Positions 1 through 64,000 of a DNA stretch of 64,000 nt are shown one piece after another (positions within the stretch are counted from its first letter, which is position 1; the number at the start of each line of letters is the position of its first letter). The notes beneath the pieces were generated by a model that worked only from the letters and a program-made list of their open reading frames with translations, ran no database searches and was not told the DNA's origin. The stretch lies in NCBI GenBank assembly GCA_964646765.1, contig CAZYIA010000001.1, positions 274,105 through 338,104 of the forward strand. Reading direction: 5' to 3'. Both the position numbers and the translations under genes were made by a program. This DNA is from an uncultured Candidatus Saccharibacteria bacterium (lineage in GTDB: Bacteria; Patescibacteriota; Minisyncoccia; Phycocordibacterales; UBA9973).

Positions 1-692
1 AAGACATTTACACCTAAACTATGCAAACGCTGCAATACTCTAGCTGACACTTTCGGTGGCAACGCAGGAGCAAGCCGTGGAGCAGATTCAATAAGATCAA
101 CAGTGATGAATGATGGATCAACACCATAATGTTTTGCGAGCATTTCAAGATACGATACTAGATCGCCTGCTACCTCACATCCTGTTGGCCCACCACCAAC
201 AACAATAACGTGGAAGTGTGCAACCATTTCACGCGGGTCAGGATTTGCATGATCAGCGAACAAGAGATGAAGGTGGCGTTTTAAATTCATTGCTTCCTTT
301 GCCGATTTAAAGCCAAAGGAGAGCGTGGAAAGGCCAGGTAGCCCAAAATAAGTTGTTTCTGAACCAAGAGCAAGCACGAGGTAGTCAGCTTCATACATTT
401 TACCTGATGCACAGGTTACTTTTTTCTCTGTCAGATCAACTGCTGTAACGGTGTCGAGAATAACCTCAACCCCTGAAGGAAGCATATCGGTAAGCGGCAC
501 ACATACTTCAATTGGTGAAGCGCCGGTAATCAATCGATACAGTGCTGGATAATATTCAAAGTACGATTTATTTGAAATAAGACTAACTGAAAGTTTTTTA
601 CCAGCTTGTTGCTGTAACTTTCGCGCAGCTTCTACACCGGCGAATCCGCCGCCAATAATTAAGGCGTGCTTTCCTGTTTTCGTTTCTTGCAT
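1..692 (-). CDS. ndh: type II NADH dehydrogenase / FAD-dependent pyridine nucleotide-disulfide oxidoreductase (3' part of gene cut by window edge)
   Basis: Reverse-strand translation from ATG (cat at 690-692) gives MQETKTGKHALIIGGGFAGVEAARKL...HVIVVGGGPTGCEVAGDL... with two Rossmann GxGxxG motifs typical of NDH-2; open to window start; absent from ORF track because it has no stop inside the window. Confidence 0.75.
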   Translation of the reverse strand, partial: MQETKTGKHALIIGGGFAGVEAARKLQQQAGKKLSVSLISNKSYFEYYPALYRLITGASPIEVCVPLTDMLPSGVEVILDTVTAVDLTEKKVTCASGKMYEADYLVLALGSETTYFGLPGLSTLSFGFKSAKEAMNLKRHLHLLFADHANPDPREMVAHFHVIVVGGGPTGCEVAGDLVSYLEMLAKHYGVDPSFITVDLIESAPRLAPALPPKVSARVLQRLHSLGVNV

Positions 693-1123
693 ACGGAGTA
701 TTGTACCAAAGCGGTAAAAAAGTGAAAGAAATTAGGGCTTTTTTGACAATTGTAAGAATTTGTGTGCAAAAGCGTCTTCATTTCCGAACCGAGAAAACAC
801 TATATTATCTAACCAAAAACCAATACCATGTTTAACAAAAAATTTATCATCGCAAACATTTTTCACTCTCTATCTATGATGGAGAACAGCCCGAAGTTCA
901 CATTTATTTTTTTCACCGTATTTATGTTTATCTTGTGCTCCTTCTTTTTGTACCAATTTGTTTTCCTTCCAAGGAAAAATAGCCATGAATAGCTCCGGTA
1001 CAACTCAAAAACATTTGCAGGCACCCAGACTTCCCCGTTTGGGTCCTTGTACTAGATGCCAAATCTAAGAAAAGACGTTATACTAGAGCATGTAAGGGAA
1101 TTCTTTCTTTTCCGTCTTAATCT

Positions 1124-1639
1124 ATGAAGTCCGATATGACAACAGAAGAGGCTTACCTAAAAGCCTACGATTTGTATAACGATGCCATTTTTAGGTACTG
1201 CCTTTTTGAAACTTCAAACCGCGAGATAGCGCTTGACCTCGCCCAAGACACTTTCATGAAAGTATGGGAGTATCTCCAAGCTGGAAACACTATCGAAAAT
1301 ATGCGGGCATTCCTCTATCGGGTAGCTGGTAACTTAGTTATCGACTATCGCCGAAAGAAAAAGGCGACTTCTCTCGATGCTCTTCTAGATGAAGGTTTCG
1401 ATGTCGGCCACGATGAAAAATCGAAGACCATTGATGTAATTGATGGCCGAAAAGTTATGGAATTAATGAATGAGATTCCTGAAAAGTATCGTGATGTTAT
1501 CATCATGCGATATGTTGAAGACCTTTCAATAAAAGAAATTGCAGAGGTAACTGGCGAAACAGAAAATAATATTTCTGTTCGCTTACACCGCGGACTCGAT
1601 CGAGTTCGTACTCTGGTTGAAGATCAGGAATCAAAATAA
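1124..1639 (+). CDS. ECF-type sigma-70 family RNA polymerase sigma factor
   Basis: 171 aa; region 2 (DLAQDTFMKVWEYL, LYRVAGNLVIDYRRKK) and region 4 HTH (LSIKEIAEVTGETENNISVRLHRG) patterns. Confidence 0.8.
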   Translation: MKSDMTTEEAYLKAYDLYNDAIFRYCLFETSNREIALDLAQDTFMKVWEYLQAGNTIENMRAFLYRVAGNLVIDYRRKKKATSLDALLDEGFDVGHDEKSKTIDVIDGRKVMELMNEIPEKYRDVIIMRYVEDLSIKEIAEVTGETENNISVRLHRGLDRVRTLVEDQESK

Positions 1640-1643
1640 CGAT

Positions 1644-2735
1644 ATGGAAAACTTTACAGAACAACTGAAAAACGCAAAAAATATCCGAATGACGGATACT
1701 GAAAAAGCTCGCATGCGCGAGACGCTGATTTCCCATATGGAAAAGTTTCCGCTTGCTGAAACTACTACCACACAGATTCGTTCCGTACCAAAGACGAGCA
1801 CGGCTTCTCCCTACAGCATCCCTTCAGTATGGAGTGGCGCGGTCTTTCTTCGAATTGCAGCTAGTGCTCTTGCGCTAGTTCTCCTGATTGGATCTTCGGC
1901 AACCTTTGCTTCTGCAAACGCTACTCCGGGTTCTCTTCTCTACCCTGTTCGAATTCACGTAAAAGAAAAAGTTGAACGTGCTCTTATAACTGCTCCAGAG
2001 AAGAAACTTGCATATGACCAAGGACGTATTGAAACTCGTATTTCAGAACTGGAAACTCTAGCTGACACTACGAACCCGGATGATACTGATGCAGTACTCA
2101 CAGCAAAAGCGGCATTTACCGAGAACCTTTCTGACTTCCAAACAACACTCAAAGAAACTGAGAGTTCTGGCCGGTTGGCAGTGAGCGTAAAAACTCGTGA
2201 ACAAGTGCTCGCTCGACTTTCAGCATATGCAGATCCAGTTGCTCCTGTTATGGCAACTATGAGCTTGGCCGCAGCAAAGACTGCTCCAGAAACTGCCGCT
2301 CCTACCCTTATGAAAACTAGCGTAAGAATGGACACAGGAGCTTCTGCTGAAGTAGAAGAAAACCAAGATACACCACTAATACCGGTTACCTCTAGTGACA
2401 AGAAGGAAAAAAATAAACTCAAAGAAAGTATTCATGAACTCTTGAAAGTTGGCCGAGAACAAATCTTGGAAACTGCTCAACGAGACGGAGCTGCTAGTAT
2501 GGAACAGCAATCTCCAGATGTAGAACCAGTAACTGATACGTTATCTGTAAATGAAAACACTGAAGCAACTAGTGAAAACGGAACTGAAGCTACTTCTACA
2601 AGTAATACAAATAACGAAGTTCCTAGATCTTCAAATAGCACAGGAACACCTAAGTCCACCTTGGAAGACTCTTTCAAGAGCACTATAACCGCAAGCGTTA
2701 ACCAATCAGCACCTATCCATACGGTTCCTCGCTAG
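1644..2735 (+). CDS. putative anti-sigma factor (single-pass membrane protein with Thr/Ser/Ala-rich extracytoplasmic tail)
   Basis: Starts 2 nt after sigma stop (track gives alternative TTG start at 1617); short cytoplasmic N-domain, one TM helix (AVFLRIAASALALVLLIGS), long low-complexity C-terminal region; position immediately downstream of ECF sigma. Confidence 0.4.
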   Translation: MENFTEQLKNAKNIRMTDTEKARMRETLISHMEKFPLAETTTTQIRSVPKTSTASPYSIPSVWSGAVFLRIAASALALVLLIGSSATFASANATPGSLLYPVRIHVKEKVERALITAPEKKLAYDQGRIETRISELETLADTTNPDDTDAVLTAKAAFTENLSDFQTTLKETESSGRLAVSVKTREQVLARLSAYADPVAPVMATMSLAAAKTAPETAAPTLMKTSVRMDTGASAEVEENQDTPLIPVTSSDKKEKNKLKESIHELLKVGREQILETAQRDGAASMEQQSPDVEPVTDTLSVNENTEATSENGTEATSTSNTNNEVPRSSNSTGTPKSTLEDSFKSTITASVNQSAPIHTVPR

Positions 2736-2746
2736 CCAACGACACT

Positions 2747-2776
2747 AAAAAAGCGGGATTTCTTCCCGCTTTTTTT
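2747..2776. terminator. bidirectional rho-independent terminator between convergent anti-sigma gene and ATPase gene
   Basis: aaaaaAGCGGGAtttcttTCCCGCTttttttt hairpin flanked by A-run and T-run. Confidence 0.6.
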
Positions 2777-5578
2777 CTATTCGAGAATACTTTTTAAAAT
2801 ATCTTCAGGAACTTCTTTTGAAGCAGTAGACTCTTTTCGAGAAACATTAGATTCTGGAGAGGTTTCAGAAACTGACTCTGGTGATGAAGTTTCTTCCTTC
2901 GCTAATTCTTGCTCACGGGCTTTTCGCTCCTCTTCTAACTTCTTTTCTTGTTCTAAGGTTCGAGCTTCGGCTTCTTCTGCCGCCTTAAGAGCTTTTTGTT
3001 TTTCTTCTTGCTCAATTTTCACAGCCGCTTCAAGTCGGGCTTTTTCTTGCTGTTCTTTCCGAAGAGCTTCTTCATGGGCTACTTTGAGGGCTTCTGCTTC
3101 TCGTTTCCGTTCTTCTTCGGCCTTACGAACAACTTCTATTTCGAGTGCCTTCTTTTCTGCCTCAAATTTTTGACGCTCCTCTTCCTGCACTCGACGAACT
3201 TTTTCGAGAGCCTCCTGCTTTTCTTTTTCAATTTTTTCTTCAAGTGCTTTCTTTTCTGCCTCAATTCGTTCTTTTTCCTCTTTAGTTTTACGTTCCCGCT
3301 CTAGTGCTTCTTGCTTTTCGCGAAGAAGAGCCTCTTCTTGAGCTGTATGTTTTTCTTCATTAATGGTAGTGGTAGTTGGATCTTCACCACGTAGGACTGG
3401 ATCTATGTTTTTTGGTTCATTAAGTTCAGCTTCCTCGGCAAGTCCAATACCAGCTTGAGAAAGGGCTGTAGCCAGCGTATTTTTTGTTTCTTCTGCTGCT
3501 TCTTTCTTAGGAGTCATGAAAACAGGAGAAGCTACTGTTGGTGCATCTTTTTTAAGTGCAGAAAGCGATATTGTTTCTTGAGGCTTTTCAATAACTGGTT
3601 CAGCTATACCTTCTTGTTCTATCGGCTTTGTAGCAACTGCTGGCTTAGCTGGAGCGCCCATTGTTTTTGAAAGCGCTTGATTTAGGATACTTCGAAGTCC
3701 AGCGGTATCGGGAGCTTTACGTTCTTTTGTTACAGGAACTTTTACTACTCGAGGTGGCGGCGTGCGTGGAAGATCATCTTTTTTTGCTCCATCCGGAGTT
3801 TTTATACTCTGAGGCACTCGAAACGCCGTTTGCACTTGCGGTTGTATTTGTACTTGAGCTTCAGATGGCTTCTTATAAGCCCCTTTCGGTAATGGCATAT
3901 CATCTTTACCAGCCTTAATAACCCCAATAGGCGGCATATCAGGCCGATCTACCACGGGACGAACTTTTGGTCGTTCGCCAGTAGATCCTCCCCAATCACT
4001 CCTTGGTTTCGAAGAACCACCGGTAAATTCAATACCGAGCGCGGCAAGTGCATCGTATGAAATATTATCTTTCTTTTCTTTTGGTGGACGGAACCCTGGT
4101 GCCGGTTCAAGTTCACCTTGCTTAATTTTAAAAAGACATTCTTTACAATAAATTGGCAAACCTGGTTCTGGTTCAAACGGAACGTAAATGGATTTTTTAC
4201 AATTAGTACATTCAGCGCGATATTTGCCAACAGCTTCACTTCCCGCATTTTCTGGGTTACTGGTTCCTTGGCCAGGCACCGTTGAACTCCAACGGTTAAT
4301 TTCCTCCTCTACATCAGTGCGCGAACGAGTATACATGCGGCGTGAAGTATCAATAATATACTGTTCGGTTTCTTTTGATTCGTGCACCTCAAGTGGCGGC
4401 AAGGTTTTTGCTGAAAATGGTCGCGAGGTAACCCCATCCACCATGAGCTTTGCATAAATATGATAGTTCGGAAGGTTTACGAAATCTTCAATGACGAATT
4501 CCGGTTCAAATTCTTTTTCGAGTGCTTCGGCATCTTCTGCGCCAACACGGAAGATGATAATTGTTCCAACGTTACCAAACACGGCATCTTTCACCGCGCT
4601 ACCAGTTTCAGTTTCAAGCTGGGCAACATATTGATGCGCAATAGTAAGACATAAGCGATATTTTCGAGCTTCTGAAAGAATAGAAGCAAATGAATCGGTT
4701 ACGAAGTTTTGGAACTCGTCTACAAAAAGATAAAAGTCTTCACGCTTATTTTCTGGAATGCGCACACGCTCCATAGCGGAAAGCTGAATTTTGGTAATGA
4801 GCATTGCACCAAGAAGTGCTGAGTTATCTTCACCAATACGGCCTTTCGACACATTAACCAGAAAGATTTTTTTCTGGTTCATAATATCGAAAATGTTTAT
4901 AGTTGAACGCTGCTGGCCCACTACGTTACGTACGATATTTGATGAAAGGAATTGACCAACTTTGTTTTGAATCGGCGCAATAGCTTCATTACGAAACTGG
5001 TCACGCCATGCTTCATATTCGTGCACCCAAAAAGCCTTCACCACAGGGTCTTTCAAATTCCCGATGATGTACTGACGATAGTCCTTATCCACTAGCATAC
5101 GCGGAATACCAAGAAGTGTGGTATTAGGCGTATCGAGAAGCGCTAAAATGGTGTTGTTCAAAATATATTCCATTCGAGACGACCATGCGTTCGCCCAAAT
5201 TTTGGTGAAAATTCCCATCAAACCTGAAGCCACCAAGTGTTTATACTTCGGGTCATCAAGTTGCATTGGGTTAAAACCAATTGGAAAATCCGTATCCGCT
5301 GGATTGAGGTATACGACATCTTCTGCACGTTCTTTAGGAACAGCCGTTATGATTTTTTCTACGAGTTCACCGTGCGGATCTACCACACAAACACCTTCAC
5401 CGGTACGGATATTCTGGATAATCATGTTCTCCAGCATCACAGACTTACCGGTACCAGATTTACCAAGCACGTACATGTGCTGGCGTCGGTCTTTACGCTT
5501 AATGCCGAAAACTTGATCCATGCCACGGAAATGTGTCCGGGCAAAATATGTAATGTCCTGGTTTAGTGGAACTTCCAT
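2777..5578 (-). CDS. soluble VirD4/TraG/TraD-like (type IV coupling protein family) P-loop ATPase with long disordered/proline-rich linker, C-terminal CxxC...CxxC zinc ribbon and K/E-rich coiled-coil tail
   Basis: 933 aa; Walker A VLGKSGTGKS followed by VDPHGE (DPKGE-like motif of VirD4/TraG), Walker B YLFVDEFQNF, TIAHQYVAQL (TraG-D_C-like xQSxxQL region); no TM helices; zinc ribbon CTNCKKSIYVPFEPEPGLPIYCKEC encoded around 4125-4225; last ~190 aa are E/K/A/R-rich heptad-like low complexity. Confidence 0.7.
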   Translation of the reverse strand: MEVPLNQDITYFARTHFRGMDQVFGIKRKDRRQHMYVLGKSGTGKSVMLENMIIQNIRTGEGVCVVDPHGELVEKIITAVPKERAEDVVYLNPADTDFPIGFNPMQLDDPKYKHLVASGLMGIFTKIWANAWSSRMEYILNNTILALLDTPNTTLLGIPRMLVDKDYRQYIIGNLKDPVVKAFWVHEYEAWRDQFRNEAIAPIQNKVGQFLSSNIVRNVVGQQRSTINIFDIMNQKKIFLVNVSKGRIGEDNSALLGAMLITKIQLSAMERVRIPENKREDFYLFVDEFQNFVTDSFASILSEARKYRLCLTIAHQYVAQLETETGSAVKDAVFGNVGTIIIFRVGAEDAEALEKEFEPEFVIEDFVNLPNYHIYAKLMVDGVTSRPFSAKTLPPLEVHESKETEQYIIDTSRRMYTRSRTDVEEEINRWSSTVPGQGTSNPENAGSEAVGKYRAECTNCKKSIYVPFEPEPGLPIYCKECLFKIKQGELEPAPGFRPPKEKKDNISYDALAALGIEFTGGSSKPRSDWGGSTGERPKVRPVVDRPDMPPIGVIKAGKDDMPLPKGAYKKPSEAQVQIQPQVQTAFRVPQSIKTPDGAKKDDLPRTPPPRVVKVPVTKERKAPDTAGLRSILNQALSKTMGAPAKPAVATKPIEQEGIAEPVIEKPQETISLSALKKDAPTVASPVFMTPKKEAAEETKNTLATALSQAGIGLAEEAELNEPKNIDPVLRGEDPTTTTINEEKHTAQEEALLREKQEALERERKTKEEKERIEAEKKALEEKIEKEKQEALEKVRRVQEEERQKFEAEKKALEIEVVRKAEEERKREAEALKVAHEEALRKEQQEKARLEAAVKIEQEEKQKALKAAEEAEARTLEQEKKLEEERKAREQELAKEETSSPESVSETSPESNVSRKESTASKEVPEDILKSILE

Positions 5579-5713
5579 TTTCTAATCCGCCTCATAGGAG
5601 AGGTTATTTAAAGTTACCTCACAAGTATACCATACTAGGCAAACGAAAGATGAGTTCTTTGACTCAAAGTTAATTTGTGTGCTTAAATTGACCGAATTTA
5701 AAAAGTGAACTAT

Positions 5714-6247
5714 ATGGAAAAAAACGTGGAATTAAATTTTGACTTAACCTTTGATGAAAGCGTAACAATTTACTTTGAAGAATCTGCGCATTCCTTCAAA
5801 ACAAAGTTTTCAGCTACCTTAATGCTTATGGCTATTGCCCACACCCATTTTCGCGGAAGTATGCACAAGGTACTCCGTAGTATTGATACTATCAACCGTG
5901 CTGATATTTTACTTTCAGGAAAAACAGTTAATGAAATAACGAAAGTAAAAAAATTTTTACGCGCACATAAACTCACAGGAACTACATACCGATACTTACA
6001 TGCGTACTGCTACAACTACTTTGTCGAAAAACCAAAGTTTATACAATACCAATCTTTAGGAGAACCTCATGCAGGTGAACTACTCTTACCGTGTGGTCTC
6101 AGATTTATATCTCTATACCAACAAAACTTACTTATCGAAGTAGAAACCTACTATGAGCAATCACTCATTAAAGACTGGGAATACGAGGAACTCCGGTACC
6201 TCATATATAAAAGTGATTTACGTCCCCATAACCCCCTTTTGAACTAA
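5714..6247 (+). CDS. hypothetical protein (no recognisable domain)
   Basis: ORF track 5705..6247 (GTG), ATG at 5714 (MEKNVELNF...); only plus-strand gene inside the ATPase/Cys-rich locus; followed by a strong terminator. Confidence 0.4.
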   Translation: MEKNVELNFDLTFDESVTIYFEESAHSFKTKFSATLMLMAIAHTHFRGSMHKVLRSIDTINRADILLSGKTVNEITKVKKFLRAHKLTGTTYRYLHAYCYNYFVEKPKFIQYQSLGEPHAGELLLPCGLRFISLYQQNLLIEVETYYEQSLIKDWEYEELRYLIYKSDLRPHNPLLN

Positions 6248-6252
6248 CAAGT

Positions 6253-6287
6253 AACAACCTGCTTTCCTCGGCAGGTTGTTCTTTTTT
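6253..6287. terminator. rho-independent terminator (AACAACCTGC-tttcctcg-GCAGGTTGTT + T6), also abuts stop of minus-strand gene 6286..7950
   Basis: 10-bp perfect stem, 8-nt loop, TCTTTTTT tail. Confidence 0.65.
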
Positions 6288-7950
6288 ATGCAAACGCTTG
6301 GTTATAACAACTTTCGCAGTAGAGAATTTCCGGTCGGTTGGGAGAATATGATGACTCAATTTTTTTATTGCAATTTGCGCATTCTCGAGTGAAGAGCTTA
6401 TTTGGCCCGCGAGCTTTAAATCGGCGCAGGTGTCGACATTCGGGACATTGCCGCGGAAGTGGAATAGAAAGTTTTTTATAGAACGTAAACTCATTTGGAA
6501 TAATGCGATAATTCTTTTTACATTCGGTACACTCAAAAATTTCTTTTACAATCTCGTCCTTTGTTTTGCCAATTGAATCTGATACATCAGCCCAGCTAAT
6601 TGTCGCTTTTCCGAATGTTCCTCGCGGCGTTTCTTCCCACTTAAAACCCTGAGCGAGAGCTTCTTCTTTCGTAAGTGGGTACTCAATCATAGCTGATGAT
6701 TCGTTATAACCGAAAGAAGAAAAAGTAGCCGGATAAAATTCACCATAACTTCCCTCTTGTTTCATTTTTGCTACTATTTCGGAGCGCAACTTTTCATATT
6801 CTTCTGGAGAATATTGCTTATTTAAGATCGTGTTTTTTGCTTTTCGAAAACCAACGCAACCAAAAATATTTTGGGAGTTTGGACAATTCACGGAGTAACC
6901 AACGAACTGAGAGCTCCAACAATAGAATCCGCAAATAACATTGGACCCTTCAATACCAGTATTCATGGTGTTGTAGAGTAACTCCGCTCCACGACCAGCA
7001 GTATTACAGTCCATGCAGTCTTTAGCCCCACGCCAAGCATGTACCGAATAGGCACAATCTTCGGCGTCATACGAATGAAAACAATGGCGATTATTTTTAA
7101 CGTTTGTCATGTAATTCCCAGTCGAATTGTAAACGTTATACACTTCGGCAAATTTTCGTGGCTGATCTTTAATAAACTCTGTAAATTGTTTTCGAAAAGC
7201 CTCTACTCCAGAATGAGTATCGAGACGAAACTCTGCTAACTTTTTTTCGTATTCTTCTTTAGAATATTGTGCATTAAAAATACAGTATTTTTGATTACGA
7301 AGATTAATACAGCCTAAACAATTAGTGCAGCCGCGACAATCCAACAAAAATGCACTATCGGTACATGAGTGGACGCTTTTACAATACTTAATTCCGTATG
7401 AATCATAGCAGTCATCAACTTCGTACGATCGTTCAACCTGTTGGGTAAATGAACAATCGACGAGATCTTTTGAAACTTGAATCCAATATGAGTGAATTGC
7501 ATCTTCATTGTTTGAACTTTCAATAACGAAATAACAATTTTTATTGTCAGCCGCGTAATTCATGTACTCACAATTAACTGCCCGCATAGAAACAAGGCCT
7601 GGTTTTGGCACTTTCATCCATAGTTCATACCACTGATCGAGAAATGGCCGCGATGGATCATAGTCCATAGCGTAATCTGCCCCGCTCCAGTCTTCCGAAA
7701 ACCAACAGTCATAACACCAAACCACATCAGGTTTATTCAGCGAAAACTGACAGATAGTATCTTTTTTACACTTATCACAAGGACGCTTATAAAAACTGCG
7801 TTCGTTGCGAAAATTAAGCCGTAATTGGGATCGGCATTCCGGACATAGTTTTGGCGGCAATACACCTATTTTTTCATAGAAGGAAAAATCATCAGGTTCG
7901 ATAACAAATTCACTATTACATTTAGTGCAAAATCGATTTTCTGTCGCCAT
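6286..7950 (-). CDS. large cysteine-rich multi-zinc-ribbon protein, paralog A (function unknown)
   Basis: 554 aa, ~45 Cys, no signal peptide/TM; N-terminal ribbon CTKCNSEFVIEPDDFSFYEKIGVLPPKLCPECRSQ; two internal Cys-rich modules ending in ...CLGCINLRNQKYCIFNAQYSKEEYEKK and ...FGCVGFRKAKNTILNKQYSPEEYEKL; C-terminal tandem ribbons CTECKKNYRIIPNEFTFYKKLSIPLPRQCPECRH and CANCNKKIESSYSPNRPEILYCESCY. Confidence 0.7.
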   Translation of the reverse strand: MATENRFCTKCNSEFVIEPDDFSFYEKIGVLPPKLCPECRSQLRLNFRNERSFYKRPCDKCKKDTICQFSLNKPDVVWCYDCWFSEDWSGADYAMDYDPSRPFLDQWYELWMKVPKPGLVSMRAVNCEYMNYAADNKNCYFVIESSNNEDAIHSYWIQVSKDLVDCSFTQQVERSYEVDDCYDSYGIKYCKSVHSCTDSAFLLDCRGCTNCLGCINLRNQKYCIFNAQYSKEEYEKKLAEFRLDTHSGVEAFRKQFTEFIKDQPRKFAEVYNVYNSTGNYMTNVKNNRHCFHSYDAEDCAYSVHAWRGAKDCMDCNTAGRGAELLYNTMNTGIEGSNVICGFYCWSSQFVGYSVNCPNSQNIFGCVGFRKAKNTILNKQYSPEEYEKLRSEIVAKMKQEGSYGEFYPATFSSFGYNESSAMIEYPLTKEEALAQGFKWEETPRGTFGKATISWADVSDSIGKTKDEIVKEIFECTECKKNYRIIPNEFTFYKKLSIPLPRQCPECRHLRRFKARGPNKLFTRECANCNKKIESSYSPNRPEILYCESCYNQAFA

Positions 7951-7968
7951 TTTTCGATTCTAGCACGC

Positions 7969-9756
7969 TTACAAATAACGTGCCTGGTAACAGCTCTCGC
8001 AGTAAATAGTTTCTGGCTTTTCTGGGGCATAGGTCGTTTCAAATTCGTTTGAGCACGCTCCAGAATGCTGGTGACCAGTTTCATCACACTGACACTTTCG
8101 GTGCCATAATTTCATCGGACCCCGAGAACGGAGACGCATGTAATGACGACAGTTTGGGCAAAGGCTAGGTAATGGCAAGCCAAGTCGTTTATAAAACTGG
8201 AGTTCCTGTGGCACTAGGCGAAACGCTTTCGAACATAAATGTCCTTCACAGGCACCTTGGTGGGCGCATTCGATAACTTCGTTTAAAATAGTACTTTCAT
8301 TTACTTCAGACAGTGAATTTGGAACAGTATCTTTACTCATCGTAATGGTATAAGACTTTTCTTCTGGTTCTTTCCAAGTAAAACCCTGGGCCAAGGCTTC
8401 TTCTTTTGAGAGTGGGTAGTAATCAAAAGCAATAGTTTCGTTGTAGGCAAACGGCGAAAGTTCAGCCGGGAAAAATTCTCCAAACTTGTATACTCTTCCC
8501 TTTCCATCTTGGTACGGCATGGCATTCATGTGCTCAATAATCTTCGGCACAAGTTTTTCGTATTCTTCTTTGGTATAGCGCTTGTTTAAAATCGAGTAAC
8601 TACCATTCTTCACTCCGACACAACCAAAGCAATTCTGGTTCGATGGTGAGTTGTAGAGATACATTGAGTTTGTCGATGACTTTGCATAAATGCAGAACGA
8701 AACATTTTGACAGCCTGAGAACACGCCAAACGAGTCATAAATGAGCTCAGAACCATGACCAGCATGTGAAGCGTTTCGAGCATCTTTTATATCACCGCCT
8801 GAAAGAAAGAAGTTTTTTAAATCTTCTGAACCAGGAACTAAATCAAAACAGTTAATACAGTTTTTAGCATTGGCAATATTATCACCGGTGCAATTAACTG
8901 ATTTAATAATGTGGGCGAAACGATGCGGAAACGTCAGCTTAAATTCCTCAAATTGCTTACGGACTTTTTCTAAGCCTAGACGAGTATCAAGCTTCAGTTC
9001 TTTTGCCTTCGCTTCATATTCTTCTTTTGAATATTCTTGGTTAAAAATGCAGTGCGATTTATTGCGGAGCGAAACACAACCAATACAGTTGTCACAATTT
9101 ACACAGTCATACAGAAACGTTGAATCCGAACAGCTTTTACAATATTGACCATAGCGAAGCTTGTAACATTCTTGCGAATCAGTACACTCGTAGCACAAAT
9201 TACATTTCTCAACCAAATATAAATCCTGACTATCACGAGAATGCATATTAAAAGTACTGTAGGAGCAATCTTCATTGTAGTCACCACCAAAAACGAGATA
9301 GCAATTTTTATTACTCTCAGTACAGTTACAGTAATCACTATTCACCGCATTCCAGTTCATGAGCGAAGGCCACGGCACTTCGCGAATTAGTTCCTTGAGT
9401 TGTTCAAAAAACGGCTTTGAAAAATCAACATCTTTGCCATAGCTATATGGATCCCAGCCATCACCCCACCAATATTCGCGATCATAAACCGTTAGTGGCT
9501 TGTCGTCAGAATAGATAGAGATTATTTTTTGACCTTCTTTTCCGGGGGCGTTATCAGTACGTCGATACAGAACATTTTGGTTGCGAAACACCATGCGGCG
9601 CACGAACTGACATTCTGGACACCAAGTTGGTGGCGGCACTTTCATTTTCTGATAAAAGGCTAAATCATCCGCATCCAACAAAAATATCTTACTGCAATTT
9701 TTACAGGCAACTTCCATATGCCTATAGTACTCAAAAATGCTCCGTATACAAACCAA
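7969..9756 (-). CDS. large cysteine-rich multi-zinc-ribbon protein, paralog B (function unknown)
   Basis: 595 aa (true start may be MEVACKNCSK at 9717); same architecture as 6286..7950: N-terminal ribbon CKNCSKIFLLDADDLAFYQKMKVPPPTWCPECQF, internal modules ...CIGCVSLRNKSHCIFNQEYSKEEYEAK and ...CFGCVGVKNGSYSILNKRYTKEEYEKL, C-terminal ribbons CSKAFRLVPQELQFYKRLGLPLPSLCPNCRH and CSNEFETTYAPEKPETIYCESCY. Confidence 0.7.
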   Translation of the reverse strand: MVCIRSIFEYYRHMEVACKNCSKIFLLDADDLAFYQKMKVPPPTWCPECQFVRRMVFRNQNVLYRRTDNAPGKEGQKIISIYSDDKPLTVYDREYWWGDGWDPYSYGKDVDFSKPFFEQLKELIREVPWPSLMNWNAVNSDYCNCTESNKNCYLVFGGDYNEDCSYSTFNMHSRDSQDLYLVEKCNLCYECTDSQECYKLRYGQYCKSCSDSTFLYDCVNCDNCIGCVSLRNKSHCIFNQEYSKEEYEAKAKELKLDTRLGLEKVRKQFEEFKLTFPHRFAHIIKSVNCTGDNIANAKNCINCFDLVPGSEDLKNFFLSGGDIKDARNASHAGHGSELIYDSFGVFSGCQNVSFCIYAKSSTNSMYLYNSPSNQNCFGCVGVKNGSYSILNKRYTKEEYEKLVPKIIEHMNAMPYQDGKGRVYKFGEFFPAELSPFAYNETIAFDYYPLSKEEALAQGFTWKEPEEKSYTITMSKDTVPNSLSEVNESTILNEVIECAHQGACEGHLCSKAFRLVPQELQFYKRLGLPLPSLCPNCRHYMRLRSRGPMKLWHRKCQCDETGHQHSGACSNEFETTYAPEKPETIYCESCYQARYL

Positions 9757-9782
9757 CGGAGGACTGTGTCAAAATAGTGACA

Positions 9783-11246
9783 CTAGATTAGCGGCTCAGC
9801 GACTTCTACTTTTTCAGCAGGCGCTCCTCCACCATCAGATTTATTACCACGAGTAATAGCCGCTTTTTCTTGAGCAGAACGAATGATGGTTGCTTCTTCT
9901 TCGGCAATAAGTTTCTTGGCGGCGTCGGCTGAGATAGCAAATTTACGACGAGAAGCTTCAATAATTTTTGTGCGAAGTGATCCATGAGCAGCTGGCAATA
10001 CTTTCAACGTTTCAGCAGAAAATGGATCATATGATTCACCGTCGATAGTCATTTTAACGTAAAACTCTCCCACACCGAGGTTAATCATATCTTTTACATC
10101 GAAAATCGGAGCAAATTCTGGTTTGAGTTTTACGGCATCATCACCACCCACGCGGAAACAGATAATAGAACCAACGTTACCGAGCACGGCTTGAGCAACA
10201 CGTGGTGTCAGCTGACCAACGTATTGGTGCGCTACCGTAAGGTTAATAGAATATTTACGCGCCTCAGAAAGAATGTTTTCGAAAGTATCGGTCACCACGT
10301 TTTGGAACTCATCCACATAGAGATAAAAATCGTAGCGCTTGTCGTGTGGAATTTTTGCTCGCGCCATACCAGCTTGCTTAATTTTGGTCAGGAACATTGC
10401 ACCGAAGAACGAAGAGTTTTCTTCACCAATCTTACCCTTACAAATGTTGATGAGCACAATTTTTTTGTTGTTCATCAGCCATTCAATGTCAATTTTGTTT
10501 TCCTTCTGGCCGAAAATGTTACGGAGCATCGGATCAGAAAGAAATTGCCCGAGTTTGTTAACAAGCGGGATAATAGCGTCGGTATCAAATTTTTCCGACC
10601 AGTCGGCGAATTCGATTGCCCAGAAGCGCTTCACCATATCGTCTTCAATGTACTCAACCACTTTTTGACGATAGTTACGGTCGGTAAGCATCGAAATCAT
10701 TCCGCGCATGGTTGCGTATGGATAGTCGAGAAGCGCGAGTGTGGTAAAGCGGAACACGTGCTCAAGACGCGGCGTCCAGTTAGCACCGAATTGCTTTTCC
10801 AACACTTCAATCAAACCTTGGGTTAGTTGGTGTTTGAATGCGGGGTCAACGTTAGCGAGCGGATTAAATGAGGCCGGATAGTCCATGTCAGACGGATCGA
10901 TGATGCATACGTCTTCCATACGGTTCTCTGGAATAAAGTCGAGAATGTCATCAATAAATTCTCCGTGCGGGTCGATGACACAAATGCCGTGGCCATAGGC
11001 AACATCCTGGCGCACCATCAGTTCCTGGAGTTTTGATTTTCCCACACCAGACTTCCCTACAATGTAGAGGTGGCGGCGGCGGTCAACGCGTTTAATACCA
11101 AAAACGTATTTCTTTTCTTCGAGAGCGGCCACATAGTTGGTGCGGCCGATAAATGACGCGTCTTCTGGAGGCACTTTACCAAACTCCGGCAGTTCTGTCG
11201 GTGGCGGCGCGTATTTAATTATTTGAATCTTATTCGCTCGTGCCAT
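9783..11246 (-). CDS. soluble VirD4/TraG/TraD-like P-loop ATPase (paralog of 2777..5578 N-terminal 480 aa, no C-terminal extension)
   Basis: 487 aa; IVGKSGVGKS, IDPHGE, YLYVDEFQNV, TVAHQYVGQL, GNVGSIICFRVGGDD - same motif order and spacing as the 933-aa protein. Confidence 0.7.
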   Translation of the reverse strand: MARANKIQIIKYAPPPTELPEFGKVPPEDASFIGRTNYVAALEEKKYVFGIKRVDRRRHLYIVGKSGVGKSKLQELMVRQDVAYGHGICVIDPHGEFIDDILDFIPENRMEDVCIIDPSDMDYPASFNPLANVDPAFKHQLTQGLIEVLEKQFGANWTPRLEHVFRFTTLALLDYPYATMRGMISMLTDRNYRQKVVEYIEDDMVKRFWAIEFADWSEKFDTDAIIPLVNKLGQFLSDPMLRNIFGQKENKIDIEWLMNNKKIVLINICKGKIGEENSSFFGAMFLTKIKQAGMARAKIPHDKRYDFYLYVDEFQNVVTDTFENILSEARKYSINLTVAHQYVGQLTPRVAQAVLGNVGSIICFRVGGDDAVKLKPEFAPIFDVKDMINLGVGEFYVKMTIDGESYDPFSAETLKVLPAAHGSLRTKIIEASRRKFAISADAAKKLIAEEEATIIRSAQEKAAITRGNKSDGGGAPAEKVEVAEPLI

Positions 11247-11281
11247 AGGACTTGAAATTTATTATATCACGCTTCGCAAGC

Positions 11282-11307
11282 AAAAAACCGCTCTGGGGCG
11301 GTTTTTT
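11282..11307. terminator. bidirectional rho-independent terminator downstream of gdh
   Basis: aaaaaaCCGCtctgggGCGGtttttt. Confidence 0.65.
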
Positions 11308-11326
11308 GCTTCTAACGGTAAAAATA

Positions 11327-12556
11327 TTAGAGCTTATACCCCATAGCCTCGGCAATACGCTCCATGGCCACGATAAAAGCTGCTCGGCGAAGATCAGTTT
11401 TAAGAGTCTCGGCACGCTCGTAGATAGCCAATGTTTCGCGAGTAAGCTGTTCGTTCAATTTTGAGAATACATCGGCTTCAGTCCAACGTTCACCGGAAAG
11501 ATTCTGTTCCCATTCATAGGTTGAAACGGTTACACCACCAGAGTTTGCCAAAATATCTGGTACTACTGGAACACCGCGAGAAAAGAATACTTCGTCAGCA
11601 TCAGGAGTAATTGGACCATTGGCAAGTTCAAGAATAAACTTTGCTTTTACATGCGGAGCATTTTTGTCAGTGATTTGATTTTCCAGTGCAGCGGGAATAA
11701 GCACATCACATGGAAGCTCAAGGAGTTCTTCGTTAGTTACTGTTTTTGCTCCAGGAAAACCTGCGAGGGTTCCCTTTTCTTTTTTATACGCAAAAACATC
11801 AGCCATCTTAAATCCGTCTTCCTTATAGATACCACCCTTTGAATCAGAAATTGCTACGATAGTGTAACCTTCACGTTCAAAAATTTCTCCAGCGTTGCCA
11901 CCAACGTTACCCATACCTTGGATAACAACCTTGGCACCTTTTACAATTCCATATTTTTCAGCGAGTGTGCGAAAAACGTAGTAACCACCCAAACCAGTTG
12001 CGGGACCACGACCTTCACTACCACCAACTTCAAGCGGTTTGCCGGTAAATGTTGCATTTGTTTTGTCGCCAGAAATTTTGGCGAATTCGTCTACCATCCA
12101 AGCCATAATTTCTGGCGTGGTGTTTACATCAGGAGCCGGAACATCTTTTTGCGGGCCAAGAATTGGGGCCATACCACGAACCCAACCTCGTGAAAGTGCT
12201 TCGAGTTCTTTTTTAGAAAGTTCTTTTGGGTTTACCGTGATACCACCCTTTCCCCCGCCCATCGGGATATTAGCGACAGCACACTTAAGCGCCATCCAAA
12301 ATGCGAGGGCACGCACTTCATTAATATCAGTATCTTGATGATAACGGATACCACCTTTGTATGGACCCCGAGCATTGTTATGTTCAACACGGTAGCCTTC
12401 AAACACTTTAGTGTCACCAGTATCCATTTTTACCGGAATAGAGATTCGCACTTCGCGCTGTGGTTGCGAAAGTTCAGCAAGAAATGCTGGCGGAAACTGA
12501 CGTACAACAGTGGCACGAGAGAGTTGCATGAGGGCATTTTCGAATGGATTAGACAT
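11327..12556 (-). CDS. gdhA: NAD(P)-specific glutamate dehydrogenase
   Basis: 409 aa; Glu/Leu/Phe/Val dehydrogenase signatures incl. GGGKGG active-site region and GMGNVGG dinucleotide-binding motif. Confidence 0.9.
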   Translation of the reverse strand: MSNPFENALMQLSRATVVRQFPPAFLAELSQPQREVRISIPVKMDTGDTKVFEGYRVEHNNARGPYKGGIRYHQDTDINEVRALAFWMALKCAVANIPMGGGKGGITVNPKELSKKELEALSRGWVRGMAPILGPQKDVPAPDVNTTPEIMAWMVDEFAKISGDKTNATFTGKPLEVGGSEGRGPATGLGGYYVFRTLAEKYGIVKGAKVVIQGMGNVGGNAGEIFEREGYTIVAISDSKGGIYKEDGFKMADVFAYKKEKGTLAGFPGAKTVTNEELLELPCDVLIPAALENQITDKNAPHVKAKFILELANGPITPDADEVFFSRGVPVVPDILANSGGVTVSTYEWEQNLSGERWTEADVFSKLNEQLTRETLAIYERAETLKTDLRRAAFIVAMERIAEAMGYKL

Positions 12557-12596
12557 ACAAGAAATTATTAATTACTACTAAAAATATCTACTACAT

Positions 12597-13670
12597 TTAG
12601 GTTACTTCATGCGCAGTTCCTGCTATGCGCAGTGGTAATCCATCCGCGCCATACGATAGTTCGGCAATAAGTTTAAGAGGGTGTGAACCTGAAGCAGTCG
12701 TAAATGTAACTGTCTGCATCCACTCTTTATCTTGACGATCAGCAGCTCGCTCAAGGCTACGACGAAATTCTATACGATCCGCCTCCTGCATAGCTGATTC
12801 AAATGCGTCTCGGGTAAGTCGAACATCCTTTTTAATCCCGGTAAGTTGATACATTTTTTCATCAAAGGATAATTCCTGCGTCTTTGGGATAAGGGTCCAA
12901 GTGGCAACACGCGCCCGATCAAGTGTTCCCTGAAGATATTCACGTTGGTGCTCAAGTGTCGTCGCTCGTTTTTTAAAGATTGAAAGCAAGTCAGATGAAC
13001 GGCGTAAATATAAACCAGCAAAAGTAAAAAGGATCGCCAGAAGGACGCCAATACTTATGATGGAAATTTTAATGAAACGAAGTTCTGCCTGCCATCTCGT
13101 AGCATCAACGTCCATACCCACAATTGCAATAATTGAATTATTGGCGTCACGCACCGGAGCGTATGCCGAAACCCAAGTTCCCCAACTATCTTTATATGGT
13201 CCTTCCGTGAAAGGAACTCCCTTATTGTAGTTGATAAATTGAAGTGACGATGTGTCTTCATATACTTGGCCAGGTGGAGAGTAGTCAGGACTCGAAGGAT
13301 CTTCCGAGTCGACATAGAAAAAAAGTTTCGAACCATTAGAACCCATGAGATACACAAACCGCGCGTCGGTATTTATGGTTCGCAGGTCACGCATAACCTG
13401 TTTTAGATGAATGTATTCTTTTTTCTCGGTATCAGAATATGCACCATCAAGTGCAGCAATTTCTTTTGATGGCACTAGATACGCTGCAGTTTGTACACGA
13501 GTGAGTAATCGTTCGCGAGAAGTTGCATCAGCTTTGGTAGAAACACTAAACGCAATAACAATGCTTGCTACAAGCACCGCTATACCGACGATGAAAAAAG
13601 TTGTTGACCATACTCCAGCGCCTGATTCGTGAGAACTAGTTGAGGGTACTTCGGGACTGGTATACGACAT
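12597..13670 (-). CDS. membrane sensor-domain protein (extracytoplasmic Cache-like domain between two TM helices, then PAS-like segment; no kinase/output domain)
   Basis: 357 aa; TM1 FFIVGIAVLVASIVIAF, TM2 ISIISIGVLLAILFTFAGLYL; periplasmic region resembles Cache/dCache; C-terminal ~110 aa PAS-like; ends without HisKA/HATPase. Confidence 0.4.
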   Translation of the reverse strand: MSYTSPEVPSTSSHESGAGVWSTTFFIVGIAVLVASIVIAFSVSTKADATSRERLLTRVQTAAYLVPSKEIAALDGAYSDTEKKEYIHLKQVMRDLRTINTDARFVYLMGSNGSKLFFYVDSEDPSSPDYSPPGQVYEDTSSLQFINYNKGVPFTEGPYKDSWGTWVSAYAPVRDANNSIIAIVGMDVDATRWQAELRFIKISIISIGVLLAILFTFAGLYLRRSSDLLSIFKKRATTLEHQREYLQGTLDRARVATWTLIPKTQELSFDEKMYQLTGIKKDVRLTRDAFESAMQEADRIEFRRSLERAADRQDKEWMQTVTFTTASGSHPLKLIAELSYGADGLPLRIAGTAHEVT

Positions 13671-13768
13671 AATGGGCTTTAGTATACCCTAGGGAGCAAA
13701 TGGAAGCATGTGGAGAAAACACGCCACAACTACAGCATAAAAGACCTGGTAATAAACTTTTTAGAGAG

Positions 13769-13839
13769 TCGGGGTGCCGAGAATCGAACTCGGTTCTCAC
13801 GAACCCGAATCGTGCATACTACCGGTGTACTACACCCCG
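13769..13839 (-). tRNA. tRNA-Pro (anticodon CGG)
   Basis: Manual fold: acceptor CGGGGUG/CACCCCG with C1:G72 (typical bacterial tRNA-Pro), U8A9, D-stem GUAC/GUAU, anticodon stem CACGA/UCGUG, loop UUCGGGU, T-arm CCGAG-UUCGAUU-CUCGG, discriminator A. Confidence 0.8.
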
Positions 13840-13944
13840 AGACGAAGAGGAGAATACCACATTTCATGTATTTTATCAGCTGAAATTGTCGTCAGGGATA
13901 TTTTCTGTCTTTGTGGTCACAAATATTTTTCCTGACGGAAAAAT

Positions 13945-14048
13945 TTCGCGACCCCGGCTCGCGGTTTTTGCCTTTCGCTACGCTCAAACAAAAACATCGT
14001 TCCGCCTTCCACATGTACGCAAAAATCCCCAGTAGTGGGGATTTTTGG
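13945..14048. repeat. conserved tRNA-flanking element copy A (approx. 100 nt, two hairpins; possible sRNA or tRNA 3' trailer); ends in hairpin 14021..14046
   Basis: Homologous to 15116..15200 and 22322..22414: shared 5' ttcgcgaccccgg hairpin and 3' ..tcCG.CtTCCAC....C-AAAAA-TCCCCA-gtag-TGGGGA-TTTTT; lies 7 nt from 3' end of tRNA-Ala(UGC). Confidence 0.55.
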
Positions 14049-14053
14049 TCATG

Positions 14054-14126
14054 TGGACCCTAGCGGATTCGAACCGCTGACCTCCTCTTTGCAAAAGAGG
14101 CGCTCTACCAACTAAGCTAAGGGCCC
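14054..14126 (-). tRNA. tRNA-Ala (anticodon UGC)
   Basis: Manual fold: acceptor GGGCCCU/AGGGUCC with G3:U70 Ala identity pair, D-stem GCUU/GAGC, anticodon stem CCUCU/AGAGG loop UUUGCAA, T-arm AGCGG-UUCGAAU-CCGCU, discriminator A. Confidence 0.85.
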
Positions 14127-14196
14127 AAATAAAGTTGTACGGGTATCTAAATGTATTCTCCTGAACTTTTTTGTTAGTAGAGCGCCTACGGCGGCT

Positions 14197-14226
14197 TTCC
14201 TCTCTACTTGCCAACTAAGCTAAGGG
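14197..14226 (-). repeat. duplicated 5' fragment of tRNA-Ala(UGC) (acceptor 5' strand + D-arm), tRNA remnant
   Basis: ccaactaagctaagggcccaaat is an exact copy of 14108..14130; downstream part diverges and includes an inverted copy of the anticodon-stem region (gtagagcgcc). Confidence 0.6.
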
Positions 14227-14317
14227 CCCAAATGAAGCTCTAACGGCACTATAGTACCGCATTTCGGCTATTTCGCAAGTATTTTTGGCATATTTTATGG
14301 TAAGCTAATGCATCAGT

Positions 14318-15016
14318 ATGAAGAACCTAGAGCCAAATTCAGGGAAACAGCTCACTATTAACGTACAAGGAATAAACTACGCCCGTTTTCCAGTTAAAAC
14401 TCCTGTCATTAAAAGTGGTGATGATGTTGCTGCTATTCTTAAAAATCTTGTATACAGTGAACTTCAACCTGGCGACACCCTTTTCATCAGCGAAAAAATT
14501 ATCGCTATTTCTCAAGGCCGAGCGTTTAAAATTTCGGATATTCATCCGAGTGCCTTGGCTAACTTTCTGGTTCGATTCGTACATAAATCCAAGTATGGCA
14601 TTGGCTTAGGCTCACCCTGGACAATGGAGCTCGCTCTACGTGATGTTGGTGCTCCACGAATTTTATTTGCTGCCTTTTGTGCTGCTTTAACAAAACCATT
14701 TGGTATAAAAGGAGTTTTCTATCATGTAGCTGGAAAGGATGTAAATGCAATTGATGGCCCATGCGACTATACCCTTCCACCATATAATGAGTACGCAAAA
14801 CTTGGACCCAAAAAACCTAACGAAGAAGCAAAAAAGATCTCAGGTGCGCTTAATGTACCAGTTGTTATCATTGATGCCAACGACCTTGGGGTAAACATTC
14901 TTGGCCGATCATCAAAAGAAATATCTCTTGATTGGGCAAAAGCAATCTTCAAAGACAACCCACTTGGCCAGGCTTCACAACAAACCCCTGCAGCAATCGT
15001 TAGAAAAACAAAATAG
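14318..15016 (+). CDS. CofE/F420-0:gamma-glutamyl ligase-like family protein
   Basis: 232 aa; TLFISEKIIAISQGRA and GIGLGSPW segments resemble the F420-ligase (PF01996-type) fold; assignment from memory of family pattern only. Confidence 0.4.
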   Translation: MKNLEPNSGKQLTINVQGINYARFPVKTPVIKSGDDVAAILKNLVYSELQPGDTLFISEKIIAISQGRAFKISDIHPSALANFLVRFVHKSKYGIGLGSPWTMELALRDVGAPRILFAAFCAALTKPFGIKGVFYHVAGKDVNAIDGPCDYTLPPYNEYAKLGPKKPNEEAKKISGALNVPVVIIDANDLGVNILGRSSKEISLDWAKAIFKDNPLGQASQQTPAAIVRKTK

Positions 15017-15018
15017 TT

Positions 15019-15032
15019 GACCGCACCGGACT
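15019..15032. repeat. 14-nt direct repeat of the 3' end of tRNA-Ala(GGC) (gaccgcaccggact = 15210..15223)
   Basis: Exact 14-nt match 190 bp from the tRNA 3' end, immediately after the stop of the CofE-like gene. Confidence 0.55.
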
Positions 15033-15115
15033 TTCTGCCTACCGCAGAATCGTGTATCACGAATCACTAAGCATAATTCTTCTCCGTCAGTCGACAGATC
15101 GAATTCTGCAAAGTG

Positions 15116-15200
15116 TTCGCGACCCCGCCTCGTCTGTCGCATTGCGACATGGCTCCGGCCTCCACAAGTATCAAAAAATCCCAAGCAGTTGGGATTTTTC
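15116..15200. repeat. conserved tRNA-flanking element copy B; ends in hairpin 15173..15199
   Basis: ttcgcgaccccgcctcg...ctCCGGCCTCCACaagtatc-AAAAAA-TCCCAA-gcag-TTGGGA-TTTTT; 8 nt from 3' end of tRNA-Ala(GGC). Confidence 0.55.
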
Positions 15201-15207
15201 TCTCTAG

Positions 15208-15280
15208 TGGACCGCACCGGACTTGAACCGGTCACCTCTCCCATGCCATGGGAACGCTCTACCAGATGAGCTAGCGGCCC
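15208..15280 (-). tRNA. tRNA-Ala (anticodon GGC)
   Basis: Manual fold: acceptor GGGCCGC/GCGGUCC with G3:U70, D-stem GCUC/GAGC, anticodon stem UUCCC/GGGAG loop AUGGCAU, T-arm ACCGG-UUCAAGU-CCGGU, discriminator A. Confidence 0.8.
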
Positions 15281-15325
15281 GAAATGTCGGGACAATGTAA
15301 CACGAAACACTTATTTTGGAAAAGG

Positions 15326-16210
15326 TTATCCTTTCACCAAATCAATTGCGTGTTTTAAAAACTCAGGCATTTTTGAACCAACCGCTTCAAGAGCAATTGG
15401 CATATAGCGCAAAGGGTGCAGTAGTGGATTTGATTCAATCGCACCAACATGAATACCATCTTTTGCGCGAGTAAAATGAATACTCGTCAGATGTTTTAAC
15501 CCAAGTGTTATATACAGTTCCTTTGCTCGAGCAGTAATTTCTCGAGCATCAACTCCTCCAAGTAAACGGGGTTTTACAAAAGTGTACCCAGAAAAACTAT
15601 ACGAACCTAACACAACCGGCGGAAAAGCATACGGATGTTCACCACGAAATGTATCAGTCACTAAAACCGCAATATCCTCGCCAAAAGCTAAGGATTCAAT
15701 TGTTCCTCCACTTACCTTCTGAAAATGAAGTGCAAACAACCTTGCTAGCTCTTCTCGTGTTTTCACTGTTTTAAATGGCAGCGACTGACCAGGTAAGCGA
15801 ATAAGCCATGGTGGTGGCAATTTTTGCGAAACTATACCAGCCATATTTTCAATCGAAGTAACCTCTGGATTGCGCATCAAATCAGCAATGAGTATCGTTT
15901 TTGGCGTCTGATGAAAGTGTGGCATTACTCCCGAAACAACGGGTAAACCAATTTCACTGAATGAAAATAGCCCAGTATGTTGTGGGGCTGATAAGAGCGA
16001 CAACAGCACATCTACCGAAGAAACAATATCACCGGCATTTACCTCTTTTCCTCGAATGTGCCAAACTCCGTCACGAGTTATCAAAATATCTATGCCCTGG
16101 TGCGAATGCGCTAAGTCATTTTGAACAAGATTCAGCACGTACGAACCTGCTTCAAGAGAATGAAAATATTCCGGACCTGTTCCACCACGAATAATGCCAA
16201 CGCGAATCAT
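15326..16210 (-). CDS. ddl: D-alanine--D-alanine ligase family protein (ATP-grasp)
   Basis: 294 aa; N-terminus MIRVGIIRGGTGPEYFHSLEAGSYVL matches Ddl N-domain pattern (G-I-x-x-GG-x-S-x-E-x-x-x-SL-x-SG); short for Ddl. Confidence 0.5.
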   Translation of the reverse strand: MIRVGIIRGGTGPEYFHSLEAGSYVLNLVQNDLAHSHQGIDILITRDGVWHIRGKEVNAGDIVSSVDVLLSLLSAPQHTGLFSFSEIGLPVVSGVMPHFHQTPKTILIADLMRNPEVTSIENMAGIVSQKLPPPWLIRLPGQSLPFKTVKTREELARLFALHFQKVSGGTIESLAFGEDIAVLVTDTFRGEHPYAFPPVVLGSYSFSGYTFVKPRLLGGVDAREITARAKELYITLGLKHLTSIHFTRAKDGIHVGAIESNPLLHPLRYMPIALEAVGSKMPEFLKHAIDLVKG

Positions 16211-16249
16211 GCCACTAAGTATACCGTAGTGGGTAGTCTGTAGCTAGAA

Positions 16250-17491
16250 CTATTTAAGAAAAGCCTGGCCGCGTTTCTTTTTATGGAACGTAATTGCAAA
16301 ACGGTGTGCTTCGGCATTTGCTAAAATAATCGCCTTTTGCTGTTTAGTACTAAATTCTGTAAGCCCTAATATTTCTCGCGGTTTATGATGTTCATCTTTC
16401 ACTACTGAAACGACTGGAATAGTGAGCTGAAATCGCTTAAGCACCTGCTCACCTACTCGCTTTTGAGCTACACCACCATCCATCACAACAATATCTGGCA
16501 TTCCCCACTCACTATGGCGAAAACGGCGAGAGAGAACTTCTTCAAGTGCCCCAACATCATTACTCTTTTCTTGGCTTTGGATAATAAATTTTCGATACTC
16601 TGCTTTATCAATTTCTCCGTCCGTGATTACCGTCATAACACCAACCATGTTTTTGCCGCTCATGTGTGCAATATCGTAGGCCTCGATACGAATATGCGCT
16701 GTGCGAGGATCACGAAAATTTTCATTTTTAATGAGTGCTGTATCGTTAATATGCTTGAGAGCAAAAATTTGGTCTCGAACACGAGCAGCCTCCTCAAACC
16801 GATGTTCTTTTGAAAACGATTTCATATCTCGCTCGAGTGTTCGAACAATATTCCCTTTTTTGCCAGAAAAAAATAATTTCAGATTACGAATATTTTTTCG
16901 GTACGCCTTTACCGCTTCTTCATTTGAGATGTCAGGATTGAGCCCAACTTGGCGATAAAATTCATAATTGTCTTGGCGAGCCGACTGACCATCCATAAAT
17001 GGGAAAATACGGCGAATAATTTTTATCGCTTCTTTAAACTGCCCACCAGAAGTAAATGGACCATACACAGTATCTATTTCAACGTGCTCAAGCGATTCAG
17101 GTACAATTCCTTCTTCATATTTTTCTAAGTCACGACCACGAACAGTAAGGACTCGGGGTAATTCTTCTTTTGTAATGACAATATAATTCCAGCTCTTATC
17201 ATCTTTTTCTTTAACGTTGTAATACGGCAAATGACGCTTGATGAGCGCTGCTTCGAGAATAAGAGCTTCGAGTACCGTTTCAGTTTCTTGCCACTCAATT
17301 TTCGTAGCCTTAAATACCATGTCCACGATCATTGGTCCGCGAGTGTTAATAAGGTCGCTGGCAAAATAACTCCGTGTACGCTCACGAAGCGACGTTGCTT
17401 TTCCAATATACAGAATCTCCTTCCCTTTTTTGAAGAAGTACACACCTGGTACATTAGGAAGTTTACATTTTGCGAGCTGTTCTATCGTCAC
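16250..17491 (-). CDS. uvrC: excinuclease ABC subunit C, short form (GIY-YIG + RNase H-like endonuclease domains, no C-terminal HhH)
   Basis: 413 aa; GIY-YIG block GVYFFKKGKEILYIGKATSLRERTRSYF at N-terminus; C-terminal PDIVVMDGGVAQKRV...IPVVSVVKDEHHK matches UvrC endonuclease domain. Confidence 0.65.
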   Translation of the reverse strand: MTIEQLAKCKLPNVPGVYFFKKGKEILYIGKATSLRERTRSYFASDLINTRGPMIVDMVFKATKIEWQETETVLEALILEAALIKRHLPYYNVKEKDDKSWNYIVITKEELPRVLTVRGRDLEKYEEGIVPESLEHVEIDTVYGPFTSGGQFKEAIKIIRRIFPFMDGQSARQDNYEFYRQVGLNPDISNEEAVKAYRKNIRNLKLFFSGKKGNIVRTLERDMKSFSKEHRFEEAARVRDQIFALKHINDTALIKNENFRDPRTAHIRIEAYDIAHMSGKNMVGVMTVITDGEIDKAEYRKFIIQSQEKSNDVGALEEVLSRRFRHSEWGMPDIVVMDGGVAQKRVGEQVLKRFQLTIPVVSVVKDEHHKPREILGLTEFSTKQQKAIILANAEAHRFAITFHKKKRGQAFLK

Positions 17492-17552
17492 AAGGATGCA
17501 TTATACGGATTTCAAACTAATAAAAAAGCTTCCCGAAGGAAGCCTTTTTACT

Positions 17553-18131
17553 TTAACGAGCAATACGGACACTACTGTACGTGCGGTGATACCGAGCAAA
17601 GTATCCGCGCATAAGTATCGTTAATCCGAATGCTCCCGGTGTATTATTCGGCATCGAATTATTCGACACCCTAAAAATAACATCGCGTGGAGTTAGAAAG
17701 TTCAAATCGAACTCTCTCCTCTCAAAGAACTCTTTTATTTCGCTTGAAAAAAGAAGGACTCCGTTTATATCACGCACCTCTACGAAGTCATTACCGGTAT
17801 CATCATTAGCATCCATAATGACTGTAACGTGAACGCAGATAACATTGCGAATCACTCGAACTTTCGGCTGTTTCGTATCCACGGGGGTAAATTTGAAATC
17901 CCGAGGTGATACCAATCCAGTGGTGAGACTTCTCAGATTATCTGATGAACCACCCATGTCGTACCAACGAAATTCTTTCACCACACGTTGTGTACGCTCA
18001 GTAAGTAAAACGGTTTTTTTACTACCGGTATGACTAAAGACGTCACAACGTAAAAGTTTAGAGTCGCTACATCCATAAAAAGTGGCACTGAAAAGCATCA
18101 GCATCACTAAAAGAGAATTTGACGTTTTCAT
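17553..18131 (-). CDS. hypothetical lipoprotein
   Basis: 192 aa; signal peptide with lipobox-like FYGC. Confidence 0.45.
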   Translation of the reverse strand: MKTSNSLLVMLMLFSATFYGCSDSKLLRCDVFSHTGSKKTVLLTERTQRVVKEFRWYDMGGSSDNLRSLTTGLVSPRDFKFTPVDTKQPKVRVIRNVICVHVTVIMDANDDTGNDFVEVRDINGVLLFSSEIKEFFERREFDLNFLTPRDVIFRVSNNSMPNNTPGAFGLTILMRGYFARYHRTYSSVRIAR

Positions 18132-18343
18132 ACATTAAGTTTTGTTGACCACAATGGGCGAGAAAGCTCGTCAGCTCCGGCCAGCAAACCTACTGCTCTC
18201 AAATAACGAAGCTATTACTTCCACAGTACAATTTCATATTTTTATGTCAAGAATAGTTTCGTAGTATTGACGCCGCGTAATCTAAGGTGATACGGTGATG
18301 CTGAAAATGAAACCCTATTTACATCATACTTAAATTCTTTCCT

Positions 18344-18691
18344 ATGCTTCTCCTTTCCACTACAGAATTTAAACCTATACTAACAATCAATAACATCATA
18401 CAAGCCTCTCCCGAAAAAGTAGCTGAGATTATGATGCGTTGGCTTACCGAGCAGGCAACATACCATACTATAGGTATTAAGGCAGCAGCTAAAGCCGATA
18501 ACAATATCGTTACAGTAAACTTCACTGCTCCAGCATACACCGGTGGTAGTCCTGAAAGTATTTTATGTACAGCAACCGTGACTTCGAAAGAAGTTACTAT
18601 TGAGCAAACCCACAAAATGGCAAGCAACTATGTTTGGAATTGCTTTAGAAGTCATCTAATCATGACCATTGAGAAAATTACTGAGATATAG
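18344..18691 (+). CDS. hypothetical small protein (uncertain; competes with antisense ORF 18319..18627)
   Basis: 115 aa hydrophilic ORF in a 560-nt gap between convergent/divergent genes; no clear RBS. Confidence 0.25.
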   Translation: MLLLSTTEFKPILTINNIIQASPEKVAEIMMRWLTEQATYHTIGIKAAAKADNNIVTVNFTAPAYTGGSPESILCTATVTSKEVTIEQTHKMASNYVWNCFRSHLIMTIEKITEI

Positions 18692-18741
18692 CGAACAGAA
18701 CAACAAAGACTTGGCACGACCTATTTGGTACGGCCTCGTTT

Positions 18742-21363
18742 TTATTTTCGGAGAACTTTTTTAAGATATTTTCCTGTGTGGCTCTTCGGATTATTTGCCA
18801 CTTCCTCCGGTGTTCCATGTGCTACCAATTTACCACCGCCAACACCACCTTCTGGACCAATGTCGATGAGGTAGTCGGAGCATTTAATGATATCCATGTT
18901 GTGCTCAATCAATACGACACTGTTTCCTTTGCCTACGAGCATCTGAAGCACTTCTAAAAGCTTTGCAACGTCATCGTAGTGTAAACCTACTGTTGGCTCG
19001 TCTAAAAGATACATCGTTTTTTCGATATGCGTTCGATACAGTTCAGATGAAATTTTAACACGCTGTGCTTCCCCACCCGAGAGCGTGGTAGCACTTTGGC
19101 CAAGCTCCAAATACCCTAAGCCAACATCATCAAGGGTTTTTAAACGGTCATAAATAGCTGGAATATCCTCAAAGAATTTTAGTGCTTCTTCAACTGTTGT
19201 TTTGAGCACTTCGTAAATATTCTTTTTCTTATACTTTACCGCAAGGGTTTCTTTGTCGAAGCGCTTACCGCGACATACATCACAAGTAACATACACGGTT
19301 GGCAAAAAGTGCATTTCAACTGCAATTTCACCATTTCCTTCACACGCCTCACAGCGGCCACCTTTCACGTTGAATGAAAAACGATTTGATTTCCAACCGC
19401 GAATACGAGCTTCCTCGGTAGCTGCAAAAAGGTCACGAATATGCGAAAAAGCACCGGTATAGGTAGCAATATTTGAGCGTGGTGTACGGCCAATCGGCGA
19501 CTGATCGATCAAAATAGCCCGTGAAAGATACTCGGAACCAGTAAACGTTGCGCAGTTAAATGTTTGGTTCGAACGATACCGGCGATCAAATCGGGCTTCC
19601 AAATTCTTGTGCAAGATTTCATACATGAAAGAGCTCTTACCGCTACCTGAAACACCAGTAATGGTAACTAAGCGACCGAGCGGCACTGTAACATTCATGT
19701 TTTTAATATTGAAGACACTACCATTCACAATTTTGACAGCTCCTTTATCTTTACTGCGGCGTTCATCTGGTACAGCAATTTTTTCTTCGCCACGAAGATA
19801 CGCGAGTGTACGTGAACCGCTCGGGTTTTTCTTCGCAGTCAACAGATCATCAAGATACCCTGAAGCAATTACATTACCACCATGAACACCTGCTTTCGGA
19901 CCAATATCAATAATATAGTCAGAGGCGTAAATAGTATCTTCATCGTGTTCAACGACTAAGATAGTATTGCCAAGATCACGGAGATTCAAAAGCGTTTCAA
20001 TCAAACGTTCGTTATCACGCTGGTGAAGCCCAATCGTTGGTTCATCGAGCACATACAGTGCTCCCACAAGTCGTGAACCCAGTTGTGAAGCTAAACGAAT
20101 GCGTTGCGCTTCCCCACCCGAGAGCGTATTAGCTCTTCGATCAAGTGTTAAATATTCCAAACCAACATCGAGCATAAACACCAACCGAGCTTCAATTTCT
20201 TTCAAAACTGGCAGCGAAATATCTTTATCCTTTGGAGAAAATTTCAGGTTGGTCGTGAAAGCATGCGCGGTAGCAATACTCTGTGCAGCAAATTCAACAA
20301 TATTTTTTCGCTCCGTTCCGGTGCCGATAAATACATTTAAAGCTTCAGTTCGCAAGCGAGCTCCTTTACAAGTAGGACATGCTTCGTCACCAAAAAAATG
20401 CTTGGTGCCTAAACCATTACATTCAGAACAGGCACCATAGGGTGAATTGAACGAAAAGAGTCGCGGCTCAATTTCTGGAAATGAAAAACCATCGTTTGGG
20501 CAAGCAAACTTTGCCGAGAGCAAAAATTCTTCACTGCCATCAAACGACACAATAACTAAACCATCAGCCTCATGGAGAGCTCGTTCCACCGATTCAGCAA
20601 GTCGCATACGAGCAGCCTCAGGGCTGTTCTTAAATTCTTCTACCAAAAATTCATCTACGAGTACTTCAATGTTGTGCGCTTTTGTTTTTGAAAGCTCAAT
20701 ACGGTCACGAAGACTCATCATCTTGCCATCAACGCGAACATGCGTAAAACCTTTACCAAGAAGATCATATAGCAACTGATAGTATTCACCTTTTCGTCCA
20801 CGAACTAATGGCGCGTATACATGCACTCGCGCATCTACCCAAGTAACTCCGAGAACTGTTTTCTTTTTAGAAATTTTAATGCGTTCATCTGCCTTTTCAA
20901 GGACAAACGAAACAATTTCTTCGTTCGATAGTTTTTTAATCTCCGTACCGCATACTGGACAAACGGCCTTTCCCACACGAGCGTAGAGCACACGAAGATA
21001 GTCGTAAATTTCGGTAATGGTTGCGACTGTTGAACGTGGATTATTTGAGCGAGATTTTTGGTCGATAGAAATCGCCGGAGAAAGTCCAGTGATTTCGTCC
21101 ACATCAGGCTTTGGCATCTGATTTAAGAACTGACGAGCATACGCTGAAAGTGACTCAACATACCGACGCTGACCTTCAGCAAAAATGGTATCAAAAGCAA
21201 GCGAGCTTTTACCTGAACCTGACATACCAGTAATAACCACCATTTTATTGCGTGGCATTTCAACCGTAATGTTTTTGAGATTATGCGTTCGAGCACCGCG
21301 AACGATGATTTCTTCTTGTTGTTTATGGGTTTTATGAGACATAGCTATATGACGCAAACTCAC
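18742..21363 (-). CDS. uvrA: excinuclease ABC subunit A
   Basis: 873 aa; [11 protein letters not shown]..., two ABC ATPase modules ([14 protein letters not shown]; GVSGSGKSS), LSGGEAQR signatures, zinc-finger CxxC pairs. Confidence 0.9.
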
Positions 21364-21435
21364 CCGCCAAGACTGCTTGGGGGTGTTTATCGTACAGTTC
21401 TACTATAACATACTTGGCAAGTCCTTATAGAGACA

Positions 21436-21466
21436 CAGAAAGACGCCTGCAGGAGGCGTCTTTCTG
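21436..21466. terminator. rho-independent terminator (cagaaAGACGCCTgcaggAGGCGTCTttctg) downstream of small minus-strand ORF
   Basis: 13-bp near-perfect stem. Confidence 0.6.
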
Positions 21467-21507
21467 TATTAGAAGTTGAAAGTCGTGTTTTAGTTTTAGT
21501 TGTTTGG

Positions 21508-21650
21508 TTAGCGGTTGTCTGAACCAGATGAAGAACCGGAGCCACCAGAACCGGAATCATTACCCCTGTTTCCCTGACCACCACCTCCCTGGTTGCCGCT
21601 CTTTTCCATCTTGTCCTGGCCACCTTGGTTGTTGTGAAATTCGTGAGTCA
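21508..21650 (-). CDS. small Gly/Asn/Gln-rich hydrophilic protein (KGG-repeat stress-protein-like?)
   Basis: 47 aa from ATG at 21650 (MTHEFHNNQGGQDKMEKSGNQGGGGQGNRGNDSGSGGSGSSSGSDNR); longer ORF to 21705 possible; own terminator 40 nt downstream. Confidence 0.3.
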
Positions 21651-21783
21651 TATAATTAAAACACAAAACGAAATTCGTATTGTGTTGGTTGTTACTACTA
21701 ATCATCGGCCTACATCTTACCTAACGCAAGGTAAAGAGGAGGTGTGACAAACCGATTGAAAAAATAACAAAAACTAACAGCTA

Positions 21784-22188
21784 CTATTTATTTAGAACTG
21801 TGATAGTTAACTGTAAACAAGTAGCAAACATTCCCCAGAGAAGATATGGGATGTTTACATACACTACCCAACGGAATGCTGGTGCGACATGCCAAAGCAT
21901 ATATAATGCCCAAGCTAAGGTAATAACTACAAGGATTACATCAATCGAGGCAAGAAGATTATTTCTAAGTCCAAACTGAATTGGTGTAAATGCAAAATTA
22001 AAAATGAGGTTCAAAGCAAATGGTAAAGATAGTATCCAAGGAAGCTCTCCAGTATGGGATCGATAAAAGACGGTACCGAAAGAAATAGCAATAATTACAT
22101 AGAGCACCGTCCATACTGGACCAAACAGCCAAGATGGAGGAGCCCAAGCAGGCTTCATAAGTTCTGAGTACCAAGTGTAAGTGTTCAT
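21784..22188 (-). CDS. tspO: TspO/MBR family tryptophan-rich sensory protein
   Basis: 134 aa, 5 TM; N-terminal WYSELMKPAWAPPSWLFGPVWTVLY matches TspO signature. Confidence 0.8.
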   Translation of the reverse strand: MNTYTWYSELMKPAWAPPSWLFGPVWTVLYVIIAISFGTVFYRSHTGELPWILSLPFALNLIFNFAFTPIQFGLRNNLLASIDVILVVITLAWALYMLWHVAPAFRWVVYVNIPYLLWGMFATCLQLTITVLNK

Positions 22189-22321
22189 TGGTTTAGTGTA
22201 GCATTTGAGCTCATAAGTTAATAAGTAAAATTCTACAGGAAGACGCGCTCTACGGTCACTGACACTTTTCCATCACTAAACTTGTGAGCCATAATAATTT
22301 GCTCGCCGTCGCTCACAAATT

Positions 22322-22414
22322 TTCCAGCCCCGGACTCAGCTGTTTTTCTTGCTAGAAAAACATGCTTCCGTCTTCACTGCACAGCAAAAAATCCCCAGCA
22401 GTGGGGATTTTTTG
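22322..22414. repeat. conserved tRNA-flanking element copy C; ends in hairpin 22386..22413
   Basis: ttccagccccggactcagctgtttttc...aaaaacatgctTCCGTCTTCACtgcacagc-AAAAAA-TCCCCA-gcag-TGGGGA-TTTTTT; 7 nt from 3' end of tRNA-Glu. Confidence 0.55.
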
Positions 22415-22420
22415 TGGCAG

Positions 22421-22492
22421 TGACCCTACGGGGAGTCGAACCCCGGTTAACGGATTGAGAACCCGCTGTCCTAACCACTAGACGATAGGGCC
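22421..22492 (-). tRNA. tRNA-Glu (anticodon CUC)
   Basis: Manual fold: acceptor GGCCCUA/UAGGGUC, D-arm GUCU-AGUGGUUA-GGAC (Glu/Gln-type), anticodon stem GCGGG/UCCGU loop UUCUCAA, T-arm CGGGG-UUCGACU-CCCCG, discriminator A. Confidence 0.75.
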
Positions 22493-22569
22493 AATAACAG
22501 AAGAAAGATAGCAAAAATAACTTGATTTTTCAATGTTCGTAGAGAAAGTTTTTCTGTTACAATACAGAT

Positions 22570-22881
22570 ATGACAACCAAACCTTTCTATAATTCAGTAT
22601 TTGCAATGGCCTATATTGTGGTCATCGTTTCCCTTCTTTCATTTGCTCAGCATTTTGCCGCTGGCCCTGACAACATGCTTATGCCAATAGGCATGCTTTC
22701 AATGCTAGTTCTTTCAGCAGCAGTTATGGCGTACATTTTCTTTTACCAACCAGTTCTCATGCTCATTGAAGGAAAACGCGAACAAGCTGTGACTTTCTTC
22801 ATGAAGACAGTTGCTTACTTTGCAATCATTGCAGCATTAATGTTTTTTGCTTCTATCGTAGTAAGCCGTATCGCAGCATAA
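22570..22881 (+). CDS. hypothetical small membrane protein (3 TM)
   Basis: 103 aa; TACAAT -10-like box 9 nt upstream. Confidence 0.4.
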   Translation: MTTKPFYNSVFAMAYIVVIVSLLSFAQHFAAGPDNMLMPIGMLSMLVLSAAVMAYIFFYQPVLMLIEGKREQAVTFFMKTVAYFAIIAALMFFASIVVSRIAA

Positions 22882-23071
22882 GTTTTTGCAATAAACACTA
22901 CAAACGGTCAAGGTAACGTTCTTGAAATTAATTCGTCATTATATATGCAGCGGGGCTCGCTAAAAGGCCAAAAAACTTTGCAAAAAGCTTATTCCCACCT
23001 ACGAATAAGCTTTTTGTTTTCTACTTTTGATTTTTGTCCTATTTCTTATTTCTTTAAGACTTTTTTACAAC

Positions 23072-23117
23072 TATTTTATATACAATTCTCACCCGGGTGA
23101 GAATTGTATATAAAATA
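23072..23117. repeat. perfect 46-bp palindrome (TATTTTATATACAATTCTCACCC|GGGTGAGAATTGTATATAAAATA) between convergent genes; likely bidirectional terminator or protein-binding site
   Basis: 23-nt arms perfectly complementary, CCCGGG centre. Confidence 0.7.
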
Positions 23118-23206
23118 TATTTAAAGTGAGGGGAAGATATTTTTTACTTCTTTTCTTTCTTACTGTTTCTTACGAGTGGTACTTTTTACCACTATTCCTA
23201 TTTATC

Positions 23207-24481
23207 TTATTTTTTCTTCCACTCTTCTTCTTGGCGAACGAGGAGTTTTTCTTTATGTTCAGGGTGCGCCATCAGTTCTTCAACTGCTCTTTCGAGACGA
23301 ACACCCTGGGAACCTTTTACTAAAATTAAATCTCCTGGTTCAAGAATCGAAGCAAGAGCTCGGCCGGCTTCGCGGCTTCCTTGATACTCAGCAACATTTT
23401 GCGCCGTCATACCGTGCATATAGGCACTCTCAGCAATCCCCTTTGCTCGAACACCAACCGTAATTAAGTGCTTCACCACTTTGGCCGCATGCTCTCCAAC
23501 TGTATGGTGTGCTTCTTCGGTAAATTTACCAAGCTCAAGCATATCACCAAGCACCGCAATTTTTCTGCCGGGAGCTTTCAGGTTATCTAAGAGTTTCAGT
23601 GCTGCTTCCATTGCTTCAGGTGAAGCATTATAGCTATCATCAATAATCACACTTTGATTTTTTCCTTCAATAAGTGACAGGCGGCCAGGCGGCGTACGAA
23701 AGCCCGAAAGATTTGCGAGAACTTCCCTTCGATTAAAACCAAGAGCGTCAGCAACTGAGAAAGCAGCAAGAACCGCCGTTATTTGGGTATCAGAAATAAG
23801 ATATGGAAAATCCTGAGTAATTTGTTCGTCGCCAGTATCAATCGCAAAGCTAATCCCATTTTCACCACGCGACAATATATTTCCTTTAATTTGCGCTCGC
23901 TCTAAAAATCCGTAGCCGCGAGAGGGGCCATTATATTCTCGAAGTGTCAGCGCAATACGTTCGTCATCAGCATTTCCAATAAGAATTCCCCCTTCACGTA
24001 GGGTGCGAACTAAAGCTAATTTTTCTTGAATAACATGTTCGGCTGATTCAAAAAACTCAACGTGCACAGGAATAAGTGGTAAGCGAGTAAGAACTGTCAC
24101 GTTTGGTTTTAACCATTGGGTAATACTCGAAATATCTCCTGGACGGTCAGTACCCACCTCAAGGACAAGCCATTCAGGATACTTATGAGGAAAAACTACT
24201 AACCAAAAACCAAGAAAGATATTTTCAATCCAGCGCCACCACGAGTTCCAGACATTTGGAAGTCCTAAAACCGAAAGCGGTACGCTAAATTCACTGTTAA
24301 AACTTTTTTCACTTTTACGAACATGGGTTAGGCCAGAGAGTGCAGTAAAAATAGCATCTTTAGTTGACGTTTTACCCACACTGCCAGTAATAGCGATAAT
24401 TTTTGGCTGGTAACGAAGCAACACGGCTTTCGCTTCCCAGATTAAAATATTGTTGAGAATCTTTTTTAAAGTTTGACGCAT
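23207..24481 (-). CDS. murF: UDP-N-acetylmuramoyl-tripeptide--D-alanyl-D-alanine ligase
   Basis: 424 aa; Mur ligase P-loop ITGSVGKTSTK, position after ftsI in dcw cluster. Confidence 0.8.
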   Translation of the reverse strand: MRQTLKKILNNILIWEAKAVLLRYQPKIIAITGSVGKTSTKDAIFTALSGLTHVRKSEKSFNSEFSVPLSVLGLPNVWNSWWRWIENIFLGFWLVVFPHKYPEWLVLEVGTDRPGDISSITQWLKPNVTVLTRLPLIPVHVEFFESAEHVIQEKLALVRTLREGGILIGNADDERIALTLREYNGPSRGYGFLERAQIKGNILSRGENGISFAIDTGDEQITQDFPYLISDTQITAVLAAFSVADALGFNRREVLANLSGFRTPPGRLSLIEGKNQSVIIDDSYNASPEAMEAALKLLDNLKAPGRKIAVLGDMLELGKFTEEAHHTVGEHAAKVVKHLITVGVRAKGIAESAYMHGMTAQNVAEYQGSREAGRALASILEPGDLILVKGSQGVRLERAVEELMAHPEHKEKLLVRQEEEWKKK

Positions 24482-24482
24482 A

Positions 24483-26204
24483 TTACCTGTCAGGTGGCAG
24501 GTCGTAGTAGTTTATCAGAAAATCAATCATCTCGCGAAGGCCGGCACCGAGAGTTTCCGCAGAAAATGTTGCCCCTTTGGGATTACGATTATAAAGAAAA
24601 ACAATAAATTTTGGATCATAGGCCGGCAAATACGCAAATGCGGTATGTAGGAAACGATCAGAATAATAACCACCCTCTGGTTTTACCAACTGTGCCGTAC
24701 CAGTTTTCGCAGCCACGCTGTAGTGCTCAAGATGCAGAGCTCCGTTTGCGGTACCGTAATCAAATACATGCACCAACATGCGAGTTATTGTTTCGGTTGT
24801 AGTGGCTGGTAACACTTGTTCGCCTTTTGGCCATTCTAATGTTTTAGTACCACCATCTTTATAATTGATAGAAGCTCCAATATGAGGCGTTACTAAATAA
24901 CCGCCATTAGCAAGCACCGAAAACGCACGCACTGCTGAAACTGGTGAGAGCGCAATACCTTGACCAAATGACGCCGTAGCATAATCAACCGGCTGACCTT
25001 TTTCAAGATTTCTCGTGAGATTGGTTACTTCATTTGGTAAATCAATTCCGGTTTTTTTATTAATTCCAAATTTATAGAGATATTCTCGGAAGCGATCATT
25101 TCCTAATTTTTGTTCTGCAAAGACCGCACCGGTGTTGAGTGATTTATCAAGTACTGTTTGCATTGTGGTAATACCACGAGCTTTACTGTCGAAGTTTGCT
25201 ACACGGCGGCCACTAATAGTTAAGACTCCTTTATCATCGTAGGTGGTATCTGGAGTTACCACACCAGCATCAATGGCTCCGGCCATAGTAAGCGGCTTAA
25301 CAACCGAACCAAGCTCAAACACATGCTCAACCAAAGGATTACTAAAATGGCTAATATCTTCGGTTTGCTGATAGGTATTTGGATCAAAGTCTGGTAACGC
25401 AGTAAGTGCATAAATGGCACCTGTTTTAGGATCCATAATAATGCCGCCAACTTCATCCGACTGAAACTTTGAGAGCACACCCTGAAGTGTTTCTTCTAAT
25501 TTTTGTTCTACTAGCGGCTCAATTGTTGTCACCACATCTCCTTCTCCATGATCTTTCGTAACTACCGAATCTGAAACACTATTCCAAAGCTCAGCAAAGA
25601 AATTAACAAACACTGTGTCGTTAGATCGCGAAAGTGTATCATTATAAGAACGCTCTACACCGTATGAACCAGCGCGATTTTTACCATCCCAGCCAACAAA
25701 ACCGATAAGTCGTGATGCGAGACTTTCACCAGGATAAAAACGCCATTTTTCTTTATAAATTTGCACGCCCGGCAACTTGAGTGCTGAAATGGCATCAGCG
25801 ACATCTTTTGAAAGATGGTCGGTAATTTCTTCGTACGGATCGTTCGTTCGTCCTGCTTTCTGTATAAAATCGTCATGCGGAATTGACGTAAGTGCATTGA
25901 GTGCTTCATATGTTTTTTCGGGATCAGTAATTGACTTAGGTTCAATCGCAACTTTAAAACCCGAAGTGAGTGTTGCTGCGGACACAAGCGTGCCATCTTT
26001 TCGCGTAAAGAAAATACTGCCACGCTCAAAAATATCAGTAACCGGTGTCACGTACTGACGATCAGCCCGAGTAATATAGTCATCTTTATGGATGATTTCT
26101 AAACTCACAAGCTTCAAAATAATAAGAAGCGCGATCAAAATAACAAAACCCCGGACAATCCAGAGTTTTGTATTCGTAACGTTAGATTCCATGAGCAAAT
26201 GCAA
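24483..26204 (-). CDS. ftsI: peptidoglycan D,D-transpeptidase (class B PBP, FtsI-like)
   Basis: 573 aa; N-terminal TM, dimerisation domain, transpeptidase motifs SVVKP (SxxK), KTGTA; position after ftsL. Confidence 0.8.
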   Translation of the reverse strand: MHLLMESNVTNTKLWIVRGFVILIALLIILKLVSLEIIHKDDYITRADRQYVTPVTDIFERGSIFFTRKDGTLVSAATLTSGFKVAIEPKSITDPEKTYEALNALTSIPHDDFIQKAGRTNDPYEEITDHLSKDVADAISALKLPGVQIYKEKWRFYPGESLASRLIGFVGWDGKNRAGSYGVERSYNDTLSRSNDTVFVNFFAELWNSVSDSVVTKDHGEGDVVTTIEPLVEQKLEETLQGVLSKFQSDEVGGIIMDPKTGAIYALTALPDFDPNTYQQTEDISHFSNPLVEHVFELGSVVKPLTMAGAIDAGVVTPDTTYDDKGVLTISGRRVANFDSKARGITTMQTVLDKSLNTGAVFAEQKLGNDRFREYLYKFGINKKTGIDLPNEVTNLTRNLEKGQPVDYATASFGQGIALSPVSAVRAFSVLANGGYLVTPHIGASINYKDGGTKTLEWPKGEQVLPATTTETITRMLVHVFDYGTANGALHLEHYSVAAKTGTAQLVKPEGGYYSDRFLHTAFAYLPAYDPKFIVFLYNRNPKGATFSAETLGAGLREMIDFLINYYDLPPDR

Positions 26205-26517
26205 CAGCTACACCGGTGCCTTCTCGTGCGTAGGCAACTGCTTTCGGAGTAGTGAGACCTAAGCTTGCTCCAGTTTCTGGAGTCAGACCTTCGGTAAGTG
26301 AGAGATAGGTTCCTTCAAGTGTAGCAGTAGCTGAGACAGTATCACGAATAGCAACTTCAATAGTACGGCGATGGAGAGCAAGGGAAACGGTTGAGAGCAT
26401 AGCGTAAAGATACAAACCAAAAGCCAGGACAATAACCATAAAAAGAAAGTGAACCGTGCGACGCTCAAAAACCTGTGAGGTAATGAGTGCAGCTGGAAAT
26501 TGTTTTACACGATACAT
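26182..26517 (-). CDS. ftsL: cell division protein FtsL-like (small single-TM protein)
   Basis: 111 aa, one TM helix, located between rsmH and ftsI as in canonical dcw clusters. Confidence 0.45.
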   Translation of the reverse strand: MYRVKQFPAALITSQVFERRTVHFLFMVIVLAFGLYLYAMLSTVSLALHRRTIEVAIRDTVSATATLEGTYLSLTEGLTPETGASLGLTTPKAVAYAREGTGVAVAFAHGI

Positions 26518-26543
26518 ATGGTGACTATAGAGACTTTTAGCTT

Positions 26544-27443
26544 CTAACTTTTTTCGATAACGCGAAGCTTGGCGCTTCGGGCTCGAGGATTAGTTTTTGC
26601 TTCACTTTCATTTGGACCAACCGGTTTTTTGGTAATAATTTTTCCAGAACCATCGCTCGCCAGAGTTTTAAACGTCTGCTTCACGATGCGGTCTTCCAAA
26701 CTGTGAAAAGTGATCACTGCAAGCCTTCCTCCGCTAGCAAGGCTGTTCCATCCTCCATTAATTCCCTCTTCGAGCGCTCGCAATTCGTCGTTAACGGCGA
26801 TGCGAATAGCTTGGAAGGTTCGGGTAGCTGGATGGATTCGGCCTTTCTTGTAGGCTGACGGCACTGCGGCATCCACACACGACACTAAATCAAACGTTGT
26901 CATGAGCGGGTGAACTTGTCGTCTCTCTACAATTACTTTGGCGATGCGGCGAGCGTAGCGCTCTTCACCGTAGGCGTAGATCATATTGGCTAGTGCTTCT
27001 CCACTAGCACTGTTTAAAAGAACTTTGGCAGTTAGGGTTTCGTCGGTTACTGGATACTCCATCGTCATTTCGAGTGGTTCATCGCGAAGGAAAGAAAATC
27101 CTCGACCACTTGCATCGAGCTGATCGCTACTTATGCCGATGTCGAGCAAAATGGCATCAACTGGAGTGAAATCATTTTCAGTGAGAACGCGCTCCATATT
27201 TCGGAAACTCTCATTAAAAAGGATTGGTTTCGCGCCAAGTTTTGCCAATCGAGCCTGTGCTCGTTTGAGCGCTTCCTTATCGCGATCAAAACCAATGATC
27301 GTAACTTTCCCTTTGAGTGTTTCAAAGACTGCACTCGCATGACCTCCACCACCAAACGTTCCGTCAACATAGACGGTATTTGGGCGAAGATTCAAATTCG
27401 AGAGTGTCTCGGCAAGAAGAACTGGAATGTGAACGGTTTCCAT
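26544..27443 (-). CDS. rsmH: 16S rRNA (cytosine1402-N4)-methyltransferase
   Basis: 299 aa; N-terminus HIPVLLAETLSNL...YVDGTFGGGGHA is the MraW signature. Confidence 0.9.
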   Translation of the reverse strand: METVHIPVLLAETLSNLNLRPNTVYVDGTFGGGGHASAVFETLKGKVTIIGFDRDKEALKRAQARLAKLGAKPILFNESFRNMERVLTENDFTPVDAILLDIGISSDQLDASGRGFSFLRDEPLEMTMEYPVTDETLTAKVLLNSASGEALANMIYAYGEERYARRIAKVIVERRQVHPLMTTFDLVSCVDAAVPSAYKKGRIHPATRTFQAIRIAVNDELRALEEGINGGWNSLASGGRLAVITFHSLEDRIVKQTFKTLASDGSGKIITKKPVGPNESEAKTNPRARSAKLRVIEKS

Positions 27444-27446
27444 ACT

Positions 27447-27881
27447 TTAAAGAACACCAATGGAACCAAGTTTCTCAGCAAGCGAGTCGGCCTGCCCTTC
27501 GACATTCTTCTTGTAATCGCTCCAGGTTTTTTCGTTCCAAATTTCAACCCGGTTCGATACACCGATGATAGCGACATTCTTTTTAAGCCCTGCACGCTCT
27601 TTAAGGAAATCTGGTACGAGGATGCGGCCACTGCCGTCTACCTCAACCTCAACTGCTCCTCCAAAGAGAAAGCGATTGAATGAACGATTATCCGTTTGGA
27701 GCATCGAGCTCTCTGCCAATCGAGAAGCAATTTTTTGCCACTCGTCTGGTGCAAACATAAATATTGATTTATCAAGACCGGGAGCAAGGACAACCTTTTT
27801 CCCGAATTCAGTGCGAAATTTCGCGGGTAAGGACACGCGGTTTTTCTCATCTAATGTATGTATGTATTCTCCAATGAGCAT
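27447..27881 (-). CDS. mraZ: transcriptional regulator MraZ
   Basis: 144 aa; duplicated MraZ domain with DEKNRVSLP and DGSGRILVP motifs. Confidence 0.9.
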   Translation of the reverse strand: MLIGEYIHTLDEKNRVSLPAKFRTEFGKKVVLAPGLDKSIFMFAPDEWQKIASRLAESSMLQTDNRSFNRFLFGGAVEVEVDGSGRILVPDFLKERAGLKKNVAIIGVSNRVEIWNEKTWSDYKKNVEGQADSLAEKLGSIGVL

Positions 27882-27901
27882 AAACCGCGTAATTTCCTAA
27901 A

Positions 27902-27948
27902 TCCCACTTATTCCCACCTAAATGAAATTTTACTCCACTTCATCCCAC
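27902..27948 (-). promoter_or_regulatory. putative MraZ operator: four GTGG(G)A direct repeats (plus strand TCCCAC at 27902, 27912, 27934(TCCAC), 27943) with ~10-bp phasing in the mraZ leader
   Basis: Repeats read directly; MraZ of E. coli/Bacillus binds phased GTGGG-type direct repeats in its own promoter. Confidence 0.4.
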
Positions 27949-28047
27949 CATGCTAATTTTCGTGCCACTTTTCTGTGGATAAAAAGAACGAAAAAAGTAA
28001 AAAGAAATGAAATAGAAGTTACGTCTACTGAACGAGCGTTCACAAAT

Positions 28048-28075
28048 AAAAAAGCCCTATGGTGTAGGGCTTTTT
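28048..28075. terminator. bidirectional rho-independent terminator (aaaaaAGCCCTAtggtgTAGGGCTtttt) insulating dcw promoter region from upstream gene
   Basis: 7-bp stem with A/T runs on both sides. Confidence 0.6.
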
Positions 28076-28101
28076 AGAATTTTTTGAGAATGAAATTTGA
28101 T

Positions 28102-28401
28102 TTACAAACAACCAATCAAGAAACAATTTGAGCATCCATCTGGCTCAAGACCATGCGGACCAATGTTTTTAAACACTTTGCAGGTTTTACAGAGACCGCG
28201 AGTAACCACTGGTTTACCCTTTCGATCAATGGGGTGGATTTGTCCGCACTTACACTGACACACCTTGGTTTCTTTTTTGAGTATGCCCTGATTAAATGTG
28301 ACATCTCCCAATTTTTGAGAATGACTCCAGGTGTTAATGGTGTACATTGGTGGAATGAGTTCATGTTCTTTTCTTTCTGGTACATTTTGTGTGATACACA
28401 T
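28102..28401 (-). CDS. small cysteine-rich hypothetical protein
   Basis: 99 aa, 10 Cys (CQCKCGQ..., CKTCKVFKN..., CSNC); terminator 27 nt downstream. Confidence 0.4.
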   Translation of the reverse strand: MCITQNVPERKEHELIPPMYTINTWSHSQKLGDVTFNQGILKKETKVCQCKCGQIHPIDRKGKPVVTRGLCKTCKVFKNIGPHGLEPDGCSNCFLIGCL

Positions 28402-28598
28402 AGTATTAAGTTTTAAAAGTGAAAAATAAAAAAAACGACCCTCACAGAAGGGCCGATGTTTATTTTCATTCTTTGGAAATTTCGAGAATCAACGCAAAGA
28501 CCGGCCCTCCTTGTTTCGGAAGCCGAAATAAAAACCTTTGTTTGTAACTTTGCGTACCATAATTCGAATGTAGCAGAGGGATGTGGTAGTGTCAAACT

Positions 28599-29345
28599 AT
28601 GGAGGGAAAATTTCTCTGGTATAAAAACTTAGGCGAAACACCACTCGAAGCACTTGAACGGGCTCGGAGAGAAAAAGGGATCCCCGATACTGTTCCAATG
28701 ACCTACGCCGGCCGTCTTGATCCTCTTGTTGAAGGCTTATTACTTATTTTGGTTGGCGAAGCATGCAAAACAAAAGATCAGTACAACAAGCTCGATAAAA
28801 CCTATGAGTTTAAAATTCTCTCTGGTATTAGCACTGATAGCTACGATCTGCTCGGTTTAATTACTGATACTGATTTTGGAACGAAACTTGAAATCGGGAG
28901 CGTGAAAAAATACTTAGAAGAAAATAAGAAAACCATAACCCAAAATTATCCGCCATATTCTTCTAAAACCTTTGAGGGCAAGCAACTTCATGCACATGCA
29001 CGCGAAGGCAACTTCCCTACCATGAACCACAAAGTAACCCTCTACGACTACGAATTTTTAGGTGAACGCTCTATTTCAAAAGACGAACTTTTAAAAACTA
29101 TTATCGAGCGAATTGATTTAGTTTCCGGCGACTTCCGCCAAGAAGAAATTAAAGAAAAGTGGAAAGAAGTTCTTGAATCTACTCAAGCTAACTTCCAAAT
29201 CACCTCTTGGCGCGCTCAGGTTTCAAGTGGATTCTATATCCGTCAGCTAGTAAAAGATATTGGCGAGCATTTCAAAATACAAACGGTTACTTTTTATATC
29301 AAAAGAACAGCAATTGGAAGCGAATTACTTCTCGATAAAAGCTAA
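28599..29345 (+). CDS. truB: tRNA pseudouridine synthase (TruB family)
   Basis: 248 aa; catalytic-Asp region MTYAGRLDPLVEGLLLILVGEACK. Confidence 0.6.
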   Translation: MEGKFLWYKNLGETPLEALERARREKGIPDTVPMTYAGRLDPLVEGLLLILVGEACKTKDQYNKLDKTYEFKILSGISTDSYDLLGLITDTDFGTKLEIGSVKKYLEENKKTITQNYPPYSSKTFEGKQLHAHAREGNFPTMNHKVTLYDYEFLGERSISKDELLKTIIERIDLVSGDFRQEEIKEKWKEVLESTQANFQITSWRAQVSSGFYIRQLVKDIGEHFKIQTVTFYIKRTAIGSELLLDKS

Positions 29346-29819
29346 GAGGGCATCAAATATTCCCTGCTCGGTTTTTACCCAAGAATTTTGCTTGGCCTCT
29401 TCTACAGAAAGCCAAAGACCAAGTTCGTTTGTTTGCGCGCGTTGTGTGACTTTACCAGCATAAAAAAGCATGTAACTTGTTGGGCTTGGATACCGATAGT
29501 TTTCTGGCGTATTCGGAGTATGGGTTTTATTTATAGCGACAAGAGAAACAGCTTCTGGGGTAACACCAGTTTCTTCTACCAGTTCACGCGCAATTGCTTG
29601 TTCTGGAGTCTCTCCAAGCTCAATATGGCCTCCCGGAAGCTCAAAATCATGCGCATGATCATCTTCGCCGTGCGTAAACAAAATATGACCATCGCAATAA
29701 ATAAACCCATACACTGAAACACAAAGTTCTAGTGGTGGAAGTTCATTCGAAAGATACGCCTCCGCATAGCTTCCTGACGGAAGCCAAGTAGGGTTATCAA
29801 TCTTCTGCAGAAACTGCAT
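29325..29819 (-). CDS. NUDIX hydrolase
   Basis: 164 aa; Nudix box GGHIELGETPEQAIARELVEETGV. Confidence 0.85.
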   Translation of the reverse strand: MQFLQKIDNPTWLPSGSYAEAYLSNELPPLELCVSVYGFIYCDGHILFTHGEDDHAHDFELPGGHIELGETPEQAIARELVEETGVTPEAVSLVAINKTHTPNTPENYRYPSPTSYMLFYAGKVTQRAQTNELGLWLSVEEAKQNSWVKTEQGIFDALLAFIEK

Positions 29820-29820
29820 A

Positions 29821-31302
29821 TTATTTTTCTTTCGGCTTCACGAGAGGAAACAGCTGTGTTTCGCGAATTGGTTTATCTACCATGAAGGCAAAGAGACGCT
29901 CACCGAAGCCGAAGCCACATGTTGGTGGCATGGCGTGTTCCAACATTTCAACGAACTCCCATTCTGGTTGCATTGCTTCTTCGTCGCCACTTTCAATAAG
30001 TTTTTGTTGGAGTTCAAAGCGAGCACGCTGATCAATTGGATCGTTTAGTTCAGAGAAACCATTTCCTACTTCTGATCCTGCGAGGAGAATTTGGAAACGC
30101 TCAACGGTTCCTGGGCGATCAACTGATTCTTTAGCAAGCGGCGAAACCAATTTTGGATGATGCACTAAAAAGGCTGGGCCAGCAATTTTCTTGCGGCAGT
30201 ACTTCCAAAGCGTATCGGTAAGACGCTCGCGGTTTGCACCTTCGTACTTAACTGAAAGCTCATCGAGCTTTTTCTTCATGTCTTCTTCGGTAGCTGTGAG
30301 AACATCAATACCGGTTTGCTTTTTGATTTCATCAACATACTCGACTACCGGCCACTCACCTGCCAAGTCGAACGTATGACCGCGAGTAGTGAACTCTGTT
30401 TTACCAAACACCTCTTTAGCGAGGTATTGATAAAGTTCTTGAGTGAGCTTCATGCCATCGTGATAATCAGCATAGCCCCAGTAAAATTCCATGTTGGTAA
30501 ATTCTTGAAGATGTTCAGGACTTGATCCTTCGTTGCGGTATGCGCGACCAATTTCAAATGTTTTTGGAAAACCGGCAGCCATCAAACGCTTCTGCCAAAG
30601 TTCACCAATGGAAATACGAAGATATACCGCGAGATCAAAATCTTTGTGGTGTGTTTTGAATGGATTTGCTTCAGCCCCGCCGGTAGTTACTTCAAGTGTC
30701 GGGGTTTCTACTTCAAGAAAGCCGTGCTTTAACATGAATTCGCGCGTCGCATCCCAAAAGCGGGCTTTCTTAGCGAACATCTCGCGCATTTCTGGATTAG
30801 TAACGAATGCGAGATAGCGCTTACGAAGCAGTTCTTCTTCGTCTTCGAGGCCATAGTATTCAGACGGAAGCGGGAGAAGTGACTTTGATGCCATTACCCA
30901 ACTTTTAGCCAAAATACTGTTCTGGCCTCGTTGTGTTACAAATACCGGACCGGTAACAGAAATGAAATCGCCTAAATCGGCAGTTTCGCCAAAGAGCGCA
31001 AAATTTTTTTCTTCCATATCATCTTTCTTAAAGACTACTTGGAATTTTGCTGTGCCGTCATCAAGGGTGGCAAACATAATAGCGCCTTGGCCACGGAGCG
31101 TGGTAATACGTCCGGCAACTGAAATTTCTTTTACACTATCAAGAAGCGACTGAAAATTAGCAGTAACTTCAGAAAGTGAAGTATCACGAGGAACGCGTGC
31201 TGGATAAGGGTTAATTCCCGCTTGTTTGAGTTTTTCGAGTTTCTCTATCCGAGCGGCACGGATTTCTTCAAGGGCTGCCATATATAGCGGTGAGTATAGC
31301 AA
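29821..31302 (-). CDS. lysS: lysine--tRNA ligase (class II)
   Basis: 493 aa; N-terminal OB anticodon-binding domain, class II motifs incl. FEIGRAYRNEG. Confidence 0.85.
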   Translation of the reverse strand: MLYSPLYMAALEEIRAARIEKLEKLKQAGINPYPARVPRDTSLSEVTANFQSLLDSVKEISVAGRITTLRGQGAIMFATLDDGTAKFQVVFKKDDMEEKNFALFGETADLGDFISVTGPVFVTQRGQNSILAKSWVMASKSLLPLPSEYYGLEDEEELLRKRYLAFVTNPEMREMFAKKARFWDATREFMLKHGFLEVETPTLEVTTGGAEANPFKTHHKDFDLAVYLRISIGELWQKRLMAAGFPKTFEIGRAYRNEGSSPEHLQEFTNMEFYWGYADYHDGMKLTQELYQYLAKEVFGKTEFTTRGHTFDLAGEWPVVEYVDEIKKQTGIDVLTATEEDMKKKLDELSVKYEGANRERLTDTLWKYCRKKIAGPAFLVHHPKLVSPLAKESVDRPGTVERFQILLAGSEVGNGFSELNDPIDQRARFELQQKLIESGDEEAMQPEWEFVEMLEHAMPPTCGFGFGERLFAFMVDKPIRETQLFPLVKPKEK

Positions 31303-31330
31303 AAAGCGCCTGTATTAGACAGGCGCTTTT
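31301..31330. terminator. bidirectional rho-independent terminator (aaaaAGCGCCTGtattagaCAGGCGCTtttg)
   Basis: 8-bp GC-rich stem with flanking A/T runs. Confidence 0.65.
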
Positions 31331-31335
31331 GTGGG

Positions 31336-31797
31336 TTACTTAATGTCAGAGATAGTGTACTCTGTTTCTCCTTTTGGAGTCTTAATGACTGCGGTTTCTC
31401 CTTTTTTCTTACCCATCAAAGCTGCACCAATTGGTGAGTTGTTTGAAATCTTTCCAGCGGCCATGTCAGCCTCTTCGCCACCAACAATAGTGAAAACTCG
31501 TGATTCTTTGTCACCCTTTTTCTTAACGGTAACCACAGAACCAACTGAAACAGCAGCGGTTGAGTGCTTAGTAACAATGACAGAATTACGGAGGACTTCC
31601 TCAATTTTAGCAATACGCTCTTCAAGGCGAGCCTGCTCATCGCGGGCGTTATGATACTCAGCATTCTCAGAAAGGTCACCGAGAGATCGGGCAAACGAAA
31701 GAGCGTCCAGGACTTCCTGGCGCTTTGGACCCTTCAATTCTGCTAACTCTGCCTCGAGATCTTTCTTCTTATCAGGCGAAATATATGTGTCACTCAT
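31336..31797 (-). CDS. greA: transcription elongation factor GreA
   Basis: 153 aa; N-terminal coiled coil, GDLSENAEY motif, C-terminal FKBP-like domain. Confidence 0.9.
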   Translation of the reverse strand: MSDTYISPDKKKDLEAELAELKGPKRQEVLDALSFARSLGDLSENAEYHNARDEQARLEERIAKIEEVLRNSVIVTKHSTAAVSVGSVVTVKKKGDKESRVFTIVGGEEADMAAGKISNNSPIGAALMGKKKGETAVIKTPKGETEYTISDIK

Positions 31798-31838
31798 GAG
31801 CCCTGTAGTTTACCATAAAATTGTAAAATGGCAATATT

Positions 31839-32825
31839 TTACGACTTTCGAAGCCACTTTCGTAGTTTAAACATGAGACCATAAAATAAATATAAAGTTG
31901 GATAGACCACAAGGTCGAAACTCCCCGGTAAAGCCACAATAGAGCCACCATAGCCCTTTTTAAAGCTTGAAAACCCAGCCCAGGAGGCTTCGCCTACTAA
32001 TGTCTCTGGAAGCGTACCCCAAAGGTCGATGGTAGCCGCCCCTCTCTCTTTAGCTTTCTCGATAATCTTAAACAAGAGAAAATTTTTCGCCTTTACCTCT
32101 TTGTGGAGCATGCTCGTACCGCTATAGGGCGTATACCAAGTATCCTTCCAGCAAAAAACTTCATACGCGGCAAGAATATCACCTTGGTATGTGGCAGTGA
32201 AAATTTTTGCCATACCTTTTGGAGCGAGATTTTTCCAAATAGTTTCGTGATATGCGCGAGTATGGCCACCATAGTTTTTTCGTTCCGCAGTACTGAAGAA
32301 AAGGTTAGCGAAGTGAGCGAAGCCTTCGTCGTTTACATATTCATCTACTGTCACCCCAGCGCGTTCGGCAAGCCCAACGTTGTAGCGAGTTTTCTTTTCT
32401 AGTCCCGCGCGAAGTTCTTCAATTGTTTTGCCAGCGAGTGAAATGAGTCGTGTGTGGGAATAAAAATTAGGGTGAGAAGAAACTTTCAACATTGAAGGAA
32501 TCTGCGCAGCGCCTACATGCGGCTCAAATTTTATGAAAAGAATTCGATGCGCTCGAGCATAGGATTTTAGAAAGTTGAGCACGGTTTCGTTCGGTGCATC
32601 GCACTGGGGAACGTAACCAATTGAAAAACCAAGTGGGAGCGCATGAAGTGTTACCTGAAAAACCTGAGTGAGCTTCTCGTTTGAAAACACACCAACGCGA
32701 ATGACTCGAAGTCCGTGGGCTTGGCGTGCCTCTCCCCAAGCAAAAGATTGGAGAGGGTGCGGTGCAAAAGCGTCCCATTCAGCCTCTCCAATTGTTTCAA
32801 GAATTTTTACTGTGTTATCTGACAT
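31839..32825 (-). CDS. FemAB-family peptidoglycan bridge-formation aminoacyltransferase
   Basis: ORF track 31839..32972; likely start MSDNTVKIL at 32825, 1 nt after PBP2 stop; QSFAWGEARQ... resembles FemAB N-domain. Confidence 0.55.
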   Translation of the reverse strand: MSDNTVKILETIGEAEWDAFAPHPLQSFAWGEARQAHGLRVIRVGVFSNEKLTQVFQVTLHALPLGFSIGYVPQCDAPNETVLNFLKSYARAHRILFIKFEPHVGAAQIPSMLKVSSHPNFYSHTRLISLAGKTIEELRAGLEKKTRYNVGLAERAGVTVDEYVNDEGFAHFANLFFSTAERKNYGGHTRAYHETIWKNLAPKGMAKIFTATYQGDILAAYEVFCWKDTWYTPYSGTSMLHKEVKAKNFLLFKIIEKAKERGAATIDLWGTLPETLVGEASWAGFSSFKKGYGGSIVALPGSFDLVVYPTLYLFYGLMFKLRKWLRKS

Positions 32826-32826
32826 A

Positions 32827-34551
32827 TTATCGAACATATTCTGGTGTTTTTTGGTACATCTCAAGAAGTGCATCGTGACCGACACTTCGCACAGTTGCTT
32901 CAGCATCTGATGGACCTCTCTCAAGCATAATAACAAATGCGTAGCGTGGAGCCTCATATGGGAAGAAACCAATCATCCAGGAGTTAACGCGATTATACTT
33001 ACCCGCAACCTGCACTTCAGCGGTACCGGTTTTAACTGCAACTTTGAACGGTAATGTTCCCATAGTAGCAGCAGTACCACTCTCTGCTACGAGCCGCATA
33101 CCTTCACGAATAACTGGAAGATAGGTATTTGGAATTGGTAATGGCGTTGTTGGTGCGGGACTCTCTTTTCGAATATGTGGTGTTACGAGTGTGCCGTTGT
33201 TCGCAATGGAAGCAACCGCGCGCAGCATTTCAATTGGGGTAACCTGAAAGCTATACTGACCAATCGCTGTGTTGTAGGTATCACCAATACGCCATGGTTC
33301 TTTTGGAAATACTTTTGCTTTCCAAGTTGGAGTAGGAATGTTTCCAGTTTTTTCACCATCAAGATCAATACCGGTTTTTTCAGCAATACCAAATTTGTGC
33401 AAATATTCTGCTGCTTTTTCGATACCAATTCCCTTTTGATTCTGGTATCCACCAATAACATTAAAGAAATAAATGTTTGAGGAAACTCTCAAAGCATTTC
33501 GTATATCAAGCCAGCCATTGTTAGGGTGGTAGTCACGGAAAATGGAAGGCTGTGATGGATTAAACGGATTTGGAATAGTAATTTGCGTATTCGAAAGAAT
33601 TTTGGTTTCTGGAGTTACTACACCTTCAGTTAAGGCGGCTGTTGCCATAAATGGCTTCACAATAGATCCAGGGGCATAGAGACCTGAAATTGCCCGGTTC
33701 ACGAACACACTTCGAGTATCTTTAAAATAGTGTGAAATAGTTTGTGAGTCCGTCCCTTCTGAAAGAACCGAGGAATCGTACTCAGGATAACTGGTGAGGG
33801 CGATAAGTTCGCCATTAGTAATATCCATCATAGCGGCCGCACCGCCTGAGTAACCGCCAGCATCAGCAACTTTTTGAAGACGATCAAAGAGCGCTGATTG
33901 CACTCGAGCGTCAATAGTGAGATCAATATTTTTCCCGGGAACTGGTTCGGCAATGAGGTTTTCATTGTATATCTGGCCACGAGCGTCACGTTCAATGAGC
34001 CGGCTGCCATTCGCTCCGGAAAGTTCTGTCTCAGCCAACTTTTCTACTGACGCCTTACCAATAAATTCGCTCTGCCAATAATTTCCTTGATTATCTTTTG
34101 CCGGATAACTTACATAGCCAAGCAAATGAGAAAACCCTGGTGTTTTGTACATGCGACGAGAAAAAGGTTCACCTTCCCGAGCCGGCGCATTCCATGCTAA
34201 CTTTTCACCGGTACGATCATAAATAATACCTCTCTCAGCAAAAATCGGCTCTTCAGCGAGACTATTGTTTTCACTCTCCTTTAAAAACTCGTCACCATGA
34301 ACCAACGAAAGTCCGCCAGCCCTAAATCCGTAAATACAAAGTACCACTATAAAAAAAATACCAATAAACGTAATTATATTCTTGGGAATTGGCTTCTCGA
34401 TGCGGCCTTCAAATTGTTGGGTATCAAACTGTGGAATATTCTTGGCATCAAGAAAAATCTCGTCGGGGGCAACGTCGTCAAATGATCGTTTGTGTTTGCG
34501 AAAAAATCTATTCCAAAACATGAGTAGCAAGTTGTGAGCGAATATAGGCAA
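32827..34551 (-). CDS. mrdA: peptidoglycan D,D-transpeptidase (class B PBP, MrdA/PBP2-like)
   Basis: 574 aa; N-terminal TM, SIVKP (SxxK), SSN, KTGTA motifs. Confidence 0.8.
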   Translation of the reverse strand: MPIFAHNLLLMFWNRFFRKHKRSFDDVAPDEIFLDAKNIPQFDTQQFEGRIEKPIPKNIITFIGIFFIVVLCIYGFRAGGLSLVHGDEFLKESENNSLAEEPIFAERGIIYDRTGEKLAWNAPAREGEPFSRRMYKTPGFSHLLGYVSYPAKDNQGNYWQSEFIGKASVEKLAETELSGANGSRLIERDARGQIYNENLIAEPVPGKNIDLTIDARVQSALFDRLQKVADAGGYSGGAAAMMDITNGELIALTSYPEYDSSVLSEGTDSQTISHYFKDTRSVFVNRAISGLYAPGSIVKPFMATAALTEGVVTPETKILSNTQITIPNPFNPSQPSIFRDYHPNNGWLDIRNALRVSSNIYFFNVIGGYQNQKGIGIEKAAEYLHKFGIAEKTGIDLDGEKTGNIPTPTWKAKVFPKEPWRIGDTYNTAIGQYSFQVTPIEMLRAVASIANNGTLVTPHIRKESPAPTTPLPIPNTYLPVIREGMRLVAESGTAATMGTLPFKVAVKTGTAEVQVAGKYNRVNSWMIGFFPYEAPRYAFVIMLERGPSDAEATVRSVGHDALLEMYQKTPEYVR

Positions 34552-34792
34552 ATAAAAGGAAACATACGGCTCCGCCTAAAAAAAGAACGCCGGGATATTG
34601 GAAAAAAGATACTCGAGCAACCCCAAATAAGCAGTCGAGGATAGCAAGAATTACAAGTGTGCCAATACGAAGTCGAGGGTTCCAAAGTCCGTAGAGCGCC
34701 AAAAAAACTGTCACGTACCAGGGTGTGGTAAGCGAGAGAATAAAGAGTATTAAGAGAAACAGTATGGGAACAACAGGATTTTGGGCGGACAT
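34508..34792 (-). CDS. small polytopic membrane protein, MreD-like (rod-shape)
   Basis: 94 aa, 3 TM, immediately upstream of PBP2 gene; assignment by context only. Confidence 0.3.
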   Translation of the reverse strand: MSAQNPVVPILFLLILFILSLTTPWYVTVFLALYGLWNPRLRIGTLVILAILDCLFGVARVSFFQYPGVLFLGGAVCFLLFAYIRSQLATHVLE

Positions 34793-34793
34793 A

Positions 34794-35652
34794 TTAACCG
34801 GTAATCTTATTAATCAAAGCTCGTGTTCCTATAATCACGAGAAGAATAAGAATACCATAAAATACGATTTGATTACCGAGAATAAATGCCAACGCTGTTC
34901 CAAGGAAAAGTTTTACATAGGTAAACGGAGAGAAGTTTGAATCAACGGTTTTTTCTTCTTTCCCTCCGAGAGTTTTTGTAGTGGTAGCAGTTTGGGTGGT
35001 GTGAGTGTCTATCGTTTGCTTTGCTTCCATCTTTAGCGTGGTAGCTTTTTGGGCACTTGATTCTCGAAATGCATCAAATGAAGCAGCAAAATCTATCACT
35101 GGTTTTGGTACGACATCGAGCACTTTATTTTCTAAAGTATCAACAACTGCTAGCTGTTTTCCTTCTGGTGTAGCGTCATTTATTTCGCGTTCTGGGGCAA
35201 AAACAATTTTTCGTACTACGGTTTCCTTTACGGGATTAGTACTAACACTCGCAAGAGTTATCGCTTTTGGTCCAGAACCAAGTTTTCCTGAAAATTCCGC
35301 AGAAATTCGATGATCACCTGCCGTTACCTTCCAATAGGTTGTCGCAATATGTACTCCTTTAGCTGGAATAGAAACCGATGTTTTTCCAAGTAAAGTTTCG
35401 CTGTCATAAAAAGAAACGGTGCCCGAAAGGGTCGCGTCACCGCTATTTACTAGAGCAGTAGAAATAACTACGGTTATTCCCTCTTTCAGCTCTTCGGAAA
35501 ACCATACCGGCGAATCAATAAACTGAGCGGGACCAGTTTCTGCAAAAAGTCGGCCTGGAGCTACTAAAAGAAAGCTCAGGGCAAGGCTAGCGAAGAGTAA
35601 AGGTAGCGCGAACCGTAACCATAACTTCTTTATCAACTTGTGTTGTGTCATA
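34794..35652 (-). CDS. hypothetical exported protein with C-terminal TM anchor
   Basis: ORF track to 35675; probable start MTQHKLIKKLWLRF... (signal peptide); C-terminal hydrophobic helix. Confidence 0.4.
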
Positions 35653-36363
35653 TGTACCATAATCAGAGATATCAACGGAGTGTGGTGAGAGCACCTGTAC
35701 TACACCGGAGGAAGCACTCGTTAGTGTGCCAACATTTCTGCCTCCTGCGTTAGCAATTTTTTCAGCGCGGGCTTTTGCGTCCTGCATTGCTTGTTCAAGA
35801 AGCTTTACTCGAATATCTGGAAGTGCAGAGTAATAGTATTCAAGAGATTGTGTAGCAACCAAAAGTCCTTTTCCAGCCAGATCAGAAATACCCTTAGAGA
35901 GTTCAGTGATTTTAGCAACATCATTAGAACTTACCTCTATGCTTTGCCGGAGAGTATAGCTTCGTGGTAACCCAGAATTCTGCATATCATAATTTTGATC
36001 CATATACACAGGCGAAATAACAACTGAAGTGTCAGGAATAGCCTGATCGTGTAAGTATGTCTGCACTGTTTTCAAATCAGCATCAAGCATTGGGTATGCT
36101 GATTTTAAAGTTGCAGCAGTCGTCTCACGAGTAATTTGAAATGTCCATTTCGCAGTGTCAGAAGTAACAGCTTGGCGCGCAGACCCAGTTACTGAGAGTG
36201 ATTGATCAAGAGAGCGAATGCGGTAGAAAGCATAGCCCGCGACAATTGATGCAATAATGAGCGACGCGCCCATAATTGCCGGGATAATGTAAGCGTTTGG
36301 AGCAAAGCTAATGCGCTTTTCCTTAACAAAGGTTCCCTCTTGAGACAATTCTTTTCCTTCCAT
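35587..36363 (-). CDS. SIMPL (DUF541) domain protein
   Basis: 258 aa; N-terminal TM then ~220-aa periplasmic domain of SIMPL-like composition; family call from memory. Confidence 0.45.
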   Translation of the reverse strand: MEGKELSQEGTFVKEKRISFAPNAYIIPAIMGASLIIASIVAGYAFYRIRSLDQSLSVTGSARQAVTSDTAKWTFQITRETTAATLKSAYPMLDADLKTVQTYLHDQAIPDTSVVISPVYMDQNYDMQNSGLPRSYTLRQSIEVSSNDVAKITELSKGISDLAGKGLLVATQSLEYYYSALPDIRVKLLEQAMQDAKARAEKIANAGGRNVGTLTSASSGVVQVLSPHSVDISDYGTYDTTQVDKEVMVTVRATFTLR

Positions 36364-36413
36364 ATAAAGAAGTATAGCCTACTCTTACCTAAGGGCAAAA
36401 TCTGCAGTACTCT

Positions 36414-37886
36414 CTACTTTTCCAGATCAAACGTTTCATCAATGCGAATCTGCTCCACAAATTCTGGAACGTGCGACACAAGAATCATTGCTCCTTTATA
36501 TTCATGGAGCGCTTTGGCGATAATTGGTAAGTGTCGGAAATTTATATGGTTCGTTGGCTCGTCTAAAATAAGAAGGCCTGGCTTTTGTAACACCAAACGA
36601 GCGAAGGCGACCAGTCCTTTCTGACCTTCAGATAGGTTTCCAATTTTTGTACGAATCATTTCTCCAGTAATTAAAAAACCGGCAGCAGTACTTCGCATAA
36701 ACTCTTCGTTAAGCTTCGTTTTTGATTCTTCCATTGCCTTGGCGAGAGATTGGTATACGGTATCGTCAAAATTGAGCGTAGAAAAATCTTGGCGGTAGTA
36801 GCCAACGCGGACACCTTTTTGAATCGTTGCTCCCGGTGCTTCGCCGGTAGCCAAAGTTTCAAGGAGTGTACTCTTCCCTATACCATTTGGGCCTTTTAAC
36901 AGAAGATGCTGATGTTTACCAAGAGAAATATTGGCACTCTTTTTTACAATTTTGTGATTTTTCAAAACGGTCAGAGATTTTATGGAAAGAATTTCTCCCA
37001 TGATGTCTTCCTGTACTGGAATGGTAAACGGTTTAATGGTTTTATCCTCTTTCCGAACATCTACCATTTCTTCTTCGAGCTCTTCAGCTTTTTCGCGCAT
37101 GCGTTTTGCCACTAAACGCATTTGGCCCCCTTTGTAAGCAAACTGATTGGCTTTTTCTTTCTTTGCCTGAATTTGCTTTGCCAGCTGAGCATTCTTCATA
37201 TTTTCTTTTTCTACTCGAGCGGTAATATCCTTCACCACGTTGTAGTAGTTTCCAACATAGTTTTCTATTTTTCGAGTATACACATCAAGATAGAGCACAC
37301 CTTCAGTAAAGGCATTCAGAAACGCAGCATCATGAGAAATAACTACCACTGTTTTTTTGTAATCGATCAAAAATTTAGTTAAGTGCTCAATTCCCGCCTT
37401 ATCGAGGTTGTTGGTTGGTTCATCTAAAAGCAGCAGATCTGGTTTTTGAATAAGTGCCTGAGCAAGGAGTAATCTAGCCTGCTGGCCACCAGAAAACGTA
37501 CGGATGATTCGGTCGTGCACTTTTTCGTGACCAACAAGATGTACTACTTCCAATACGTCATCAATCATCGGATCAATAGCGTGAATCTTTTTGGGGAAGC
37601 AACTTTGAAAAAATTCCCGTACCGTCATATCGAGCTCGTTTCGCGGAATAACCTGCCGAGCTGTGGCAATACTTATTCCTTCTACGACGAGTACCCGGCC
37701 GCTCTCGGGAGCGAGCTTTTTCATAATAAGATTGAAAATAGTGCTCTTACCGGCACCATTCTGACCCATGAGGGTTAACTTTGCCCCCTCACGTATAAGA
37801 AAGCTCACCTCATCTAAAATTGGTTTTTGGGCGTTATACTCGTAACTTACCTCTTCGAACCGAACAATAGCCTCTCCTTTTGACAT
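36414..37886 (-). CDS. ABC-F family ATPase (two ABC domains, no TMD)
   Basis: 490 aa; Walker A GQNGAGKST and GPNGIGKST, signatures FSGGQQARL and LSEGQKGLV, linker between domains. Confidence 0.85.
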   Translation of the reverse strand: MSKGEAIVRFEEVSYEYNAQKPILDEVSFLIREGAKLTLMGQNGAGKSTIFNLIMKKLAPESGRVLVVEGISIATARQVIPRNELDMTVREFFQSCFPKKIHAIDPMIDDVLEVVHLVGHEKVHDRIIRTFSGGQQARLLLAQALIQKPDLLLLDEPTNNLDKAGIEHLTKFLIDYKKTVVVISHDAAFLNAFTEGVLYLDVYTRKIENYVGNYYNVVKDITARVEKENMKNAQLAKQIQAKKEKANQFAYKGGQMRLVAKRMREKAEELEEEMVDVRKEDKTIKPFTIPVQEDIMGEILSIKSLTVLKNHKIVKKSANISLGKHQHLLLKGPNGIGKSTLLETLATGEAPGATIQKGVRVGYYRQDFSTLNFDDTVYQSLAKAMEESKTKLNEEFMRSTAAGFLITGEMIRTKIGNLSEGQKGLVAFARLVLQKPGLLILDEPTNHINFRHLPIIAKALHEYKGAMILVSHVPEFVEQIRIDETFDLEK

Positions 37887-37977
37887 GGGTTAGAGAGTAC
37901 TTCATTTGAAGAGAAATAGAAAGGAGGTGTGTCGAAATGATATACTCCCTTTACCATTACTAGGATAAATATGGAGT

Positions 37978-38115
37978 ATGGAGGAAAACGAACAGAAAGA
38001 GCAAAAATGCCCTGAATGTGACGTTATGTCGGTTGATGGAGTCTGCCCGTCTTGTAAAATGACGACAGATGATATGGATGACTATGACGAACGTGACCGA
38101 CGTGAACGACGATAA
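37978..38115 (+). CDS. small zinc-ribbon protein (45 aa) not in ORF track
   Basis: MEENEQKEQKCPECDVMSVDGVCPSCKMTTDDMDDYDERDRRERR; AGGAT 11 nt upstream; strong terminator 38121..38146 directly downstream. Confidence 0.35.
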   Translation: MEENEQKEQKCPECDVMSVDGVCPSCKMTTDDMDDYDERDRRERR

Positions 38116-38120
38116 CACCC

Positions 38121-38146
38121 AAAACCCCGGTTTAAACCGGGGTTTT
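38121..38146. terminator. rho-independent terminator (aaaaCCCCGGTTTAAACCGGGGtttt)
   Basis: perfect 9-bp palindromic stem. Confidence 0.65.
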
Positions 38147-38370
38147 GTTTACACTCTAAATAGAGTCTTCAATAACACCTTTGACGACAATACTGTCACC
38201 TGCGATATCAAAGGCGATATCTTCTCGAAGAGAACCTCTAGGTTCTCGTTCATTATCTTGAGAATGCATAGCCATAATGTAATTTTGAAATAACCAATAA
38301 AATACTCCCTGGCCAGCGGGGCCGGAGCCTATATCGTAACGAGACCACTACAATACTGTGACGGGAGATT

Positions 38371-38898
38371 TTACTTTTCGTTTAGAATAGCAATAATCGC
38401 TTGGCTAATTTCTTCTTCATTCATATGAGTAGTGTCAAATACTGGGCTTCCTGAAGGAATAAAATAACCAAGATCATAATTTTCCTTAAAAAGTTCTTCG
38501 GTTGTCATTGAGATTCGATTCCCTTTTTGAGCAGCACTTTGTACGCGTTCACGAAAACGTTCAATGAGAACTCCGTAGGGTGCAGTAAGTTCAAACGTAT
38601 AAAAAGAGTACCCATACTTAGCGGCAAGAGCCACACATTGTTCATATGTTTCTTTGGTCCGGAAAAGCTCTAAATTAATAGGCACCCCTGTTTTTAAAAC
38701 AGTTTCAAATAATCCAAAAACGACAGTTTTTACAAACTCACGATCAGTGTTTCGATTATATCCCGAGAGAAGCCATTTTTGTTTATCATAGGCAACGTGG
38801 TACATCCCAGGAAAGGCTTCTCGTACTAATTTACCGATGGTTGACTTACCAGAACATGAATGTCCGGTGACTTGGAAAACGAATTTTTTAGTTTGCAT
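38371..38898 (-). CDS. P-loop NTPase / small-molecule kinase-like protein (AAA_33/CPT-like)
   Basis: Likely start MQTKKFVFQVTGHSCSGKSTIGK (Walker A); track ORF extends to 38973. Confidence 0.45.
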   Translation of the reverse strand: MQTKKFVFQVTGHSCSGKSTIGKLVREAFPGMYHVAYDKQKWLLSGYNRNTDREFVKTVVFGLFETVLKTGVPINLELFRTKETYEQCVALAAKYGYSFYTFELTAPYGVLIERFRERVQSAAQKGNRISMTTEELFKENYDLGYFIPSGSPVFDTTHMNEEEISQAIIAILNEK

Positions 38899-40189
38899 AC
38901 GTGTTGCTTTTTCGAGCATATAAAAACCACATAAAAAATATAAGTTGTAATCCAGCAATAATACTTGGCGCAAGAATAAGAGTTGTATGAGAAGCTGTTT
39001 TTAATGCAAGGAAAAGTACTGCACAGATACCAAGTACCCTACCAAGATTTAAATACAGCTCGTTATCAAAGACATATGCAAATCGAAGAGTTTGGTCACC
39101 TTCCATTTCTTTTTCTGAGAGTTCTAGAAAAACTGGACTTACCACAAGCGAAAAGAAAGCAATACTACCTCCTGAAAGAACTGTGTACAGAACATAATTG
39201 AGCTTTGCCGGTACTACAATAAGCAAGAGTGAAGAAAGAAAAAATACAAAACTTAAAATAGTAGCGGTCTTAATCGAATGTCGTACATGAACACTGCGGC
39301 CATATACATAGAGAGCAATTACTGAAAGTAAGGAAACAATAGAAGCTGCAGTTCCGAGCACTCCTTCGTTACCAAATACGGTAAGCACAAGAAGTGTTGG
39401 GAGAAACGCCAGACCATCCATTAAGCCCGTTGCCATAGAAAGAATTCTCCGACTACGGTTTTTTCTATTACCAGGAAAGAAAATTTTTTTAGGTTGTGGA
39501 GTAATAAAGGTTCCCGAATAAATAACAACACCACAAAACACCATAATAAGCAGAGCGAAGGCAAATAAAATCCAGTAGGCATGCGTAGTCGTATACCAAC
39601 CAGTATAGGTTCCAAAAACAATAAACCACCCAACTAAGAGTGGCACTAAAATATTAGATAAGGCTCCAACAGCAGAATTAAAACCAAAAAAGTATTGTCG
39701 TCCTTCGAGCTCAGTTTCTTGAAACTCTAAAAAATTACGATTTGCCCAATACAAACCGTTTCCTAAGCCCCAAATAAAACCATAGAAAAAAATTGATAGT
39801 GAGTTAGCACTCCCCGTTACCACAAATGCGGCACTGGTTACACCAGAAAGAATTGCCCCAACGGCAAACAACTTTTCAATATGAAAACGACGGAGCAGAA
39901 GCCCGTTGAGATAAAAACCAATTGGTAGCGCAATACACATCCCTAAGTTATAGAGTGCAACAGAATATATTGAGCCTGTTAAACGCCAAACGAACGCATT
40001 TAAAAATGTTGAAAAAAGCGGGTTCGAAATTGTTTTGAGGGCATTCGAACCAACCAAACGGCGAACGTTTCCGCTAATATGTTTTGAAAAATGACTAGAT
40101 TCTTTTTTCAAAAATGAAATAACCATAGAATAGTGCGTCCTATTTCTTCTCGGACACATGCCTATTGTAGCTCTTGGCGAGACTTTCAA
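38888..40189 (-). CDS. MFS transporter
   Basis: 433 aa, ~12 TM helices. Confidence 0.7.
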   Translation of the reverse strand: MKVSPRATIGMCPRRNRTHYSMVISFLKKESSHFSKHISGNVRRLVGSNALKTISNPLFSTFLNAFVWRLTGSIYSVALYNLGMCIALPIGFYLNGLLLRRFHIEKLFAVGAILSGVTSAAFVVTGSANSLSIFFYGFIWGLGNGLYWANRNFLEFQETELEGRQYFFGFNSAVGALSNILVPLLVGWFIVFGTYTGWYTTTHAYWILFAFALLIMVFCGVVIYSGTFITPQPKKIFFPGNRKNRSRRILSMATGLMDGLAFLPTLLVLTVFGNEGVLGTAASIVSLLSVIALYVYGRSVHVRHSIKTATILSFVFFLSSLLLIVVPAKLNYVLYTVLSGGSIAFFSLVVSPVFLELSEKEMEGDQTLRFAYVFDNELYLNLGRVLGICAVLFLALKTASHTTLILAPSIIAGLQLIFFMWFLYARKSNTYAN

Positions 40190-40227
40190 GAAGAGTCAGT
40201 CCGAAAGAATCAATAAAGGTATAACAC

Positions 40228-41385
40228 TTAGATAACTCCGCCCCACTGACTAAGTTCAACATAGGTGTTTTTAGGATCCCAAAAAAGCCATGACGAGAAG
40301 CCCAGATCTTGTGCGGCTTCTACTTCGGCTTGTACTTCTCGTGTAGAATATTTCACACCTACAAGATTAAAATCCTGAATCCAAGGACGAAGTTTGCCTT
40401 GTGCTTCCACCTGAGACATACCTATGGCTTCTAGTTTATGGATACCATCTGAGAGAGCTCGATGAATAACTCCATAGGGTTCAGCTGCCGGCATCGCGTA
40501 GCCATAGCTTCCGGGCGCAAAGTGTGAAGGATAGATCATTGGACAAACGTAATCGACATACGGAGCGACATGGGTAAGAAGTTGACCAATACCAATATCA
40601 TCTTCTGCAGAAACGGTAAGACCAAAAAGATCAGCCGATAAAGGGATACCTTTTTCGCGAACTTCGTCGTTCATGTAGGCAAAAAAAGAATCTAGCTTTG
40701 CAATTCTTGCCTCTCTAGAACCTCGGTCGATAACTGAAAGGTCACCATCTGAAGGAAATCGAACATAGTCAAGATTTATTTCATCAAAACCTTCCGCATA
40801 CGCATCTTGAGCAATTGCGCTAATGTAATCCCACACTACTTTAGAATCTGGGCGAAGCCATGGAGTACCTTGAAAATTTGACCATATGGTTCCCGTTGCA
40901 TTATTTTGAAACGCAGCCTCAGGATGAAGCTTGGCAAAAAATGGATCTTCAAATACAACAATACGACCAATCACATAGAGATTTTGTTCGTGCAATTCTT
41001 CAATAAGGTGCGAAACATCACTAATGCGTTTTTGGCCCGATCCAACTTCAACAAGTTTTGGATCTTTAGGTATGTATGAGAGTCTACCGGAAGCATCCTT
41101 AATATCTATCACTAAAGCATTAATGTGTGCAGGTTCTACACGGTGCAAAATACGTAAAATGGTTGGAAGACTGCCAGCTGTCCAACCTGTAAGATAGATG
41201 CCTCGTACGTTTTGGATAGCCACATGGTGAGACACTTCTCCAGGAGGTTGCACCAGAGCAGAAGAGGTATCAACCGAAATTGTAGGTGCGTATAAAGCCT
41301 GTGTAACAACTAGCGATGAGAGAAAAATAATTGTTATTGCAAACAAATACTCAGCAAAACGTTTAGAAATATGAAAACCGTGCAT
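40228..41385 (-). CDS. putative glycoside-hydrolase-like TIM-barrel protein (GHL/DUF4015-like), exported
   Basis: 385 aa; N-terminal signal/TM; family call tentative. Confidence 0.35.
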   Translation of the reverse strand: MHGFHISKRFAEYLFAITIIFLSSLVVTQALYAPTISVDTSSALVQPPGEVSHHVAIQNVRGIYLTGWTAGSLPTILRILHRVEPAHINALVIDIKDASGRLSYIPKDPKLVEVGSGQKRISDVSHLIEELHEQNLYVIGRIVVFEDPFFAKLHPEAAFQNNATGTIWSNFQGTPWLRPDSKVVWDYISAIAQDAYAEGFDEINLDYVRFPSDGDLSVIDRGSREARIAKLDSFFAYMNDEVREKGIPLSADLFGLTVSAEDDIGIGQLLTHVAPYVDYVCPMIYPSHFAPGSYGYAMPAAEPYGVIHRALSDGIHKLEAIGMSQVEAQGKLRPWIQDFNLVGVKYSTREVQAEVEAAQDLGFSSWLFWDPKNTYVELSQWGGVI

Positions 41386-41388
41386 GAA

Positions 41389-42276
41389 TTAGCTCTCAAT
41401 AGGGAGTGCACCTCGAAGAATTTCTGCTCGAGGTATATAGCAATCAGTGCAGCAAAGCATTTTTCTTGATGGCCGAACAGTGTCGTCGTTTACATAATTC
41501 TCGGTAGGTTTCTCACAAAAGACGCATGTACCCACCATAACCTTGCCGGGAGTCTCTACCACATCAGTAGTCATTCGATTATCGAACACAAAAAGTGTCC
41601 CTTTAAAATTTTTACCAGGAAACTTTTCCATGTAAGTATGAATACCATCCTTCAGCTGATACAGTTCAGTAAAACCTTCTCGAGTCATCAGACAGGTTGC
41701 CTTTTCACAACGAATACCACCGGTACATACAGCAACTACTTTTTTATCTTTCAGATGAGAGAGTTCAGAGAGCTTTTGCGGTAAATCACGGAAGTTTCCA
41801 AGTTTTGGATTTATAGTTCTCTCAAAATATCCAGATTGCACTTCGTAGTCGTTACGAAGATCAAGCACCACGAAGTCTTCGTTGCCTTCATACCATTTTG
41901 CAAGTTCTTCGGCAGTAAGTTCTTTCGCGGTTTCTTTTTTTACATCAAAACGACCGGCACCAAGTGTAACAATTTCTTTTCGTACTTTTACGACGAGTTT
42001 TGGAAACGCATTTCCAGTACCGGTACTCGTTTTAAAAGCAATATCAGCAAATCGAGCATCACGTGTGAGCTCTTTTTTATATTCTTCAATCGCTTCATTT
42101 GTTCCTTCGAGAGTGGCATTAATACCCTCTTCTGCAAGGAGAATGCGGCCTTTTAAACCAAGACGCTCACAGAGAGCTCGCTGCGATAAGCGAAGTTCTT
42201 CGGGATTCTTAATATCTACAAACGCATAGAAGAGAATGATTGTATACGGCGTACTCATGGCTGTAATAATAGTCAA
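41389..42276 (-). CDS. trhO: rhodanese-domain protein of TrhO/YceA (UPF0176) family, tRNA U34 hydroxylase-like
   Basis: 295 aa; rhodanese active-site CTGGIRCEKA, C-terminal Cys cluster. Confidence 0.6.
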   Translation of the reverse strand: MTIITAMSTPYTIILFYAFVDIKNPEELRLSQRALCERLGLKGRILLAEEGINATLEGTNEAIEEYKKELTRDARFADIAFKTSTGTGNAFPKLVVKVRKEIVTLGAGRFDVKKETAKELTAEELAKWYEGNEDFVVLDLRNDYEVQSGYFERTINPKLGNFRDLPQKLSELSHLKDKKVVAVCTGGIRCEKATCLMTREGFTELYQLKDGIHTYMEKFPGKNFKGTLFVFDNRMTTDVVETPGKVMVGTCVFCEKPTENYVNDDTVRPSRKMLCCTDCYIPRAEILRGALPIES

Positions 42277-42297
42277 AAAGTTTTTTGAGGCAAGTTT

Positions 42298-42546
42298 TTA
42301 GGCCTTTTTCCACCGTGGAGCAAACCTGATCATGAAGGTAAAGAACCAAGCTTGGAGTGGACGAATACCACGATCACGCATGCTCTTGTAGCACATGTCT
42401 TGGAATTCTTTTAGATTATTTCCCTCATAGCTAAGTTTGCCGTCTTTAAAACAGAGACTACAGTAACGTGGGTTTTGGCGAACACCGGTATCTTTCTCAA
42501 ACGGCATCAAGCAGCTCTCACATGCATTGCAATTTTCACCTTCCAT
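42298..42546 (-). CDS. zinc-ribbon domain protein
   Basis: 82 aa; CNACESC...CSLC. Confidence 0.5.
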   Translation of the reverse strand: MEGENCNACESCLMPFEKDTGVRQNPRYCSLCFKDGKLSYEGNNLKEFQDMCYKSMRDRGIRPLQAWFFTFMIRFAPRWKKA

Positions 42547-42549
42547 ATA

Positions 42550-43062
42550 TTATCCGTTATACGCTTCTTCTAACGTTGCGATTTGAATCTTTTTCATCTG
42601 AAGCATCGCTTGCATCACCCGACCAGCTTTTACTGGATCAGGATCACTCAATAGTTCGCCCATTCTCTTTGGAAATACTTGCCAGGAAAAACCAAACTTG
42701 TCTTTGAGCCACCCACACTGTTGTGCTTTCGGGTCGCCCCCATCTGTAAGTTTAGTCCAAAAATGATCTACCTCATCTTGACTCTCACACTCGATAAGAA
42801 ATGAAATTGCTTCATTTGGTTTAAATATCGGGCCACCATCGAGTGCCATATATCGCATACCTTCAAGCTCAAAAATTGCAGTCAGGACTTGACCCTCCAT
42901 ACCTTTCATAGGACCTTCGAGACCTTCGTTTGGATAACGCTTCAGACTGACAATTCTTGATTCCAGTTTTTTAGCTGGATTGCTATTAAAAACAGAAACA
43001 TAGTAATTGATTGCTTCCTCACAATTACGATCGTACCAAAGGGACGGGGTTATTTTTTGCAT
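42550..43062 (-). CDS. VOC/glyoxalase superfamily, PhnB-like (3-demethylubiquinone-9 3-methyltransferase domain) protein
   Basis: 170 aa; WYDRNCEEAINYY...DGGP pattern. Confidence 0.6.
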   Translation of the reverse strand: MQKITPSLWYDRNCEEAINYYVSVFNSNPAKKLESRIVSLKRYPNEGLEGPMKGMEGQVLTAIFELEGMRYMALDGGPIFKPNEAISFLIECESQDEVDHFWTKLTDGGDPKAQQCGWLKDKFGFSWQVFPKRMGELLSDPDPVKAGRVMQAMLQMKKIQIATLEEAYNG

Positions 43063-43071
43063 ACAATTATT

Positions 43072-43587
43072 TTAAAAAGTAATTCCTAACAATGAAAGCA
43101 CTATTTTTGCCAAAGGGTCGGCAGAAGTACCATACACCATTACTCCACCAAGAAGGCCAGTAACAGTAAGTGTCCCTAGAGCAATAAGCGCCAGAGGAAT
43201 AGCAAGATAAGCATTGGTAAGAATATCGTCAAGAAAAACAATGCTCTTAGCAATGAAGGACGGCATCTTTTGAAGAGGCACTTTTTCTCGGGTAATTGCC
43301 GCAACCTCACCAGCAAGAAGAGCACCGTAGAGCCAGGTGGCGATGTCAGCAAAGAGCGAGTGCATTTCAACAAGTTGGTGAAGTGGCTTTACGAGATGTT
43401 CGGCAATTTCACCAGTTTGAAGAGCGACAAAGGCGCCAAGTACACCAGATAAGAGAAGAAGGCGTTCAATATCTCTCCAAGCAATAGTTGGAAGAAATTT
43501 CCTGAGGGGAATAATTTTAATAACTGAATACACAAAAAGAAGTGCGATTGGAAAATGCACAAAAATCGGGTGAACATTGTAGGTCAT
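43072..43587 (-). CDS. DUF2231-like membrane protein
   Basis: 171 aa; HPIFVHFPIAL motif, 4 TM. Confidence 0.45.
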   Translation of the reverse strand: MTYNVHPIFVHFPIALLFVYSVIKIIPLRKFLPTIAWRDIERLLLLSGVLGAFVALQTGEIAEHLVKPLHQLVEMHSLFADIATWLYGALLAGEVAAITREKVPLQKMPSFIAKSIVFLDDILTNAYLAIPLALIALGTLTVTGLLGGVMVYGTSADPLAKIVLSLLGITF

Positions 43588-43638
43588 GTTCTTAGTATAC
43601 TACTATCTTGAAATTAGAGAGACTGCTACAATAATCTC

Positions 43639-44229
43639 GTGGATAAACATATTATTGCAATAGTTGCTGCAGTACTTGCAATTATTGGTAACGTTCCCTA
43701 CCTTATCGATATAATAAAAAAACGAGTGAAACCTCACCCGTATACATGGTTTATCTGGACCATTGTTTCAGCAACCATTTTTTTTGGCCAAGTTGCTAAA
43801 GGGGCAGGCATTGGGGCTCTTCCAACTTTAGCCTCAGAAATTTTTACGGTGATTATTTTTCTTTTTTCACTCCACTATGGCTTTAAAAATATTTCTCGAA
43901 CAGATACGTACTTTTTGATTGCCGCTCTCTTGGGTCTTATTCCTTGGGTACTTACTAAAGATCCAACCATTTCCGTTGTCATTATGGTTTCAATTGATTT
44001 TATTGCCTTTATTCCGACCCTTCGCAAAACATGGCAAGCTCCAGAGACTGAAACACCTCTTCTGTATGCTACCAATGTTATTCGCCACATCCTCGCCCTC
44101 TTCTCACTCGAAGCCTACAACATTGCCACGATGCTTCACTCAATTGTTATGATCACTACGAACTCACTTATGACAGTCTTCATCATCGGAAAAAGCAAAA
44201 ACAGGGTTCCCCCTGTTTCGCATTTGTAA
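43639..44229 (+). CDS. hypothetical polytopic membrane protein
   Basis: 196 aa, 6 predicted TM helices. Confidence 0.45.
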   Translation: MDKHIIAIVAAVLAIIGNVPYLIDIIKKRVKPHPYTWFIWTIVSATIFFGQVAKGAGIGALPTLASEIFTVIIFLFSLHYGFKNISRTDTYFLIAALLGLIPWVLTKDPTISVVIMVSIDFIAFIPTLRKTWQAPETETPLLYATNVIRHILALFSLEAYNIATMLHSIVMITTNSLMTVFIIGKSKNRVPPVSHL

Positions 44230-44241
44230 GTTGGTTAGTAA

Positions 44242-45132
44242 TTAGCTTGATTGCAGTGCGTTAATAATGGCGCTACCCGCAAGTATCAATGAGGCATCAA
44301 CGAATGGCCCATCTGCTTCAGTAATGGCAAGTGGAATTTCAGTACAACCAAGAATAGCAACTTCAGCACCACGAGCTTCGAGGTGACGCCAAGCTTTTAG
44401 AAAAAGTGCTTTAGCTTCCGGAAACTCATTTTGAGTTGCCTGAAGGTTTTTTACGCCTTTTCCAGTTTTAGTTCCGTAAATAGCTTCCATCACCTCTTCC
44501 TGAATATCATCGGCTGGCACAACTGCTTCTAATCCTGCCTGTTCAAGAGCATTTTGGTAAATTTTGAAATTTACCGTGCCTGTTGTCGCCAACACCCCAA
44601 CTTTTTTAACATCGGGAGCGAAGCGCTGTATCGCTTGTACACTAGCAGTATTGATGTTAATAATCGGAACGCTTTCTAGCCCCCGATTCTTTAATTCTGT
44701 AATAATTCCAGGAACTTCTTCTGGACCTTCAAGGTCAGGAAGAAATGCGTGAAGTGTATTGCAAGTAAAGACGATACCAGACACTTCTCCTTCTATCATC
44801 ATCTCAACTGTTTTTTCTGTAGCAACTCGAACCACCTCTTTTGCAAGTTCTGTGTTTCCTTCGCGAAACGCAAGAAGCGCCTGGGTTCTGTCAGGAATTT
44901 GGGGACACATGTGAATGACCATGCGCATATGACCCTGATCTGTAGTGGCAGGAGTTAAGCCAATTACCTTTCGTTGGAAATCAACCGTAGCAAGTGGCCC
45001 AACACCACCAAAAACTCCAATATTTCCGCCACCTTTTTTATAGGTATCGAACTTGAGTTTATATTGTTCCTGAATTTCGTTGATAAGTGATTGTTTAAAA
45101 TTTATGTCCATAACAATAGGTTTATTTTTCAA
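44242..45132 (-). CDS. Asp/Glu/hydantoin racemase family protein (aspartate racemase-like)
   Basis: 296 aa; GGVGPLAT, CNTLH and LGCTEIPL motifs with the two catalytic Cys. Confidence 0.7.
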   Translation of the reverse strand: MKNKPIVMDINFKQSLINEIQEQYKLKFDTYKKGGGNIGVFGGVGPLATVDFQRKVIGLTPATTDQGHMRMVIHMCPQIPDRTQALLAFREGNTELAKEVVRVATEKTVEMMIEGEVSGIVFTCNTLHAFLPDLEGPEEVPGIITELKNRGLESVPIININTASVQAIQRFAPDVKKVGVLATTGTVNFKIYQNALEQAGLEAVVPADDIQEEVMEAIYGTKTGKGVKNLQATQNEFPEAKALFLKAWRHLEARGAEVAILGCTEIPLAITEADGPFVDASLILAGSAIINALQSS

Positions 45133-45185
45133 TTGATTATCAAATTCTATACTGCTGATTTTTCAGGAAAAGTCAAAAGTATTCT

Positions 45186-45599
45186 TTAGTTACTTTCGGT
45201 ATATTTTTTAAAGTTATCGAGGATTGCCTGCCAACCGGCTCGCTGCATCTCTTCAGGATTTTCATTCTCCATTTCAAATGTTTCGGTGATAGTTACACTT
45301 TCTGGGATCTCTTTGAAGAGCACTAAAGCCTTTCGGCCGTCGCCCATGGTATACGCTATTTTTTGCATAGGAACTACTTCATCGTAGGTGCCACCAAAAT
45401 CAAATCCTATGCTGCCATCACGAGCCTCCATGCGAGACGTAAAAGTACCACCGGTGCGGAGATCATTCGTAGCCGTCGGCGTATGCCAATCAGGCGAGGC
45501 ACTATTCCACTTCGTGATATGTTCTGGATTCGTCCAAAAATCCCAAACTGTCTGGAGATCTTTATTTACAACAGTTTGAACAGTTATTGATTGTGCCAT
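45186..45599 (-). CDS. SRPBCC/AHSA1-like domain protein
   Basis: 137 aa; composition and length typical of Aha1/SRPBCC family. Confidence 0.55.
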   Translation of the reverse strand: MAQSITVQTVVNKDLQTVWDFWTNPEHITKWNSASPDWHTPTATNDLRTGGTFTSRMEARDGSIGFDFGGTYDEVVPMQKIAYTMGDGRKALVLFKEIPESVTITETFEMENENPEEMQRAGWQAILDNFKKYTESN

Positions 45600-45631
45600 A
45601 GTAGTTTTTTGTAAACTTCGTTTACTTAAGG

Positions 45632-47179
45632 TTAAGCGGCAGGATTCCCTGGTGGCAAGGTATCACAAGTTACCGCTACGTTTGTAATACTTGAGCCTCC
45701 CATGGTGCCGGCACCATTGGTAACCGTGCAGATTTGGTTTTCTGGCTGAGAGAGTACGGTAACATCGTATGTACTGCCCTGGCTCATTGGAGTTGAGAAA
45801 GTGAAAGGTCCGTTTGAAATTATTACATTAGTATCTCCTCCGTTATTTTGAAGTGTAACAGTTCCCGTAAGTCCACTCACCGTACCGCCAACAGTATATG
45901 TGATTACATCAAAAGTTGCGGTCACACTCGTTGGAGCATCTGCGGTGACAATACAACTTCCTTGACCAGAACAAGCTCCAGACCAACCAGCAAATGTTGA
46001 ACCAAGTTGTGAACTTGCATTTAAGGTAACCATAGTTCCAGCAGCATAGTCACTACTACAAGTTGCGCCGCAGGCAATGCCCGCTGGCGTACTCGTAACC
46101 AGACCAGAACCTGTACCAGCTCTTACTACCGTTATGCTGTAGCTAGTAATATCGACAGTTACGTTAAACGAATGTGTCGCTACACCAACATTTCCTGCAG
46201 CATCAGTTGCTCGAACTTCAAAAAGGTATGATCCATCACTTGGGGTTGGAGAGCTCCATGTAAAAGTATGGGAACCAGCTGCGGGCACATTGAGTGTTTC
46301 GGTTGTAATCACATTGTTCGGCGGCGCTGCATTGTAGATAGTCATTTCAATGGAAGCTAACGTGTTCGTTTCCATAACCAAAAAATCGAAATCGAGCGGA
46401 ATGCCACTGTACCCTAACGCTGCCGGATTGGTAGGAGCTCCTGGAATAGTTACGAGCGGTGCAGTTCTATCAACGGTAATGGCAACTCCCTCAGAAGTAG
46501 TTGTGTTCCCTGCACTATCACGAGCAACAGCGGTAATAGTATGTGGGCCTTCAGTAACTGTATTGGTATTTAACGTAGTTCCATATGGAGCCGTTGTATC
46601 TGCGCTTCCTGCATTTACTCCGTCAATTTGAAACTGAACACTTGCTACCGCAACATTATCGGAAGCCGATGCCGAGAGCGCGATAGTACCTTGCACAGAA
46701 GCCCCTCCCGCAGGTTCGGTTACTGAAACCGTAGGCAAAGTTGTGTCAGATACTCCTCCTGAAGGAAGTGCTAGGAGCAAACCCTGTGGTAAGTAACCAA
46801 CAGGCAACAGGTTAGATGAAAAAGGTACTGGTGGTTTCGAACCATTCGGTAGAGTTACTGATGTTGTTTCTTTTCCATATTCAGCGATCTTTTTGCGAGT
46901 TAATGGACCAACAACACCGGTCGTGGGAAGATTATTAGCCTTTTGAAAGGCAATAACTGCATCCTTTGTACGACGGCCAAAAAATCCAGTAGTCGTTGGA
47001 TAGGAAAAATAACCAAGATCTTTAAGGAACTGTTGGAGCAAGAGTACTTCGGAGCCAGTAGAACCAAGCCTGAGTGTTTGACTTAGTATTGGCCCGGTTG
47101 TTTGTGCTCTTGAAGAAAAAACCGACAGAGATAGAAACAGAAATCCAATAAAAAACGCCAGGCCGATTTTTTTATGCAT
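45632..47179 (-). CDS. secreted peptidoglycan-binding protein (PG_binding_1 domain + Ig-like/T,S,G-rich repeats)
   Basis: 515 aa; signal peptide; LRLGSTGSEVLLLQQFLKDLGY...TGFFGRRTKDAVIAFQKANNL PG-binding domain; long Thr/Ser/Gly-rich beta-repeat region. Confidence 0.6.
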   Translation of the reverse strand: MHKKIGLAFFIGFLFLSLSVFSSRAQTTGPILSQTLRLGSTGSEVLLLQQFLKDLGYFSYPTTTGFFGRRTKDAVIAFQKANNLPTTGVVGPLTRKKIAEYGKETTSVTLPNGSKPPVPFSSNLLPVGYLPQGLLLALPSGGVSDTTLPTVSVTEPAGGASVQGTIALSASASDNVAVASVQFQIDGVNAGSADTTAPYGTTLNTNTVTEGPHTITAVARDSAGNTTTSEGVAITVDRTAPLVTIPGAPTNPAALGYSGIPLDFDFLVMETNTLASIEMTIYNAAPPNNVITTETLNVPAAGSHTFTWSSPTPSDGSYLFEVRATDAAGNVGVATHSFNVTVDITSYSITVVRAGTGSGLVTSTPAGIACGATCSSDYAAGTMVTLNASSQLGSTFAGWSGACSGQGSCIVTADAPTSVTATFDVITYTVGGTVSGLTGTVTLQNNGGDTNVIISNGPFTFSTPMSQGSTYDVTVLSQPENQICTVTNGAGTMGGSSITNVAVTCDTLPPGNPAA

Positions 47180-47277
47180 GCGAATAGTATACTCTTTTTT
47201 ACTCGAACAATTAACTATCTACTTTAATAAAAATAAAAGAAGGCAGAACGATTACTCGGCCTGCCTTCTTTTGTATT

Positions 47278-48168
47278 TTATGGTTCTATGTGTTTTCGAA
47301 ATGGTGAGAAAAATTGTTTCCAGTATAGATTAGGTAATTGATATGGAATTCCAACAAGGTGCTTTAAGCCAGTAACATCATAAGTGCCAAAGACTACATC
47401 GTAGAGAGTCGTTGATTTACCATAGTTATGGTTTGACTCAGGAATTTCAATTGAATGGTGTACTCGATGTAAATCGGGAGTGGAAAAAATGCGATTCCAA
47501 ACTCCTGGCTCAATTTCAACATTGGCATGCTGAAGTAAGCCAATAAGAGAACTATGAATAGTGTAAAGCAGTAATGTTGTATTTGAACCGCCAACCAGCG
47601 TAAGAGCAGTGACCGGGATAATAAACCGTACCGCTGCTTCAAAAGCATGCATCTTTAAACTATTTATAGCGTACACTCGTGAAGAAGAGTGGTGTATTTC
47701 ATGAATCCCCCATAAAAAAGCGTTATGGTGCTCCCAGTAATGATACGCATAGGTCAGAAACTCAACTAAGAAATAGAAAGCAAAAAATTCTATAACCGGA
47801 GGAAGAGTTAATAAACAATGCACATATCCATTCAGTACCGCGACATCAAATGCATATTTTGCACCGAATAGTAAAAATACTTCTACTACGGCAAACACAA
47901 CAATATCGCTTACCGCGTAGGTAATATCGAGCCATGTATCACCGTGGTCTCGGTTCCATTCTGGATTAAAAGGAACCTTTCGCTCAAATACAGCGATAAG
48001 AATTCCACCGGTAATTAAAGCGAGATTACTAATAATAGCAGCCGGAAAGTGGAATTTCAGGTAAATACCTAAACTCAGTAAAGGAAATACGATAGCTAAA
48101 AGTGGAAACAATAGATGTTTCGCGAAAAATTTCTTATTCATATGGTAAGTTTTTTGCCAATGTAGCAC
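47278..48168 (-). CDS. fatty acid hydroxylase / sterol desaturase superfamily membrane protein
   Basis: 296 aa; histidine boxes HYWEHH, HEIHHSS, HRVHHS. Confidence 0.7.
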   Translation of the reverse strand: MLHWQKTYHMNKKFFAKHLLFPLLAIVFPLLSLGIYLKFHFPAAIISNLALITGGILIAVFERKVPFNPEWNRDHGDTWLDITYAVSDIVVFAVVEVFLLFGAKYAFDVAVLNGYVHCLLTLPPVIEFFAFYFLVEFLTYAYHYWEHHNAFLWGIHEIHHSSSRVYAINSLKMHAFEAAVRFIIPVTALTLVGGSNTTLLLYTIHSSLIGLLQHANVEIEPGVWNRIFSTPDLHRVHHSIEIPESNHNYGKSTTLYDVVFGTYDVTGLKHLVGIPYQLPNLYWKQFFSPFRKHIEP

Positions 48169-48220
48169 GACAAAAATACCAAAGCAATTAGGAAACTTCG
48201 TTAGATTTTGTCAATTTTGA

Positions 48221-49063
48221 TTATCCCTGAGGAAATAATTCTTTACTTGTCATCAATTCTTCTGGGGCTCCAGGATTTTTATGAATTCTAATCACTCCCC
48301 TCGCAACTTGAACTTCAATCTGATCTCCATACTTTTCTTTAACCTTCTTTGCCCAATTTTCTACATCTTCCTGGGTATCCATAAAAAGATAGTCGTATTC
48401 GTCTTTTTTATGCCTTTCCTCTACTACTGGATGATGTTGTTTTACTAGCTGAAATTGAGCAATCAAAATACCGTTATCATTCAGTATGCTGTACCATTTC
48501 CGAATAATTCGGTCGAGGACAAGAGGATTTCTTGATAAGTCTTCAAGCGGACCCATCAATCTAGAAACAATAAGATCTGTTTTACTAGTCCCGATTGAGT
48601 CAGTAATCTGTTTAAAAAGTTCTTTATTTTTTGTATCCAAAAGATCTCCTGCAATAACCGAATGTCCATGCTCTTCATCGTATTCTTTTTTATAAGCAGG
48701 CCGTATATCGTCTAAACAAACACCAACAGTTTTCTCAAAAAAATTTTCTGAAAAACCTGAAAAGAAATTTGATCCCGGTCCTCCAAACTCAATTGCGGTT
48801 CTATGTTTATTTAAACTAGCACTTAGAGTATCTTCAATATATTGTCGAAATGCTTCACCATAAGCTTCTAAAGAAGAATTTTTATCGCTATTGAGCGCAC
48901 CAACATATTTTTCTGGAAGAACTTTACCGAAAGTATTACCAAAATGAGAGATGGGCTTATCATATTGCTGCCAATTCCCTTCTGTATCTTTTTTCTTCTC
49001 TACAAATTTTTTATCGTGCTCTAGGTCAAATCGGACGTTACCGAAATTCATATGGTGTTCCAT
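48221..49063 (-). CDS. hypothetical protein (possible Rossmann/MTase-like fold)
   Basis: 280 aa; IEFGGPGSNFF and VIAGDLLD segments weakly MTase-like. Confidence 0.35.
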   Translation of the reverse strand: MEHHMNFGNVRFDLEHDKKFVEKKKDTEGNWQQYDKPISHFGNTFGKVLPEKYVGALNSDKNSSLEAYGEAFRQYIEDTLSASLNKHRTAIEFGGPGSNFFSGFSENFFEKTVGVCLDDIRPAYKKEYDEEHGHSVIAGDLLDTKNKELFKQITDSIGTSKTDLIVSRLMGPLEDLSRNPLVLDRIIRKWYSILNDNGILIAQFQLVKQHHPVVEERHKKDEYDYLFMDTQEDVENWAKKVKEKYGDQIEVQVARGVIRIHKNPGAPEELMTSKELFPQG

Positions 49064-49249
49064 AGAGTCAGTATAACATCACCATACTGGGAGACATACG
49101 GACCTTGGAAACCCAGGGTTTTAAATACCGAAGTTGCTGGGAGTCTTAAACAAAGCTGGAACTCAGATACTTAAATATAATAACCTACTACCTCCATAAC
49201 GTGAGTCAAATTATTGCAGTAACAACGATACTTCTAGCTAGACTCCAAA

Positions 49250-50470
49250 CTACAAATAAAAGACAATCTGATCGAGCGTGAGTATTACCTGAAGCGCACG
49301 GGGGAGCGTATATGTGTCACCTGGTGCATAGCCATGTCCCACGGTATGACGTGAAGCACCCGCTGCTTCCGGTGCGTTGGGATCAAAGTTCGGATACGCC
49401 ACCTTCAAGAGATACTCAAGGAATTCTGATGGAAAGAATAACGATGCTTCGCTACCCGCTTTCCTTATTCCCTTATCGACAGCGTGTTGAAGTAGTGCCT
49501 CCGTCTTCGCTGTCGATCCCTTCTCAGCCAAGTGGACATCCGCGAGTACGCCCTCAATCTCTGTCATTATATTTTTTATCGCAGAAACAGAGTCCCCTTT
49601 CTTGAACGCATCCAATCCGGCCTGTAGCACGGTCTTGTGCTTGGCGAGCGACGGGTTTCTCCACCAACGTTCTGCGAGTCGATCTATACGTTCAGGAGTG
49701 AATCTAGCTACCAATTCCTTTTCCTTTGTCTCAATATCAAACTCATCCCGATACGCCTTTATGAGCGGATCGAAATCGCCTCCGAGAACTTCGATAAATG
49801 GAAACCATCCTGCCTTGGTCATGCGTTCCACCGTCGCTTCATCCGCAAGTGCCTCATACATCGCTTGGTAGCGCAGACGTTTGTAGAGTGTCGCCAAGTC
49901 GCGCTCCATTCGATCCATATCCAGCTCACCACTAAGGTCGAAGAACATTCCAAACTTCCACCCGATCTTGAAGCAAGCTACGATCTTATCTGAGGGATCA
50001 AGGGTCAAGGCGTGATACTTCATTCGGCGAATATCACCGATATCTCCTCCGTAAACAGCCTCGCCGGCTTGGATATTACGTTTTGTAAGTATCTCGATTG
50101 CACGGCCTGCTCCGTCCAAATGAAGTTCACCTGTGCCGTCCTTATGGATAACGAGCACGAACTCGACGAATGAATCAATGGAAAGGATTACTCCAGCCTC
50201 TTTCGCTCTCTCGATAATAATATTGCTGATTTGTTCCATATACATATGGAACTCTCGCTCGTCGGATGTCAGATATGCACGAACAAGGACAGGAACCAAT
50301 TCCTTTTTTCCTGCAGGAGTGTTTGTGGTGGCGAATCCTACCAATGGCGGCAGACCATTGAGCTTGACTACATCGGCGCGCTTGGGCACATAAGTTACGC
50401 CTGCCGAGATAATCTGCTTCGGCCTATTATATGGAACATATTGCTTCTTTTTTCTTCTGTGCTTACCCAT
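49250..50470 (-). CDS. hypothetical protein, compositionally atypical (GC ~50-60% vs ~35-42% flanks)
   Basis: 406 aa; basic N-terminus MGKHRRKKKQYVPYNRPK; no recognisable domain; adjacent to tRNA-Gln. Confidence 0.5.
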   Translation of the reverse strand: MGKHRRKKKQYVPYNRPKQIISAGVTYVPKRADVVKLNGLPPLVGFATTNTPAGKKELVPVLVRAYLTSDEREFHMYMEQISNIIIERAKEAGVILSIDSFVEFVLVIHKDGTGELHLDGAGRAIEILTKRNIQAGEAVYGGDIGDIRRMKYHALTLDPSDKIVACFKIGWKFGMFFDLSGELDMDRMERDLATLYKRLRYQAMYEALADEATVERMTKAGWFPFIEVLGGDFDPLIKAYRDEFDIETKEKELVARFTPERIDRLAERWWRNPSLAKHKTVLQAGLDAFKKGDSVSAIKNIMTEIEGVLADVHLAEKGSTAKTEALLQHAVDKGIRKAGSEASLFFPSEFLEYLLKVAYPNFDPNAPEAAGASRHTVGHGYAPGDTYTLPRALQVILTLDQIVFYL

Positions 50471-50571
50471 GGATGAAACTTAAAAAAATAGATGCACCTC
50501 AGCAGCTCGAACTGGGAAAAGCTAACAATGAAAAGACAAAAGAGCTATCTAATGAAGTTTGTCTATCTCTG

Positions 50572-50642
50572 CTGGGAGACTAGGAATCGAACCTAGATTA
50601 AAGGATTCAAAGTCCTCTGTCCTACCGTTAGACGATCTCCCA
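50572..50642 (-). tRNA. tRNA-Gln (anticodon UUG)
   Basis: Manual fold: acceptor UGGGAGA/UCUCCCA with U1:A72 and G73 (bacterial Gln identity), D-arm GUCU-AACGGUA-GGAC, anticodon stem GAGGA/UCCUU loop CUUUGAA, T-arm CUAGG-UUCGAUU-CCUAG. Confidence 0.8.
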
Positions 50643-50646
50643 ATAT

Positions 50647-51777
50647 TTATTTAGCACCACTATCTTGCCCTATTGTGCGAGCCAAAGCAAGTTCTAGCGG
50701 TAAGGTTTCGATAAATGCAAAGCGGGTTTGCTGATACGCCTCAAGTAAAATATCGAGGCTTTTTGCAGTAAGTGCCTGAGGATATTTTTCAATAATTTCT
50801 GTAGCTGTTACTTTATCACTTTCTGAAAGTGACTCTAGAAGCTTCTTGCCGAGAGCTCCACCAATACGAATAAGAATGAGCTGACGCATGAAAGAAACAA
50901 TTAGTTTAGCCAGGAGCCGGGCATCTGCGTATGAAGCAGCAATTTCTGAGAGAGCAGCAAGTGCTTGTTCAGTATTCCCTGAAGTAAATCCAACAATGTA
51001 TTGATGGACTAAAGTTCGGCTAGGGGCGCCAGTTGCAGCTTCTGCGTCTGAAACTGATATCTTTTTTCCACTTGCTGAAGCAAGAACTTTCTCAAGAGCA
51101 CCGTGGAGGTCACGGAACGAACCATCAGCAATGAGTGCAATAAGTTCGGCGGCCCCACTTTCAAGCGTATATCCTTCCTCCTTTGCGGTACGAATTGCAA
51201 CCTCTGCAAGAATGGCATCAGTTGGTTTTCGAAACAAAAAAGTTTGGCAGCGAGAAATTACCGTATCTGGAACTTTCTCAAGCTCAGTGGTAGCAAGAAT
51301 AAAAACAACATGCTGAGGAGGTTCTTCAAGAGTCTTCAAAAATGCATTCCACGCACCTTTTGAAAGCATATGTACCTCGTCAAGAATGTACACTTTGTAT
51401 TTTGATGAAAATGGCAAACTTGAAACACCTTCACGGAGATCGCGGATATCTTCAACACTGTTGTGTGAAGCAGCATCAATTTCGTAAATGTCTTCTGGAG
51501 AACTACCGATAGCTTCTGCAAAAATACGAGCTACGGTTGTTTTACCGGTGCCACGAGTACCAGAAAAAAGGTAGGCATGAGCAATTCGATCTTCTTTGGC
51601 AGCACGCTCCAGTACCTCAGTTACCTGAGGTTGACCAACAACTTCTTTCCAAACCGAGGGGCGATATTTGCGATATAACACCGTCTGAACAGATGCTTCC
51701 TTTTCTTTCGCTTTTGGCATGGGCAAAGTATACCCGCGCTTCCCTTTCGTCGCAAATGAAAAGAAGTAAGAGGCCAT
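50647..51777 (-). CDS. dnaX: DNA polymerase III subunit gamma/tau, short form
   Basis: Probable start MPKAKEKEASVQTVLYRKYRP at 51720; AAA+ clamp-loader motifs GTRGTGKTT, DEVHML. Confidence 0.85.
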   Translation of the reverse strand: MASYFFSFATKGKRGYTLPMPKAKEKEASVQTVLYRKYRPSVWKEVVGQPQVTEVLERAAKEDRIAHAYLFSGTRGTGKTTVARIFAEAIGSSPEDIYEIDAASHNSVEDIRDLREGVSSLPFSSKYKVYILDEVHMLSKGAWNAFLKTLEEPPQHVVFILATTELEKVPDTVISRCQTFLFRKPTDAILAEVAIRTAKEEGYTLESGAAELIALIADGSFRDLHGALEKVLASASGKKISVSDAEAATGAPSRTLVHQYIVGFTSGNTEQALAALSEIAASYADARLLAKLIVSFMRQLILIRIGGALGKKLLESLSESDKVTATEIIEKYPQALTAKSLDILLEAYQQTRFAFIETLPLELALARTIGQDSGAK

Positions 51778-51799
51778 AAGGCATCTTACTTCTTCACAG

Positions 51800-52141
51800 T
51801 TAGTGTAAATCTATAAGGTAAGAAATCTTTTTTTGGTCAATAATATCGTCAACGCTTTCAAAGCGAACATGACCTTTAGCGTCTTTAACAATAAGGTATT
51901 TTCCTTTAGTTTCTCGTGTCCAACCCTTTGGTGGAGTCACTCTAAAGTGGATTCCCTCATCGGAAATATCTTTAAACCCACGTGTCGCGAGTGCGTGTAG
52001 GCTCGTAGGAAATTCACCGTTGGTACTCTTCAATCGAGCGCCAACAAGCCAGGTTTCTTTTTGGGTTTCTTTTTGTTTACTCGTAAGCTTTTTAAATACA
52101 AAAAAAGCAAGAGCAGCTAGAATTAATAATATATATTTCAT
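51800..52141 (-). CDS. hypothetical small membrane-anchored protein
   Basis: 113 aa; N-terminal TM. Confidence 0.4.
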   Translation of the reverse strand: MKYILLILAALAFFVFKKLTSKQKETQKETWLVGARLKSTNGEFPTSLHALATRGFKDISDEGIHFRVTPPKGWTRETKGKYLIVKDAKGHVRFESVDDIIDQKKISYLIDLH

Positions 52142-52278
52142 ATTTGCGTGTTTTTGTTTAGAGTTTATTTAGAATTTTAGTACTTCTTATTTACTATACA
52201 ACAAAGACTTTATTTGTCAAAATTTTGATTCTTCGCTATAGTCAAAAATAAAAAATTGATAAACAAAACTTAAACTAT

Positions 52279-52623
52279 ATGGCTACCAAAAAAGAGCGAC
52301 TATTTTTTATTGGAATTACTTCTCTTGGCGATAAACTAAGCACCTTTCTGTTAGAGGTACTACTTCCGAAAGAAGTAAATGAGAAACCGAAAGCAATACT
52401 TTCTTTCGGCAACTACCGCCCTACCATTAAACAGTTCGAGATAAACCTTGAACAAAAAACGGCAACTATACTTTTGGGAAAGTGGGATAGGAAATACGAA
52501 TTTACAGAACAGGACGGTGACTGGTGGATTGGGACATCACAACTTGGAAGAGTTCAGATGGCTCAACTTTCAAAAAGTGCAGTAAAAAAATTACAAAAAA
52601 GAGACGCAAAACGTAACCCGTAA
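52279..52623 (+). CDS. hypothetical protein
   Basis: 114 aa; followed by terminator. Confidence 0.4.
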   Translation: MATKKERLFFIGITSLGDKLSTFLLEVLLPKEVNEKPKAILSFGNYRPTIKQFEINLEQKTATILLGKWDRKYEFTEQDGDWWIGTSQLGRVQMAQLSKSAVKKLQKRDAKRNP

Positions 52624-52630
52624 ATAAACA

Positions 52631-52662
52631 AGGCCCCTTCTTTTACTGGAGGGGCTTCGTTA
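52631..52662. terminator. bidirectional terminator between convergent genes (GCCCCT-tcttttactgg-AGGGGC + T-rich)
   Basis: 6-bp GC stem, 11-nt loop. Confidence 0.45.
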
Positions 52663-52665
52663 TAT

Positions 52666-54000
52666 CTATTCTTTCCAATCAATAACGTCCGCACCTTCGG
52701 GACCGGTACCAAGTGCCACAATGTGCACATTGGGGTTTACTTCGCGGAGATTTTTGACCAACGCATCAAGGTAATTTTTAAGTTCCGGTGTTACTGCTTC
52801 CCACTTATTAGCATGGGCTTCCATTTTCCAACCAGGATACGAAACTGTTTTCACACCACTGACAGTTTTGAGTTCACGAGGAACAACTTGGGTTTCTTTT
52901 CCATCTACAACATAGTGAGTTACTACTTGCACTGGTTCACTTTGGCAAATATCACTCTTCGCAACAAAAATTTCAGTGACGCCAGTAATCATCAAAGCAT
53001 AGCGAAGTGCAGGTAGGTCGATATAGCCACACATGCGAGGACGTCCAGTAGTTGCACCAAATTCACCGCCAGCTTCACGCCAACGCTTCTCCTCTTCCTC
53101 GGGCATACGTGAAGGAAACGGTCCGCCACCCACTTTTGTCGTGTAGGTTTTCATCACTCCAAACACCTTGCCAAGTTCATGGTGCGAAACACCTAAGCTG
53201 TTCATAACGCTTCCGGTAATAGTGTTTGAAGAAGTTACAAAAGGATAGTCCCCTTGATCAACATCGAGCATCACACCCTGGGCACCTTCAGCCAAAATAT
53301 TTACACCTTTGGCGAGCATGTCGTGCACCTTATACGTCATATTTACAATATGCAGTTTACGGAGATCATTGAGCGATTCTTTCCAAGCGGAAATTCGTTC
53401 ATCGAGAGCTTTCCAATCAACCGTAACACCGGCGCTTGTTTCGTACTGTTTCAAAAGATCACGCTGTGATTTTTCAAGAACATCCCAACCTGGAATTGCA
53501 GGATTTACTACATCCCCAATCTTAAGACCGATACGGAGTTTTGCTTTTGCGTAGCTTCGGCCAATACCACGACCAGTGGTTCCGACGGCATTACCACTAC
53601 GACTCGCTTCTTCAGCGCGATCAAGAAACGGATCAAAAGGATCAATGACGATCGTGCGGTCAGAAATATATAAACGTGGACGAACATCAATGCCCAATTC
53701 ATCAAGTTCTTTCAGCTCCTGCATAAGAATAATTGGATCAACCACCATCTGGGCACTCATTAAAAGTTCCATATGTGGGTGAAGGACTCCTGAAGGCACG
53801 GTATGAAGTACTACTTTTTTTCCTTGATGATAGAGCGTATGGCCAGAATTTGGACCACCCTGAAATCGGGCTATTGCCCCATAAAAGAACCCGCCACCTT
53901 GTGCGGGAACACTCGCGAGATAATCGATCGCTTTTCCTTTTGCTTCGTCGCCCCACTGCAAACCAAGGAGCACATCAATTCTGCCGCGCATTGTCGCCAT
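52666..54000 (-). CDS. purA: adenylosuccinate synthetase
   Basis: 444 aa; GLQWGDEAKGKAIDYL P-loop signature. Confidence 0.9.
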   Translation of the reverse strand: MATMRGRIDVLLGLQWGDEAKGKAIDYLASVPAQGGGFFYGAIARFQGGPNSGHTLYHQGKKVVLHTVPSGVLHPHMELLMSAQMVVDPIILMQELKELDELGIDVRPRLYISDRTIVIDPFDPFLDRAEEASRSGNAVGTTGRGIGRSYAKAKLRIGLKIGDVVNPAIPGWDVLEKSQRDLLKQYETSAGVTVDWKALDERISAWKESLNDLRKLHIVNMTYKVHDMLAKGVNILAEGAQGVMLDVDQGDYPFVTSSNTITGSVMNSLGVSHHELGKVFGVMKTYTTKVGGGPFPSRMPEEEEKRWREAGGEFGATTGRPRMCGYIDLPALRYALMITGVTEIFVAKSDICQSEPVQVVTHYVVDGKETQVVPRELKTVSGVKTVSYPGWKMEAHANKWEAVTPELKNYLDALVKNLREVNPNVHIVALGTGPEGADVIDWKE

Positions 54001-54011
54001 GTTTTTTCTTT

Positions 54012-55496
54012 TTATTTCCGAGAATAGTTCGGAGCTTCTTTAGTAATAGTAATGTCATGTGGATGGCTTTCATCCATTCCAGCATTCGTAATCTTAACAA
54101 ATTGTGCAGTCTTTAAGGTATCGATATCTTTTGCCCCAACGTAGCCCATACCAGCGCGGAGTCCACCAACGTATTGGTAAATTACTTCAGCAACGGTTCC
54201 TTTATATGCCACACGGCCAACAATTCCTTCTGGCACGAGTTTCTTTACATCATCTTCAGCATCTTGGAAGTAACGATCTTTTGAACCCTGTTGCATAGCC
54301 TCAAGCGATCCCATACCACGGTATGACTTAAAGCGGCGGCCATCGTAAATAATAGTTTCGCCTGGAGCTTCATCAGTTCCCGCTAAAATTGAACCAACCA
54401 TCACAGTATCACCGCCAGCAGCGATTGCTTTTACCAAGTCACCAGAATAACGAATGCCACCATCAGCAATAAGCGGTACGCCCGCTTTTTGACATGCTTT
54501 TGCTGCTTCCATAATAGCTGAAACTTGTGGCATACCGATACCAGCAACAATACGTGTTGTGCAAATGGAACCAGGACCAACACCAACTTTTACGGCATCT
54601 GCACCAGCATCAATAAGCCACTGTGCGGCTTCTTTGGTGGCAATGTTACCTGCAACAATCTGAAGTTTCGGAAATGCTTTCTTTGCTTCGCGAACTGCTT
54701 TAGCAACACCGTGCGAATGGCCATGAGCTGTGTCGATACAAACAGCATCCACACCGGCAGCGGCGAGTAAGCTGATGCGATCAATCATGTCAGCCGTTAC
54801 ACCAACAGCAGCACCAACAAGCAAACGGCCTTGAGCATCTTTACTAGCGAATGGTTTATTTTCAAGAGCACGAACATCTTTGTAGGTAATGAGACCAGCC
54901 AGTGTTCCATCAGTATTCACGATCGGAAGTTTTTCTACCCGATGCTCGGCAAGTACCTTTTGGGCAGCATTCATATCAGTGCCAACTGGGGCCGTAATCA
55001 AACCTTCTTTTGTCATGATAGATGACACAGAATTTGAATTGTTGGTAGCAAAACGCATATCACGAGAGGTCACGATACCAACAAGTTTGCCGGAAGTATT
55101 CAAAACCGGAATACCGCTAATCTGATTTTCACGCATGAGCACGCGAGCTTCACCAATTGTTTTATCTTCGGTGATAGTCACGGGATCAGCAATGAAAGCG
55201 CTCTCGGCGCGCTTTACGCGGCGAACTTCTTCAGCCTGTCGCTCTGCCGTCATATTCTTATGGAGAATGCCAATACCGCCTTCGCGAGCAAGCGCGATAG
55301 CAAGTTTGCTTTCTGTAACCGTATCCATCGCTGAAGATACGAGTGGAATATTAAGAGAGAGTTCCTTGGTAAAACGTGTTTTTGTAGACACGTCGCGCGG
55401 CAAGATTGCCGATTCGCGAGGAATAACAAGGACATCATCGAACGTAATGCCCTCAAGAGCGATTTTTTCGTTCATAACCATGCACGAGTGTAGCAC
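54012..55496 (-). CDS. guaB: IMP dehydrogenase (with CBS pair)
   Basis: 494 aa; catalytic loop [11 protein letters not shown], tandem CBS domains. Confidence 0.9.
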
Positions 55497-55646
55497 GGTT
55501 TTTGGGATTAGAAAAGTCCTTCATTGACAATGTCAAAAATAAGTTATATTTTGCGAACAGAACAAAACCTTGAAAAATGAGTCAGTAAATAGAAAGCTGG
55601 GAGGAAACCTGCCAGTTCCCTTTTTATTGACTCTAAAAATTACAAT

Positions 55647-56198
55647 ATGAAAAAGATAGCATTAATTTTTTGCGGAATATTCTTTATCGCAGGCTGCCGT
55701 AAAGTAGATGACACTATGGTTGTATTCTGGTTATGGAATCACGAATACAAGGTACCCATTATTAAAGACGCCTTTAACTCATATTTTCCATTCCCACATA
55801 CCATAACCATTATTCGGTATGGCAATGGTGATGGAGAACTTAAAGTAAAAAATACCGAAACGCACGATGTAACGTACACTCGTCCTGGCGGCTGGTATCA
55901 GGATAGTAATAATGGTTGTTGGTACTGGAACCCGGCTACAACGGTTACTGAAACAGTTACCTCAAACCAAGTACTAACCTACCATTTTGGATGGGATAGA
56001 TATTTTGAGAACAGTCATATTCGTTTAACCTTCGTTGAAGAAGACGCTCAAAAAAATAATACCAACCCAGACCTGGTAAAGTCACTTAATGGAAAGTATG
56101 AAATTAAGGGATTATGGACCGAACACGGTTCAGGACTTATTGGAGAGTTCAGGCTTACAAAAGAAAACGGAGAAAAAATTGTTGCAGATTTACGCTAA
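55647..56198 (+). CDS. hypothetical lipoprotein
   Basis: 183 aa; lipobox FIAGC. Confidence 0.45.
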   Translation: MKKIALIFCGIFFIAGCRKVDDTMVVFWLWNHEYKVPIIKDAFNSYFPFPHTITIIRYGNGDGELKVKNTETHDVTYTRPGGWYQDSNNGCWYWNPATTVTETVTSNQVLTYHFGWDRYFENSHIRLTFVEEDAQKNNTNPDLVKSLNGKYEIKGLWTEHGSGLIGEFRLTKENGEKIVADLR

Positions 56199-56221
56199 AT
56201 TTAACTATACAAAAAAATACT

Positions 56222-56584
56222 ATGGAAACTATCGAAATCGAAAAAAGAGAAAATGTCGCAATAATCACATTACCTGAAAACGCTGCATATGAAGTTGCCG
56301 ATGCACTAAAAAAAGAATTTGTCGTACTTAACAATGAGGGGCAAAGAAACTTTATTCTTGATTTAAACAAAACTAAACAGTTCGGGACTACTGGACTACA
56401 TGCGGTTTTGATAGCACACAAACTCTGCAAAGAATCAGGTGGTATATGCGTACTTACACATCTTAGTGAGCCAATTAAAAAACTCATTAAAATTGCACAG
56501 CTTGAGCCGATACTCCAAATTGAAAACGATTTGGATTCTGCACTGAATTATATTTTTAACGAAACTAATCAATACGCAGGATAA
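56222..56584 (+). CDS. STAS-domain protein (anti-sigma-factor antagonist family)
   Basis: Start METIEIEKRENVAIITL (track ORF begins upstream at 56114); STAS-like layout. Confidence 0.55.
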   Translation: METIEIEKRENVAIITLPENAAYEVADALKKEFVVLNNEGQRNFILDLNKTKQFGTTGLHAVLIAHKLCKESGGICVLTHLSEPIKKLIKIAQLEPILQIENDLDSALNYIFNETNQYAG

Positions 56585-56647
56585 TTTTTCCTGTCAAAGG
56601 TATAAAGGCGGTCACAGACTTCGTTGTCTGCGGCCGGCCTTTTTATT

Positions 56648-57706
56648 TTATGCCAATTTTTCTTTCAGATACGTCACCCACGGAATCTGACTTGGATCTA
56701 CGCCGTGGAGTAAACCGAGATAGTAAGAAATATACTCGCTTGCTTCAATGGCACGAATTGTTTCGGTGAAGATATCAACTTCAGAAAATGGTAGCTCAAA
56801 TACTTCTATTCCTTGCTTGGCTACAACCTCTTTTGTCACTGCTACTCGTTTTTTAATTCGGTCGCTGTATTTTGAAGATGTGAGGAAAATAAACGCCAGA
56901 TTTTGTTTATTTGTTTCTGGAAATGAAAGACCTTCTAAAAGATGATGGTTGAGCTCTGGCAATTCATGATAGACCGCAAATGCTTTGCTTGTTTCGTTGA
57001 ATTGATTTTGCAAAAAATGAGCCACCTGACCTAAATGCTCAGCACCAACAATAATCGGATTTTTATGGTTTAACTTTTCTGCCAGGTCTATAAGTGTTTC
57101 ATTTTTTTCTTTAGTAAGCGCCAAAAGAATTGAATCTATTGAAATACTCCTTGAAAGCAAACTCAGATTTTCAAGCGCACCGATTAACGCAAAGAGTGAG
57201 CCACCTAAACCAAAACGTGGCTGCCCACACGGGTTAGTTTCTTCGGAGAGTAAGGCGACAGGATATTTTTTTTCTTCGGCAATTTTTTGGAGTGTACCCC
57301 CAACAGTAATTACAGAAATCTTCGCTTTTTTTTCTTCAGCGAGCGAGAGCGCAGCGAGCGTTTCTTCAGTCGTGCCTGAATAACTCATCGAAATGACAAG
57401 CGTATTTTCTGATACATACTCTGGTAGTCCGTAGCGACTCCAGATCTCAAAAGGCATCATAACAATGTTCTGTGACTTCACAATATGGCCAGGAAGCGCT
57501 GAACCACCCATGCCTAATACAACCACATTTGAAACGTTTTTGTATGAATCGGGAAACACAACACTCTTCCCTACTTTGTACCCGCTTTCACACTGCTTCG
57601 GAAAAAGCAGAATGGATCCAAAAACATTTTTCGGATCTAGAGTACTCTGTAATTTTTTTAGATTATCGTTCATGTGCTTCAATAATTTGCCGCAAACTGG
57701 CAGCAT
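56648..57706 (-). CDS. bifunctional phosphoglucose/phosphomannose isomerase (SIS-domain, archaeal-type)
   Basis: 352 aa; SIS motifs VVVLGMGGSA, ISMSYSGTTEET. Confidence 0.65.
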   Translation of the reverse strand: MLPVCGKLLKHMNDNLKKLQSTLDPKNVFGSILLFPKQCESGYKVGKSVVFPDSYKNVSNVVVLGMGGSALPGHIVKSQNIVMMPFEIWSRYGLPEYVSENTLVISMSYSGTTEETLAALSLAEEKKAKISVITVGGTLQKIAEEKKYPVALLSEETNPCGQPRFGLGGSLFALIGALENLSLLSRSISIDSILLALTKEKNETLIDLAEKLNHKNPIIVGAEHLGQVAHFLQNQFNETSKAFAVYHELPELNHHLLEGLSFPETNKQNLAFIFLTSSKYSDRIKKRVAVTKEVVAKQGIEVFELPFSEVDIFTETIRAIEASEYISYYLGLLHGVDPSQIPWVTYLKEKLA

Positions 57707-58847
57707 CCGTGGCTTCGTCCATAATTTTCATTCGAAGTTCTTTGGAGCCTGACCAACCGTGAATGTAGGCCTTCACGTGCTTTTTCATAATCGAGAAACT
57801 CTTTATATCACCAAGAAGTTCTTCGAACAATGTCGCCTGTTCAATAAGCATGGAAAGCCGTTCCTCTTTTGAAACAGAGGAAATTGTATAGCGCGCATCC
57901 CCACCACTAAATTTTTTAGCAAAACGAGCTGGTAAGAAACGAGCATACCACGGCAATTTCCAATTTCCCTTCTGAACAATTTTTCGATTGCTATCAAACA
58001 ACCATGGGTTACCGAAGATTGCTCGACCAACCATAATACCGTCACAGCCAGTTTCTCGTACTTTCTTTTCCCCGTCTTCTCGATCGGAGACATCGCCATT
58101 ACCAATAATCTTGGTGGCAACTCCAAGTTTGTTACGAATTTCTACCGCTCGCTTTACAAATTCCCATCGTGCCGGCACTTTAGACATTTCTTTACGCGTT
58201 CGAGCATGCACAGTCAGCGCAGCAATATTTTCTTTGAGCAGTAGCGGAATCCAAGTTTCAAGTTCTACTGTGTTATAACCAACGCGAGTCTTAACCGAGA
58301 TTGGAAGATTTGGTGCGCCACGTTTCGCAGCGCGAACCACTTCGAGGGCAATATCGGGAGTTTTGATCATGCATGCTCCTGCACCTTGCTTCTCGATTGA
58401 TTTATCTGGACAACCCATATTAATATCGATACCGTCATAACCAAGTTCGGCACAAAGTTTTGCCGCTCCTTCAATATTTTTTGGATTCGAACCGAAGATT
58501 TGAGCAACGATCGGATGCTCTTCTTTGGTAAATGAGAGATCACGCATTAAAGCGTCTCGGCCGCCTTGCATTAAACCATCTGCGGAAACGAATTCTGTCC
58601 AAAATACATCAGGGCCGCCACCTATCTCTCCGTGGCGCGAGGCTTTTGCGACGATTTGCCGAAATGCCGCGTCAGTGACATCAGCCATTGGTGCAAGAGC
58701 GAAAAACGGTTTCGGTAACCGTTCCCAAAAGCCCATAAGTATATTATCCGTTCTTTTTTGTTCCATCAGTTTGTGAAGCATCAGCTGAATCGCTGAACTT
58801 GTAATACACCTTTTTTGAAAAGCGAAGATCGATATATTCGAGTGCAT
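57663..58847 (-). CDS. dus: tRNA-dihydrouridine synthase
   Basis: FALAPMADVTDAAFR..., catalytic Cys region, FMN-binding TIM barrel; start probably downstream of track start (MGFWERL at 58739) to avoid overlap with upstream gene. Confidence 0.75.
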   Translation of the reverse strand: MHSNISIFAFQKRCITSSAIQLMLHKLMEQKRTDNILMGFWERLPKPFFALAPMADVTDAAFRQIVAKASRHGEIGGGPDVFWTEFVSADGLMQGGRDALMRDLSFTKEEHPIVAQIFGSNPKNIEGAAKLCAELGYDGIDINMGCPDKSIEKQGAGACMIKTPDIALEVVRAAKRGAPNLPISVKTRVGYNTVELETWIPLLLKENIAALTVHARTRKEMSKVPARWEFVKRAVEIRNKLGVATKIIGNGDVSDREDGEKKVRETGCDGIMVGRAIFGNPWLFDSNRKIVQKGNWKLPWYARFLPARFAKKFSGGDARYTISSVSKEERLSMLIEQATLFEELLGDIKSFSIMKKHVKAYIHGWSGSKELRMKIMDEATDAASLRQIIEAHER

Positions 58848-59649
58848 CAGGAGTTTTTATCATCTTTGATTTTAGTGGATCGGTAGCAAGCGCTGCAGAA
58901 AGATATGAGAGTAATGTTTCAGGATTGTCATTACTTTTAACAACAATGCGACCACGATTTTCCATTGGTGGTGTTCCAATTAAGAACTCATTAGTGTCAC
59001 CTAAGAGTACAACAGCGTGTGGTGTAAACCCAAGTTTTTCCAGTCCTTCTGAAAACGCAACAACGGTACTGAACATCTCTGGCGATACTACCTGGGTACC
59101 AATTGCATTAGCCTCATCAGAAACAGCTCCGCCAAAAAATTTCAAATAAATTGTTCCACTAAATGCTGGTGCAGGAGCAAAAACATAGCCTTGATCATCA
59201 AGATACATACAGATTCCATCGAGTGAAAAATTATTACCACACCAGAGATACAATCCTTTGCGCTCAGTGGCGGTAAATGAGAGCGCTCGAAATCCATCTG
59301 GAACTAAGCGACTATCTTTGAGGCGAGGAAATTTTTCTGTGATATCTTCTAAAATTTCTTTCTTCGGATACACTAAAATACTATTTTTAGGAATGATCCA
59401 TAAAATAGTTCCGCTAAGTTGCGAAAAAATTTCGGCTTGAACTGCCAGAGGAGAAGTAACTTCAGTTCCTGATACATGTACCGTTGTGATTCGGAAAGTG
59501 GGCATACGAATAATAAGCACTACTCCCAAAAAACCAACCACAAGCGTTATAAAAATTGCATAAAGTACAAAAAAACGATGCTCTCCTCGCTTGCGCCGAA
59601 GCTCGAGTACACGTGGCGATTCTTTCCTGCTCCCGTAGTAGGTCGCCAT
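58744..59649 (-). CDS. ftsQ: cell division protein FtsQ/DivIB-like (POTRA)
   Basis: 301 aa; single N-terminal TM then POTRA-like domain. Confidence 0.45.
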   Translation of the reverse strand: MATYYGSRKESPRVLELRRKRGEHRFFVLYAIFITLVVGFLGVVLIIRMPTFRITTVHVSGTEVTSPLAVQAEIFSQLSGTILWIIPKNSILVYPKKEILEDITEKFPRLKDSRLVPDGFRALSFTATERKGLYLWCGNNFSLDGICMYLDDQGYVFAPAPAFSGTIYLKFFGGAVSDEANAIGTQVVSPEMFSTVVAFSEGLEKLGFTPHAVVLLGDTNEFLIGTPPMENRGRIVVKSNDNPETLLSYLSAALATDPLKSKMIKTPDALEYIDLRFSKKVYYKFSDSADASQTDGTKKNG

Positions 59650-59656
59650 ACTTTTT

Positions 59657-60931
59657 TTATGAGCGACGTTTAATTATCGTTTTGCCACCCATATATGGCA
59701 CCAATACATCAGGGATACGAACTGAACCATCAGCATTCTGATAGTTTTCTAAAATAGCGGCAGGTAATCGAGAAGTAGCACAAGCAGTGTTGTTAAGCGA
59801 ATGAGCATAGCGAAGTTTACCGTCTTCATCTTTATAGCGGATATTTAAACGACGAGTTTGAAAATCATGAAAATACGAAGATGAGTGTGTTTCGCGATAC
59901 TTTGATTGTGATGGCATCCAAGCTTCAATGTCATACTTCTTTACTTGTCCTAAACCAAGATCACCGCCACAGTTCACCACGACATGGTATGGGAGCTTGA
60001 GCGCCTGCATAAGATTTTCGACATGCGCAGTTATTTCCTCATGAAATTGTACGGAAAGCTCGTGATTCGCTTCACATAAGATAACTTGTTCGAGTTTGAA
60101 AAATTCATGCACGCGAATAATACCTTTTACATCTTTGCCGTGTGCTCCAGCTTCACGACGAAAACATGGCGAGAAGGCTAAAATCTTTTTGGGAAAATCC
60201 GATTTCTCAAGTACTTCGTCAGAATGATAGAACATGGTGGCAACCTCGCCAGTTCCAGCAAGGTAATCGCCATCTTGAGTCTTATAGAGATCGTCTTCTC
60301 CTTGTGGTAAGTATCCGGTACCGAACAATGCGTCACGTTTTACAAGTGATGGCACAATCATCGGCGTATACCCTTTCTGAATAAAATACTGAAGCGTAAA
60401 TTGCCACAGTGCAAAGAAAAGTTCAGCCCCTTCATTTTTCATAAAGTAGCCACGAAAACCAGCAACTTTTGCACCACGCTCAAAATCAGCAAGGTCGAGA
60501 TCTTCACAAATCGCGACGTGATCTTTTGGAGTAAAATCAAATGTTGGAATATCGCCCCACTTTTTTACTTCTACGTTTTGCTCATCGCTCTCGCCTTCTG
60601 GAACTGTCATGTCGGGAATATTTGGTACTCGAAGCATCATTGCCTGCCAATCGTGCATCACAGTCTTTAATTCTTCTTCGCGGTTTTTGAGATCTTCTTT
60701 GAGCGTTTTCATCTCGTTGATCATCTGTAAGCGCTTGTTTGCGTCTTTTTCGACAGCGATGTGGTTAGACATCTGATTTTGCTCAGCACGTAATATTTCG
60801 AATGAAGAAAGAGCAGCGAGACGTTTATCGTCAAGCGCAAGAAGTTCCGTTACATCAAACGGAATGTGCTTCTTCTTTGCTCCTTCTTGGATGAGGTCTT
60901 TATTATCGCGGATGAATTTAATGTCGAGCAT
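59657..60931 (-). CDS. serS: serine--tRNA ligase
   Basis: 424 aa; N-terminal coiled-coil arm, class II catalytic core. Confidence 0.9.
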   Translation of the reverse strand: MLDIKFIRDNKDLIQEGAKKKHIPFDVTELLALDDKRLAALSSFEILRAEQNQMSNHIAVEKDANKRLQMINEMKTLKEDLKNREEELKTVMHDWQAMMLRVPNIPDMTVPEGESDEQNVEVKKWGDIPTFDFTPKDHVAICEDLDLADFERGAKVAGFRGYFMKNEGAELFFALWQFTLQYFIQKGYTPMIVPSLVKRDALFGTGYLPQGEDDLYKTQDGDYLAGTGEVATMFYHSDEVLEKSDFPKKILAFSPCFRREAGAHGKDVKGIIRVHEFFKLEQVILCEANHELSVQFHEEITAHVENLMQALKLPYHVVVNCGGDLGLGQVKKYDIEAWMPSQSKYRETHSSSYFHDFQTRRLNIRYKDEDGKLRYAHSLNNTACATSRLPAAILENYQNADGSVRIPDVLVPYMGGKTIIKRRS

Positions 60932-61014
60932 ATAGTATAGAGACCGAAAGTTTAAATTAAATTGAACTTTCAGTATTAAGCTATCCTAACAGCAAAGTAA
61001 TAAAATGGAAAGTT

Positions 61015-61866
61015 ATGCGAATACTACGAGATAGGGACATCCCTCCACAACTTCGAGAAATCCCACAACCACCCGAAATACTCTATATAGAGGGAGAATT
61101 GCCACCGCCTTCTACAATAGTACTTGGGGTTGTTGGCTCACGAAAATATACCCAGTACGGTAAAGAAGCATGTCGAGAGCTTATTATCTCTTTGCGTGGC
61201 TATCCAATTGCCATTATTTCGGGACTAGCATTAGGTATTGATGCTATCGCTCATGAGGCAGCTTTGGAAGCTAAACTAACAACTATCGCCTTTCCTGGGT
61301 CTGGGCTTCATCCACGAGCGCTCTACCCCGCTCAACATTTTTCTTTAGCCCAACGAATTATTGAGAGTGGTGGTGCACTTATTTCAGAACTTGATCCAAA
61401 TGAGCGTGCCGCACCGTGGACATTTCCAAAACGTAATCGCTTAATGGCTGGATACGCAAAAGCACTATTAGTTATTGAGGCAGAAGAAAAATCCGGCACA
61501 CTTATTACTGCACGATTAGCTACTGAATACAACCGCGATGTACTAGCGATTCCAGGATCAATTTTTTCGGCTACCTCTCGTGGCACTAATTTTTTAATTC
61601 GCCAAGGAGCCACTCCAATTCGTGACAAACATGATTTGTTAGAAGCTTTAGGTTTTGAGGAAATTAAAGAAAGAACGGTACAAGAGCAACTTGAAGAACT
61701 TTCACCGCAAGAAAAACTAGTCCTAGAAATTCTTAGTGAACCTACATCACGAGACACCATTATAGAGCGGCTAAACATTCCTGCACATGAAGTAAATATT
61801 GTGCTTTCTATTCTTGAAATTAAAGGCTTCATTAGCGAATCATTTGGTGAGATTAGACAAATTTGA
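61015..61866 (+). CDS. dprA: DNA processing protein DprA (SMF family)
   Basis: 283 aa; Rossmann-like GVVGSRKYT...ISGLALGIDAIAHEAAL...TIAFPGSGL. Confidence 0.85.
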   Translation: MRILRDRDIPPQLREIPQPPEILYIEGELPPPSTIVLGVVGSRKYTQYGKEACRELIISLRGYPIAIISGLALGIDAIAHEAALEAKLTTIAFPGSGLHPRALYPAQHFSLAQRIIESGGALISELDPNERAAPWTFPKRNRLMAGYAKALLVIEAEEKSGTLITARLATEYNRDVLAIPGSIFSATSRGTNFLIRQGATPIRDKHDLLEALGFEEIKERTVQEQLEELSPQEKLVLEILSEPTSRDTIIERLNIPAHEVNIVLSILEIKGFISESFGEIRQI

Positions 61867-61911
61867 CGTCAAAAATATTATCTTGTAGTTTAAAAAGAAA
61901 AAGAAATTACC

Positions 61912-62247
61912 ATGAAAACTTTACAATCTGCCATTTCCTACATTCTTAATTTGAATGATGGAATCTATGCCTTACTGTGCATAGTCATACTTTTACCAAT
62001 AAGCACATTTCTTAGCTACCAGTTGTTCGGTAACCTTAGTTCTAATAACGCTACTCTCATTGCTTTACTACTCGGTGTTCTGATACTGGCAATAATTGCT
62101 CTGGCCATATTTCTCTACGCTTTTGCTGGCATATTCATCAACTTAAAATTTTTAATAACTATTTTTTCTGTCATTTTCGGAATATTGCTTATTCTACAAA
62201 TAGTTGCCACTGGCGGACATACTATTTACGATGGTGTACCATACTAA
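61912..62247 (+). CDS. hypothetical small membrane protein
   Basis: 111 aa, 3 TM. Confidence 0.4.
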   Translation: MKTLQSAISYILNLNDGIYALLCIVILLPISTFLSYQLFGNLSSNNATLIALLLGVLILAIIALAIFLYAFAGIFINLKFLITIFSVIFGILLILQIVATGGHTIYDGVPY

Positions 62248-62369
62248 AAGACATGCAAAAATTAATTTTAATTTAACTAAATCTGATAAATTTAAAAATG
62301 CCACTTAAGAACATTAGGGGGCATTTTTATTTGCCAAAAAAATGAAGCAGTGGTACTAATTAGCCCTAG

Positions 62370-64000
62370 ATGAAACTTTTAATCGTCGAATCACCATCAA
62401 AAGCAAAGACTATCGAGAAATATCTCGGTGGCGCTTTTACTGTGCGCGCTTCGGTTGGCCACATTCGCGATCTCCCAAAATCAAATAAGAAAGCAATCGA
62501 TATTGAGAAAGGTTTTGTCCCCCACTATGAAATCACGCCGGGCAAAGAAAAAGTAATTAACGAAATTGCAAGTCTTGCAAAGAAAGCAGATGAAATTATT
62601 TTGGCAACCGACCCAGACCGTGAAGGTGAAGCAATTTCTTGGCACATTACCGAGGCACTCAATTTAAAGAACACTAAATCCCGCCCAGTGAAGCGTGCAG
62701 TTTTTCATGAAATTACTAAAGACGCAGTGGAAGAAGCACTGAAACATCCACGCGAAATTGACGAAAAGCTAGTGAAAGCTCAAGAAGCTCGCCGCGTGCT
62801 TGATCGTCTTTTCGGCTATGATCTTTCGGGATTGATTTGGAAAAAAGTTCGCTATGGTCTTTCGGCTGGCCGCGTACAATCACCAGCACTCCGCATCATA
62901 ATGGAGCGTGAACGTGAAATTCGTGCATTCATTCCAGAAGATTACTGGGTACTAACGGGACAATTTGAAACCAAGAAAAAAGCTTCCCTTACTCTTACGT
63001 GCGTGGAAGAACCGCGCGATAAAAAAATTGTTGATCATATTTTAGATGCTGGAAAGAAAGGCGCTTGGAAAGTAACTGATCTAAAGGCAAGTGAACAAAA
63101 GCGCTCACCTCGTGCACCGTTTACCACAAGCACCTTACAACAAGCTGCAAGTTCACGTCTTGGATACTCTCCAAGCCGCACCATGCAAATTGCTCAAAAA
63201 CTGTACGAAGCTGGTTTCATCACCTATATGCGTACTGATTCGACAAACTTGGCTAAGCAAGCACAAGCTGAAATTCTTTCTCTCGTCACGAAAGAATATG
63301 GAAAAGAGTATGCTGAGGCTCGAGTATTTACGACTAAATCAAAGAATGCCCAAGAGGCTCACGAGGCTATTCGCCCAACTCACGCAACAACCATGAGCGC
63401 GGGTCATACCGACGAACAACACAAACTCTATCGCCTTATTTGGGAGAGAGCGGTTGCGTCACAGATGACGGATGCGAAACTCATGAAAACAAAAATCACC
63501 GCTCAAGTGGACGGTGAGAAAGATATCCCTGAATTTACAGCAAATGGTTCACGTATTCTTTTCCCTGGATGGCTCTCAGTTGATGTTGGCTCACGAGGTG
63601 AAGACGTGGAACTTCCTGAAGTCACTATTGGCGAAACACTCACCCTCAAAGATCTTTCCGCAGAAGGTAAACAAACCCAGCCTCCGGCTCGCTATACTGA
63701 AGCTGGTTTAGTGAAAGAACTTGAAGCTCGTGGCATTGGCCGCCCATCTACCTATGCGTCTATTATGCGTACGCTAGAAGATCGCGGTTATGTCACCAAA
63801 GAAGGCCGCACACTCTTCCCAACTGATACTGGGGATGTGGTTTCAACATTTATCGAAAATAATTTCAGTCAATATATTAGCGATACATTCACGGCTCAGA
63901 TGGAAGACGAGCTCGACGAAATCGCTAATGGTGAGCGTGAATATGTAAAAACCCTAAAAGAATTTTACGGTCCTTTTACTAAGGATATTAAATCGAAAGA
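62370..64000 (+). CDS. topA: DNA topoisomerase I (5' part; continues beyond window)
   Basis: Manual translation from ATG 62370: MKLLIVESPSKAKTIEKYLGG...GHIRDLP (TOPRIM), ...ATDPDREGEAISWH..., ...GFITYMRTDST (active-site Tyr region); no stop before window end so absent from ORF track. Confidence 0.85.
   Translation, partial: MKLLIVESPSKAKTIEKYLGGAFTVRASVGHIRDLPKSNKKAIDIEKGFVPHYEITPGKEKVINEIASLAKKADEIILATDPDREGEAISWHITEALNLKNTKSRPVKRAVFHEITKDAVEEALKHPREIDEKLVKAQEARRVLDRLFGYDLSGLIWKKVRYGLSAGRVQSPALRIIMEREREIRAFIPEDYWVLTGQFETKKKASLTLTCVEEPRDKKIVDHILDAGKKGAWKVTDLKASEQKRSPRAPFTTSTLQQAASSRLGYSPSRTMQIAQKLYEAGFITYMRTDSTNLAKQAQAEILSLVTKEYGKEYAEARVFTTKSKNAQEAHEAIRPTHATTMSAGHTDEQHKLYRLIWERAVASQMTDAKLMKTKITAQVDGEKDIPEFTANGSRILFPGWLSVDVGSRGEDVELPEVTIGETLTLKDLSAEGKQTQPPARYTEAGLVKELEARGIGRPSTYASIMRTLEDRGYVTKEGRTLFPTDTGDVVSTFIENNFSQYISDTFTAQMEDELDEIANGEREYVKTLKEFYGPFTKDIKSK

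Follow-up and report, generated by a model that had tools for sequence, protein, structure and literature searches.

The minus-strand gene set and its surroundings

The window, a 64,000-nt stretch of DNA, carries at positions 2777–11246 a minus-strand gene set comprised of ATPase2, CysB, CysA and ATPase1. All four open reading frames (ORFs) reported in the first-pass annotation are present as described, and the locus has the following features:

9783–11246, minus strand: ATPase2, 487 aa, soluble P-loop ATPase of the type IV coupling protein (T4CP) type
7969–9717, minus strand: CysB, Cys-rich protein with zinc ribbons and a beta-solenoid, 582 aa (ATG start at 9717)
6286–7950, minus strand: CysA, 554 aa, 36 Cys
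6253–6280, between the convergent CysA (minus) and orphan ORF (plus): bidirectional hairpin of 10–11 pairs, T-run on the plus strand
5714–6247, plus strand: orphan ORF, 177 aa from its ATG, between CysA and ATPase1
4289–5578, minus strand: ATPase1 motor domain, approximately aa 1–430 (from Pfam, ATPase2 identity and motifs)
4136–4210, minus strand: ATPase1 CxxC-x17-CxxC zinc ribbon, aa 457–481 (Pfam zf_Tbcl_2)
2777–4135, minus strand: ATPase1 tail, aa 482–933 and stop codon (from the translation)

The longest ORF for CysB starts at a TTG (9756) and codes for 595 aa; the ATG at 9717 is the start of an identical database protein (P0241). With this ATG as the CysB start, 65 nt separate ATPase2 from CysB and 18 nt separate CysB from CysA, matching the 18–65 nt originally reported. 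A terminator had also been placed after CysA. The hairpin exists but is bidirectional, and its T-run is clean on the plus strand, which makes it a better terminator for the orphan ORF. The latter is the single ORF, on the plus strand as first annotated, in the 707-nt gap ahead of ATPase1. We found no sigma-70-like promoter on the minus strand at 5579–5704, the region from which ATPase1 had been proposed to be transcribed separately, leaving its separate transcription plausible. The orphan ORF is a gene call on three metagenome contigs with an identical ATPase2. Searches of 158 related loci, of phages and of plasmids gave no homolog, and the gap at its position in one relative (L079) is only 90 nt. 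The orphan ORF probably lies outside the module described below.

The flanks consist of housekeeping genes, as initially read, and so do the ten largest remaining ORFs of the window. Also in agreement with that reading, the window showed no relaxase, VirB4 or pilin, and tblastn with type IV secretion system (T4SS) proteins of Embleya and phage G gave no match there.

T4CP-type ATPases and a family of Cys-rich proteins

ATPase1 and ATPase2 align over 418 aa with 47% identity (E 1e-136) and share, in one order, the GKSGxGKS, DPHGE, DEFQN and AHQY motifs, with residues that are invariant across 57 homologs:

ATPase2, minus strand: Walker A nt 11034–11057; DPHGE 10959–10973; Walker B DEFQN 10299–10313; AHQY 10221–10232
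ATPase1, minus strand: Walker A nt 5441–5464; DPHGE 5366–5380; Walker B 4706–4720; AHQY 4628–4639

Both proteins pass Pfam thresholds for T4CP domains, which supports their earlier designation as VirD4/TraG-like paralogs. ATPase2 matches T4SS-DNA_transf (31.0 bits, cutoff 20.1), TrwB_AAD_bind (30.1, cutoff 20.5) and DUF87 (36.2), and ATPase1 matches TrwB_AAD_bind (58.2 bits, cutoff 20.5) and TraG-D_C (35.8). The top PDB match of an AF2 model of ATPase2 (pLDDT 77.5) is the coupling protein TrwB (Foldseek E 6e-13, target TM up to 0.65), followed by Cag-beta, the DndH C-domain and DotL. HerA reached only 0.38–0.50; HerA and FtsK, the families against which the T4CP assignment had been set, fit worse than a coupling protein. 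Neither ATPase has a transmembrane helix (maximum Kyte-Doolittle 19-residue mean at or below 1.3, threshold 1.6). ATPase2 is more conserved than GdhA in the same genome pairs (84% versus 76% identity; 79% versus 65%). The ATPase1 tail has a Pro/Ala/Lys-rich low-complexity part and then a long Glu/Lys-rich helical segment, without a tandem DNA repeat and with an AT skew down to -0.35 across 3001–4000. It is weakly conserved (28–57% identity) in four related loci (L025, L031, L053 and L079).

CysA and CysB are tandem paralogs, as proposed, with 39% identity over their full length (E 2e-138), but they contain 36 and 37 Cys (the latter counted in the 595-aa TTG-start ORF) rather than about 45, and at 554–582 aa they are not the "giant" proteins first reported. 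The family median is 34 Cys per protein and the Cys content is 6.5%. CysA begins with a treble-clef ribbon (C8/11/36/39, nt 7834–7929) and a CxxC-x17-CxxC ribbon (C58–82, nt 7705–7779), continues with a Cys-laddered pair of beta-solenoid segments and a conserved YGEFFP..SPFGYNE segment, and ends with a second treble-clef ribbon (C474–505, nt 6436–6531) and a second CxxC-x17-CxxC ribbon (C524–548, nt 6307–6381). In CysB, which has orthologs at 47–77% identity, the second N-terminal ribbon is degenerate and the C-terminal ones contain insertions rich in His and Cys.

The terminal ribbons of CysA and CysB are of the same module type as the ATPase1 ribbon, which scores 33.4 bits with Pfam zf_Tbcl_2 (cutoff 27) and 33.5 bits with TIGR04272, under the cutoff of 36. 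Thus, the ATPase1 and Cys proteins have a ribbon in common. In other loci, this ribbon is present in 40 of the 43 ATPase1-class ORFs and in none of the 89 ATPase2-class ORFs.

Clustering at 50% identity divides the Cys family into at least 5,095 groups, in this analysis from Patescibacteria (CPR) only, and its core has neither a Pfam model nor a solved structural relative. Its genes form same-strand tandem arrays with at least nine ancient paralogs. Paralogs inside one locus are 39% identical, compared to 61% for the best match in another genome, and for 95% of the Cys genes the closest relative lies in another genome and not in the same array. Conservation among paralogs is found at the termini; the solenoid surfaces are variable.

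These features bear on two alternative functions. The ATPases could be intracellular nucleic-acid motors, with T4CP-like rings that move DNA or RNA inside the cell like TrwB, FtsK, HerA and DndH. The Cys proteins would then stay in the cytoplasm and serve as interchangeable zinc-ribbon adaptors for loading or targeting the motor, as would the ATPase1 ribbon in cis. Most close structural relatives are DNA translocases (TrwB, HerA, DndH C-domain), with the exception of Cag-beta and DotL, which are coupling proteins of effector-secreting systems; weak NCBIfam matches to CedD and conjugative TraD point in the same direction. Arg/Lys-rich helices such as CPECRHLRRFKARGPNKL follow the ribbons, the ribbon on ATPase1 favours a shared ligand over a secretion signal, and the fact that ATPase2 and the individual paralogs are so deeply conserved suggests a core role in the cell. 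However, the Cys proteins are slightly acidic (median pI 6.5, net charge -3), the neighbourhoods show no recurring nuclease, recombinase or helicase partner, the need for at least ten conserved adaptor paralogs in a reduced genome is not evident, and a membrane partner (c459, below) indicates the envelope. We consider this function possible but somewhat doubtful.

A role in anti-phage or anti-plasmid defence, which would pair a HerA/T4CP-like ATPase with diversified sensor proteins, is very unlikely. PADLOC matched both ATPases to mad8 (E 1e-11) and weakly to HerA, SIR2-HerA and DUF4297-HerA join DndH among the structural neighbours, and a neighbouring gene product in other lineages (c172) has a weak HEPN-like R-N-x3-H motif. 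Tandem paralog arrays can also indicate diversifying sensors, but the Cys paralogs are ancient and under conservation rather than recently diversified, and the Cys proteins have no PADLOC match or effector domain. Furthermore, all 8,000 scored candidates in the homolog searches were significant and the best 120 listed for ATPase2 are at least 79% identical, unlike patchy, fast-evolving defence genes. A viral contig scan had no homologs of the ATPases or the Cys family, and phage genomes contained only distant ATPase relatives (21–27% identity).

Linkage and gene neighbourhoods across Patescibacteria

Cys genes are present in 61 of the 80 metagenome loci anchored on ATPase2, which are its best matches (75–86% identity) and phylogenetically non-independent, and in 30 of 33 when both flanks reach at least 3 kb. 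A Cys gene lies within 1 kb of ATPase2 in 57 of the 80, and all 171 Cys and ATPase1 matches in these loci are on the same strand. Loci anchored on Cys genes contain an ATPase in 23 of 78 cases, nearly always co-oriented. Adjacent core genes are co-directional in 316 of 319 pairs, and neighbouring Cys genes are a median 43 nt apart. The linkage is kept with ATPases 41–53% identical to those of the window, in loci labelled Gracilibacteria and Liptonbacteria, and in three flank contexts (dnaK/dnaJ, SecF-sigma-like-c459-c172 and gdhA). The recurrence of the pairing across Patescibacteria makes it a real conserved module, strongly upholding the first-pass proposal of an uncharacterised system, for which co-occurrence outside this genome had been named as a test.

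It is hardly credible that the pairing reflects chance or history alone, with unrelated genes that stayed adjacent only because the sampled genomes share ancestry. The non-independence of the 80 loci would allow it, as would the 55 of 78 Cys arrays with no ATPase within 10 kb, but such arrays are to be expected if many arrays and only about two ATPases occur per genome. The persistence of the linkage across flank contexts and at low ATPase identity, the uniform strand, the mostly short gaps and the domain common to both families all argue against chance. We found no published description of the Cys family or of its ATPase linkage, in line with the earlier view of the architecture as undescribed; the existence of T4CP homologues without virB4 linkage, however, is already published (PMC12102498).

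In one lineage, with ATPase2 proteins 79–98% identical to each other, the gene order is dnaK-ATPase1-Cys(n)-ATPase2-dnaJ, with gaps of 20–83 nt between dnaK and ATPase1 (nine loci) and 7–128 nt between ATPase2 and dnaJ (31 loci). The gene for CutA1, annotated as a divalent-ion tolerance protein, immediately follows ATPase2 in 15 loci and lies within arrays elsewhere, and cysS is a recurring neighbour. The chaperone operon, CutA1 and cysS are consistent with a proteostasis or metal module co-expressed with the DnaK/DnaJ system and CutA1, in which the ATPases would remodel or assemble Cys proteins acting as zinc/redox buffers or holdase-like co-chaperones. [quoted passage not shown] Yet the dnaK/dnaJ context is limited to one lineage and missing from the window and from SecF-type loci, and the window has no CIRCE heat-shock operator. 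To our knowledge, no ATPase of the T4CP family has been linked to protein folding before, and the Cys content of metallothioneins is far above that of the Cys proteins. We therefore regard this role as unlikely.

A possible role in handling or delivering the Cys proteins

The protein c459 has transmembrane helices and is encoded directly upstream of ATPase2 in approximately 26 loci. It matches positions 80–290 of phrog_5156, a profile that the ATPases match at 400–824, and the N-terminus of phage G gp156 (BLASTP E 6e-6). c459 is the counterpart of the N-terminal domain in fused phage relatives, a split membrane domain. The lack of a membrane anchor noted originally holds for the ATPases themselves, with the nuance that c459 stands beside ATPase2 in other lineages.

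Distant homologs (29% identity) belong to a canonical monoderm T4SS cluster, which is to be expected of this family, and an Embleya relative of 812 aa is in a monoderm T4SS cluster. The first-pass separation from conjugative elements holds for the close relatives: we found no relaxase or VirB4 near the recovered Patescibacteria loci, whose ATPases are all closely related to those of the window, and no virB4 within 10 kb in 161 loci by tblastn, a search of limited sensitivity. Indeed, just 148 of 5,713 T4CP homologues of Patescibacteria are near virB4, with about two homologues per genome and exaptation "not ruled out" (PMC12102498). In Southlakia epibionticum, other T4SS genes were reported to be essential but the T4CP homologue dispensable (PMC12102498). 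Another account presents the patescibacterial T4SS as essential for epibiotic growth and, in the part concerned, describes no substrates (PMC12857230).

Our preferred reading, to which we assign a probability of about 35%, is that T4CP-derived motors handle or deliver the Cys proteins via their ribbons. The module combines two such motor ATPases with a multigene family of metal-binding proteins that are made in the cytoplasm and in which zinc-ribbon pairs flank a Cys-laddered beta-solenoid at both ends. We infer that the ATPases may form TrwB-like rings, recognise the Cys proteins by contact with their conserved terminal ribbon modules (one ribbon being in cis on ATPase1) and spend ATP on handling them as clients or cargo at the inner membrane face. 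In other lineages, the separately encoded membrane proteins c459 and c172 would provide the membrane link. The destination of any translocation would most likely be the envelope or the patescibacterial T4SS encoded elsewhere in the genome.

The T4CP motifs and Pfam matches, the TrwB-like model, the linkage, the shared ribbon, the conserved termini and variable solenoid surfaces of the Cys paralogs, c459, the Embleya relative in its T4SS cluster and the published T4CP counts and T4SS essentiality support this reading. Against it, the C-terminal 30 residues of the Cys proteins carry a net charge of -3 (median) rather than the Arg-rich tail known from classical VirB/D4 substrates. A protein with three or four tetra-Cys sites and a Cys ladder would also be awkward to thread through a channel. 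The ancient, conserved paralogs, the greater conservation of ATPase2 than GdhA, the non-essential T4CP homologue of S. epibionticum, the failure to find virB4 nearby and the absence of c459 and c172 from the window also count against this reading.

The conservation pattern of the Cys paralogs resembles that of core machinery more than that of effectors in an arms race. With two Cys genes, the window lies at the short end of a multigene family whose arrays count at least nine, and it carries one small copy of a conserved module, here found only in Patescibacteria.

Organization of the module and its surroundings

The module consists of four minus-strand ORFs at window positions 2777–11246 that are paralogous in pairs (47% and 39% identity). 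The observation made in the first-pass annotation is confirmed. ATPase2 lies 65 nt from CysB and CysB 18 nt from CysA, matching the gaps of 18–65 nt from which an operon had been suggested, and 707 nt separate CysA from ATPase1.

Features of the module, from ATPase2 to ATPase1
9783–11246, minus strand: ATPase2, ORF of 487 aa
7969–9717, minus strand: CysB, 582 aa from the ATG used by the identical database protein P0241
6286–7950, minus strand: CysA, ORF of 554 aa
6253–6280, bidirectional: hairpin with a T-run on the plus strand
5714–6247, plus strand: orphan ORF of 177 aa, between CysA and ATPase1
2777–5578, minus strand: ATPase1, ORF of 933 aa

The 707-nt gap contains the orphan ORF and the hairpin. 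The latter had been read as a strong terminator closing the operon; it is indeed present but bidirectional, and its T-run is on the strand opposite to the module. The orphan ORF has a clean plus-strand terminator directly after its stop codon, and gene calls include it on three metagenome contigs carrying an identical ATPase2. Its position is a 90-nt gap in one related locus (L079) and is occupied by an opposite-strand membrane gene (cluster c196) in some others. No homolog was found in 158 related loci, phages or plasmids, and we treated the ORF as a probable lineage-specific insertion rather than a module component.

Two short motifs upstream of module genes may mark internal promoters. TGATATAAT, at 11261–11269 on the minus strand, reads as an extended -10 box and stops 14 nt short of the ATPase2 start codon, with no Shine-Dalgarno sequence in between, and the similar TGCTAGAAT lies upstream of CysA. 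As read from sequence, both may yield short-leader or leaderless transcripts. A search for the CIRCE operator found no match in the window, so control by HrcA is without support here. The Rfam scan of positions 2000–12000 returned a single, sub-threshold match to the Bp1_162 sRNA (2677–2776, minus strand; 31 bits versus a gathering score of 50; E 0.037) directly downstream of the ATPase1 stop codon, which probably arose by chance or reflects a terminator-like structure.

The flanks are housekeeping, as first annotated and confirmed at Pfam level for gdhA, upstream of the module, and for the ECF sigma factor gene, which forms a convergent pair downstream with a gene for a DUF5667 protein. This sigma/anti-sigma-like pair (1124–2735, plus strand, convergent with ATPase1) is kept at the same place in the related locus L006, and a sigma-factor homolog occupies the matching position beside ATPase1 in L081. 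The other window genes sampled are also housekeeping (UvrA, UvrC, a Mur ligase, penicillin-binding proteins, PurA and IMPDH), and the sampled ORFs include a class II aminoacyl-tRNA synthetase of the Asp/Lys/Asn type. No additional copy of either the ATPase or the Cys family was found elsewhere in the 64-kb window. GC content ranges from 0.38 to 0.48 along the window without a sharp boundary, and the module shows none of the hallmarks of a conjugative or mobilisable element that we looked for (relaxase, mating-pair-formation genes, integrase, deviant composition).

Coupling protein-like ATPases and a split membrane partner

ATPase1 and ATPase2 are 47% identical over 418 residues. Both carry the VirD4/TraG motif series noted in the first pass (GKSGxGKS, DPHGE, DEFQN and AHQY), which is invariant among 57 homologs and aligns with the motifs of TrwB. 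Both also pass the Pfam gathering scores of TrwB_AAD_bind (58.2 bits for ATPase1 and 30.1 for ATPase2; cutoff, 20.5), TraG-D_C and DUF87, and ATPase2 that of T4SS-DNA_transf (31.0 bits; cutoff, 20.1). Matches to the NCBIfam equivalog and subfamily models of type IV coupling proteins (T4CPs) were weak (at most 51 bits versus cutoffs of 250–650), as were those to TrwB in a PDB sequence search, which gave no match for the Cys family. In the AF2 model of ATPase2 (pLDDT 77.5), a helical block (residues 135–245) lies between Walker A and Walker B; Foldseek ranks TrwB chains first (E 6e-13; target TM 0.56–0.65; ~400 columns aligned), with HerA, Cag-beta, the DndH C-domain and DotL next. The ATPases have FtsK-HerA-type nucleotide-binding domain motifs in T4CP order and, in the ATPase2 model, the all-alpha insertion and TrwB-like fold of T4CPs such as TrwB of R388, VirD4, TraD/TraG, PcfC, Cag-beta and DotL.

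Several features set the ATPases apart from these T4CPs. First, as initially observed, neither has the N-terminal transmembrane domain: no 19-residue Kyte-Doolittle mean exceeds 1.3 in either protein. Second, they are not linked to virB4, a relaxase gene or a mobile element. The absence of relaxase and VirB4 genes, first remarked on for the window, extends to 161 related loci (within 10 kb), at the limited sensitivity of tblastn with the VirB4-like, PrgI-like and relaxase-like proteins of Embleya and phage G as queries against these loci and the window. Third, the ATPases are two highly conserved chromosomal paralogs that arose by duplication. Fourth, ATPase1 has gained a zinc ribbon and a ~450-aa tail. 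Past its motor come a CxxC-x17-CxxC ribbon (zf_Tbcl_2, 33.4 bits; cutoff, 27), a stretch of low complexity and, last, a tail rich in Glu and Lys. The tail region (2777–4135, minus strand) has a strong compositional bias, with an AT skew to -0.35 and no tandem DNA repeat. Three short-read metagenome contigs with an identical ATPase2 (L159–L161) all stop ~620 nt into ATPase1.

A HerA/FtsK identity, the alternative that the first pass had left to structural comparison, fits less well. The ATPases share the FtsK-HerA superfamily fold with the motors of HerA-NurA, SIR2-HerA, DUF4297-HerA and DndFGH (Foldseek E 1e-12 to 1e-8; target TM 0.69 for the DndH C-domain; DUF87 above its cutoff), but the ATPase2 model is nearest to TrwB and has a lower TM against HerA. 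Furthermore, Walker A begins at residue 39 (ATPase1) or 64 (ATPase2), and the 38–63 residues ahead of it leave no room for the HAS-barrel domain of HerA. No NurA, SIR2, DUF4297, Dnd or nuclease partner was found with the ATPases. A defence system is a poor fit and very unlikely: PADLOC returned partial mad8 and HerA matches for the ATPases and none for the other genes, and we rejected a catalogued anti-phage system because no component set was complete, the ATPases are conserved and widespread, and the paralogs are ancient.

We also rejected an origin from phages or plasmids. The ATPase profile detected nothing in the viral contigs scanned, and the phage collection held no relative of the Cys family and only distant ATPase relatives (21–27% identity). 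The Cys family is likewise absent from the plasmids, whose ATPase relatives are at most 35% identical and mostly (209 of 248) on plasmids typed as non-mobilisable.

A possible clue to the missing anchor comes from fused proteins and from c459, a cluster of proteins with transmembrane helices encoded upstream of ATPase2 in ~26 related loci. The c459 proteins match positions 80–290 of the phage profile phrog_5156, and ATPase1 and ATPase2 match positions 400–824 of the same profile (E 2e-67 and 8e-51). In Bacillus phage G gp156 (825 aa) and an Embleya plasmid protein (WP_331738717, 812 aa), the ATPase is the C-terminal half of a single polypeptide, 27–29% identical to ATPase1 and ATPase2 by tblastn. 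The N-terminal half of gp156 and phrog_5156 is homologous to c459 of other Patescibacteria (BLASTP E 6e-6 against the gp156 N-terminus); compared directly, c459 and the Embleya protein gave no significant match (E 0.5). Unlike these fused proteins, which are encoded near VirB4-like, PrgI-like, relaxase-like and cell-wall hydrolase genes (a VirB4-like gene adjoining gp156; a PrgI, VirB4-like, relaxase-like and NlpC-P60 cluster in Embleya), the window ATPases stand alone and neighbor Cys-rich proteins, a family without homologs in the phage and plasmid collections. With c459 resembling one half of the fused relatives and the ATPases the other, the patescibacterial ATPases look, by sequence, like a split and duplicated derivative of a monoderm coupling protein. 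c459 is absent from the window and may supply the anchor, separately encoded, in other lineages.

Several observations accompany these relatives. c459 (~459 aa) and c172 (~172 aa), both without family assignment, lie immediately upstream of ATPase2 (L034:670–2049, L114:2490–3008 and ~26 other loci). The c172 proteins have a single transmembrane helix together with a W..H..RN.LVH motif, conserved in part, that resembles HEPN; as one of 13 members matched HEPN_Swt1 (E 0.037), we rejected a HEPN nuclease assignment and kept it as a hint. In the phage G locus (L162, 87999–97159), the VirB4-like gp155 lies beside gp156, a T4CP-like protein with a fused membrane domain, and related proteins, listed as hypothetical or under unrelated names, are found in further large phages of Bacillus and Lysinibacillus (CP-51, Shanette and CampHawk, for example).

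The ATPases are under strong constraint. All 8,000 candidates scored in the ATPase2 homolog search were significant, the best 120 at 79–100% identity, and in the best-matching 80 metagenome loci ATPase2 is 75–86% identical to that of the window. In the same genome pairs, ATPase2 is more conserved than GdhA (84% versus 76% and 79% versus 65% identity). VirD4-type proteins have been counted in Patescibacteria, with 5,713 homologues in 2,918 genomes, 148 of them near virB4; such a homologue was not essential in Southlakia epibionticum, and exaptation could not be excluded (Quinonero-Coronel et al., 2025; PMC12102498).

The Cys family and its linkage to the ATPases

CysA and CysB share 39% identity along their entire length and contain 36 and 37 cysteines, respectively, fewer than the ~45 each first estimated. 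No Pfam or NCBIfam model exists for their core.

Layout of CysA, by residue or motif
C8/11/36/39: treble-clef ribbon 1
C58/61/79/82: CxxC-x17-CxxC ribbon 1
Beta-solenoid in two segments: conserved C-x2-C-x2-C-x2-C ladder at 205–214; FGCxGLRxKxYCILNKxY motif
YGEFFP..SPFGYNE: conserved segment
C474/477/502/505: treble-clef ribbon 2
C524/527/545/548: CxxC-x17-CxxC ribbon 2

The four-cysteine spacing of the CxxC-x17-CxxC domain (TIGR04272/zf_Tbcl_2) is exact in ATPase1 and twice in CysA. For CysA, the matches to the zf_Tbcl treble-clef and CxxC-x17-CxxC domains fall below the Pfam cutoffs (20.4 versus 24 and 16.9 versus 27). In small proteins of Methanosarcina mazei, the CxxC-x17-CxxC domain binds zinc by ICP-MS (PMC12704099). 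Unlike the published examples consulted, which are stand-alone small proteins, the ribbons here cap a 550-aa solenoid and follow a motor ATPase. Foldseek found no significant match to Cys-laddered or left-handed beta-helix proteins: comparison with the spruce budworm antifreeze protein (1m8n), the ryegrass ice-binding protein (3ult) and left-handed beta-helices gave ~15% coverage and 6% identity. None of these proteins has zinc-ribbon pairs at its flanks, as the Cys proteins do. They also work outside the cell and carry disulfide bonds, whereas CysA lacks a signal peptide.

The family is large. A profile search recovered at least 5,095 clusters (50% identity) at E ≤ 1e-3, 2,256 of them at E ≤ 1e-30. 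Among the matches listed, none has a functional name; those named by their source are 'hypothetical protein' and come from Patescibacteria lineages, with one exception. This exception is a 276-kb contig (L005, JAMPXW010000001.1) whose MAG is labelled Burkholderiales and whose Cys genes, of the CPR type, share 64% identity with CysA. ATPases 75–87% identical to those of the window occur in many MAGs labelled 'uncultured Candidatus Saccharibacteria', and both the Burkholderiales and the Saccharibacteria labels are probably unreliable. In the 78 genome loci anchored on Cys genes, the family lies in tandem on one strand, with up to nine complete copies in an array and arrays often continuing past the locus edge; one 45.7-kb contig (L035 and L068) has at least 13 Cys genes of ~1.7 kb each within 38 kb. 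Paralogs within a locus have a median identity of 39%, compared with 61% for the best match in another genome, and 95% of the Cys genes are closer to a gene of another genome than to their own array. Thus, the paralogs are ancient and individually conserved. Conservation lies in the ribbons and three core motifs, and the solenoid surfaces are variable.

The co-occurrence that the first pass proposed to look for is seen outside the window genome. Cys genes are present in 61 of the best-matching 80 metagenome loci anchored on ATPase2 (30 of the 33 with both flanks at least 3 kb), within 1 kb in 57, and ATPase1 is also present in 35; all 171 matches to Cys genes and ATPase1 are on the ATPase2 strand. 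From the other side, 23 of the 78 Cys-anchored loci have a complete ATPase ORF (~30 by eye, counting partial tblastn matches), nearly always on the same strand and recurrently in the order ATPase2-Cys(n)-ATPase1. Adjacent core genes are co-directional in 316 of 319 pairs, with a median Cys-Cys gap of 43 nt. The linkage is kept in loci labelled Gracilibacteria and Liptonbacteria whose ATPases are 41–53% identical to those of the window. Furthermore, a CxxC-x17-CxxC ribbon just past the motor is present in 40 of 43 ATPase1-class ORFs from other loci and in none of 89 of the ATPase2 class.

This pairing recurs in three contexts that differ by lineage. One, seen in a single lineage, is dnaK-ATPase1-Cys(n)-ATPase2-dnaJ on one strand, with dnaJ directly after ATPase2 in 31 loci (gap of 7–128 nt). 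Another comprises SecF, a sigma-region-4/HARE-HTH protein, c459, c172, ATPase2, sometimes CutA1, and then Cys(n). The third has gdhA, as in the window. The pairing is conserved although its contexts change, and the two families have a ribbon domain in common; together these favour a functional link over inherited synteny. Chance synteny fits poorly and is barely credible. The dnaK/dnaJ and CutA1 contexts could instead point to a role in proteostasis or metal handling, a reading we find improbable. Both contexts are lineage-specific; neither dnaK, dnaJ nor CutA1 is in the window. The chaperone-operon loci include L097, L106, L107, L112, L113, L118, L125, L127, L128, L130, L137, L138, L143, L145, L152, L154 and others, and in this lineage a divergent PaaX-like regulator gene lies upstream of dnaK. 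CutA1, a divalent-ion tolerance protein, is encoded on the same strand directly after ATPase2 or inside the arrays in ~25 loci (e.g., L012:11738–12175 and L085:15881–16189).

Possible role of the module in Patescibacteria

In Bartonella, tandem paralogous effectors (Beps) are encoded beside the coupling-protein gene virD4. Beps combine a BID domain with a positively charged tail, and the bep genes adjoin a full virB operon. Here, too, tandem paralogs lie beside a T4CP-type gene and are conserved in a terminal module but variable elsewhere. Unlike Beps, the Cys proteins have zinc ribbons and acidic C-termini, and we regard the likeness as a resemblance only.

From the established homology, fold and paralogy of the ATPases, their linkage to the Cys genes, the shared ribbon and the split membrane partner, we infer with a probability of about 0.35 that the ATPases form rings that would recognize the ribbon modules of the Cys proteins and use ATP to handle these proteins at the membrane. 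[quoted passage not shown] The main rival is a nucleic-acid motor with zinc-ribbon adaptors working entirely inside the cell. Deep conservation and the ribbon on ATPase1 are consistent with it; the Cys proteins, however, are slightly acidic, nucleic-acid enzymes were not found nearby and a membrane partner exists, making such a motor doubtful.

The ATPases belong to a known superfamily, and their existence (~2 per genome) and rarity near virB4 are already published. The partner family with its arrays, the ribbon common to both families, the split anchor and the position inside a chaperone operon appear undescribed; open-access papers and preprints yielded no account of either the Cys family or its linkage to these ATPases. 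The reading of the module as an uncharacterised system of ATPases and Cys proteins is supported, and the arrays, the ribbon and the membrane partner extend it.

The analysis brings to notice a large protein family whose core lacks a solved structural relative as well as a domain model. Patescibacteria genomes are typically <1 Mb and their T4SS is essential for growth on the host, according to parts of a 2025 review in which we found no description of T4SS substrates (PMC12857230). The genomes are tiny, yet many Patescibacteria spend much coding capacity on the Cys family. This investment and the greater constraint on the ATPases than on GdhA imply an important function. We tentatively propose that the Cys proteins could be dedicated cargo or exchangeable working subunits of an undescribed machine, so far seen in Patescibacteria only, driven by two T4CP-derived ATPases. 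On one version, it would provide the missing substrates of the essential T4SS of Patescibacteria; on the other, it would be a new kind of intracellular polymer-handling motor without a described counterpart. The linkage offers a candidate set of partners for two questions in these organisms, the role of the ATPases encoded away from virB4 and the substrates of the T4SS.

Follow-up and report, generated by a model that had tools for sequence, protein, structure and literature searches.

The locus studied here raises the question of why a motor ATPase and the cysteine-rich proteins encoded beside it should carry the same small ribbon. In the window, that is the whole stretch of 64,000 nucleotides analysed, two TrwB/VirD4-like ATPases (ATPase 1, long, and ATPase 2, short) and two Cys-rich proteins (Cys1 and Cys2) are encoded on the minus strand. 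The earlier note had seen one ribbon common to ATPase 1 and both Cys-rich proteins, and this holds, each of the peptides it quoted being found at its place on the minus strand (Table 1). The best explanation, to which we give a probability of about 70%, is that two already catalogued ribbon domains occur together in a conserved gene cassette, where they would act as adaptors.

Table 1. Features of the two ATPases and the two Cys-rich proteins. Positions are nucleotides of the window; residue numbers of Cys1 follow the 595-aa ORF.
Feature	Position	Strand	Residues	Details
ATPase 1	2777-5578	minus		TrwB/VirD4-like, long
ATPase 1 motor domain	4274-5578	minus	~ 1-435	Pfam TrwB_AAD_bind, AF2, Foldseek
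ATPase 1 Walker A	5441-5464	minus	39-46	GKSGTGKS
ATPase 1 Walker B	4709-4735	minus	282-290	FYLFVDEFQ
ATPase 1 type-A ribbon	4136-4210	minus	457-481	CTNCKKSIYVPFEPEPGLPIYCKEC; PF23477
ATPase 1 tail	2777-4135	minus		disordered, E/K-rich, with conserved short motifs
ATPase 1 tail motif	4091-4117	minus		GELxPxxGF
ATPase 1 tail motif	4025-4039	minus		LGIEF; 100/120 homologues
ATPase 1 tail motif	3548-3571	minus		ISLSALKK
ATPase 1 terminal motif	2780-2818	minus		KEVPEDILKSILE; 85/120 homologues
Cys2	6286-7950	minus	554 aa	36 Cys
Cys2 N-terminal type-B ribbon	7834-7929	minus	8-39	PF13451 20.4 bits (cut-off 24)
Cys2 N-terminal type-A ribbon	7705-7779	minus	58-82	CDKCKKDTICQFSLNKPDVVWCYDC; canonical
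Cys2 core repeat 1	7228-7560	minus	131-241	ends in DCRGCTNCLGCINLRNQKYCIFNAQYSKEEYEKK
Cys2 core repeat 2	6775-7116	minus	279-392	ends in NIFGCVGFRKAKNTILNKQYSPEEYEKL
Cys2 C-terminal type-B ribbon	6436-6531	minus	474-505	
Cys2 C-terminal type-A ribbon	6307-6381	minus	524-548	CANCNKKIESSYSPNRPEILYCESC
Cys1	7969-9717	minus	582 aa	from ATG at 9717; 37 Cys
Cys1 N-terminal type-B ribbon	9610-9705	minus	18-49	CKNCSKIFLLDADDLAFYQKMKVPPPTWCPEC; CxxC-x24-CxxC
Cys1 N-terminal type-A relic	9472-9555	minus		Cys replaced by D68, P71, D92, Y95; BLASTP alignment
Cys1 C-terminal type-B variant	8146-8268	minus	497-537	expanded first knuckle, then FRLVPQELQFYKRLGLPLPSLCPNCR
Cys1 C-terminal type-A variant	7987-8094	minus	555-590	CQCDETGHQHSGACSNEFETTYAPEKPETIYCESCY
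ATPase 2	9783-11246	minus	487 aa	short, TrwB/VirD4-like; Pfam DUF87, T4SS-DNA_transf, TrwB_AAD_bind, TraG-D_C

Both ATPases have a TrwB-type nucleotide-binding domain according to Pfam, and in ATPase 1 also according to the Walker motifs and Foldseek; it is this conserved domain which defines the T4CPs (PMC7431656). ATPase 1 matches TrwB_AAD_bind (PF10412) at 58.2 bits as well as PF12696 and PF02534, and the best Foldseek match of its AF2 model (pLDDT 78.5) is TrwB (1e9s; E 6e-12, TM 0.64), with a structural alignment covering ~ 420 of the 424 target residues. The window ATPases resemble T4CPs such as TrwB of R388, VirD4 and TraD in their P-loop motor, Walker A and B, all-alpha insert and TraG-D_C region; in ATPase 1 the insert (~ aa 110-235) is seen in the AF2 model only, as eight helices (aa 110-234) between Walker A and Walker B. 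The two ATPases share 47% identity over 418 aa. However, most T4CPs have an N-terminal transmembrane domain and the window ATPases lack one: Walker A starts at aa 39 and the maximum 19-residue hydropathy is 1.17 in ATPase 1 and 1.29 in ATPase 2, so that neither has a transmembrane segment. Indeed, no transmembrane or hydrophobic segment was found in any of the four window proteins. Also unlike T4CPs, the window ATPases have no T4SS or relaxase neighbours, neither VirB4 nor a relaxase being found among the larger ORFs of the window or among the conserved neighbours in related loci, and they form a paralogous pair flanking Cys-rich arrays.

Past its motor, ATPase 1 carries the ribbon on a linker of low AF2 confidence (aa 436-450). 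A few T4CPs also carry a variable C-terminal domain (PMC7431656). The ribbon takes four of the only six cysteines of the protein and scores 33.4 bits against PF23477 (cut-off 27 bits) and 33.5 bits against TIGR04272, just under the cut-off of 36 bits. It is present in 107 of the 120 closest ATPase 1 homologues, and both NCBI and JGI already list the long ATPase as "CxxC-x17-CxxC domain-containing protein". ATPase 2 has no ribbon.

The ribbons of the window are of two types, namely type A (CxxC-x17-CxxC), carried by ATPase 1, Cys1 and Cys2, and type B (CxxC-x24-CxxC), carried by Cys1 and Cys2. By its profile matches type A is PF23477 zf_Tbcl_2, equivalent to NCBIfam TIGR04272, and type B is PF13451 zf_Tbcl, a probable treble clef domain (gathering score 24 bits); both are curated families, and the motif can no longer be called distinctive. 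They are predicted to be two separate zinc-binding domains of the treble-clef/ribbon kind. Zinc binding has been measured by ICP-MS for small TIGR04272-type proteins of Methanosarcina mazei (PMC12704099), and these show the same spacing as the A ribbons of the window and the same core, [FY]-x-P ... [VI]-[YW]-C. The type B of the window has in common with PF13451 the signature F...FY.K...P.P..CP.CR, and the succession of B then A also occurs in the small protein P0309. In a set of 67 diverse paralogues of the Cys-rich family, PF23477 matches 28 and PF13451 matches 21 (E <= 0.01 for both, best E 6e-8 for PF13451), and no other family recurs.

Profile comparison confirmed that the ATPase 1 ribbon is homologous to those of its neighbours, since hhalign gives 96.8% probability (E 2e-10) against the N-terminal A and 96.1% (E 3e-9) against the C-terminal A of the Cys-rich proteins. 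The N-terminal and C-terminal B ribbons are likewise matched to each other (99.3%, E 4e-20). In contrast, A against B yields a probability of just 2-12%, hence no detectable relatedness by this comparison, and the description of the second ribbon as related to the first is not sustained. The proposed consensus "...P-x2-PE-x2-[IL]YC" also needs correction: ATPase 1 reads GLPIYC there and the Cys-rich proteins PE-x-[IL]YC, and the pattern common to the A copies is C-x2-C-x7-[FY]-x-P-x5-[ILV]-[YW]-C-x2-C. The exact x17 spacing is found in ATPase 1 and in both A copies of Cys2. The A copies of the window's Cys-rich proteins are divergent from PF23477 and TIGR04272 and score under threshold (for the C-terminal one of Cys2, 16.9 bits with a cut-off of 27 and 13.2 bits with a cut-off of 36 respectively), and a narrow HMM built from the ATPase ribbons alone does not detect them. 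While the copies listed earlier are all real, the N-terminal A of Cys2 and a relic in Cys1 that has lost its cysteines had been overlooked.

Cys1 and Cys2 are 39% identical over their full length. For Cys1, the public gene call on the identical contig gives 582 aa and an alternative TTG start at 9756 in the ORF listing gives 595 aa. The architecture of these proteins is a B ribbon, an Arg-rich linker and an A ribbon, then a duplicated Cys-rich core, then again B, linker and A; in Cys2 an alpha/beta region lies between core repeat 2 and the C-terminal pair. The two core repeats of Cys2 are an internal duplication (hhalign 99.9%, E 5e-35), and the B-to-A linker is conserved and predicted to be helical. 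In Cys1, the N-terminal relic aligns by BLASTP with C58, C61, C79 and C82 of Cys2, and the C-terminal B has an expanded first knuckle, C497-x10-C508, which contains C503, H499 and H506. Its C-terminal A has a first knuckle of the form CxC...HxH...C, only the second being canonical, and this first knuckle is the majority form in the consensus of the Cys2 orthogroup. Cys1 gave no match to PF13451.

Homologues of Cys2 number more than 6394, all of them labelled hypothetical and all from Patescibacteria, and neither Pfam nor NCBIfam has a model for the Cys-rich core despite thousands of sequence clusters. Its cysteines are in phase at every third residue in Cys2, and the core may be weakly beta-solenoid-like, the nearest known folds being thin beta-solenoids such as the ryegrass ice-binding protein (3ult), the spruce budworm antifreeze protein (1m8n), the left-handed beta-helix acyltransferases and the gamma-carbonic anhydrases. 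Among 225 paralogues, a conservation of 90% or more is reached by the ribbon cysteines and by R40, R44, R506 and R510 of the linkers, among other residues, and the N-terminal A is retained in only ~ 63%. Cys2 orthologues are 58-87% identical among themselves and the orthogroup is single-copy in 29 loci; paralogues within one locus have a median identity of 39.6% with a maximum of 60%. These values point to ancient paralogues with no recent duplication.

The A domain reaches well beyond this locus. The A-ribbon profile finds 3305 protein clusters, including small archaeal tandem-ribbon proteins with R/G-rich linkers; the domain is thus not unique to the ATPase/Cys system, and sharing it is in itself no proof of a functional link. 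The earlier note had foreseen that its motif might turn out to be a generic ribbon unlinked to these families, and in part this is so, the archaeal A-domain proteins being unconnected with VirD4-like ATPases. However, the known TIGR04272/PF23477 members are small proteins of one to five ribbons in tandem, with low-complexity linkers rich in R/G/K between them, whereas in the window the domain follows a TrwB-like motor of 440 aa and stands at either end of a Cys-rich protein of 550 aa. Similarly, the B ribbons of the window differ from PF13451 in that they always come first at the N-terminus and last but one at the C-terminus of a large protein. A six-frame search over 1.41 Mb (the window and 80 related loci) found CxxC-x17-CxxC in 205 Cys-family ORFs, 12 ATPases and two junk-frame ORFs elsewhere, and CxxC-x24-CxxC in 237 Cys-family ORFs and three junk ORFs.

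The gene order is itself conserved. The cassette is chromosomal and co-directional and runs from the short ATPase through 1-10 Cys-rich paralogues, in tandem arrays holding up to 10, to the long ATPase; it recurs throughout the ultra-small Patescibacteria, in Paceibacteria, Gracilibacteria and Peregrinibacteria. In all 11 cases the long ATPase shares its strand with a Cys gene, from which it is a median of 54-66 nt away, and the short one is on the strand of the Cys array in 15 of 15 cases and upstream of it in 12. An ATPase is present within 10 kb in 26 of the 80 loci, and many of the 54 loci with none are cut by contig ends; the chance expectation is ~ 0.04 ATPase per 20 kb if ~ 2 T4CP homologues per ~ 1-Mb genome are assumed (PMC12102498). 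The flanking genes are housekeeping genes, the cassette being part of the core chromosome. Given the homologous ribbons and the conserved co-directional unit of three families, the idea of domain shuffling in one system can be kept as domain sharing within a system, with the reservation that the A domain extends beyond it. The ribbon domains are known; neither the cassette nor the core family seems to have been described before.

Among the alternatives, the one that survives best is coupling to a T4SS, in which the ATPases would be VirD4-type coupling proteins, the Cys-rich paralogues secreted effectors or substrates, and the terminal ribbons a recognition domain like the C-terminal VirD4-interacting effector domains known elsewhere. 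This agrees with the structural match to TrwB, with the Pfam T4CP families and with the arrays of paralogues that share a terminal module and directly adjoin the ATPase; furthermore, Patescibacteria depend on their T4SS to grow as epibionts, for which it is essential, and their T4CP homologues are mostly encoded at a distance from virB4 (PMC12102498, PMC12857230). We nevertheless consider it unlikely. Besides the missing transmembrane domains and the absence of VirB4 and relaxase described above, the best NCBIfam TraD/VirD4 score is 50-51 bits with cut-offs of 250-650, the paralogues, being of ancient origin and strongly conserved, are unlike fast-evolving effectors, neither a signal peptide nor a toxin domain was found in them, and the ribbon is present on the ATPase itself. 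Zinc-stabilised folds at both ends would also be awkward for translocation in an unfolded state.

An anti-phage or conflict system, with a HerA/MADS-like ATPase and diversified effector or sensor proteins, is much less probable. The motor fold is similar to those of HerA-NurA, HerA-Sir2/Nezha, HerA-DUF4297 and TdpAB (Foldseek E 1e-8 to 3e-11, with matches to the HerA-Sir2, HerA-DUF4297 and TdpAB complexes), a soluble hexameric ATPase gene lies beside partner-protein genes in both cases, multi-paralogue arrays are present, and large Bacillus phages carry distant relatives of the ATPase. With PADLOC, a HerA-type defence system was proposed by mad8 matches of 41-43 bits and weak HerA matches of 28 bits or less, and was rejected, the adjacent Cys proteins matching no PADLOC model. 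Unlike the partners in HerA-type systems, those of the cassette have no nuclease, Sir2/NADase or other effector domain, and they match no PHROG either; the Cys family was not found in 50,697 phage records; and the cassette, with its orthogroups, is a core-genome feature conserved over whole classes amid housekeeping genes, not a mobile defence island.

We give equally little credence to a metal-cluster or redox function, in which the core cysteines, especially CxxCxxCxxC (Cys2 aa 205-214), would bind Fe-S or further zinc in enzymes or electron carriers and the terminal ribbons would be merely structural. C205, C208, C211 and C214 are indeed conserved in 80-95% of the 225 paralogues, and the Cys-rich core is where AF2 is least confident, which a model lacking metal ligands would be expected to show. 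However, most other core cysteines are only 40-80% conserved, the repeat 2 equivalent of CxxCxxCxxC is reduced to a single Cys, no Fe-S family was matched in Pfam or NCBIfam by the window proteins or among the 67 paralogues, and the strict every-third-residue phase suits a tight solenoid with small residues facing inwards. Finally, that ordinary CxxC...CxxC knuckles should stand next to each other with no functional meaning would fit the common and taxonomically broad A domain, the sub-threshold scores and the failure of the narrow HMM, but is very improbable and largely refuted already by the near confinement of the x17 and x24 patterns to two gene families, the profile-profile homology, the ribbons ranking with the best conserved segments of the paralogues, and the tight same-strand adjacency to a ribbon-bearing ATPase.

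Returning to the explanation by two ribbon domains in a conserved cassette, the B-linker-A tandem module caps both ends of the duplicated Cys-rich core, and the long ATPase holds a single A copy on a flexible linker past its motor, followed by the disordered tail with its short motifs. All components are probably cytoplasmic, and the ribbons may be adaptor modules by which both the paralogues and the hexameric motor attach to a common ligand, in line with the shared binding partner (nucleic acid or each other) that the earlier note put forward. We slightly favour nucleic acid as this ligand, the next option being that the paralogues dock directly on the motor. Elsewhere, the A domain occurs in small proteins with R/G/K-rich linkers, which by analogy may hint at nucleic acid; a second possible hint is that the stand-alone P0309, of layout B-A-A, keeps the basic stretch after B despite having no core to pack against. 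TrwB- and HerA-type motors are DNA translocases, which is a third hint in this direction. Against it, the A copies of the Cys-rich proteins are less basic than that of the ATPase, the pI of the whole proteins is 5.9-6.3, and there is a weak resemblance between the A profile and finger two of the LIM domain, a protein-binding module. In this view the cassette would be an independent soluble machine driven by ATP and not a membrane T4SS coupling step. Its fuller form, a Patescibacteria-wide cytoplasmic machine in which paired soluble TrwB-like hexameric motors and ancient, specialised Cys-rich paralogues, numbering up to 10 or more per locus, are linked by the ribbons, for example in DNA or RNA handling, is a tentative proposal which we place somewhat below even odds.

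A survey of 2918 Patescibacteria genomes counted 5713 VirD4-like genes, only 148 of them near virB4 or a T4SS; the T4CP homologues, mostly not near virB4, may be exapted, and the survey did not settle what they do (PMC12102498). In the cassette, such orphan VirD4-like motors have a partner gene family that is conserved beside them and a domain in common with it, and zf_Tbcl and zf_Tbcl_2 gain their first recurrent multi-domain context. Patescibacteria genomes are of ~ 1 Mb, and some spend more than 15 kb per locus on the Cys-rich family. If the cytoplasmic machine proposed here is real, it would explain the role of thousands of "orphan" T4CP homologues in reduced genomes and would provide the first functional context for two orphan zinc-ribbon families.

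Four minus-strand genes spanning window nt 2777-11246 encode a short P-loop ATPase (ATPase 2), two Cys-rich proteins (Cys1 and Cys2) and a long ATPase (ATPase 1), none of which has a predicted transmembrane segment. Cys1 and Cys2 are paralogues with 39% identity over their full length, and the two ATPases are paralogues with 47% identity over 418 aa. The gap between Cys2 and the long ATPase is 707 nt and contains an unrelated plus-strand ORF. This ORF, which breaks the cassette, is a called gene on the identical public contig, and it found no match in Pfam, NCBIfam, PADLOC or PHROG, and the other related loci have no homologue of it. Elsewhere the window is ordinary Patescibacteria chromosome (ECF sigma factor, glutamate dehydrogenase, UvrA/UvrC, Mur ligases, PBPs, aminoacyl-tRNA synthetases, IMPDH and five tRNAs), and neither VirB4 nor a relaxase was found among the larger ORFs of the window. 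Two genes directly adjoin the 3' end of ATPase 1: the first encodes an ECF-type sigma factor (Sigma70_r2/r4), and the next, which overlaps it, encodes a DUF5667 protein whose tail is S/T-rich and of low complexity and which is probably the anti-sigma partner.

Coordinates of the genes, ribbons and related features (nt of the window unless a locus is named; Cys1 residues numbered on the 595-aa ORF)
Feature	Position	Strand	Details
Short P-loop ATPase (ATPase 2)	9783-11246	-	487 aa
Cys-rich protein 1 (Cys1)	7969-9717	-	582 aa from ATG; public gene call of identical contig agrees
Cys-rich protein 2 (Cys2)	6286-7950	-	554 aa
Long ATPase (ATPase 1)	2777-5578	-	933 aa
ATPase 1 tail	2780-4117	-	disordered
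Plus-strand ORF	5705-6247	+	177-180 aa
Sigma factor and DUF5667 protein	1124-2735	+	
Type A ribbon, ATPase 1	aa 457-481, nt 4136-4210	-	CxxC-x17-CxxC
Type A ribbon, Cys2	aa 524-548	-	CxxC-x17-CxxC
Type A ribbon, Cys2	aa 58-82	-	canonical
Type A variant, Cys1	aa 555-590	-	first knuckle altered
N-terminal A relic, Cys1	aa 68-95, nt 9472-9555	-	D68, P71, D92, Y95 replace all four Cys
Type B ribbons, Cys2	aa 8-39 and 474-505	-	CxxC-x24-CxxC
Type B ribbon, Cys1	aa 18-49	-	CxxC-x24-CxxC
Type B variant, Cys1	aa 497-537	-	first knuckle expanded
Core CxxCxxCxxC, Cys2	aa 205-214, nt 7309-7338	-	
Third ATPase subtype	L059:11630-13903, L059:3968-6517		Gracilibacteria
Third ATPase subtype	L023:4805-7189		Liptonbacteria
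Third ATPase subtype	L081:16706-18565		titled only 'Patescibacteria group'

The ATPases carry Walker A and B motifs and match Pfam TrwB_AAD_bind, TraG-D_C and DUF87. The closest structure is TrwB (E 6e-12, TM 0.64) with HerA just behind, and the NCBIfam TraD/VirD4 models score about 50 bits against cut-offs of 250-650. The AF2 model of ATPase 1 (pLDDT 78.5) displays an all-alpha insert at aa 110-234 and a ribbon tethered by a low-confidence linker (aa 436-450). The disordered tail contains conserved short motifs, GELxPxxGF in 87 of 120 homologues, LGIEF in 100 of 120 and a terminal KEVPEDxLxKxLE in 85 of 120, which look like docking peptides for partners. The motor has distant relatives, at 21-29% identity, in large Bacillus phages, namely phage G gp156 (JN638751.1 91999-93180) and SPO1-like phages, and it matches PHROG 5156 at 229 bits, a profile with about 400 extra N-terminal positions.

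The earlier note had proposed a zinc-ribbon motif common to ATPase 1 and the Cys-rich proteins, and every peptide that it quoted was recovered at its assigned position. Its list was not complete, since it omitted the canonical type A copy at aa 58-82 of Cys2 and the N-terminal A relic of Cys1, whose flanking sequence is still alignable though all four zinc ligands are replaced. Taken beside the quoted ribbons, these additions therefore give the Cys-rich proteins the layout [B-Arg-rich linker-A]-core-[B-Arg-rich linker-A]. Among 225 full-length family members, nearly all paralogues have the N-terminal B and nearly all the C-terminal A, canonical or degenerate, while the N-terminal A is found in about 63% and is missing from about 37%. 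Positions conserved in at least 90% of the paralogues include the cysteines of the ribbons and four arginines of the linkers (R40, R44, R506 and R510).

In a six-frame translation of 1.41 Mb, comprising the window and 80 related loci, the x17 pattern is limited to 205 Cys-family ORFs, 12 ATPases and, outside these, 2 junk-frame ORFs; for the x24 pattern the counts are 237 Cys-family and 3 junk ORFs. With hhalign, the ATPase A ribbon aligns to the N-terminal A of the Cys family at 96.8% probability (E 2e-10) and to the C-terminal A at 96.1% (E 3e-9), and N-terminal B aligns to C-terminal B at 99.3% (E 4e-20). Given this pattern census and these profile-profile probabilities, the sharing of ribbons exceeds chance. 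Every A-versus-B pair reaches only 2-12%, and one diverged family was rejected on this basis; A and B, which had been described as related, are two families with no relationship detected by sequence profile. A narrow HMM that was trained on the ribbons of 107 ATPases detected only 27 Cys-family copies and missed those of the window, and the relationship is therefore visible only at the profile level.

Both ribbons are known domains belonging to already catalogued families, and the ATPase ribbon is already annotated. ATPase 1 scores 33.4 bits with Pfam PF23477 zf_Tbcl_2 (cut-off 27) and 33.5 bits with NCBIfam TIGR04272 'CxxC-x17-CxxC domain' (cut-off 36); the N-terminus of Cys2 scores 20.4 bits with PF13451 zf_Tbcl (cut-off 24). 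In 67 paralogues, each representing a 50%-identity cluster, PF23477 was matched by 28 and PF13451 by 21 at E<=0.01, and no further family recurs among them. PF23477 is present in each of the 120 closest long-ATPase homologues, for which NCBI and JGI already use the name 'CxxC-x17-CxxC domain-containing protein'. Small proteins of the TIGR04272 type from Methanosarcina mazei bind zinc, as measured by ICP-MS (PMC12704099). Sequence searches of the PDB gave weak LIM-finger matches only, and a solved structure was found neither for the two ribbon families nor for the ATPase. There is weak similarity between the A-ribbon profile and the second zinc finger of LIM domains (CRP1 1b8t at E 8e-5, also CRP2 and MLP), whose spacing is CxxC-x17-CxxC as in type A.

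Searching 1.84 billion representative proteins with a profile made from 22 A ribbons gave 3305 clusters at E<=0.001. Among the best 150 of these 3305, 112 belong to the Cys family, 8 are long ATPases or pieces of long-ATPase tails, and 30 are small proteins with 1-5 tandem ribbons and R/G/K-rich low-complexity linkers, some of these small proteins coming from Thermoplasmatota and Heimdallarchaeia. A stand-alone metagenomic protein of 194 aa (P0309) has the layout B-A-A and scores above both Pfam cut-offs; the B-then-A combination therefore recurs outside the Cys-rich family. Two metagenomic long-ATPase fragments (P0253 and P0257) have two A ribbons in the tail instead of one. The earlier note had named generic ribbons unassociated with these protein families as the outcome that would speak against it, and the profile search bears this out in part, the A domain not being specific to VirD4-like systems.

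Members of the Cys-rich family are numerous and occur in Patescibacteria alone; at 90% identity they form more than 6394 clusters, every one of them labelled hypothetical. In GTDB species genomes, at least 584 stretches were confirmed as relatives, under record titles of Paceibacteria lineages, Gracilibacteria and Peregrinibacteria. The genes form tandem arrays of up to 10 per 20 kb, paralogues within one locus share a median identity of 39.6% (maximum 60%), and the Cys2 orthogroup is single-copy in 29 loci. The paralogues are old, and such ancient single-copy orthogroups point to specialised subunits or substrate-specific variants and not to arms-race diversification. A phage or mobile-element origin of the family was rejected, as no match was found in 50,697 phage records.

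Two ATPase subtypes recur next to the Cys arrays. The short subtype, of about 490 aa and without ribbon, lies on the strand of the array in 15 of 15 cases and upstream in 12 of 15. The long subtype (640-1003 aa) consists of the motor, the ribbon directly after it and a low-complexity tail, and is found on the same strand in 11 of 11 cases, with a Cys gene at a median distance of 54-66 nt. In the window, the genes follow exactly this conserved order of short ATPase, array and long ATPase. An ATPase is present within 10 kb in 26 of the 80 loci; about 0.04 per 20 kb would be expected, taking roughly 2 T4CP homologues per genome (PMC12102498) and a genome near 1 Mb. The cassette is flanked by housekeeping genes, and the search for a further conserved neighbour family gave none, only antisense shadow ORFs and assorted housekeeping genes. 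A third ATPase subtype beside Cys arrays has an N-terminal extension of 150-385 aa without Pfam match and no C-terminal ribbon.

We infer that the ribbons function as adaptor modules, through which the paralogues and the hexameric motor would meet on a common ligand. Nucleic acid is slightly favoured as this ligand, since TrwB/HerA-type motors translocate DNA, RGG-like linkers accompany the A domain in other proteins, B and A are joined by a conserved Arg-rich linker, and the stand-alone B-A-A protein keeps this basic stretch although it has no core to pack against. The next candidate is that the paralogues dock directly on the motor, with which the weak similarity to LIM fingers would agree.

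The core of the Cys-rich proteins matches no Pfam or NCBIfam model, and no description of it was found in the literature searched. It is acidic, with a pI of about 5.1, and the modules at the two ends of the protein are mildly basic. The AF2 model of a Cys-rich protein (pLDDT 80.5, pTM 0.83) is confident at the ends and less so in the core (pLDDT 57-75). The core is an internal duplication, in which aa 131-241 match aa 279-392 (99.9%, E 5e-35), and all its cysteines are strictly in phase, at every third residue. The CxxCxxCxxC stretch is conserved in 80-95% of the 225 paralogues, and the equivalent place of repeat 2 keeps a single Cys. These cysteines could be small inward-facing residues of a tight solenoid or form an extra metal site; that the core makes these proteins metal-cluster enzymes is a reading of low probability.

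By analogy, it is attractive to view the ATPases as T4SS coupling proteins and the Cys-rich proteins as their cargo. This reading is weakened because the transmembrane domain is missing, no T4SS genes are neighbours, the paralogues are strongly conserved and the motor itself bears the ribbon. A role of the cassette in defence is likewise weakened, since the genes sit in a core-genome context and no effector domain was found in them. Generic or chance similarity of the ribbons is contradicted by the pattern census, the profile-profile homology, the conservation of the ribbons and their adjacency to ATPases.

Literature searches using the ribbon family names, and Patescibacteria with cysteine-rich, zinc-ribbon and coupling-protein terms, found no description of the cassette or of B-linker-A modules capping both ends of a Cys-rich family. 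A published survey counted 5713 VirD4-like genes in Patescibacteria, only 148 of them near virB4, and suggested that they may be 'exapted for other functions' (PMC12102498). The cassette is a concrete candidate for such another function.

Follow-up and report, generated by a model that had tools for sequence, protein, structure and literature searches.

Genes A and B, two adjacent cysteine-rich genes in the 64-kb stretch of DNA analyzed here (the window), are probably ancient, Patescibacteria-restricted paralogs, each encoding a duplicated, zinc finger-flanked double-solenoid scaffold that works with TraD/VirD4-type ATPases. The functional part of this proposal draws on gene neighborhood, a domain shared with the ATPases, and residue chemistry.

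Genes A and B and their internal duplication

The two genes belong to a cassette that starts with a short and ends with a long ATPase gene:

9783..11246, minus strand: short ATPase, first gene of the cassette; soluble TraD/VirD4/HerA-like P-loop ATPase of 487 aa, Walker A at residue 64
7969..9717, minus strand: gene B, 582 aa when read from the ATG at 9717; a paralog that shares the architecture of A except for the second N-terminal finger, which is lost
6286..7950, minus strand: gene A, ORF of 554 aa; zinc-finger pair, solenoid modules 1 and 2, conserved linker, zinc-finger pair
2777..5578, minus strand: long ATPase, last gene of the cassette; soluble, TraD/VirD4-like, 933 aa, Walker A at residue 39

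The original prediction, made from the sequence without database searches, placed two neighboring minus-strand reading frames at 6286-9756. Both are present, but the start codon of B is most likely the ATG at 9717 and not the TTG at 9756: the 582-aa form is 100% identical to a database protein of the same length (P0121), and the gene call in locus L083 has the same start. A and B align over their full length with 39% identity (E 2e-138) and are thus paralogs. Both are as cysteine-rich as initially described, with 36 Cys among the 554 residues of A (6.5%) and 37 among 595 in B (6.2%, counted on the 595-aa ORF), and the peptides quoted in the prediction were all located (A211, A363, B224, B376, B151 and B183, the B positions in 595-aa numbering). 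A TM-like or signal-like hydrophobic segment was found in neither protein (maximum 19-residue Kyte-Doolittle mean of 1.03 or less), so that A and B are predicted to be soluble and cytoplasmic, consistent with the earlier assignment.

By sequence comparison, each protein consists of two homologous modules of approximately 150 residues. Modules 1 and 2 match each other both within and between A and B (BLAST E values of 2e-12 to 3e-16), and their family profiles align over 138 columns with an hhalign probability of 99.8% (E 1.2e-29), which makes the proposed internal duplication real. The N-terminal and C-terminal zinc-finger pairs, a feature absent from the original prediction, are also mutually homologous (E 2e-22). 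The core of the two proteins is laid out as follows:

7216..7665, minus strand: A module 1, residues 96-245; a helix, a beta-solenoid with ~12-residue coils made of [N/D]-[C/S]-x triplets, the C-cap and a helix
6757..7215, minus strand: A module 2, residues 246-398; homolog of module 1, C-cap FGCVGxRxxxxxILNKQYSxEEYE
6541..6756, minus strand: A linker, residues 399-470; conserved YGEFFPxxxSxFGYNE...PLTKEEAxxxGFxW, then a variable stretch
8980..9432, minus strand: B module 1, residues ~96-246; beta-bridges at each third residue (DSSP string of the B model)
8518..8979, minus strand: B module 2, residues ~247-400; from module comparison and the B model

The general module cap, ...GCVxLRNKxYCI(F/L)NxQYSKEEYE followed by a helix, takes the form GC(I/V)xLRNxxYCIFNxQYSKEEYE, again with a helix behind it, in module 1 of A, which is acidic (pI 4.8). 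The entropy of the A linker is 1.74 bits for residues 399-440 compared to 2.61 bits for residues 441-470.

The predicted solenoid modules and their cysteines

Cysteines of the modules had been described as recurring every 15-20 residues; the actual period is 3 (spacings of 3, 6, 9, 12, 15, 21 and 27), with autocorrelation peaks at all multiples of 3 and a profile super-period that is strongest at 12. In module 1, the cysteines fall into a single triplet phase, 11 of 11 in A (p 1.7e-5) and 14 of 15 in B (p 6.5e-6). Phase 0 is rich in Asn (21%) and Asp (17%), phase 1 is dominated by Cys (33%) and Ser (20%), followed by Leu, Val and Thr, and phase 2 is a mix of polar and aromatic residues. The AlphaFold (AF2) models of A (pLDDT 84.7, pTM 0.86; module 1 at moderate confidence, pLDDT 57-72) and B (pLDDT 90.2, pTM 0.90) both contain isolated beta-bridges at each third residue across the modules, in agreement with the repetitive solenoid suggested originally. 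The modules are predicted to form two thin beta-solenoids with about four triplets (12 residues) per coil, the coil length and the inward or outward orientation of residues being read from sequence periodicity and DSSP strings.

The repeat of the Tenebrio molitor antifreeze protein (TmAFP) is TCTxSxxCxxAx. TmAFP (PDB 1ezg), along with 1m8n and 3ult, is a thin beta-solenoid, and these are the closest solved folds: A and B likewise have coils of ~12 residues, small inward Cys or Ser residues at each third position, often preceded by Asn or Asp, and a Cys-dense cap. However, TmAFP is a secreted, disulfide-stabilized eukaryotic protein with a Thr ladder for ice, whereas A and B are bacterial and predicted to be cytoplasmic, have replaceable cysteines, and combine two solenoid copies with zinc fingers in one chain. 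The two are analogous in fold, homology not being demonstrable at an identity of 14% or less. The left-handed beta-helix (hexapeptide-repeat) acyltransferases and gamma-carbonic anhydrases, with 18-residue triangular coils, [LIV]-G-x4 repeats and trimeric active sites, differ from A and B, whose periods are 3 and 12 and whose conserved residues include no catalytic ones; no Hexapep match in Pfam was obtained for A, B or 72 relatives.

The behavior of the cysteines was assessed in 550 non-redundant homologs, in an alignment (A1) that pools the A-type and B-type subfamilies and hence may blur subfamily-specific sites. Modules contain between 3 and 20 Cys; in most of the solenoid Cys columns, Cys makes up 10-55% of the residues and alternates with Ser, Val, Thr, Leu or Ala; and the presence of Cys is weakly correlated between module columns (phi of 0.47 or less, compared to 0.97-0.99 for the optional zinc finger of the same proteins). 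Judging from these statistics, the solenoid cysteines look like small inward-packing residues that are preferred in each triplet, rather than metal ligands, and the conserved cysteine pairs expected of TmAFP-like intra-coil disulfides were not found in the A/B family. One coil stands apart:

7309..7338, minus strand: terminal CX2CX2CX2C coil of module 1, residues 205-214 of A, defined by regex and homolog columns

The Cys frequencies of this coil among the homologs are 0.85, 0.87, 0.95 and 0.87 and, when C196 is included, CCCCC is the dominant pattern. Capping module 1, this conserved coil may hold a metal within a single coil or act as a structural staple.

The multi-metal-site scaffold of the original prediction, that is, modules with a Cys-lined interior holding a row of Zn, Fe or Fe-S centers for storage, electron transfer or redox sensing, appears improbable. 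Such an arrangement would accommodate the high Cys content, the preference for Cys at all inward-facing triplet positions, and the conserved coil at the close of module 1, joined by C196 and often by C223, where four inward thiols within 12 residues could in principle make a Cys4 site; furthermore, Patescibacteria are mostly anaerobes. Yet, outside residues 196-214, the cysteines are replaced one at a time, their number per module varies widely, the all-or-none covariation that marks a real finger in the same proteins is absent, and the counterpart coil of module 2 has degenerated to C-S-L/C-C, with two of the four Cys lost. Neither the radical-SAM spacing CX3CX2C nor the ferredoxin spacing CX2CX2CX3C(P), both of which had been reported missing, was detected in A or B by regex, the only hit being the CX2CX2CX2C at residue 205, and A, B and the 72 relatives yielded no Fer4 or Radical_SAM match in Pfam.

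Terminal zinc fingers and the flanking ATPases

The solenoid core is bracketed by zinc fingers, one of which recurs in the long ATPase:

7801..7935, minus strand: N-terminal finger of A, residues 6-50; CxxC-x24-CxxC (C8, C11, C36, C39), then an Arg-rich helix
7696..7785, minus strand: optional second N-terminal finger of A, residues 56-85; CxxC-x17-CxxC (C58, C61, C79, C82), found by regex; not in B
6289..6540, minus strand: C-terminal finger pair of A, residues 471-554; CxxC-x24-CxxC (474-505) and CxxC-x17-CxxC (524-548)
7972..8271, minus strand: C-terminal finger pair of B, residues ~483-582; variant with an insertion and extra Cys/His
4127..4222, minus strand: finger of the long ATPase, residues 453-484; CxxC-x17-CxxC, a homolog of the final finger in A and B

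The four Cys of the N-terminal finger of A are retained as CCCC in 505 of the 550 homologs, and those of the two C-terminal fingers, which form a basic pair (pI 9.2), in 478 (474-505) and 536 (524-548). The optional finger is present in ~52% of the homologs, its four Cys coming and going together. A regex search found the x24 spacing at A8, A474 and B5 and the exact x17 spacing in the last finger of A (C524-C527-x17-C545-C548). These are the spacings of zf_Tbcl (PF13451) and zf_Tbcl_2 (PF23477, TIGR04272), respectively, although the matches of A itself are weak: residues 6-42 score 20.4 bits against PF13451 (E 4.9e-4; cut-off 24), and residues 519-551 score 16.9 bits against PF23477 (cut-off 27) and 13.2 against TIGR04272 (NCBIfam cut-off 36), the latter two models giving no match for B. 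Among 72 family members, 25 match PF13451 (best E 2.5e-6) and 23 match the PF23477/TIGR04272 domain at E<0.1 (best 5.5e-6). In the known examples, which have no assigned role, these domains stand alone as small proteins or are attached as short appendages, unlike the present proteins, in which 3-4 finger copies surround a solenoid core of ~350 residues that lies outside all database models. [quoted passage not shown]

The finger of the long ATPase scores above the cut-off for PF23477 (33.4 bits against 27), matches the C-terminus of A directly (BLAST E 7e-6), and is found at about residue 450 in 11 of 17 long ATPases from related loci; in the window, it precedes an E/K/P-rich low-complexity tail of ~450 aa. 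The short ATPase has neither a zinc finger nor a TM segment and matches DUF87, T4SS-DNA_transf, TrwB_AAD_bind and TraG-D_C in Pfam; the long one matches TrwB_AAD_bind (58.2 bits) and TraG-D_C. Together, the two score 58.2 and 30.1 bits against PF10412 (cut-off 20.5) and 35.8 and 24.2 bits against PF12696 (cut-off 22), and fall far below the cut-offs of the NCBIfam equivalogs. With intact Walker A (GKSGxGKS) and Walker B (YLxVDE) motifs, they share the P-loop domain and the TraG-D_C region with the type IV coupling proteins VirD4, TraD and TrwB and with HerA/FtsK-type translocases. Unlike the coupling proteins, they lack the N-terminal membrane anchor (maximum 19-residue Kyte-Doolittle means of 1.17 and 1.29, with Walker A close to the N-terminus), as do 36 of 37 related ATPases, which are devoid of any TM-like segment; the long ATPase possesses instead the zinc finger and the low-complexity tail. 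No Pfam match to T4SS (VirB4-type) or relaxase families was obtained for the 34 window proteins scanned, a part of the ORFs of the window, among which the Pfam-matched proteins are housekeeping ones; neither does any T4SS or relaxase family recur in 82 related loci. The window ATPases thus fit the 'orphan T4CP homologues' of Patescibacteria, most of which have no known role and for which exaptation has been suggested (PMC12102498).

The ATPase is the only recurrent neighbor family of the A/B-type genes, with 42 genes in 27 of the 82 loci, an estimate of linkage that may be biased by the selection of the ~80 loci for similarity to A and B; the next family, a housekeeping one, appears in at most 9 loci. 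The order short ATPase, a variable number of Cys-rich genes, long ATPase is found in the window and in loci L016, L018 and L058, and short-class ATPases are located upstream of arrays in other genomes as well. Direct adjacency is far from universal: an ATPase gene adjoins the array at 12 of 89 upstream boundaries and at 9 of 91 downstream ones.

Family range and possible function

More than 6394 homologs of A were identified (58-87% identity among the top 120), and clustering at 50% identity divides the family into over 5000 groups; wherever the source is named, it belongs to the ultra-small Patescibacteria, to which the family appears to be restricted. Homology to a characterized family, named at the outset as evidence against the original prediction, was not found: the solenoid core has no relatives in Pfam, NCBIfam, PHROG, PADLOC or PDB, and the family includes no characterized member. 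The DnaJ cysteine-rich domain was rejected considering that A and B lack the CX2CXGXG motif and that A, B and 72 relatives have no PF00684 match. Family genes form co-oriented tandem arrays of up to 9-10 paralogs, and 34 of the 65 fully contained runs are single genes. Within a locus, the best paralog has a median identity of 42%, whereas the best match from a different genome reaches 58%, and for 99% of the genes the closer relative lies in a different genome; by these identities, the array paralogs, A and B included, diverged anciently.

This antiquity bears on the quite improbable possibility that A and B are secreted effectors, recruited by the flanking ATPases as type IV coupling proteins for delivery into host cells by a patescibacterial T4SS. 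The coupling-protein families matched by the ATPases, and the tandem multigene arrays in which effector repertoires typically occur, would fit this scenario, and the basic, Arg-rich C-terminus is loosely reminiscent of T4SS signals; the mostly orphan status of patescibacterial T4CP homologues (PMC12102498) is compatible with it, too. However, the membrane anchor of canonical coupling proteins is missing, a secretion system or relaxase is not in evidence among the scanned window proteins, the ATPase is not adjacent to most arrays, and the paralogs, which are orthologous across classes at 50-87% identity, are unlike fast-evolving effectors. Very unlikely, too, is a self-assembling cytoskeletal or filament element with end-to-end stacked solenoids of the kind seen in bactofilin or curli: conserved helices and the cap motif at both module ends, with fingers around them, would normally block such stacking, and the pTM values of 0.86-0.90 suggest a closed globular assembly. 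An ice-binding or antifreeze-type protein is suggested by the antifreeze solenoids of insects and plants, which are the closest solved folds, but is hardly credible for modules that sit between zinc fingers and show genetic linkage to ATPases, that have no signal peptide and negligible identity to these solenoids, and in which the outward Thr-x-Thr ladder is absent, Thr being unenriched in the outward phases 0 and 2.

Conservation across the family falls on metal ligands and on structural cap residues that occur in duplicate (Tyr, Asn, Gly, Pro), with no catalytic set among them; for this reason, a non-enzymatic adaptor or scaffold appears the most likely role of A/B-type proteins. As such a scaffold, A and B would bind nucleic acid or a partner protein through their basic, Arg-rich fingers and cooperate with the soluble hexameric ATPases of the TraD/VirD4 type whose genes mark the cassette ends, the anciently diverged paralogs probably being non-redundant subunits or specificity adaptors of the ATPase system.

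Domain architecture of the cysteine-rich paralogs

The two Cys-rich paralogs, denoted A and B, lie side by side, with a TraD-like ATPase gene downstream:

6286..7950, minus strand: gene A, 554-aa ORF
7969..9717, minus strand: gene B, with an ATG start at 9717; ORF as listed 7969..9756, with a TTG start
2777..5578, minus strand: long TraD-like ATPase, consisting of an ATPase domain, a zinc finger and a ~450-residue low-complexity tail

We take B to span 7969..9717 because the ATG at 9717 is the start of the identical 582-aa database protein P0121 and of an independent gene call in a related locus (L083), and fits the family N-terminus. A contains 36 Cys residues (6.5%) and B contains 37 (6.2%, in the 595-aa listed ORF); the two share 39% identity across their entire length (E 2e-138), and all peptides quoted in the original prediction are found in these ORFs. 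Neither TM-like nor signal-like segments were detected in A, B, the long ATPase or the short ATPase encoded on the other side of B (19-residue hydropathy maximum <=1.29).

Each protein contains two internal modules (residues ~96-245 and ~246-398 in A). Their predicted origin by duplication is confirmed by BLAST comparison of module 1 with module 2, both within each protein and between A and B (E 2e-12 to 3e-16), and by alignment of the family profiles of the two modules (hhalign probability 99.8%, E 1.2e-29, 138 columns). A module comprises a helix (PFFEQFxEL..VP), a repetitive stretch, a cap (GCVxLRNKxYCI(F/L)NxQYSKEEYE) and a second helix. Homology (E 2e-22) also links the Cys cluster at the N-terminus (~1-95) to that at the C-terminus (~465-554). 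From these two sets of homologies, the architecture can be described as finger pair, module, module, conserved linker and finger pair, with exact finger spacings of CxxC-x24-CxxC (at A8, A474 and B5) and CxxC-x17-CxxC (at A58 and A524). Domains of the latter type bind Zn, as measured by ICP-MS, in small proteins of Methanosarcina mazei (PMC12704099).

Module 1 is acidic (pI 4.7-4.8) and the C-terminal fingers, which contain conserved Arg, are basic (pI 8.4-9.2). The positions conserved throughout the family are the metal ligands along with Tyr, Asn, Gly and Pro residues of the duplicated caps and the linker (for example, Q106, P115, Y140, N226/N377, Y380, G403, Y415, N416 and R506). Because no obvious catalytic constellation is discernible among these positions, a binding or scaffold role is favored.

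A predicted solenoid and the roles of the cysteines

The Cys residues of the modules had been predicted to recur every 15-20 residues; the real period is 3. In a 50-sequence alignment, all Cys-bearing columns of module 1 have the same residue number modulo 3, and a single phase accounts for 11 of the 11 module-1 Cys in A (p 1.7e-5) and 14 of the 15 in B (p 6.5e-6). The autocorrelation of Cys or Cys plus Ser occupancy is positive at all multiples of 3 and negative elsewhere. Across 550 non-redundant homologs, phase 0 of the triplet is dominated by Asn (21%) and Asp (17%), followed by Tyr, Phe and Gly; phase 1 by Cys (33%) and Ser (20%), followed by Leu, Val and Thr; and phase 2 is a mix of polar and aromatic residues. 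Over multiples of 3, the autocorrelation of the whole profile peaks at lag 12, with the next values at 15 and 24, and the maximum at 12 implies coils of about four triplets.

The AlphaFold2 models built with family alignments have a pLDDT of 84.7 and a pTM of 0.86 for A, with module 1 at just 57-72, and 90.2 and 0.90, respectively, for B. In the model of B, DSSP assigns the pattern 'E--E--E--E...' over ~100 residues of module 1, with every third residue in a beta-bridge, and the structural matches of this model include hexapeptide-repeat enzymes. Taken together with the periods of 3 and 12, this pattern supports a thin beta-solenoid as the predicted fold class, so that the initial guess of a repetitive solenoid was correct. 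A specific homolog was not found: Foldseek yielded no match in the PDB at E<0.001, and PDB sequence searches with protein A and the family profile gave nothing significant, the best match being LIM-like (E 0.2) and confined to the C-terminal fingers. The closest analogy is the Tenebrio molitor antifreeze protein (TmAFP), with its 12-residue coil and an inward-facing Cys, Ser or Ala at each third residue. To our knowledge, A and B would be the first cytoplasmic bacterial TmAFP-like solenoid with a 12-residue, Cys/Ser-lined coil, here fused to zinc fingers. As modeled, these proteins combine two known kinds of structural elements, a beta-solenoid and zinc fingers.

The Cys residues of the fingers and those of the solenoid differ in their roles, judging from statistics on 596 homologs that were aligned to the family HMM and thinned to 550 at <80% identity. 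The finger residues are nearly invariant, with CCCC retained at C8/11/36/39 in 505 of the 550 homologs, at C474/477/502/505 in 478 and at C524/527/545/548 in 536. About half of the family, B not included, has the second N-terminal finger (C58/61/79/82), which is gained or lost as a unit (phi 0.97-0.99), a covariation that serves as an internal positive control for how a metal site would be expected to behave in these data. The solenoid columns are mostly 10-55% Cys, with single exchanges for Ser, Val, Thr, Leu or Ala, and the number of solenoid Cys varies from 3 to 20 per module among homologs. These columns are weakly correlated (phi <=0.47), and the correlation appears to be phylogenetic because it mostly involves distant column pairs. 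The solenoid Cys are most readily understood as the small residue favored at the buried position of each triplet.

Such single replaceability, variable number and weak correlation argue against a multi-metal scaffold, the other reading originally offered for the modules. As to an Fe-S scaffold, the motifs CX3CX2C and CX2CX2CX3C are absent from A and B, in line with the earlier statement that radical-SAM and ferredoxin motifs are lacking. The DnaJ-type motif CX2CXGXG is absent as well. A point in favor of a metal in the modules is an exception to the above pattern: C196 and C205-x2-C208-x2-C211-x2-C214, in the last coil of module 1, show Cys frequencies of 0.78-0.95, and the equivalent coil of module 2 reads C-S-L/C-C. 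The CX2CX2CX2C coil may be a metal site, and this candidate is the strongest residual uncertainty of our interpretation. Elsewhere in the modules, the family appears to be a clean case of 'cysteine-rich' not meaning 'metal-rich'.

A Patescibacteria-specific family in ancient tandem arrays

A and B belong to a large family that is restricted to Patescibacteria. In word-seeded searches, more than 6394 relatives of A and more than 7655 relatives of B were counted among 8000 candidates, and the top 120 show 58-87% identity to A and 47-77% to B, apart from P0121, which is B itself (100%). An exhaustive profile search covering 1.84 billion 50%-identity representatives retrieved 5073 proteins at E<=1e-3 and 2241 at E<=1e-30, the best matches being nearly all full-length proteins of 540-600 aa. 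The informative source names are Patescibacteria lineages throughout (Paceibacteria, Nomura-, Wolfe-, Lipton-, Staskawicz-, Harrison-, Uhr-, Jorgensen-, Sungii-, Gracili-, Peregrini- and Peribacteria), together with one MAG labelled Burkholderiales.

The annotation is 'hypothetical protein' in every case. A clear homology to a characterized family, which would contradict the original prediction, was sought, and the family core has no relative in Pfam, NCBIfam, PHROG, PADLOC or the PDB. For A, B and 72 relatives, Pfam and NCBIfam gave only weak matches to the fingers; PADLOC defense models and PHROGs gave none for A or B; and literature searches on the domain names and on such a family in CPR yielded no description of it. 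The tblastn search of A against 50,697 phage records produced no match and the short ATPase had only four distant matches in phage records, so an origin from phages or mobile elements was rejected. Among the tblastn matches in GTDB species genomes, those exceeding 1.7 kb, initially considered as possible inteins or insertions, run on into the adjacent paralog.

We collected 79 loci from GTDB species genomes, to which three earlier loci and the window were added, and scanned their ORFs using HMMs for the family and for the ATPases that flank it. More than one family copy is present in 59 of the 83 loci, with co-oriented arrays of up to 9-10 genes (9 in 17 kb in L015, about 10 in L028 and 8 in L077), and one 840-kb contig (loci L001 and L044) carries at least 7 copies in two arrays. 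The median identity is 42% to the best paralog in the same locus and 58% to the best match from a different genome, and for 99% of the genes the closest relative is found in another genome rather than in their own array. Array members therefore represent conserved orthologous subfamilies, and a recent lineage-specific expansion of the arms-race type is rejected.

On the 840-kb contig, which belongs to Minisyncoccia, a five-gene array is broken at 7040..7948 (minus strand) of locus L001 by a pair of small genes on the opposite strand, encoding 193 aa (no Pfam match) and 88 aa (weak PQ-loop match).

Association with soluble ATPases and possible functions

When all ORFs of the loci were clustered, the only recurrent neighbor family was the TraD/VirD4-like ATPase (42 genes, in 27 of the 82 related loci); the next families, scattered housekeeping genes (MreB, AtpD, DnaJ, FtsW, FtsE), occur in at most 9 loci each. 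An ATPase is found within ±10 kb in 33% of cases versus a few percent by rough chance, the latter being our own estimate from the counts in PMC12102498, which locus selection may bias. Soluble ATPases related to type IV coupling proteins (T4CPs) are thus enriched near the family. The linkage is partial: an ATPase directly adjoins array runs at 12 of 89 upstream and 9 of 91 downstream boundaries. In the window, a 487-aa short ATPase is followed by B, A and a 933-aa long ATPase, an order also seen in L016, L018 and L058.

The ATPases fall mainly into a short class (~480-520 aa, Walker A at ~64, no finger) and a long class (~600-930 aa, Walker A at ~40), with CxxC-x15-19-CxxC at ~450 in 11 of 17 long-class members; 36 of 37 ATPases lack a TM segment. 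The finger of the long ATPase scores above the PF23477 cut-off and can be aligned to the final finger of A (E 7e-6), such that the two proteins share this domain. In PHROG and PADLOC, the ATPases match only phrog_5156, of unknown function, and, weakly, mad8 and HerA. The tail of the long ATPase is Pro/Lys/Glu/Ala-rich, and at its end E/K/R repeats make up an extended charged region (EEKERIEAEKKALEEK...) resembling a single alpha-helix or coiled coil; among the long-class ATPases (~600 to 933 aa), tail length varies greatly between genomes. ATPases of a third kind (747-909 aa, Walker A at 333-513, no zinc finger; L073, L082, L050, L044 and L012) adjoin some arrays, mostly in MAGs of Peribacteria and Gracilibacteria; the L012 member contains a TM-like segment and could be a canonical T4CP with a membrane anchor.

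We infer that A and B could be non-enzymatic adaptors or scaffolds, with the basic fingers binding nucleic acid or a partner, that would work with the ATPases, each paralog serving as a non-redundant subunit or a specificity factor. The structural part of this explanation is very probably correct; the ATPase-adaptor part is tentative, and the combined statement somewhat favored. The proteins could alternatively, with low probability, be effectors of a type IV secretion system (T4SS), as the kinship of the neighboring ATPases to coupling proteins might suggest; no match to T4SS, relaxase or phage families was detected among the window proteins scanned. Filament formers and, given the analogy with TmAFP, ice-binding proteins are further, very unlikely alternatives.

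A more specific form of the adaptor proposal, which we consider rather improbable, is that the Cys-rich paralogs and both soluble ATPase classes, the short one without a finger and the long one with the shared CxxC-x17-CxxC finger, form one Patescibacteria-specific cytoplasmic machine. Up to ~10 ancient, non-redundant zinc-finger solenoid adaptors would load nucleic acid or specific clients onto a hexameric translocase, and the CX2CX2CX2C coil would be a metal site of a new kind, where the four thiols of one 12-residue solenoid turn converge on one ion. If true, such a machine would explain the role of thousands of 'orphan T4CP homologues' in reduced genomes.

A and B represent an uncharacterized, highly conserved, Patescibacteria-specific family whose predicted architecture is unusual and whose genomic association is informative. 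Many Patescibacteria, with genomes of about 1 Mb or less, keep several 1.7-kb copies, up to 9-10 in a row, or 1-2% of the genome, and these are ancient paralogs, each 50-87% identical across classes. That streamlined genomes keep them to this degree suggests that their cellular function is important and specific to the lineage. Patescibacterial genomes encode about two T4CP homologues each, of which 148 of 5713 are located near virB4, and exaptation has been suggested (PMC12102498); the link described here is a concrete lead on the thousands of homologues without a nearby T4SS, the puzzle raised in that work.

The window itself is core chromosome, encoding a Mur ligase, PBPs, MraW, aminoacyl-tRNA synthetases, PurA, IMPDH, UvrA, UvrC and DprA. 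Several features surround the cassette:

5705..6247, plus strand: orphan ORF, 180 aa, in the 707-nt gap between A and the long ATPase
1124..2735, plus strand: ECF-type sigma-70 factor (171 aa), then, overlapping, a DUF5667 protein (372 aa)
13768..15280, minus strand: three tRNA genes (Pro-CGG, Ala-UGC, Ala-GGC) within 1.5 kb, around the CofE-like ORF
14318..15016, plus strand: CofE-like protein, 232 aa, with a PF01996 match over residues 26-83 only (218-position model)
16250..17491, minus strand: UvrC, 413 aa, with GIY-YIG, UVR and RNase H-like domains
18742..21363, minus strand: UvrA, 873 aa

The orphan ORF has no match in Pfam, NCBIfam, PHROG or PADLOC and no counterpart in the 82 related loci, so we do not regard it as part of the system. 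It is called as a 177-aa gene in the independent assembly L083 and may be a lineage-specific orphan gene or no gene; the interrupting genes of L001 resemble it in position and are unrelated in sequence. In an Rfam scan of the whole 64-kb window, 5 tRNAs alone reach the threshold, and the 707-nt gap contains no RNA element. The CofE-like protein is a fragmentary or highly divergent relative of F420-0:gamma-glutamyl ligase, in a bacterium not expected to make F420. A C-terminal HhH region was not detected in UvrC, and both UvrC and UvrA are shorter than their typical bacterial counterparts, which fits the domain loss common in reduced genomes. The genes at 1124..2735, which lie directly downstream of the cassette and on the opposite strand, are likely a sigma/anti-sigma pair, and an ECF sigma factor is also encoded ~2 kb from the two Cys-rich paralogs of an Uhrbacteria locus (L003).
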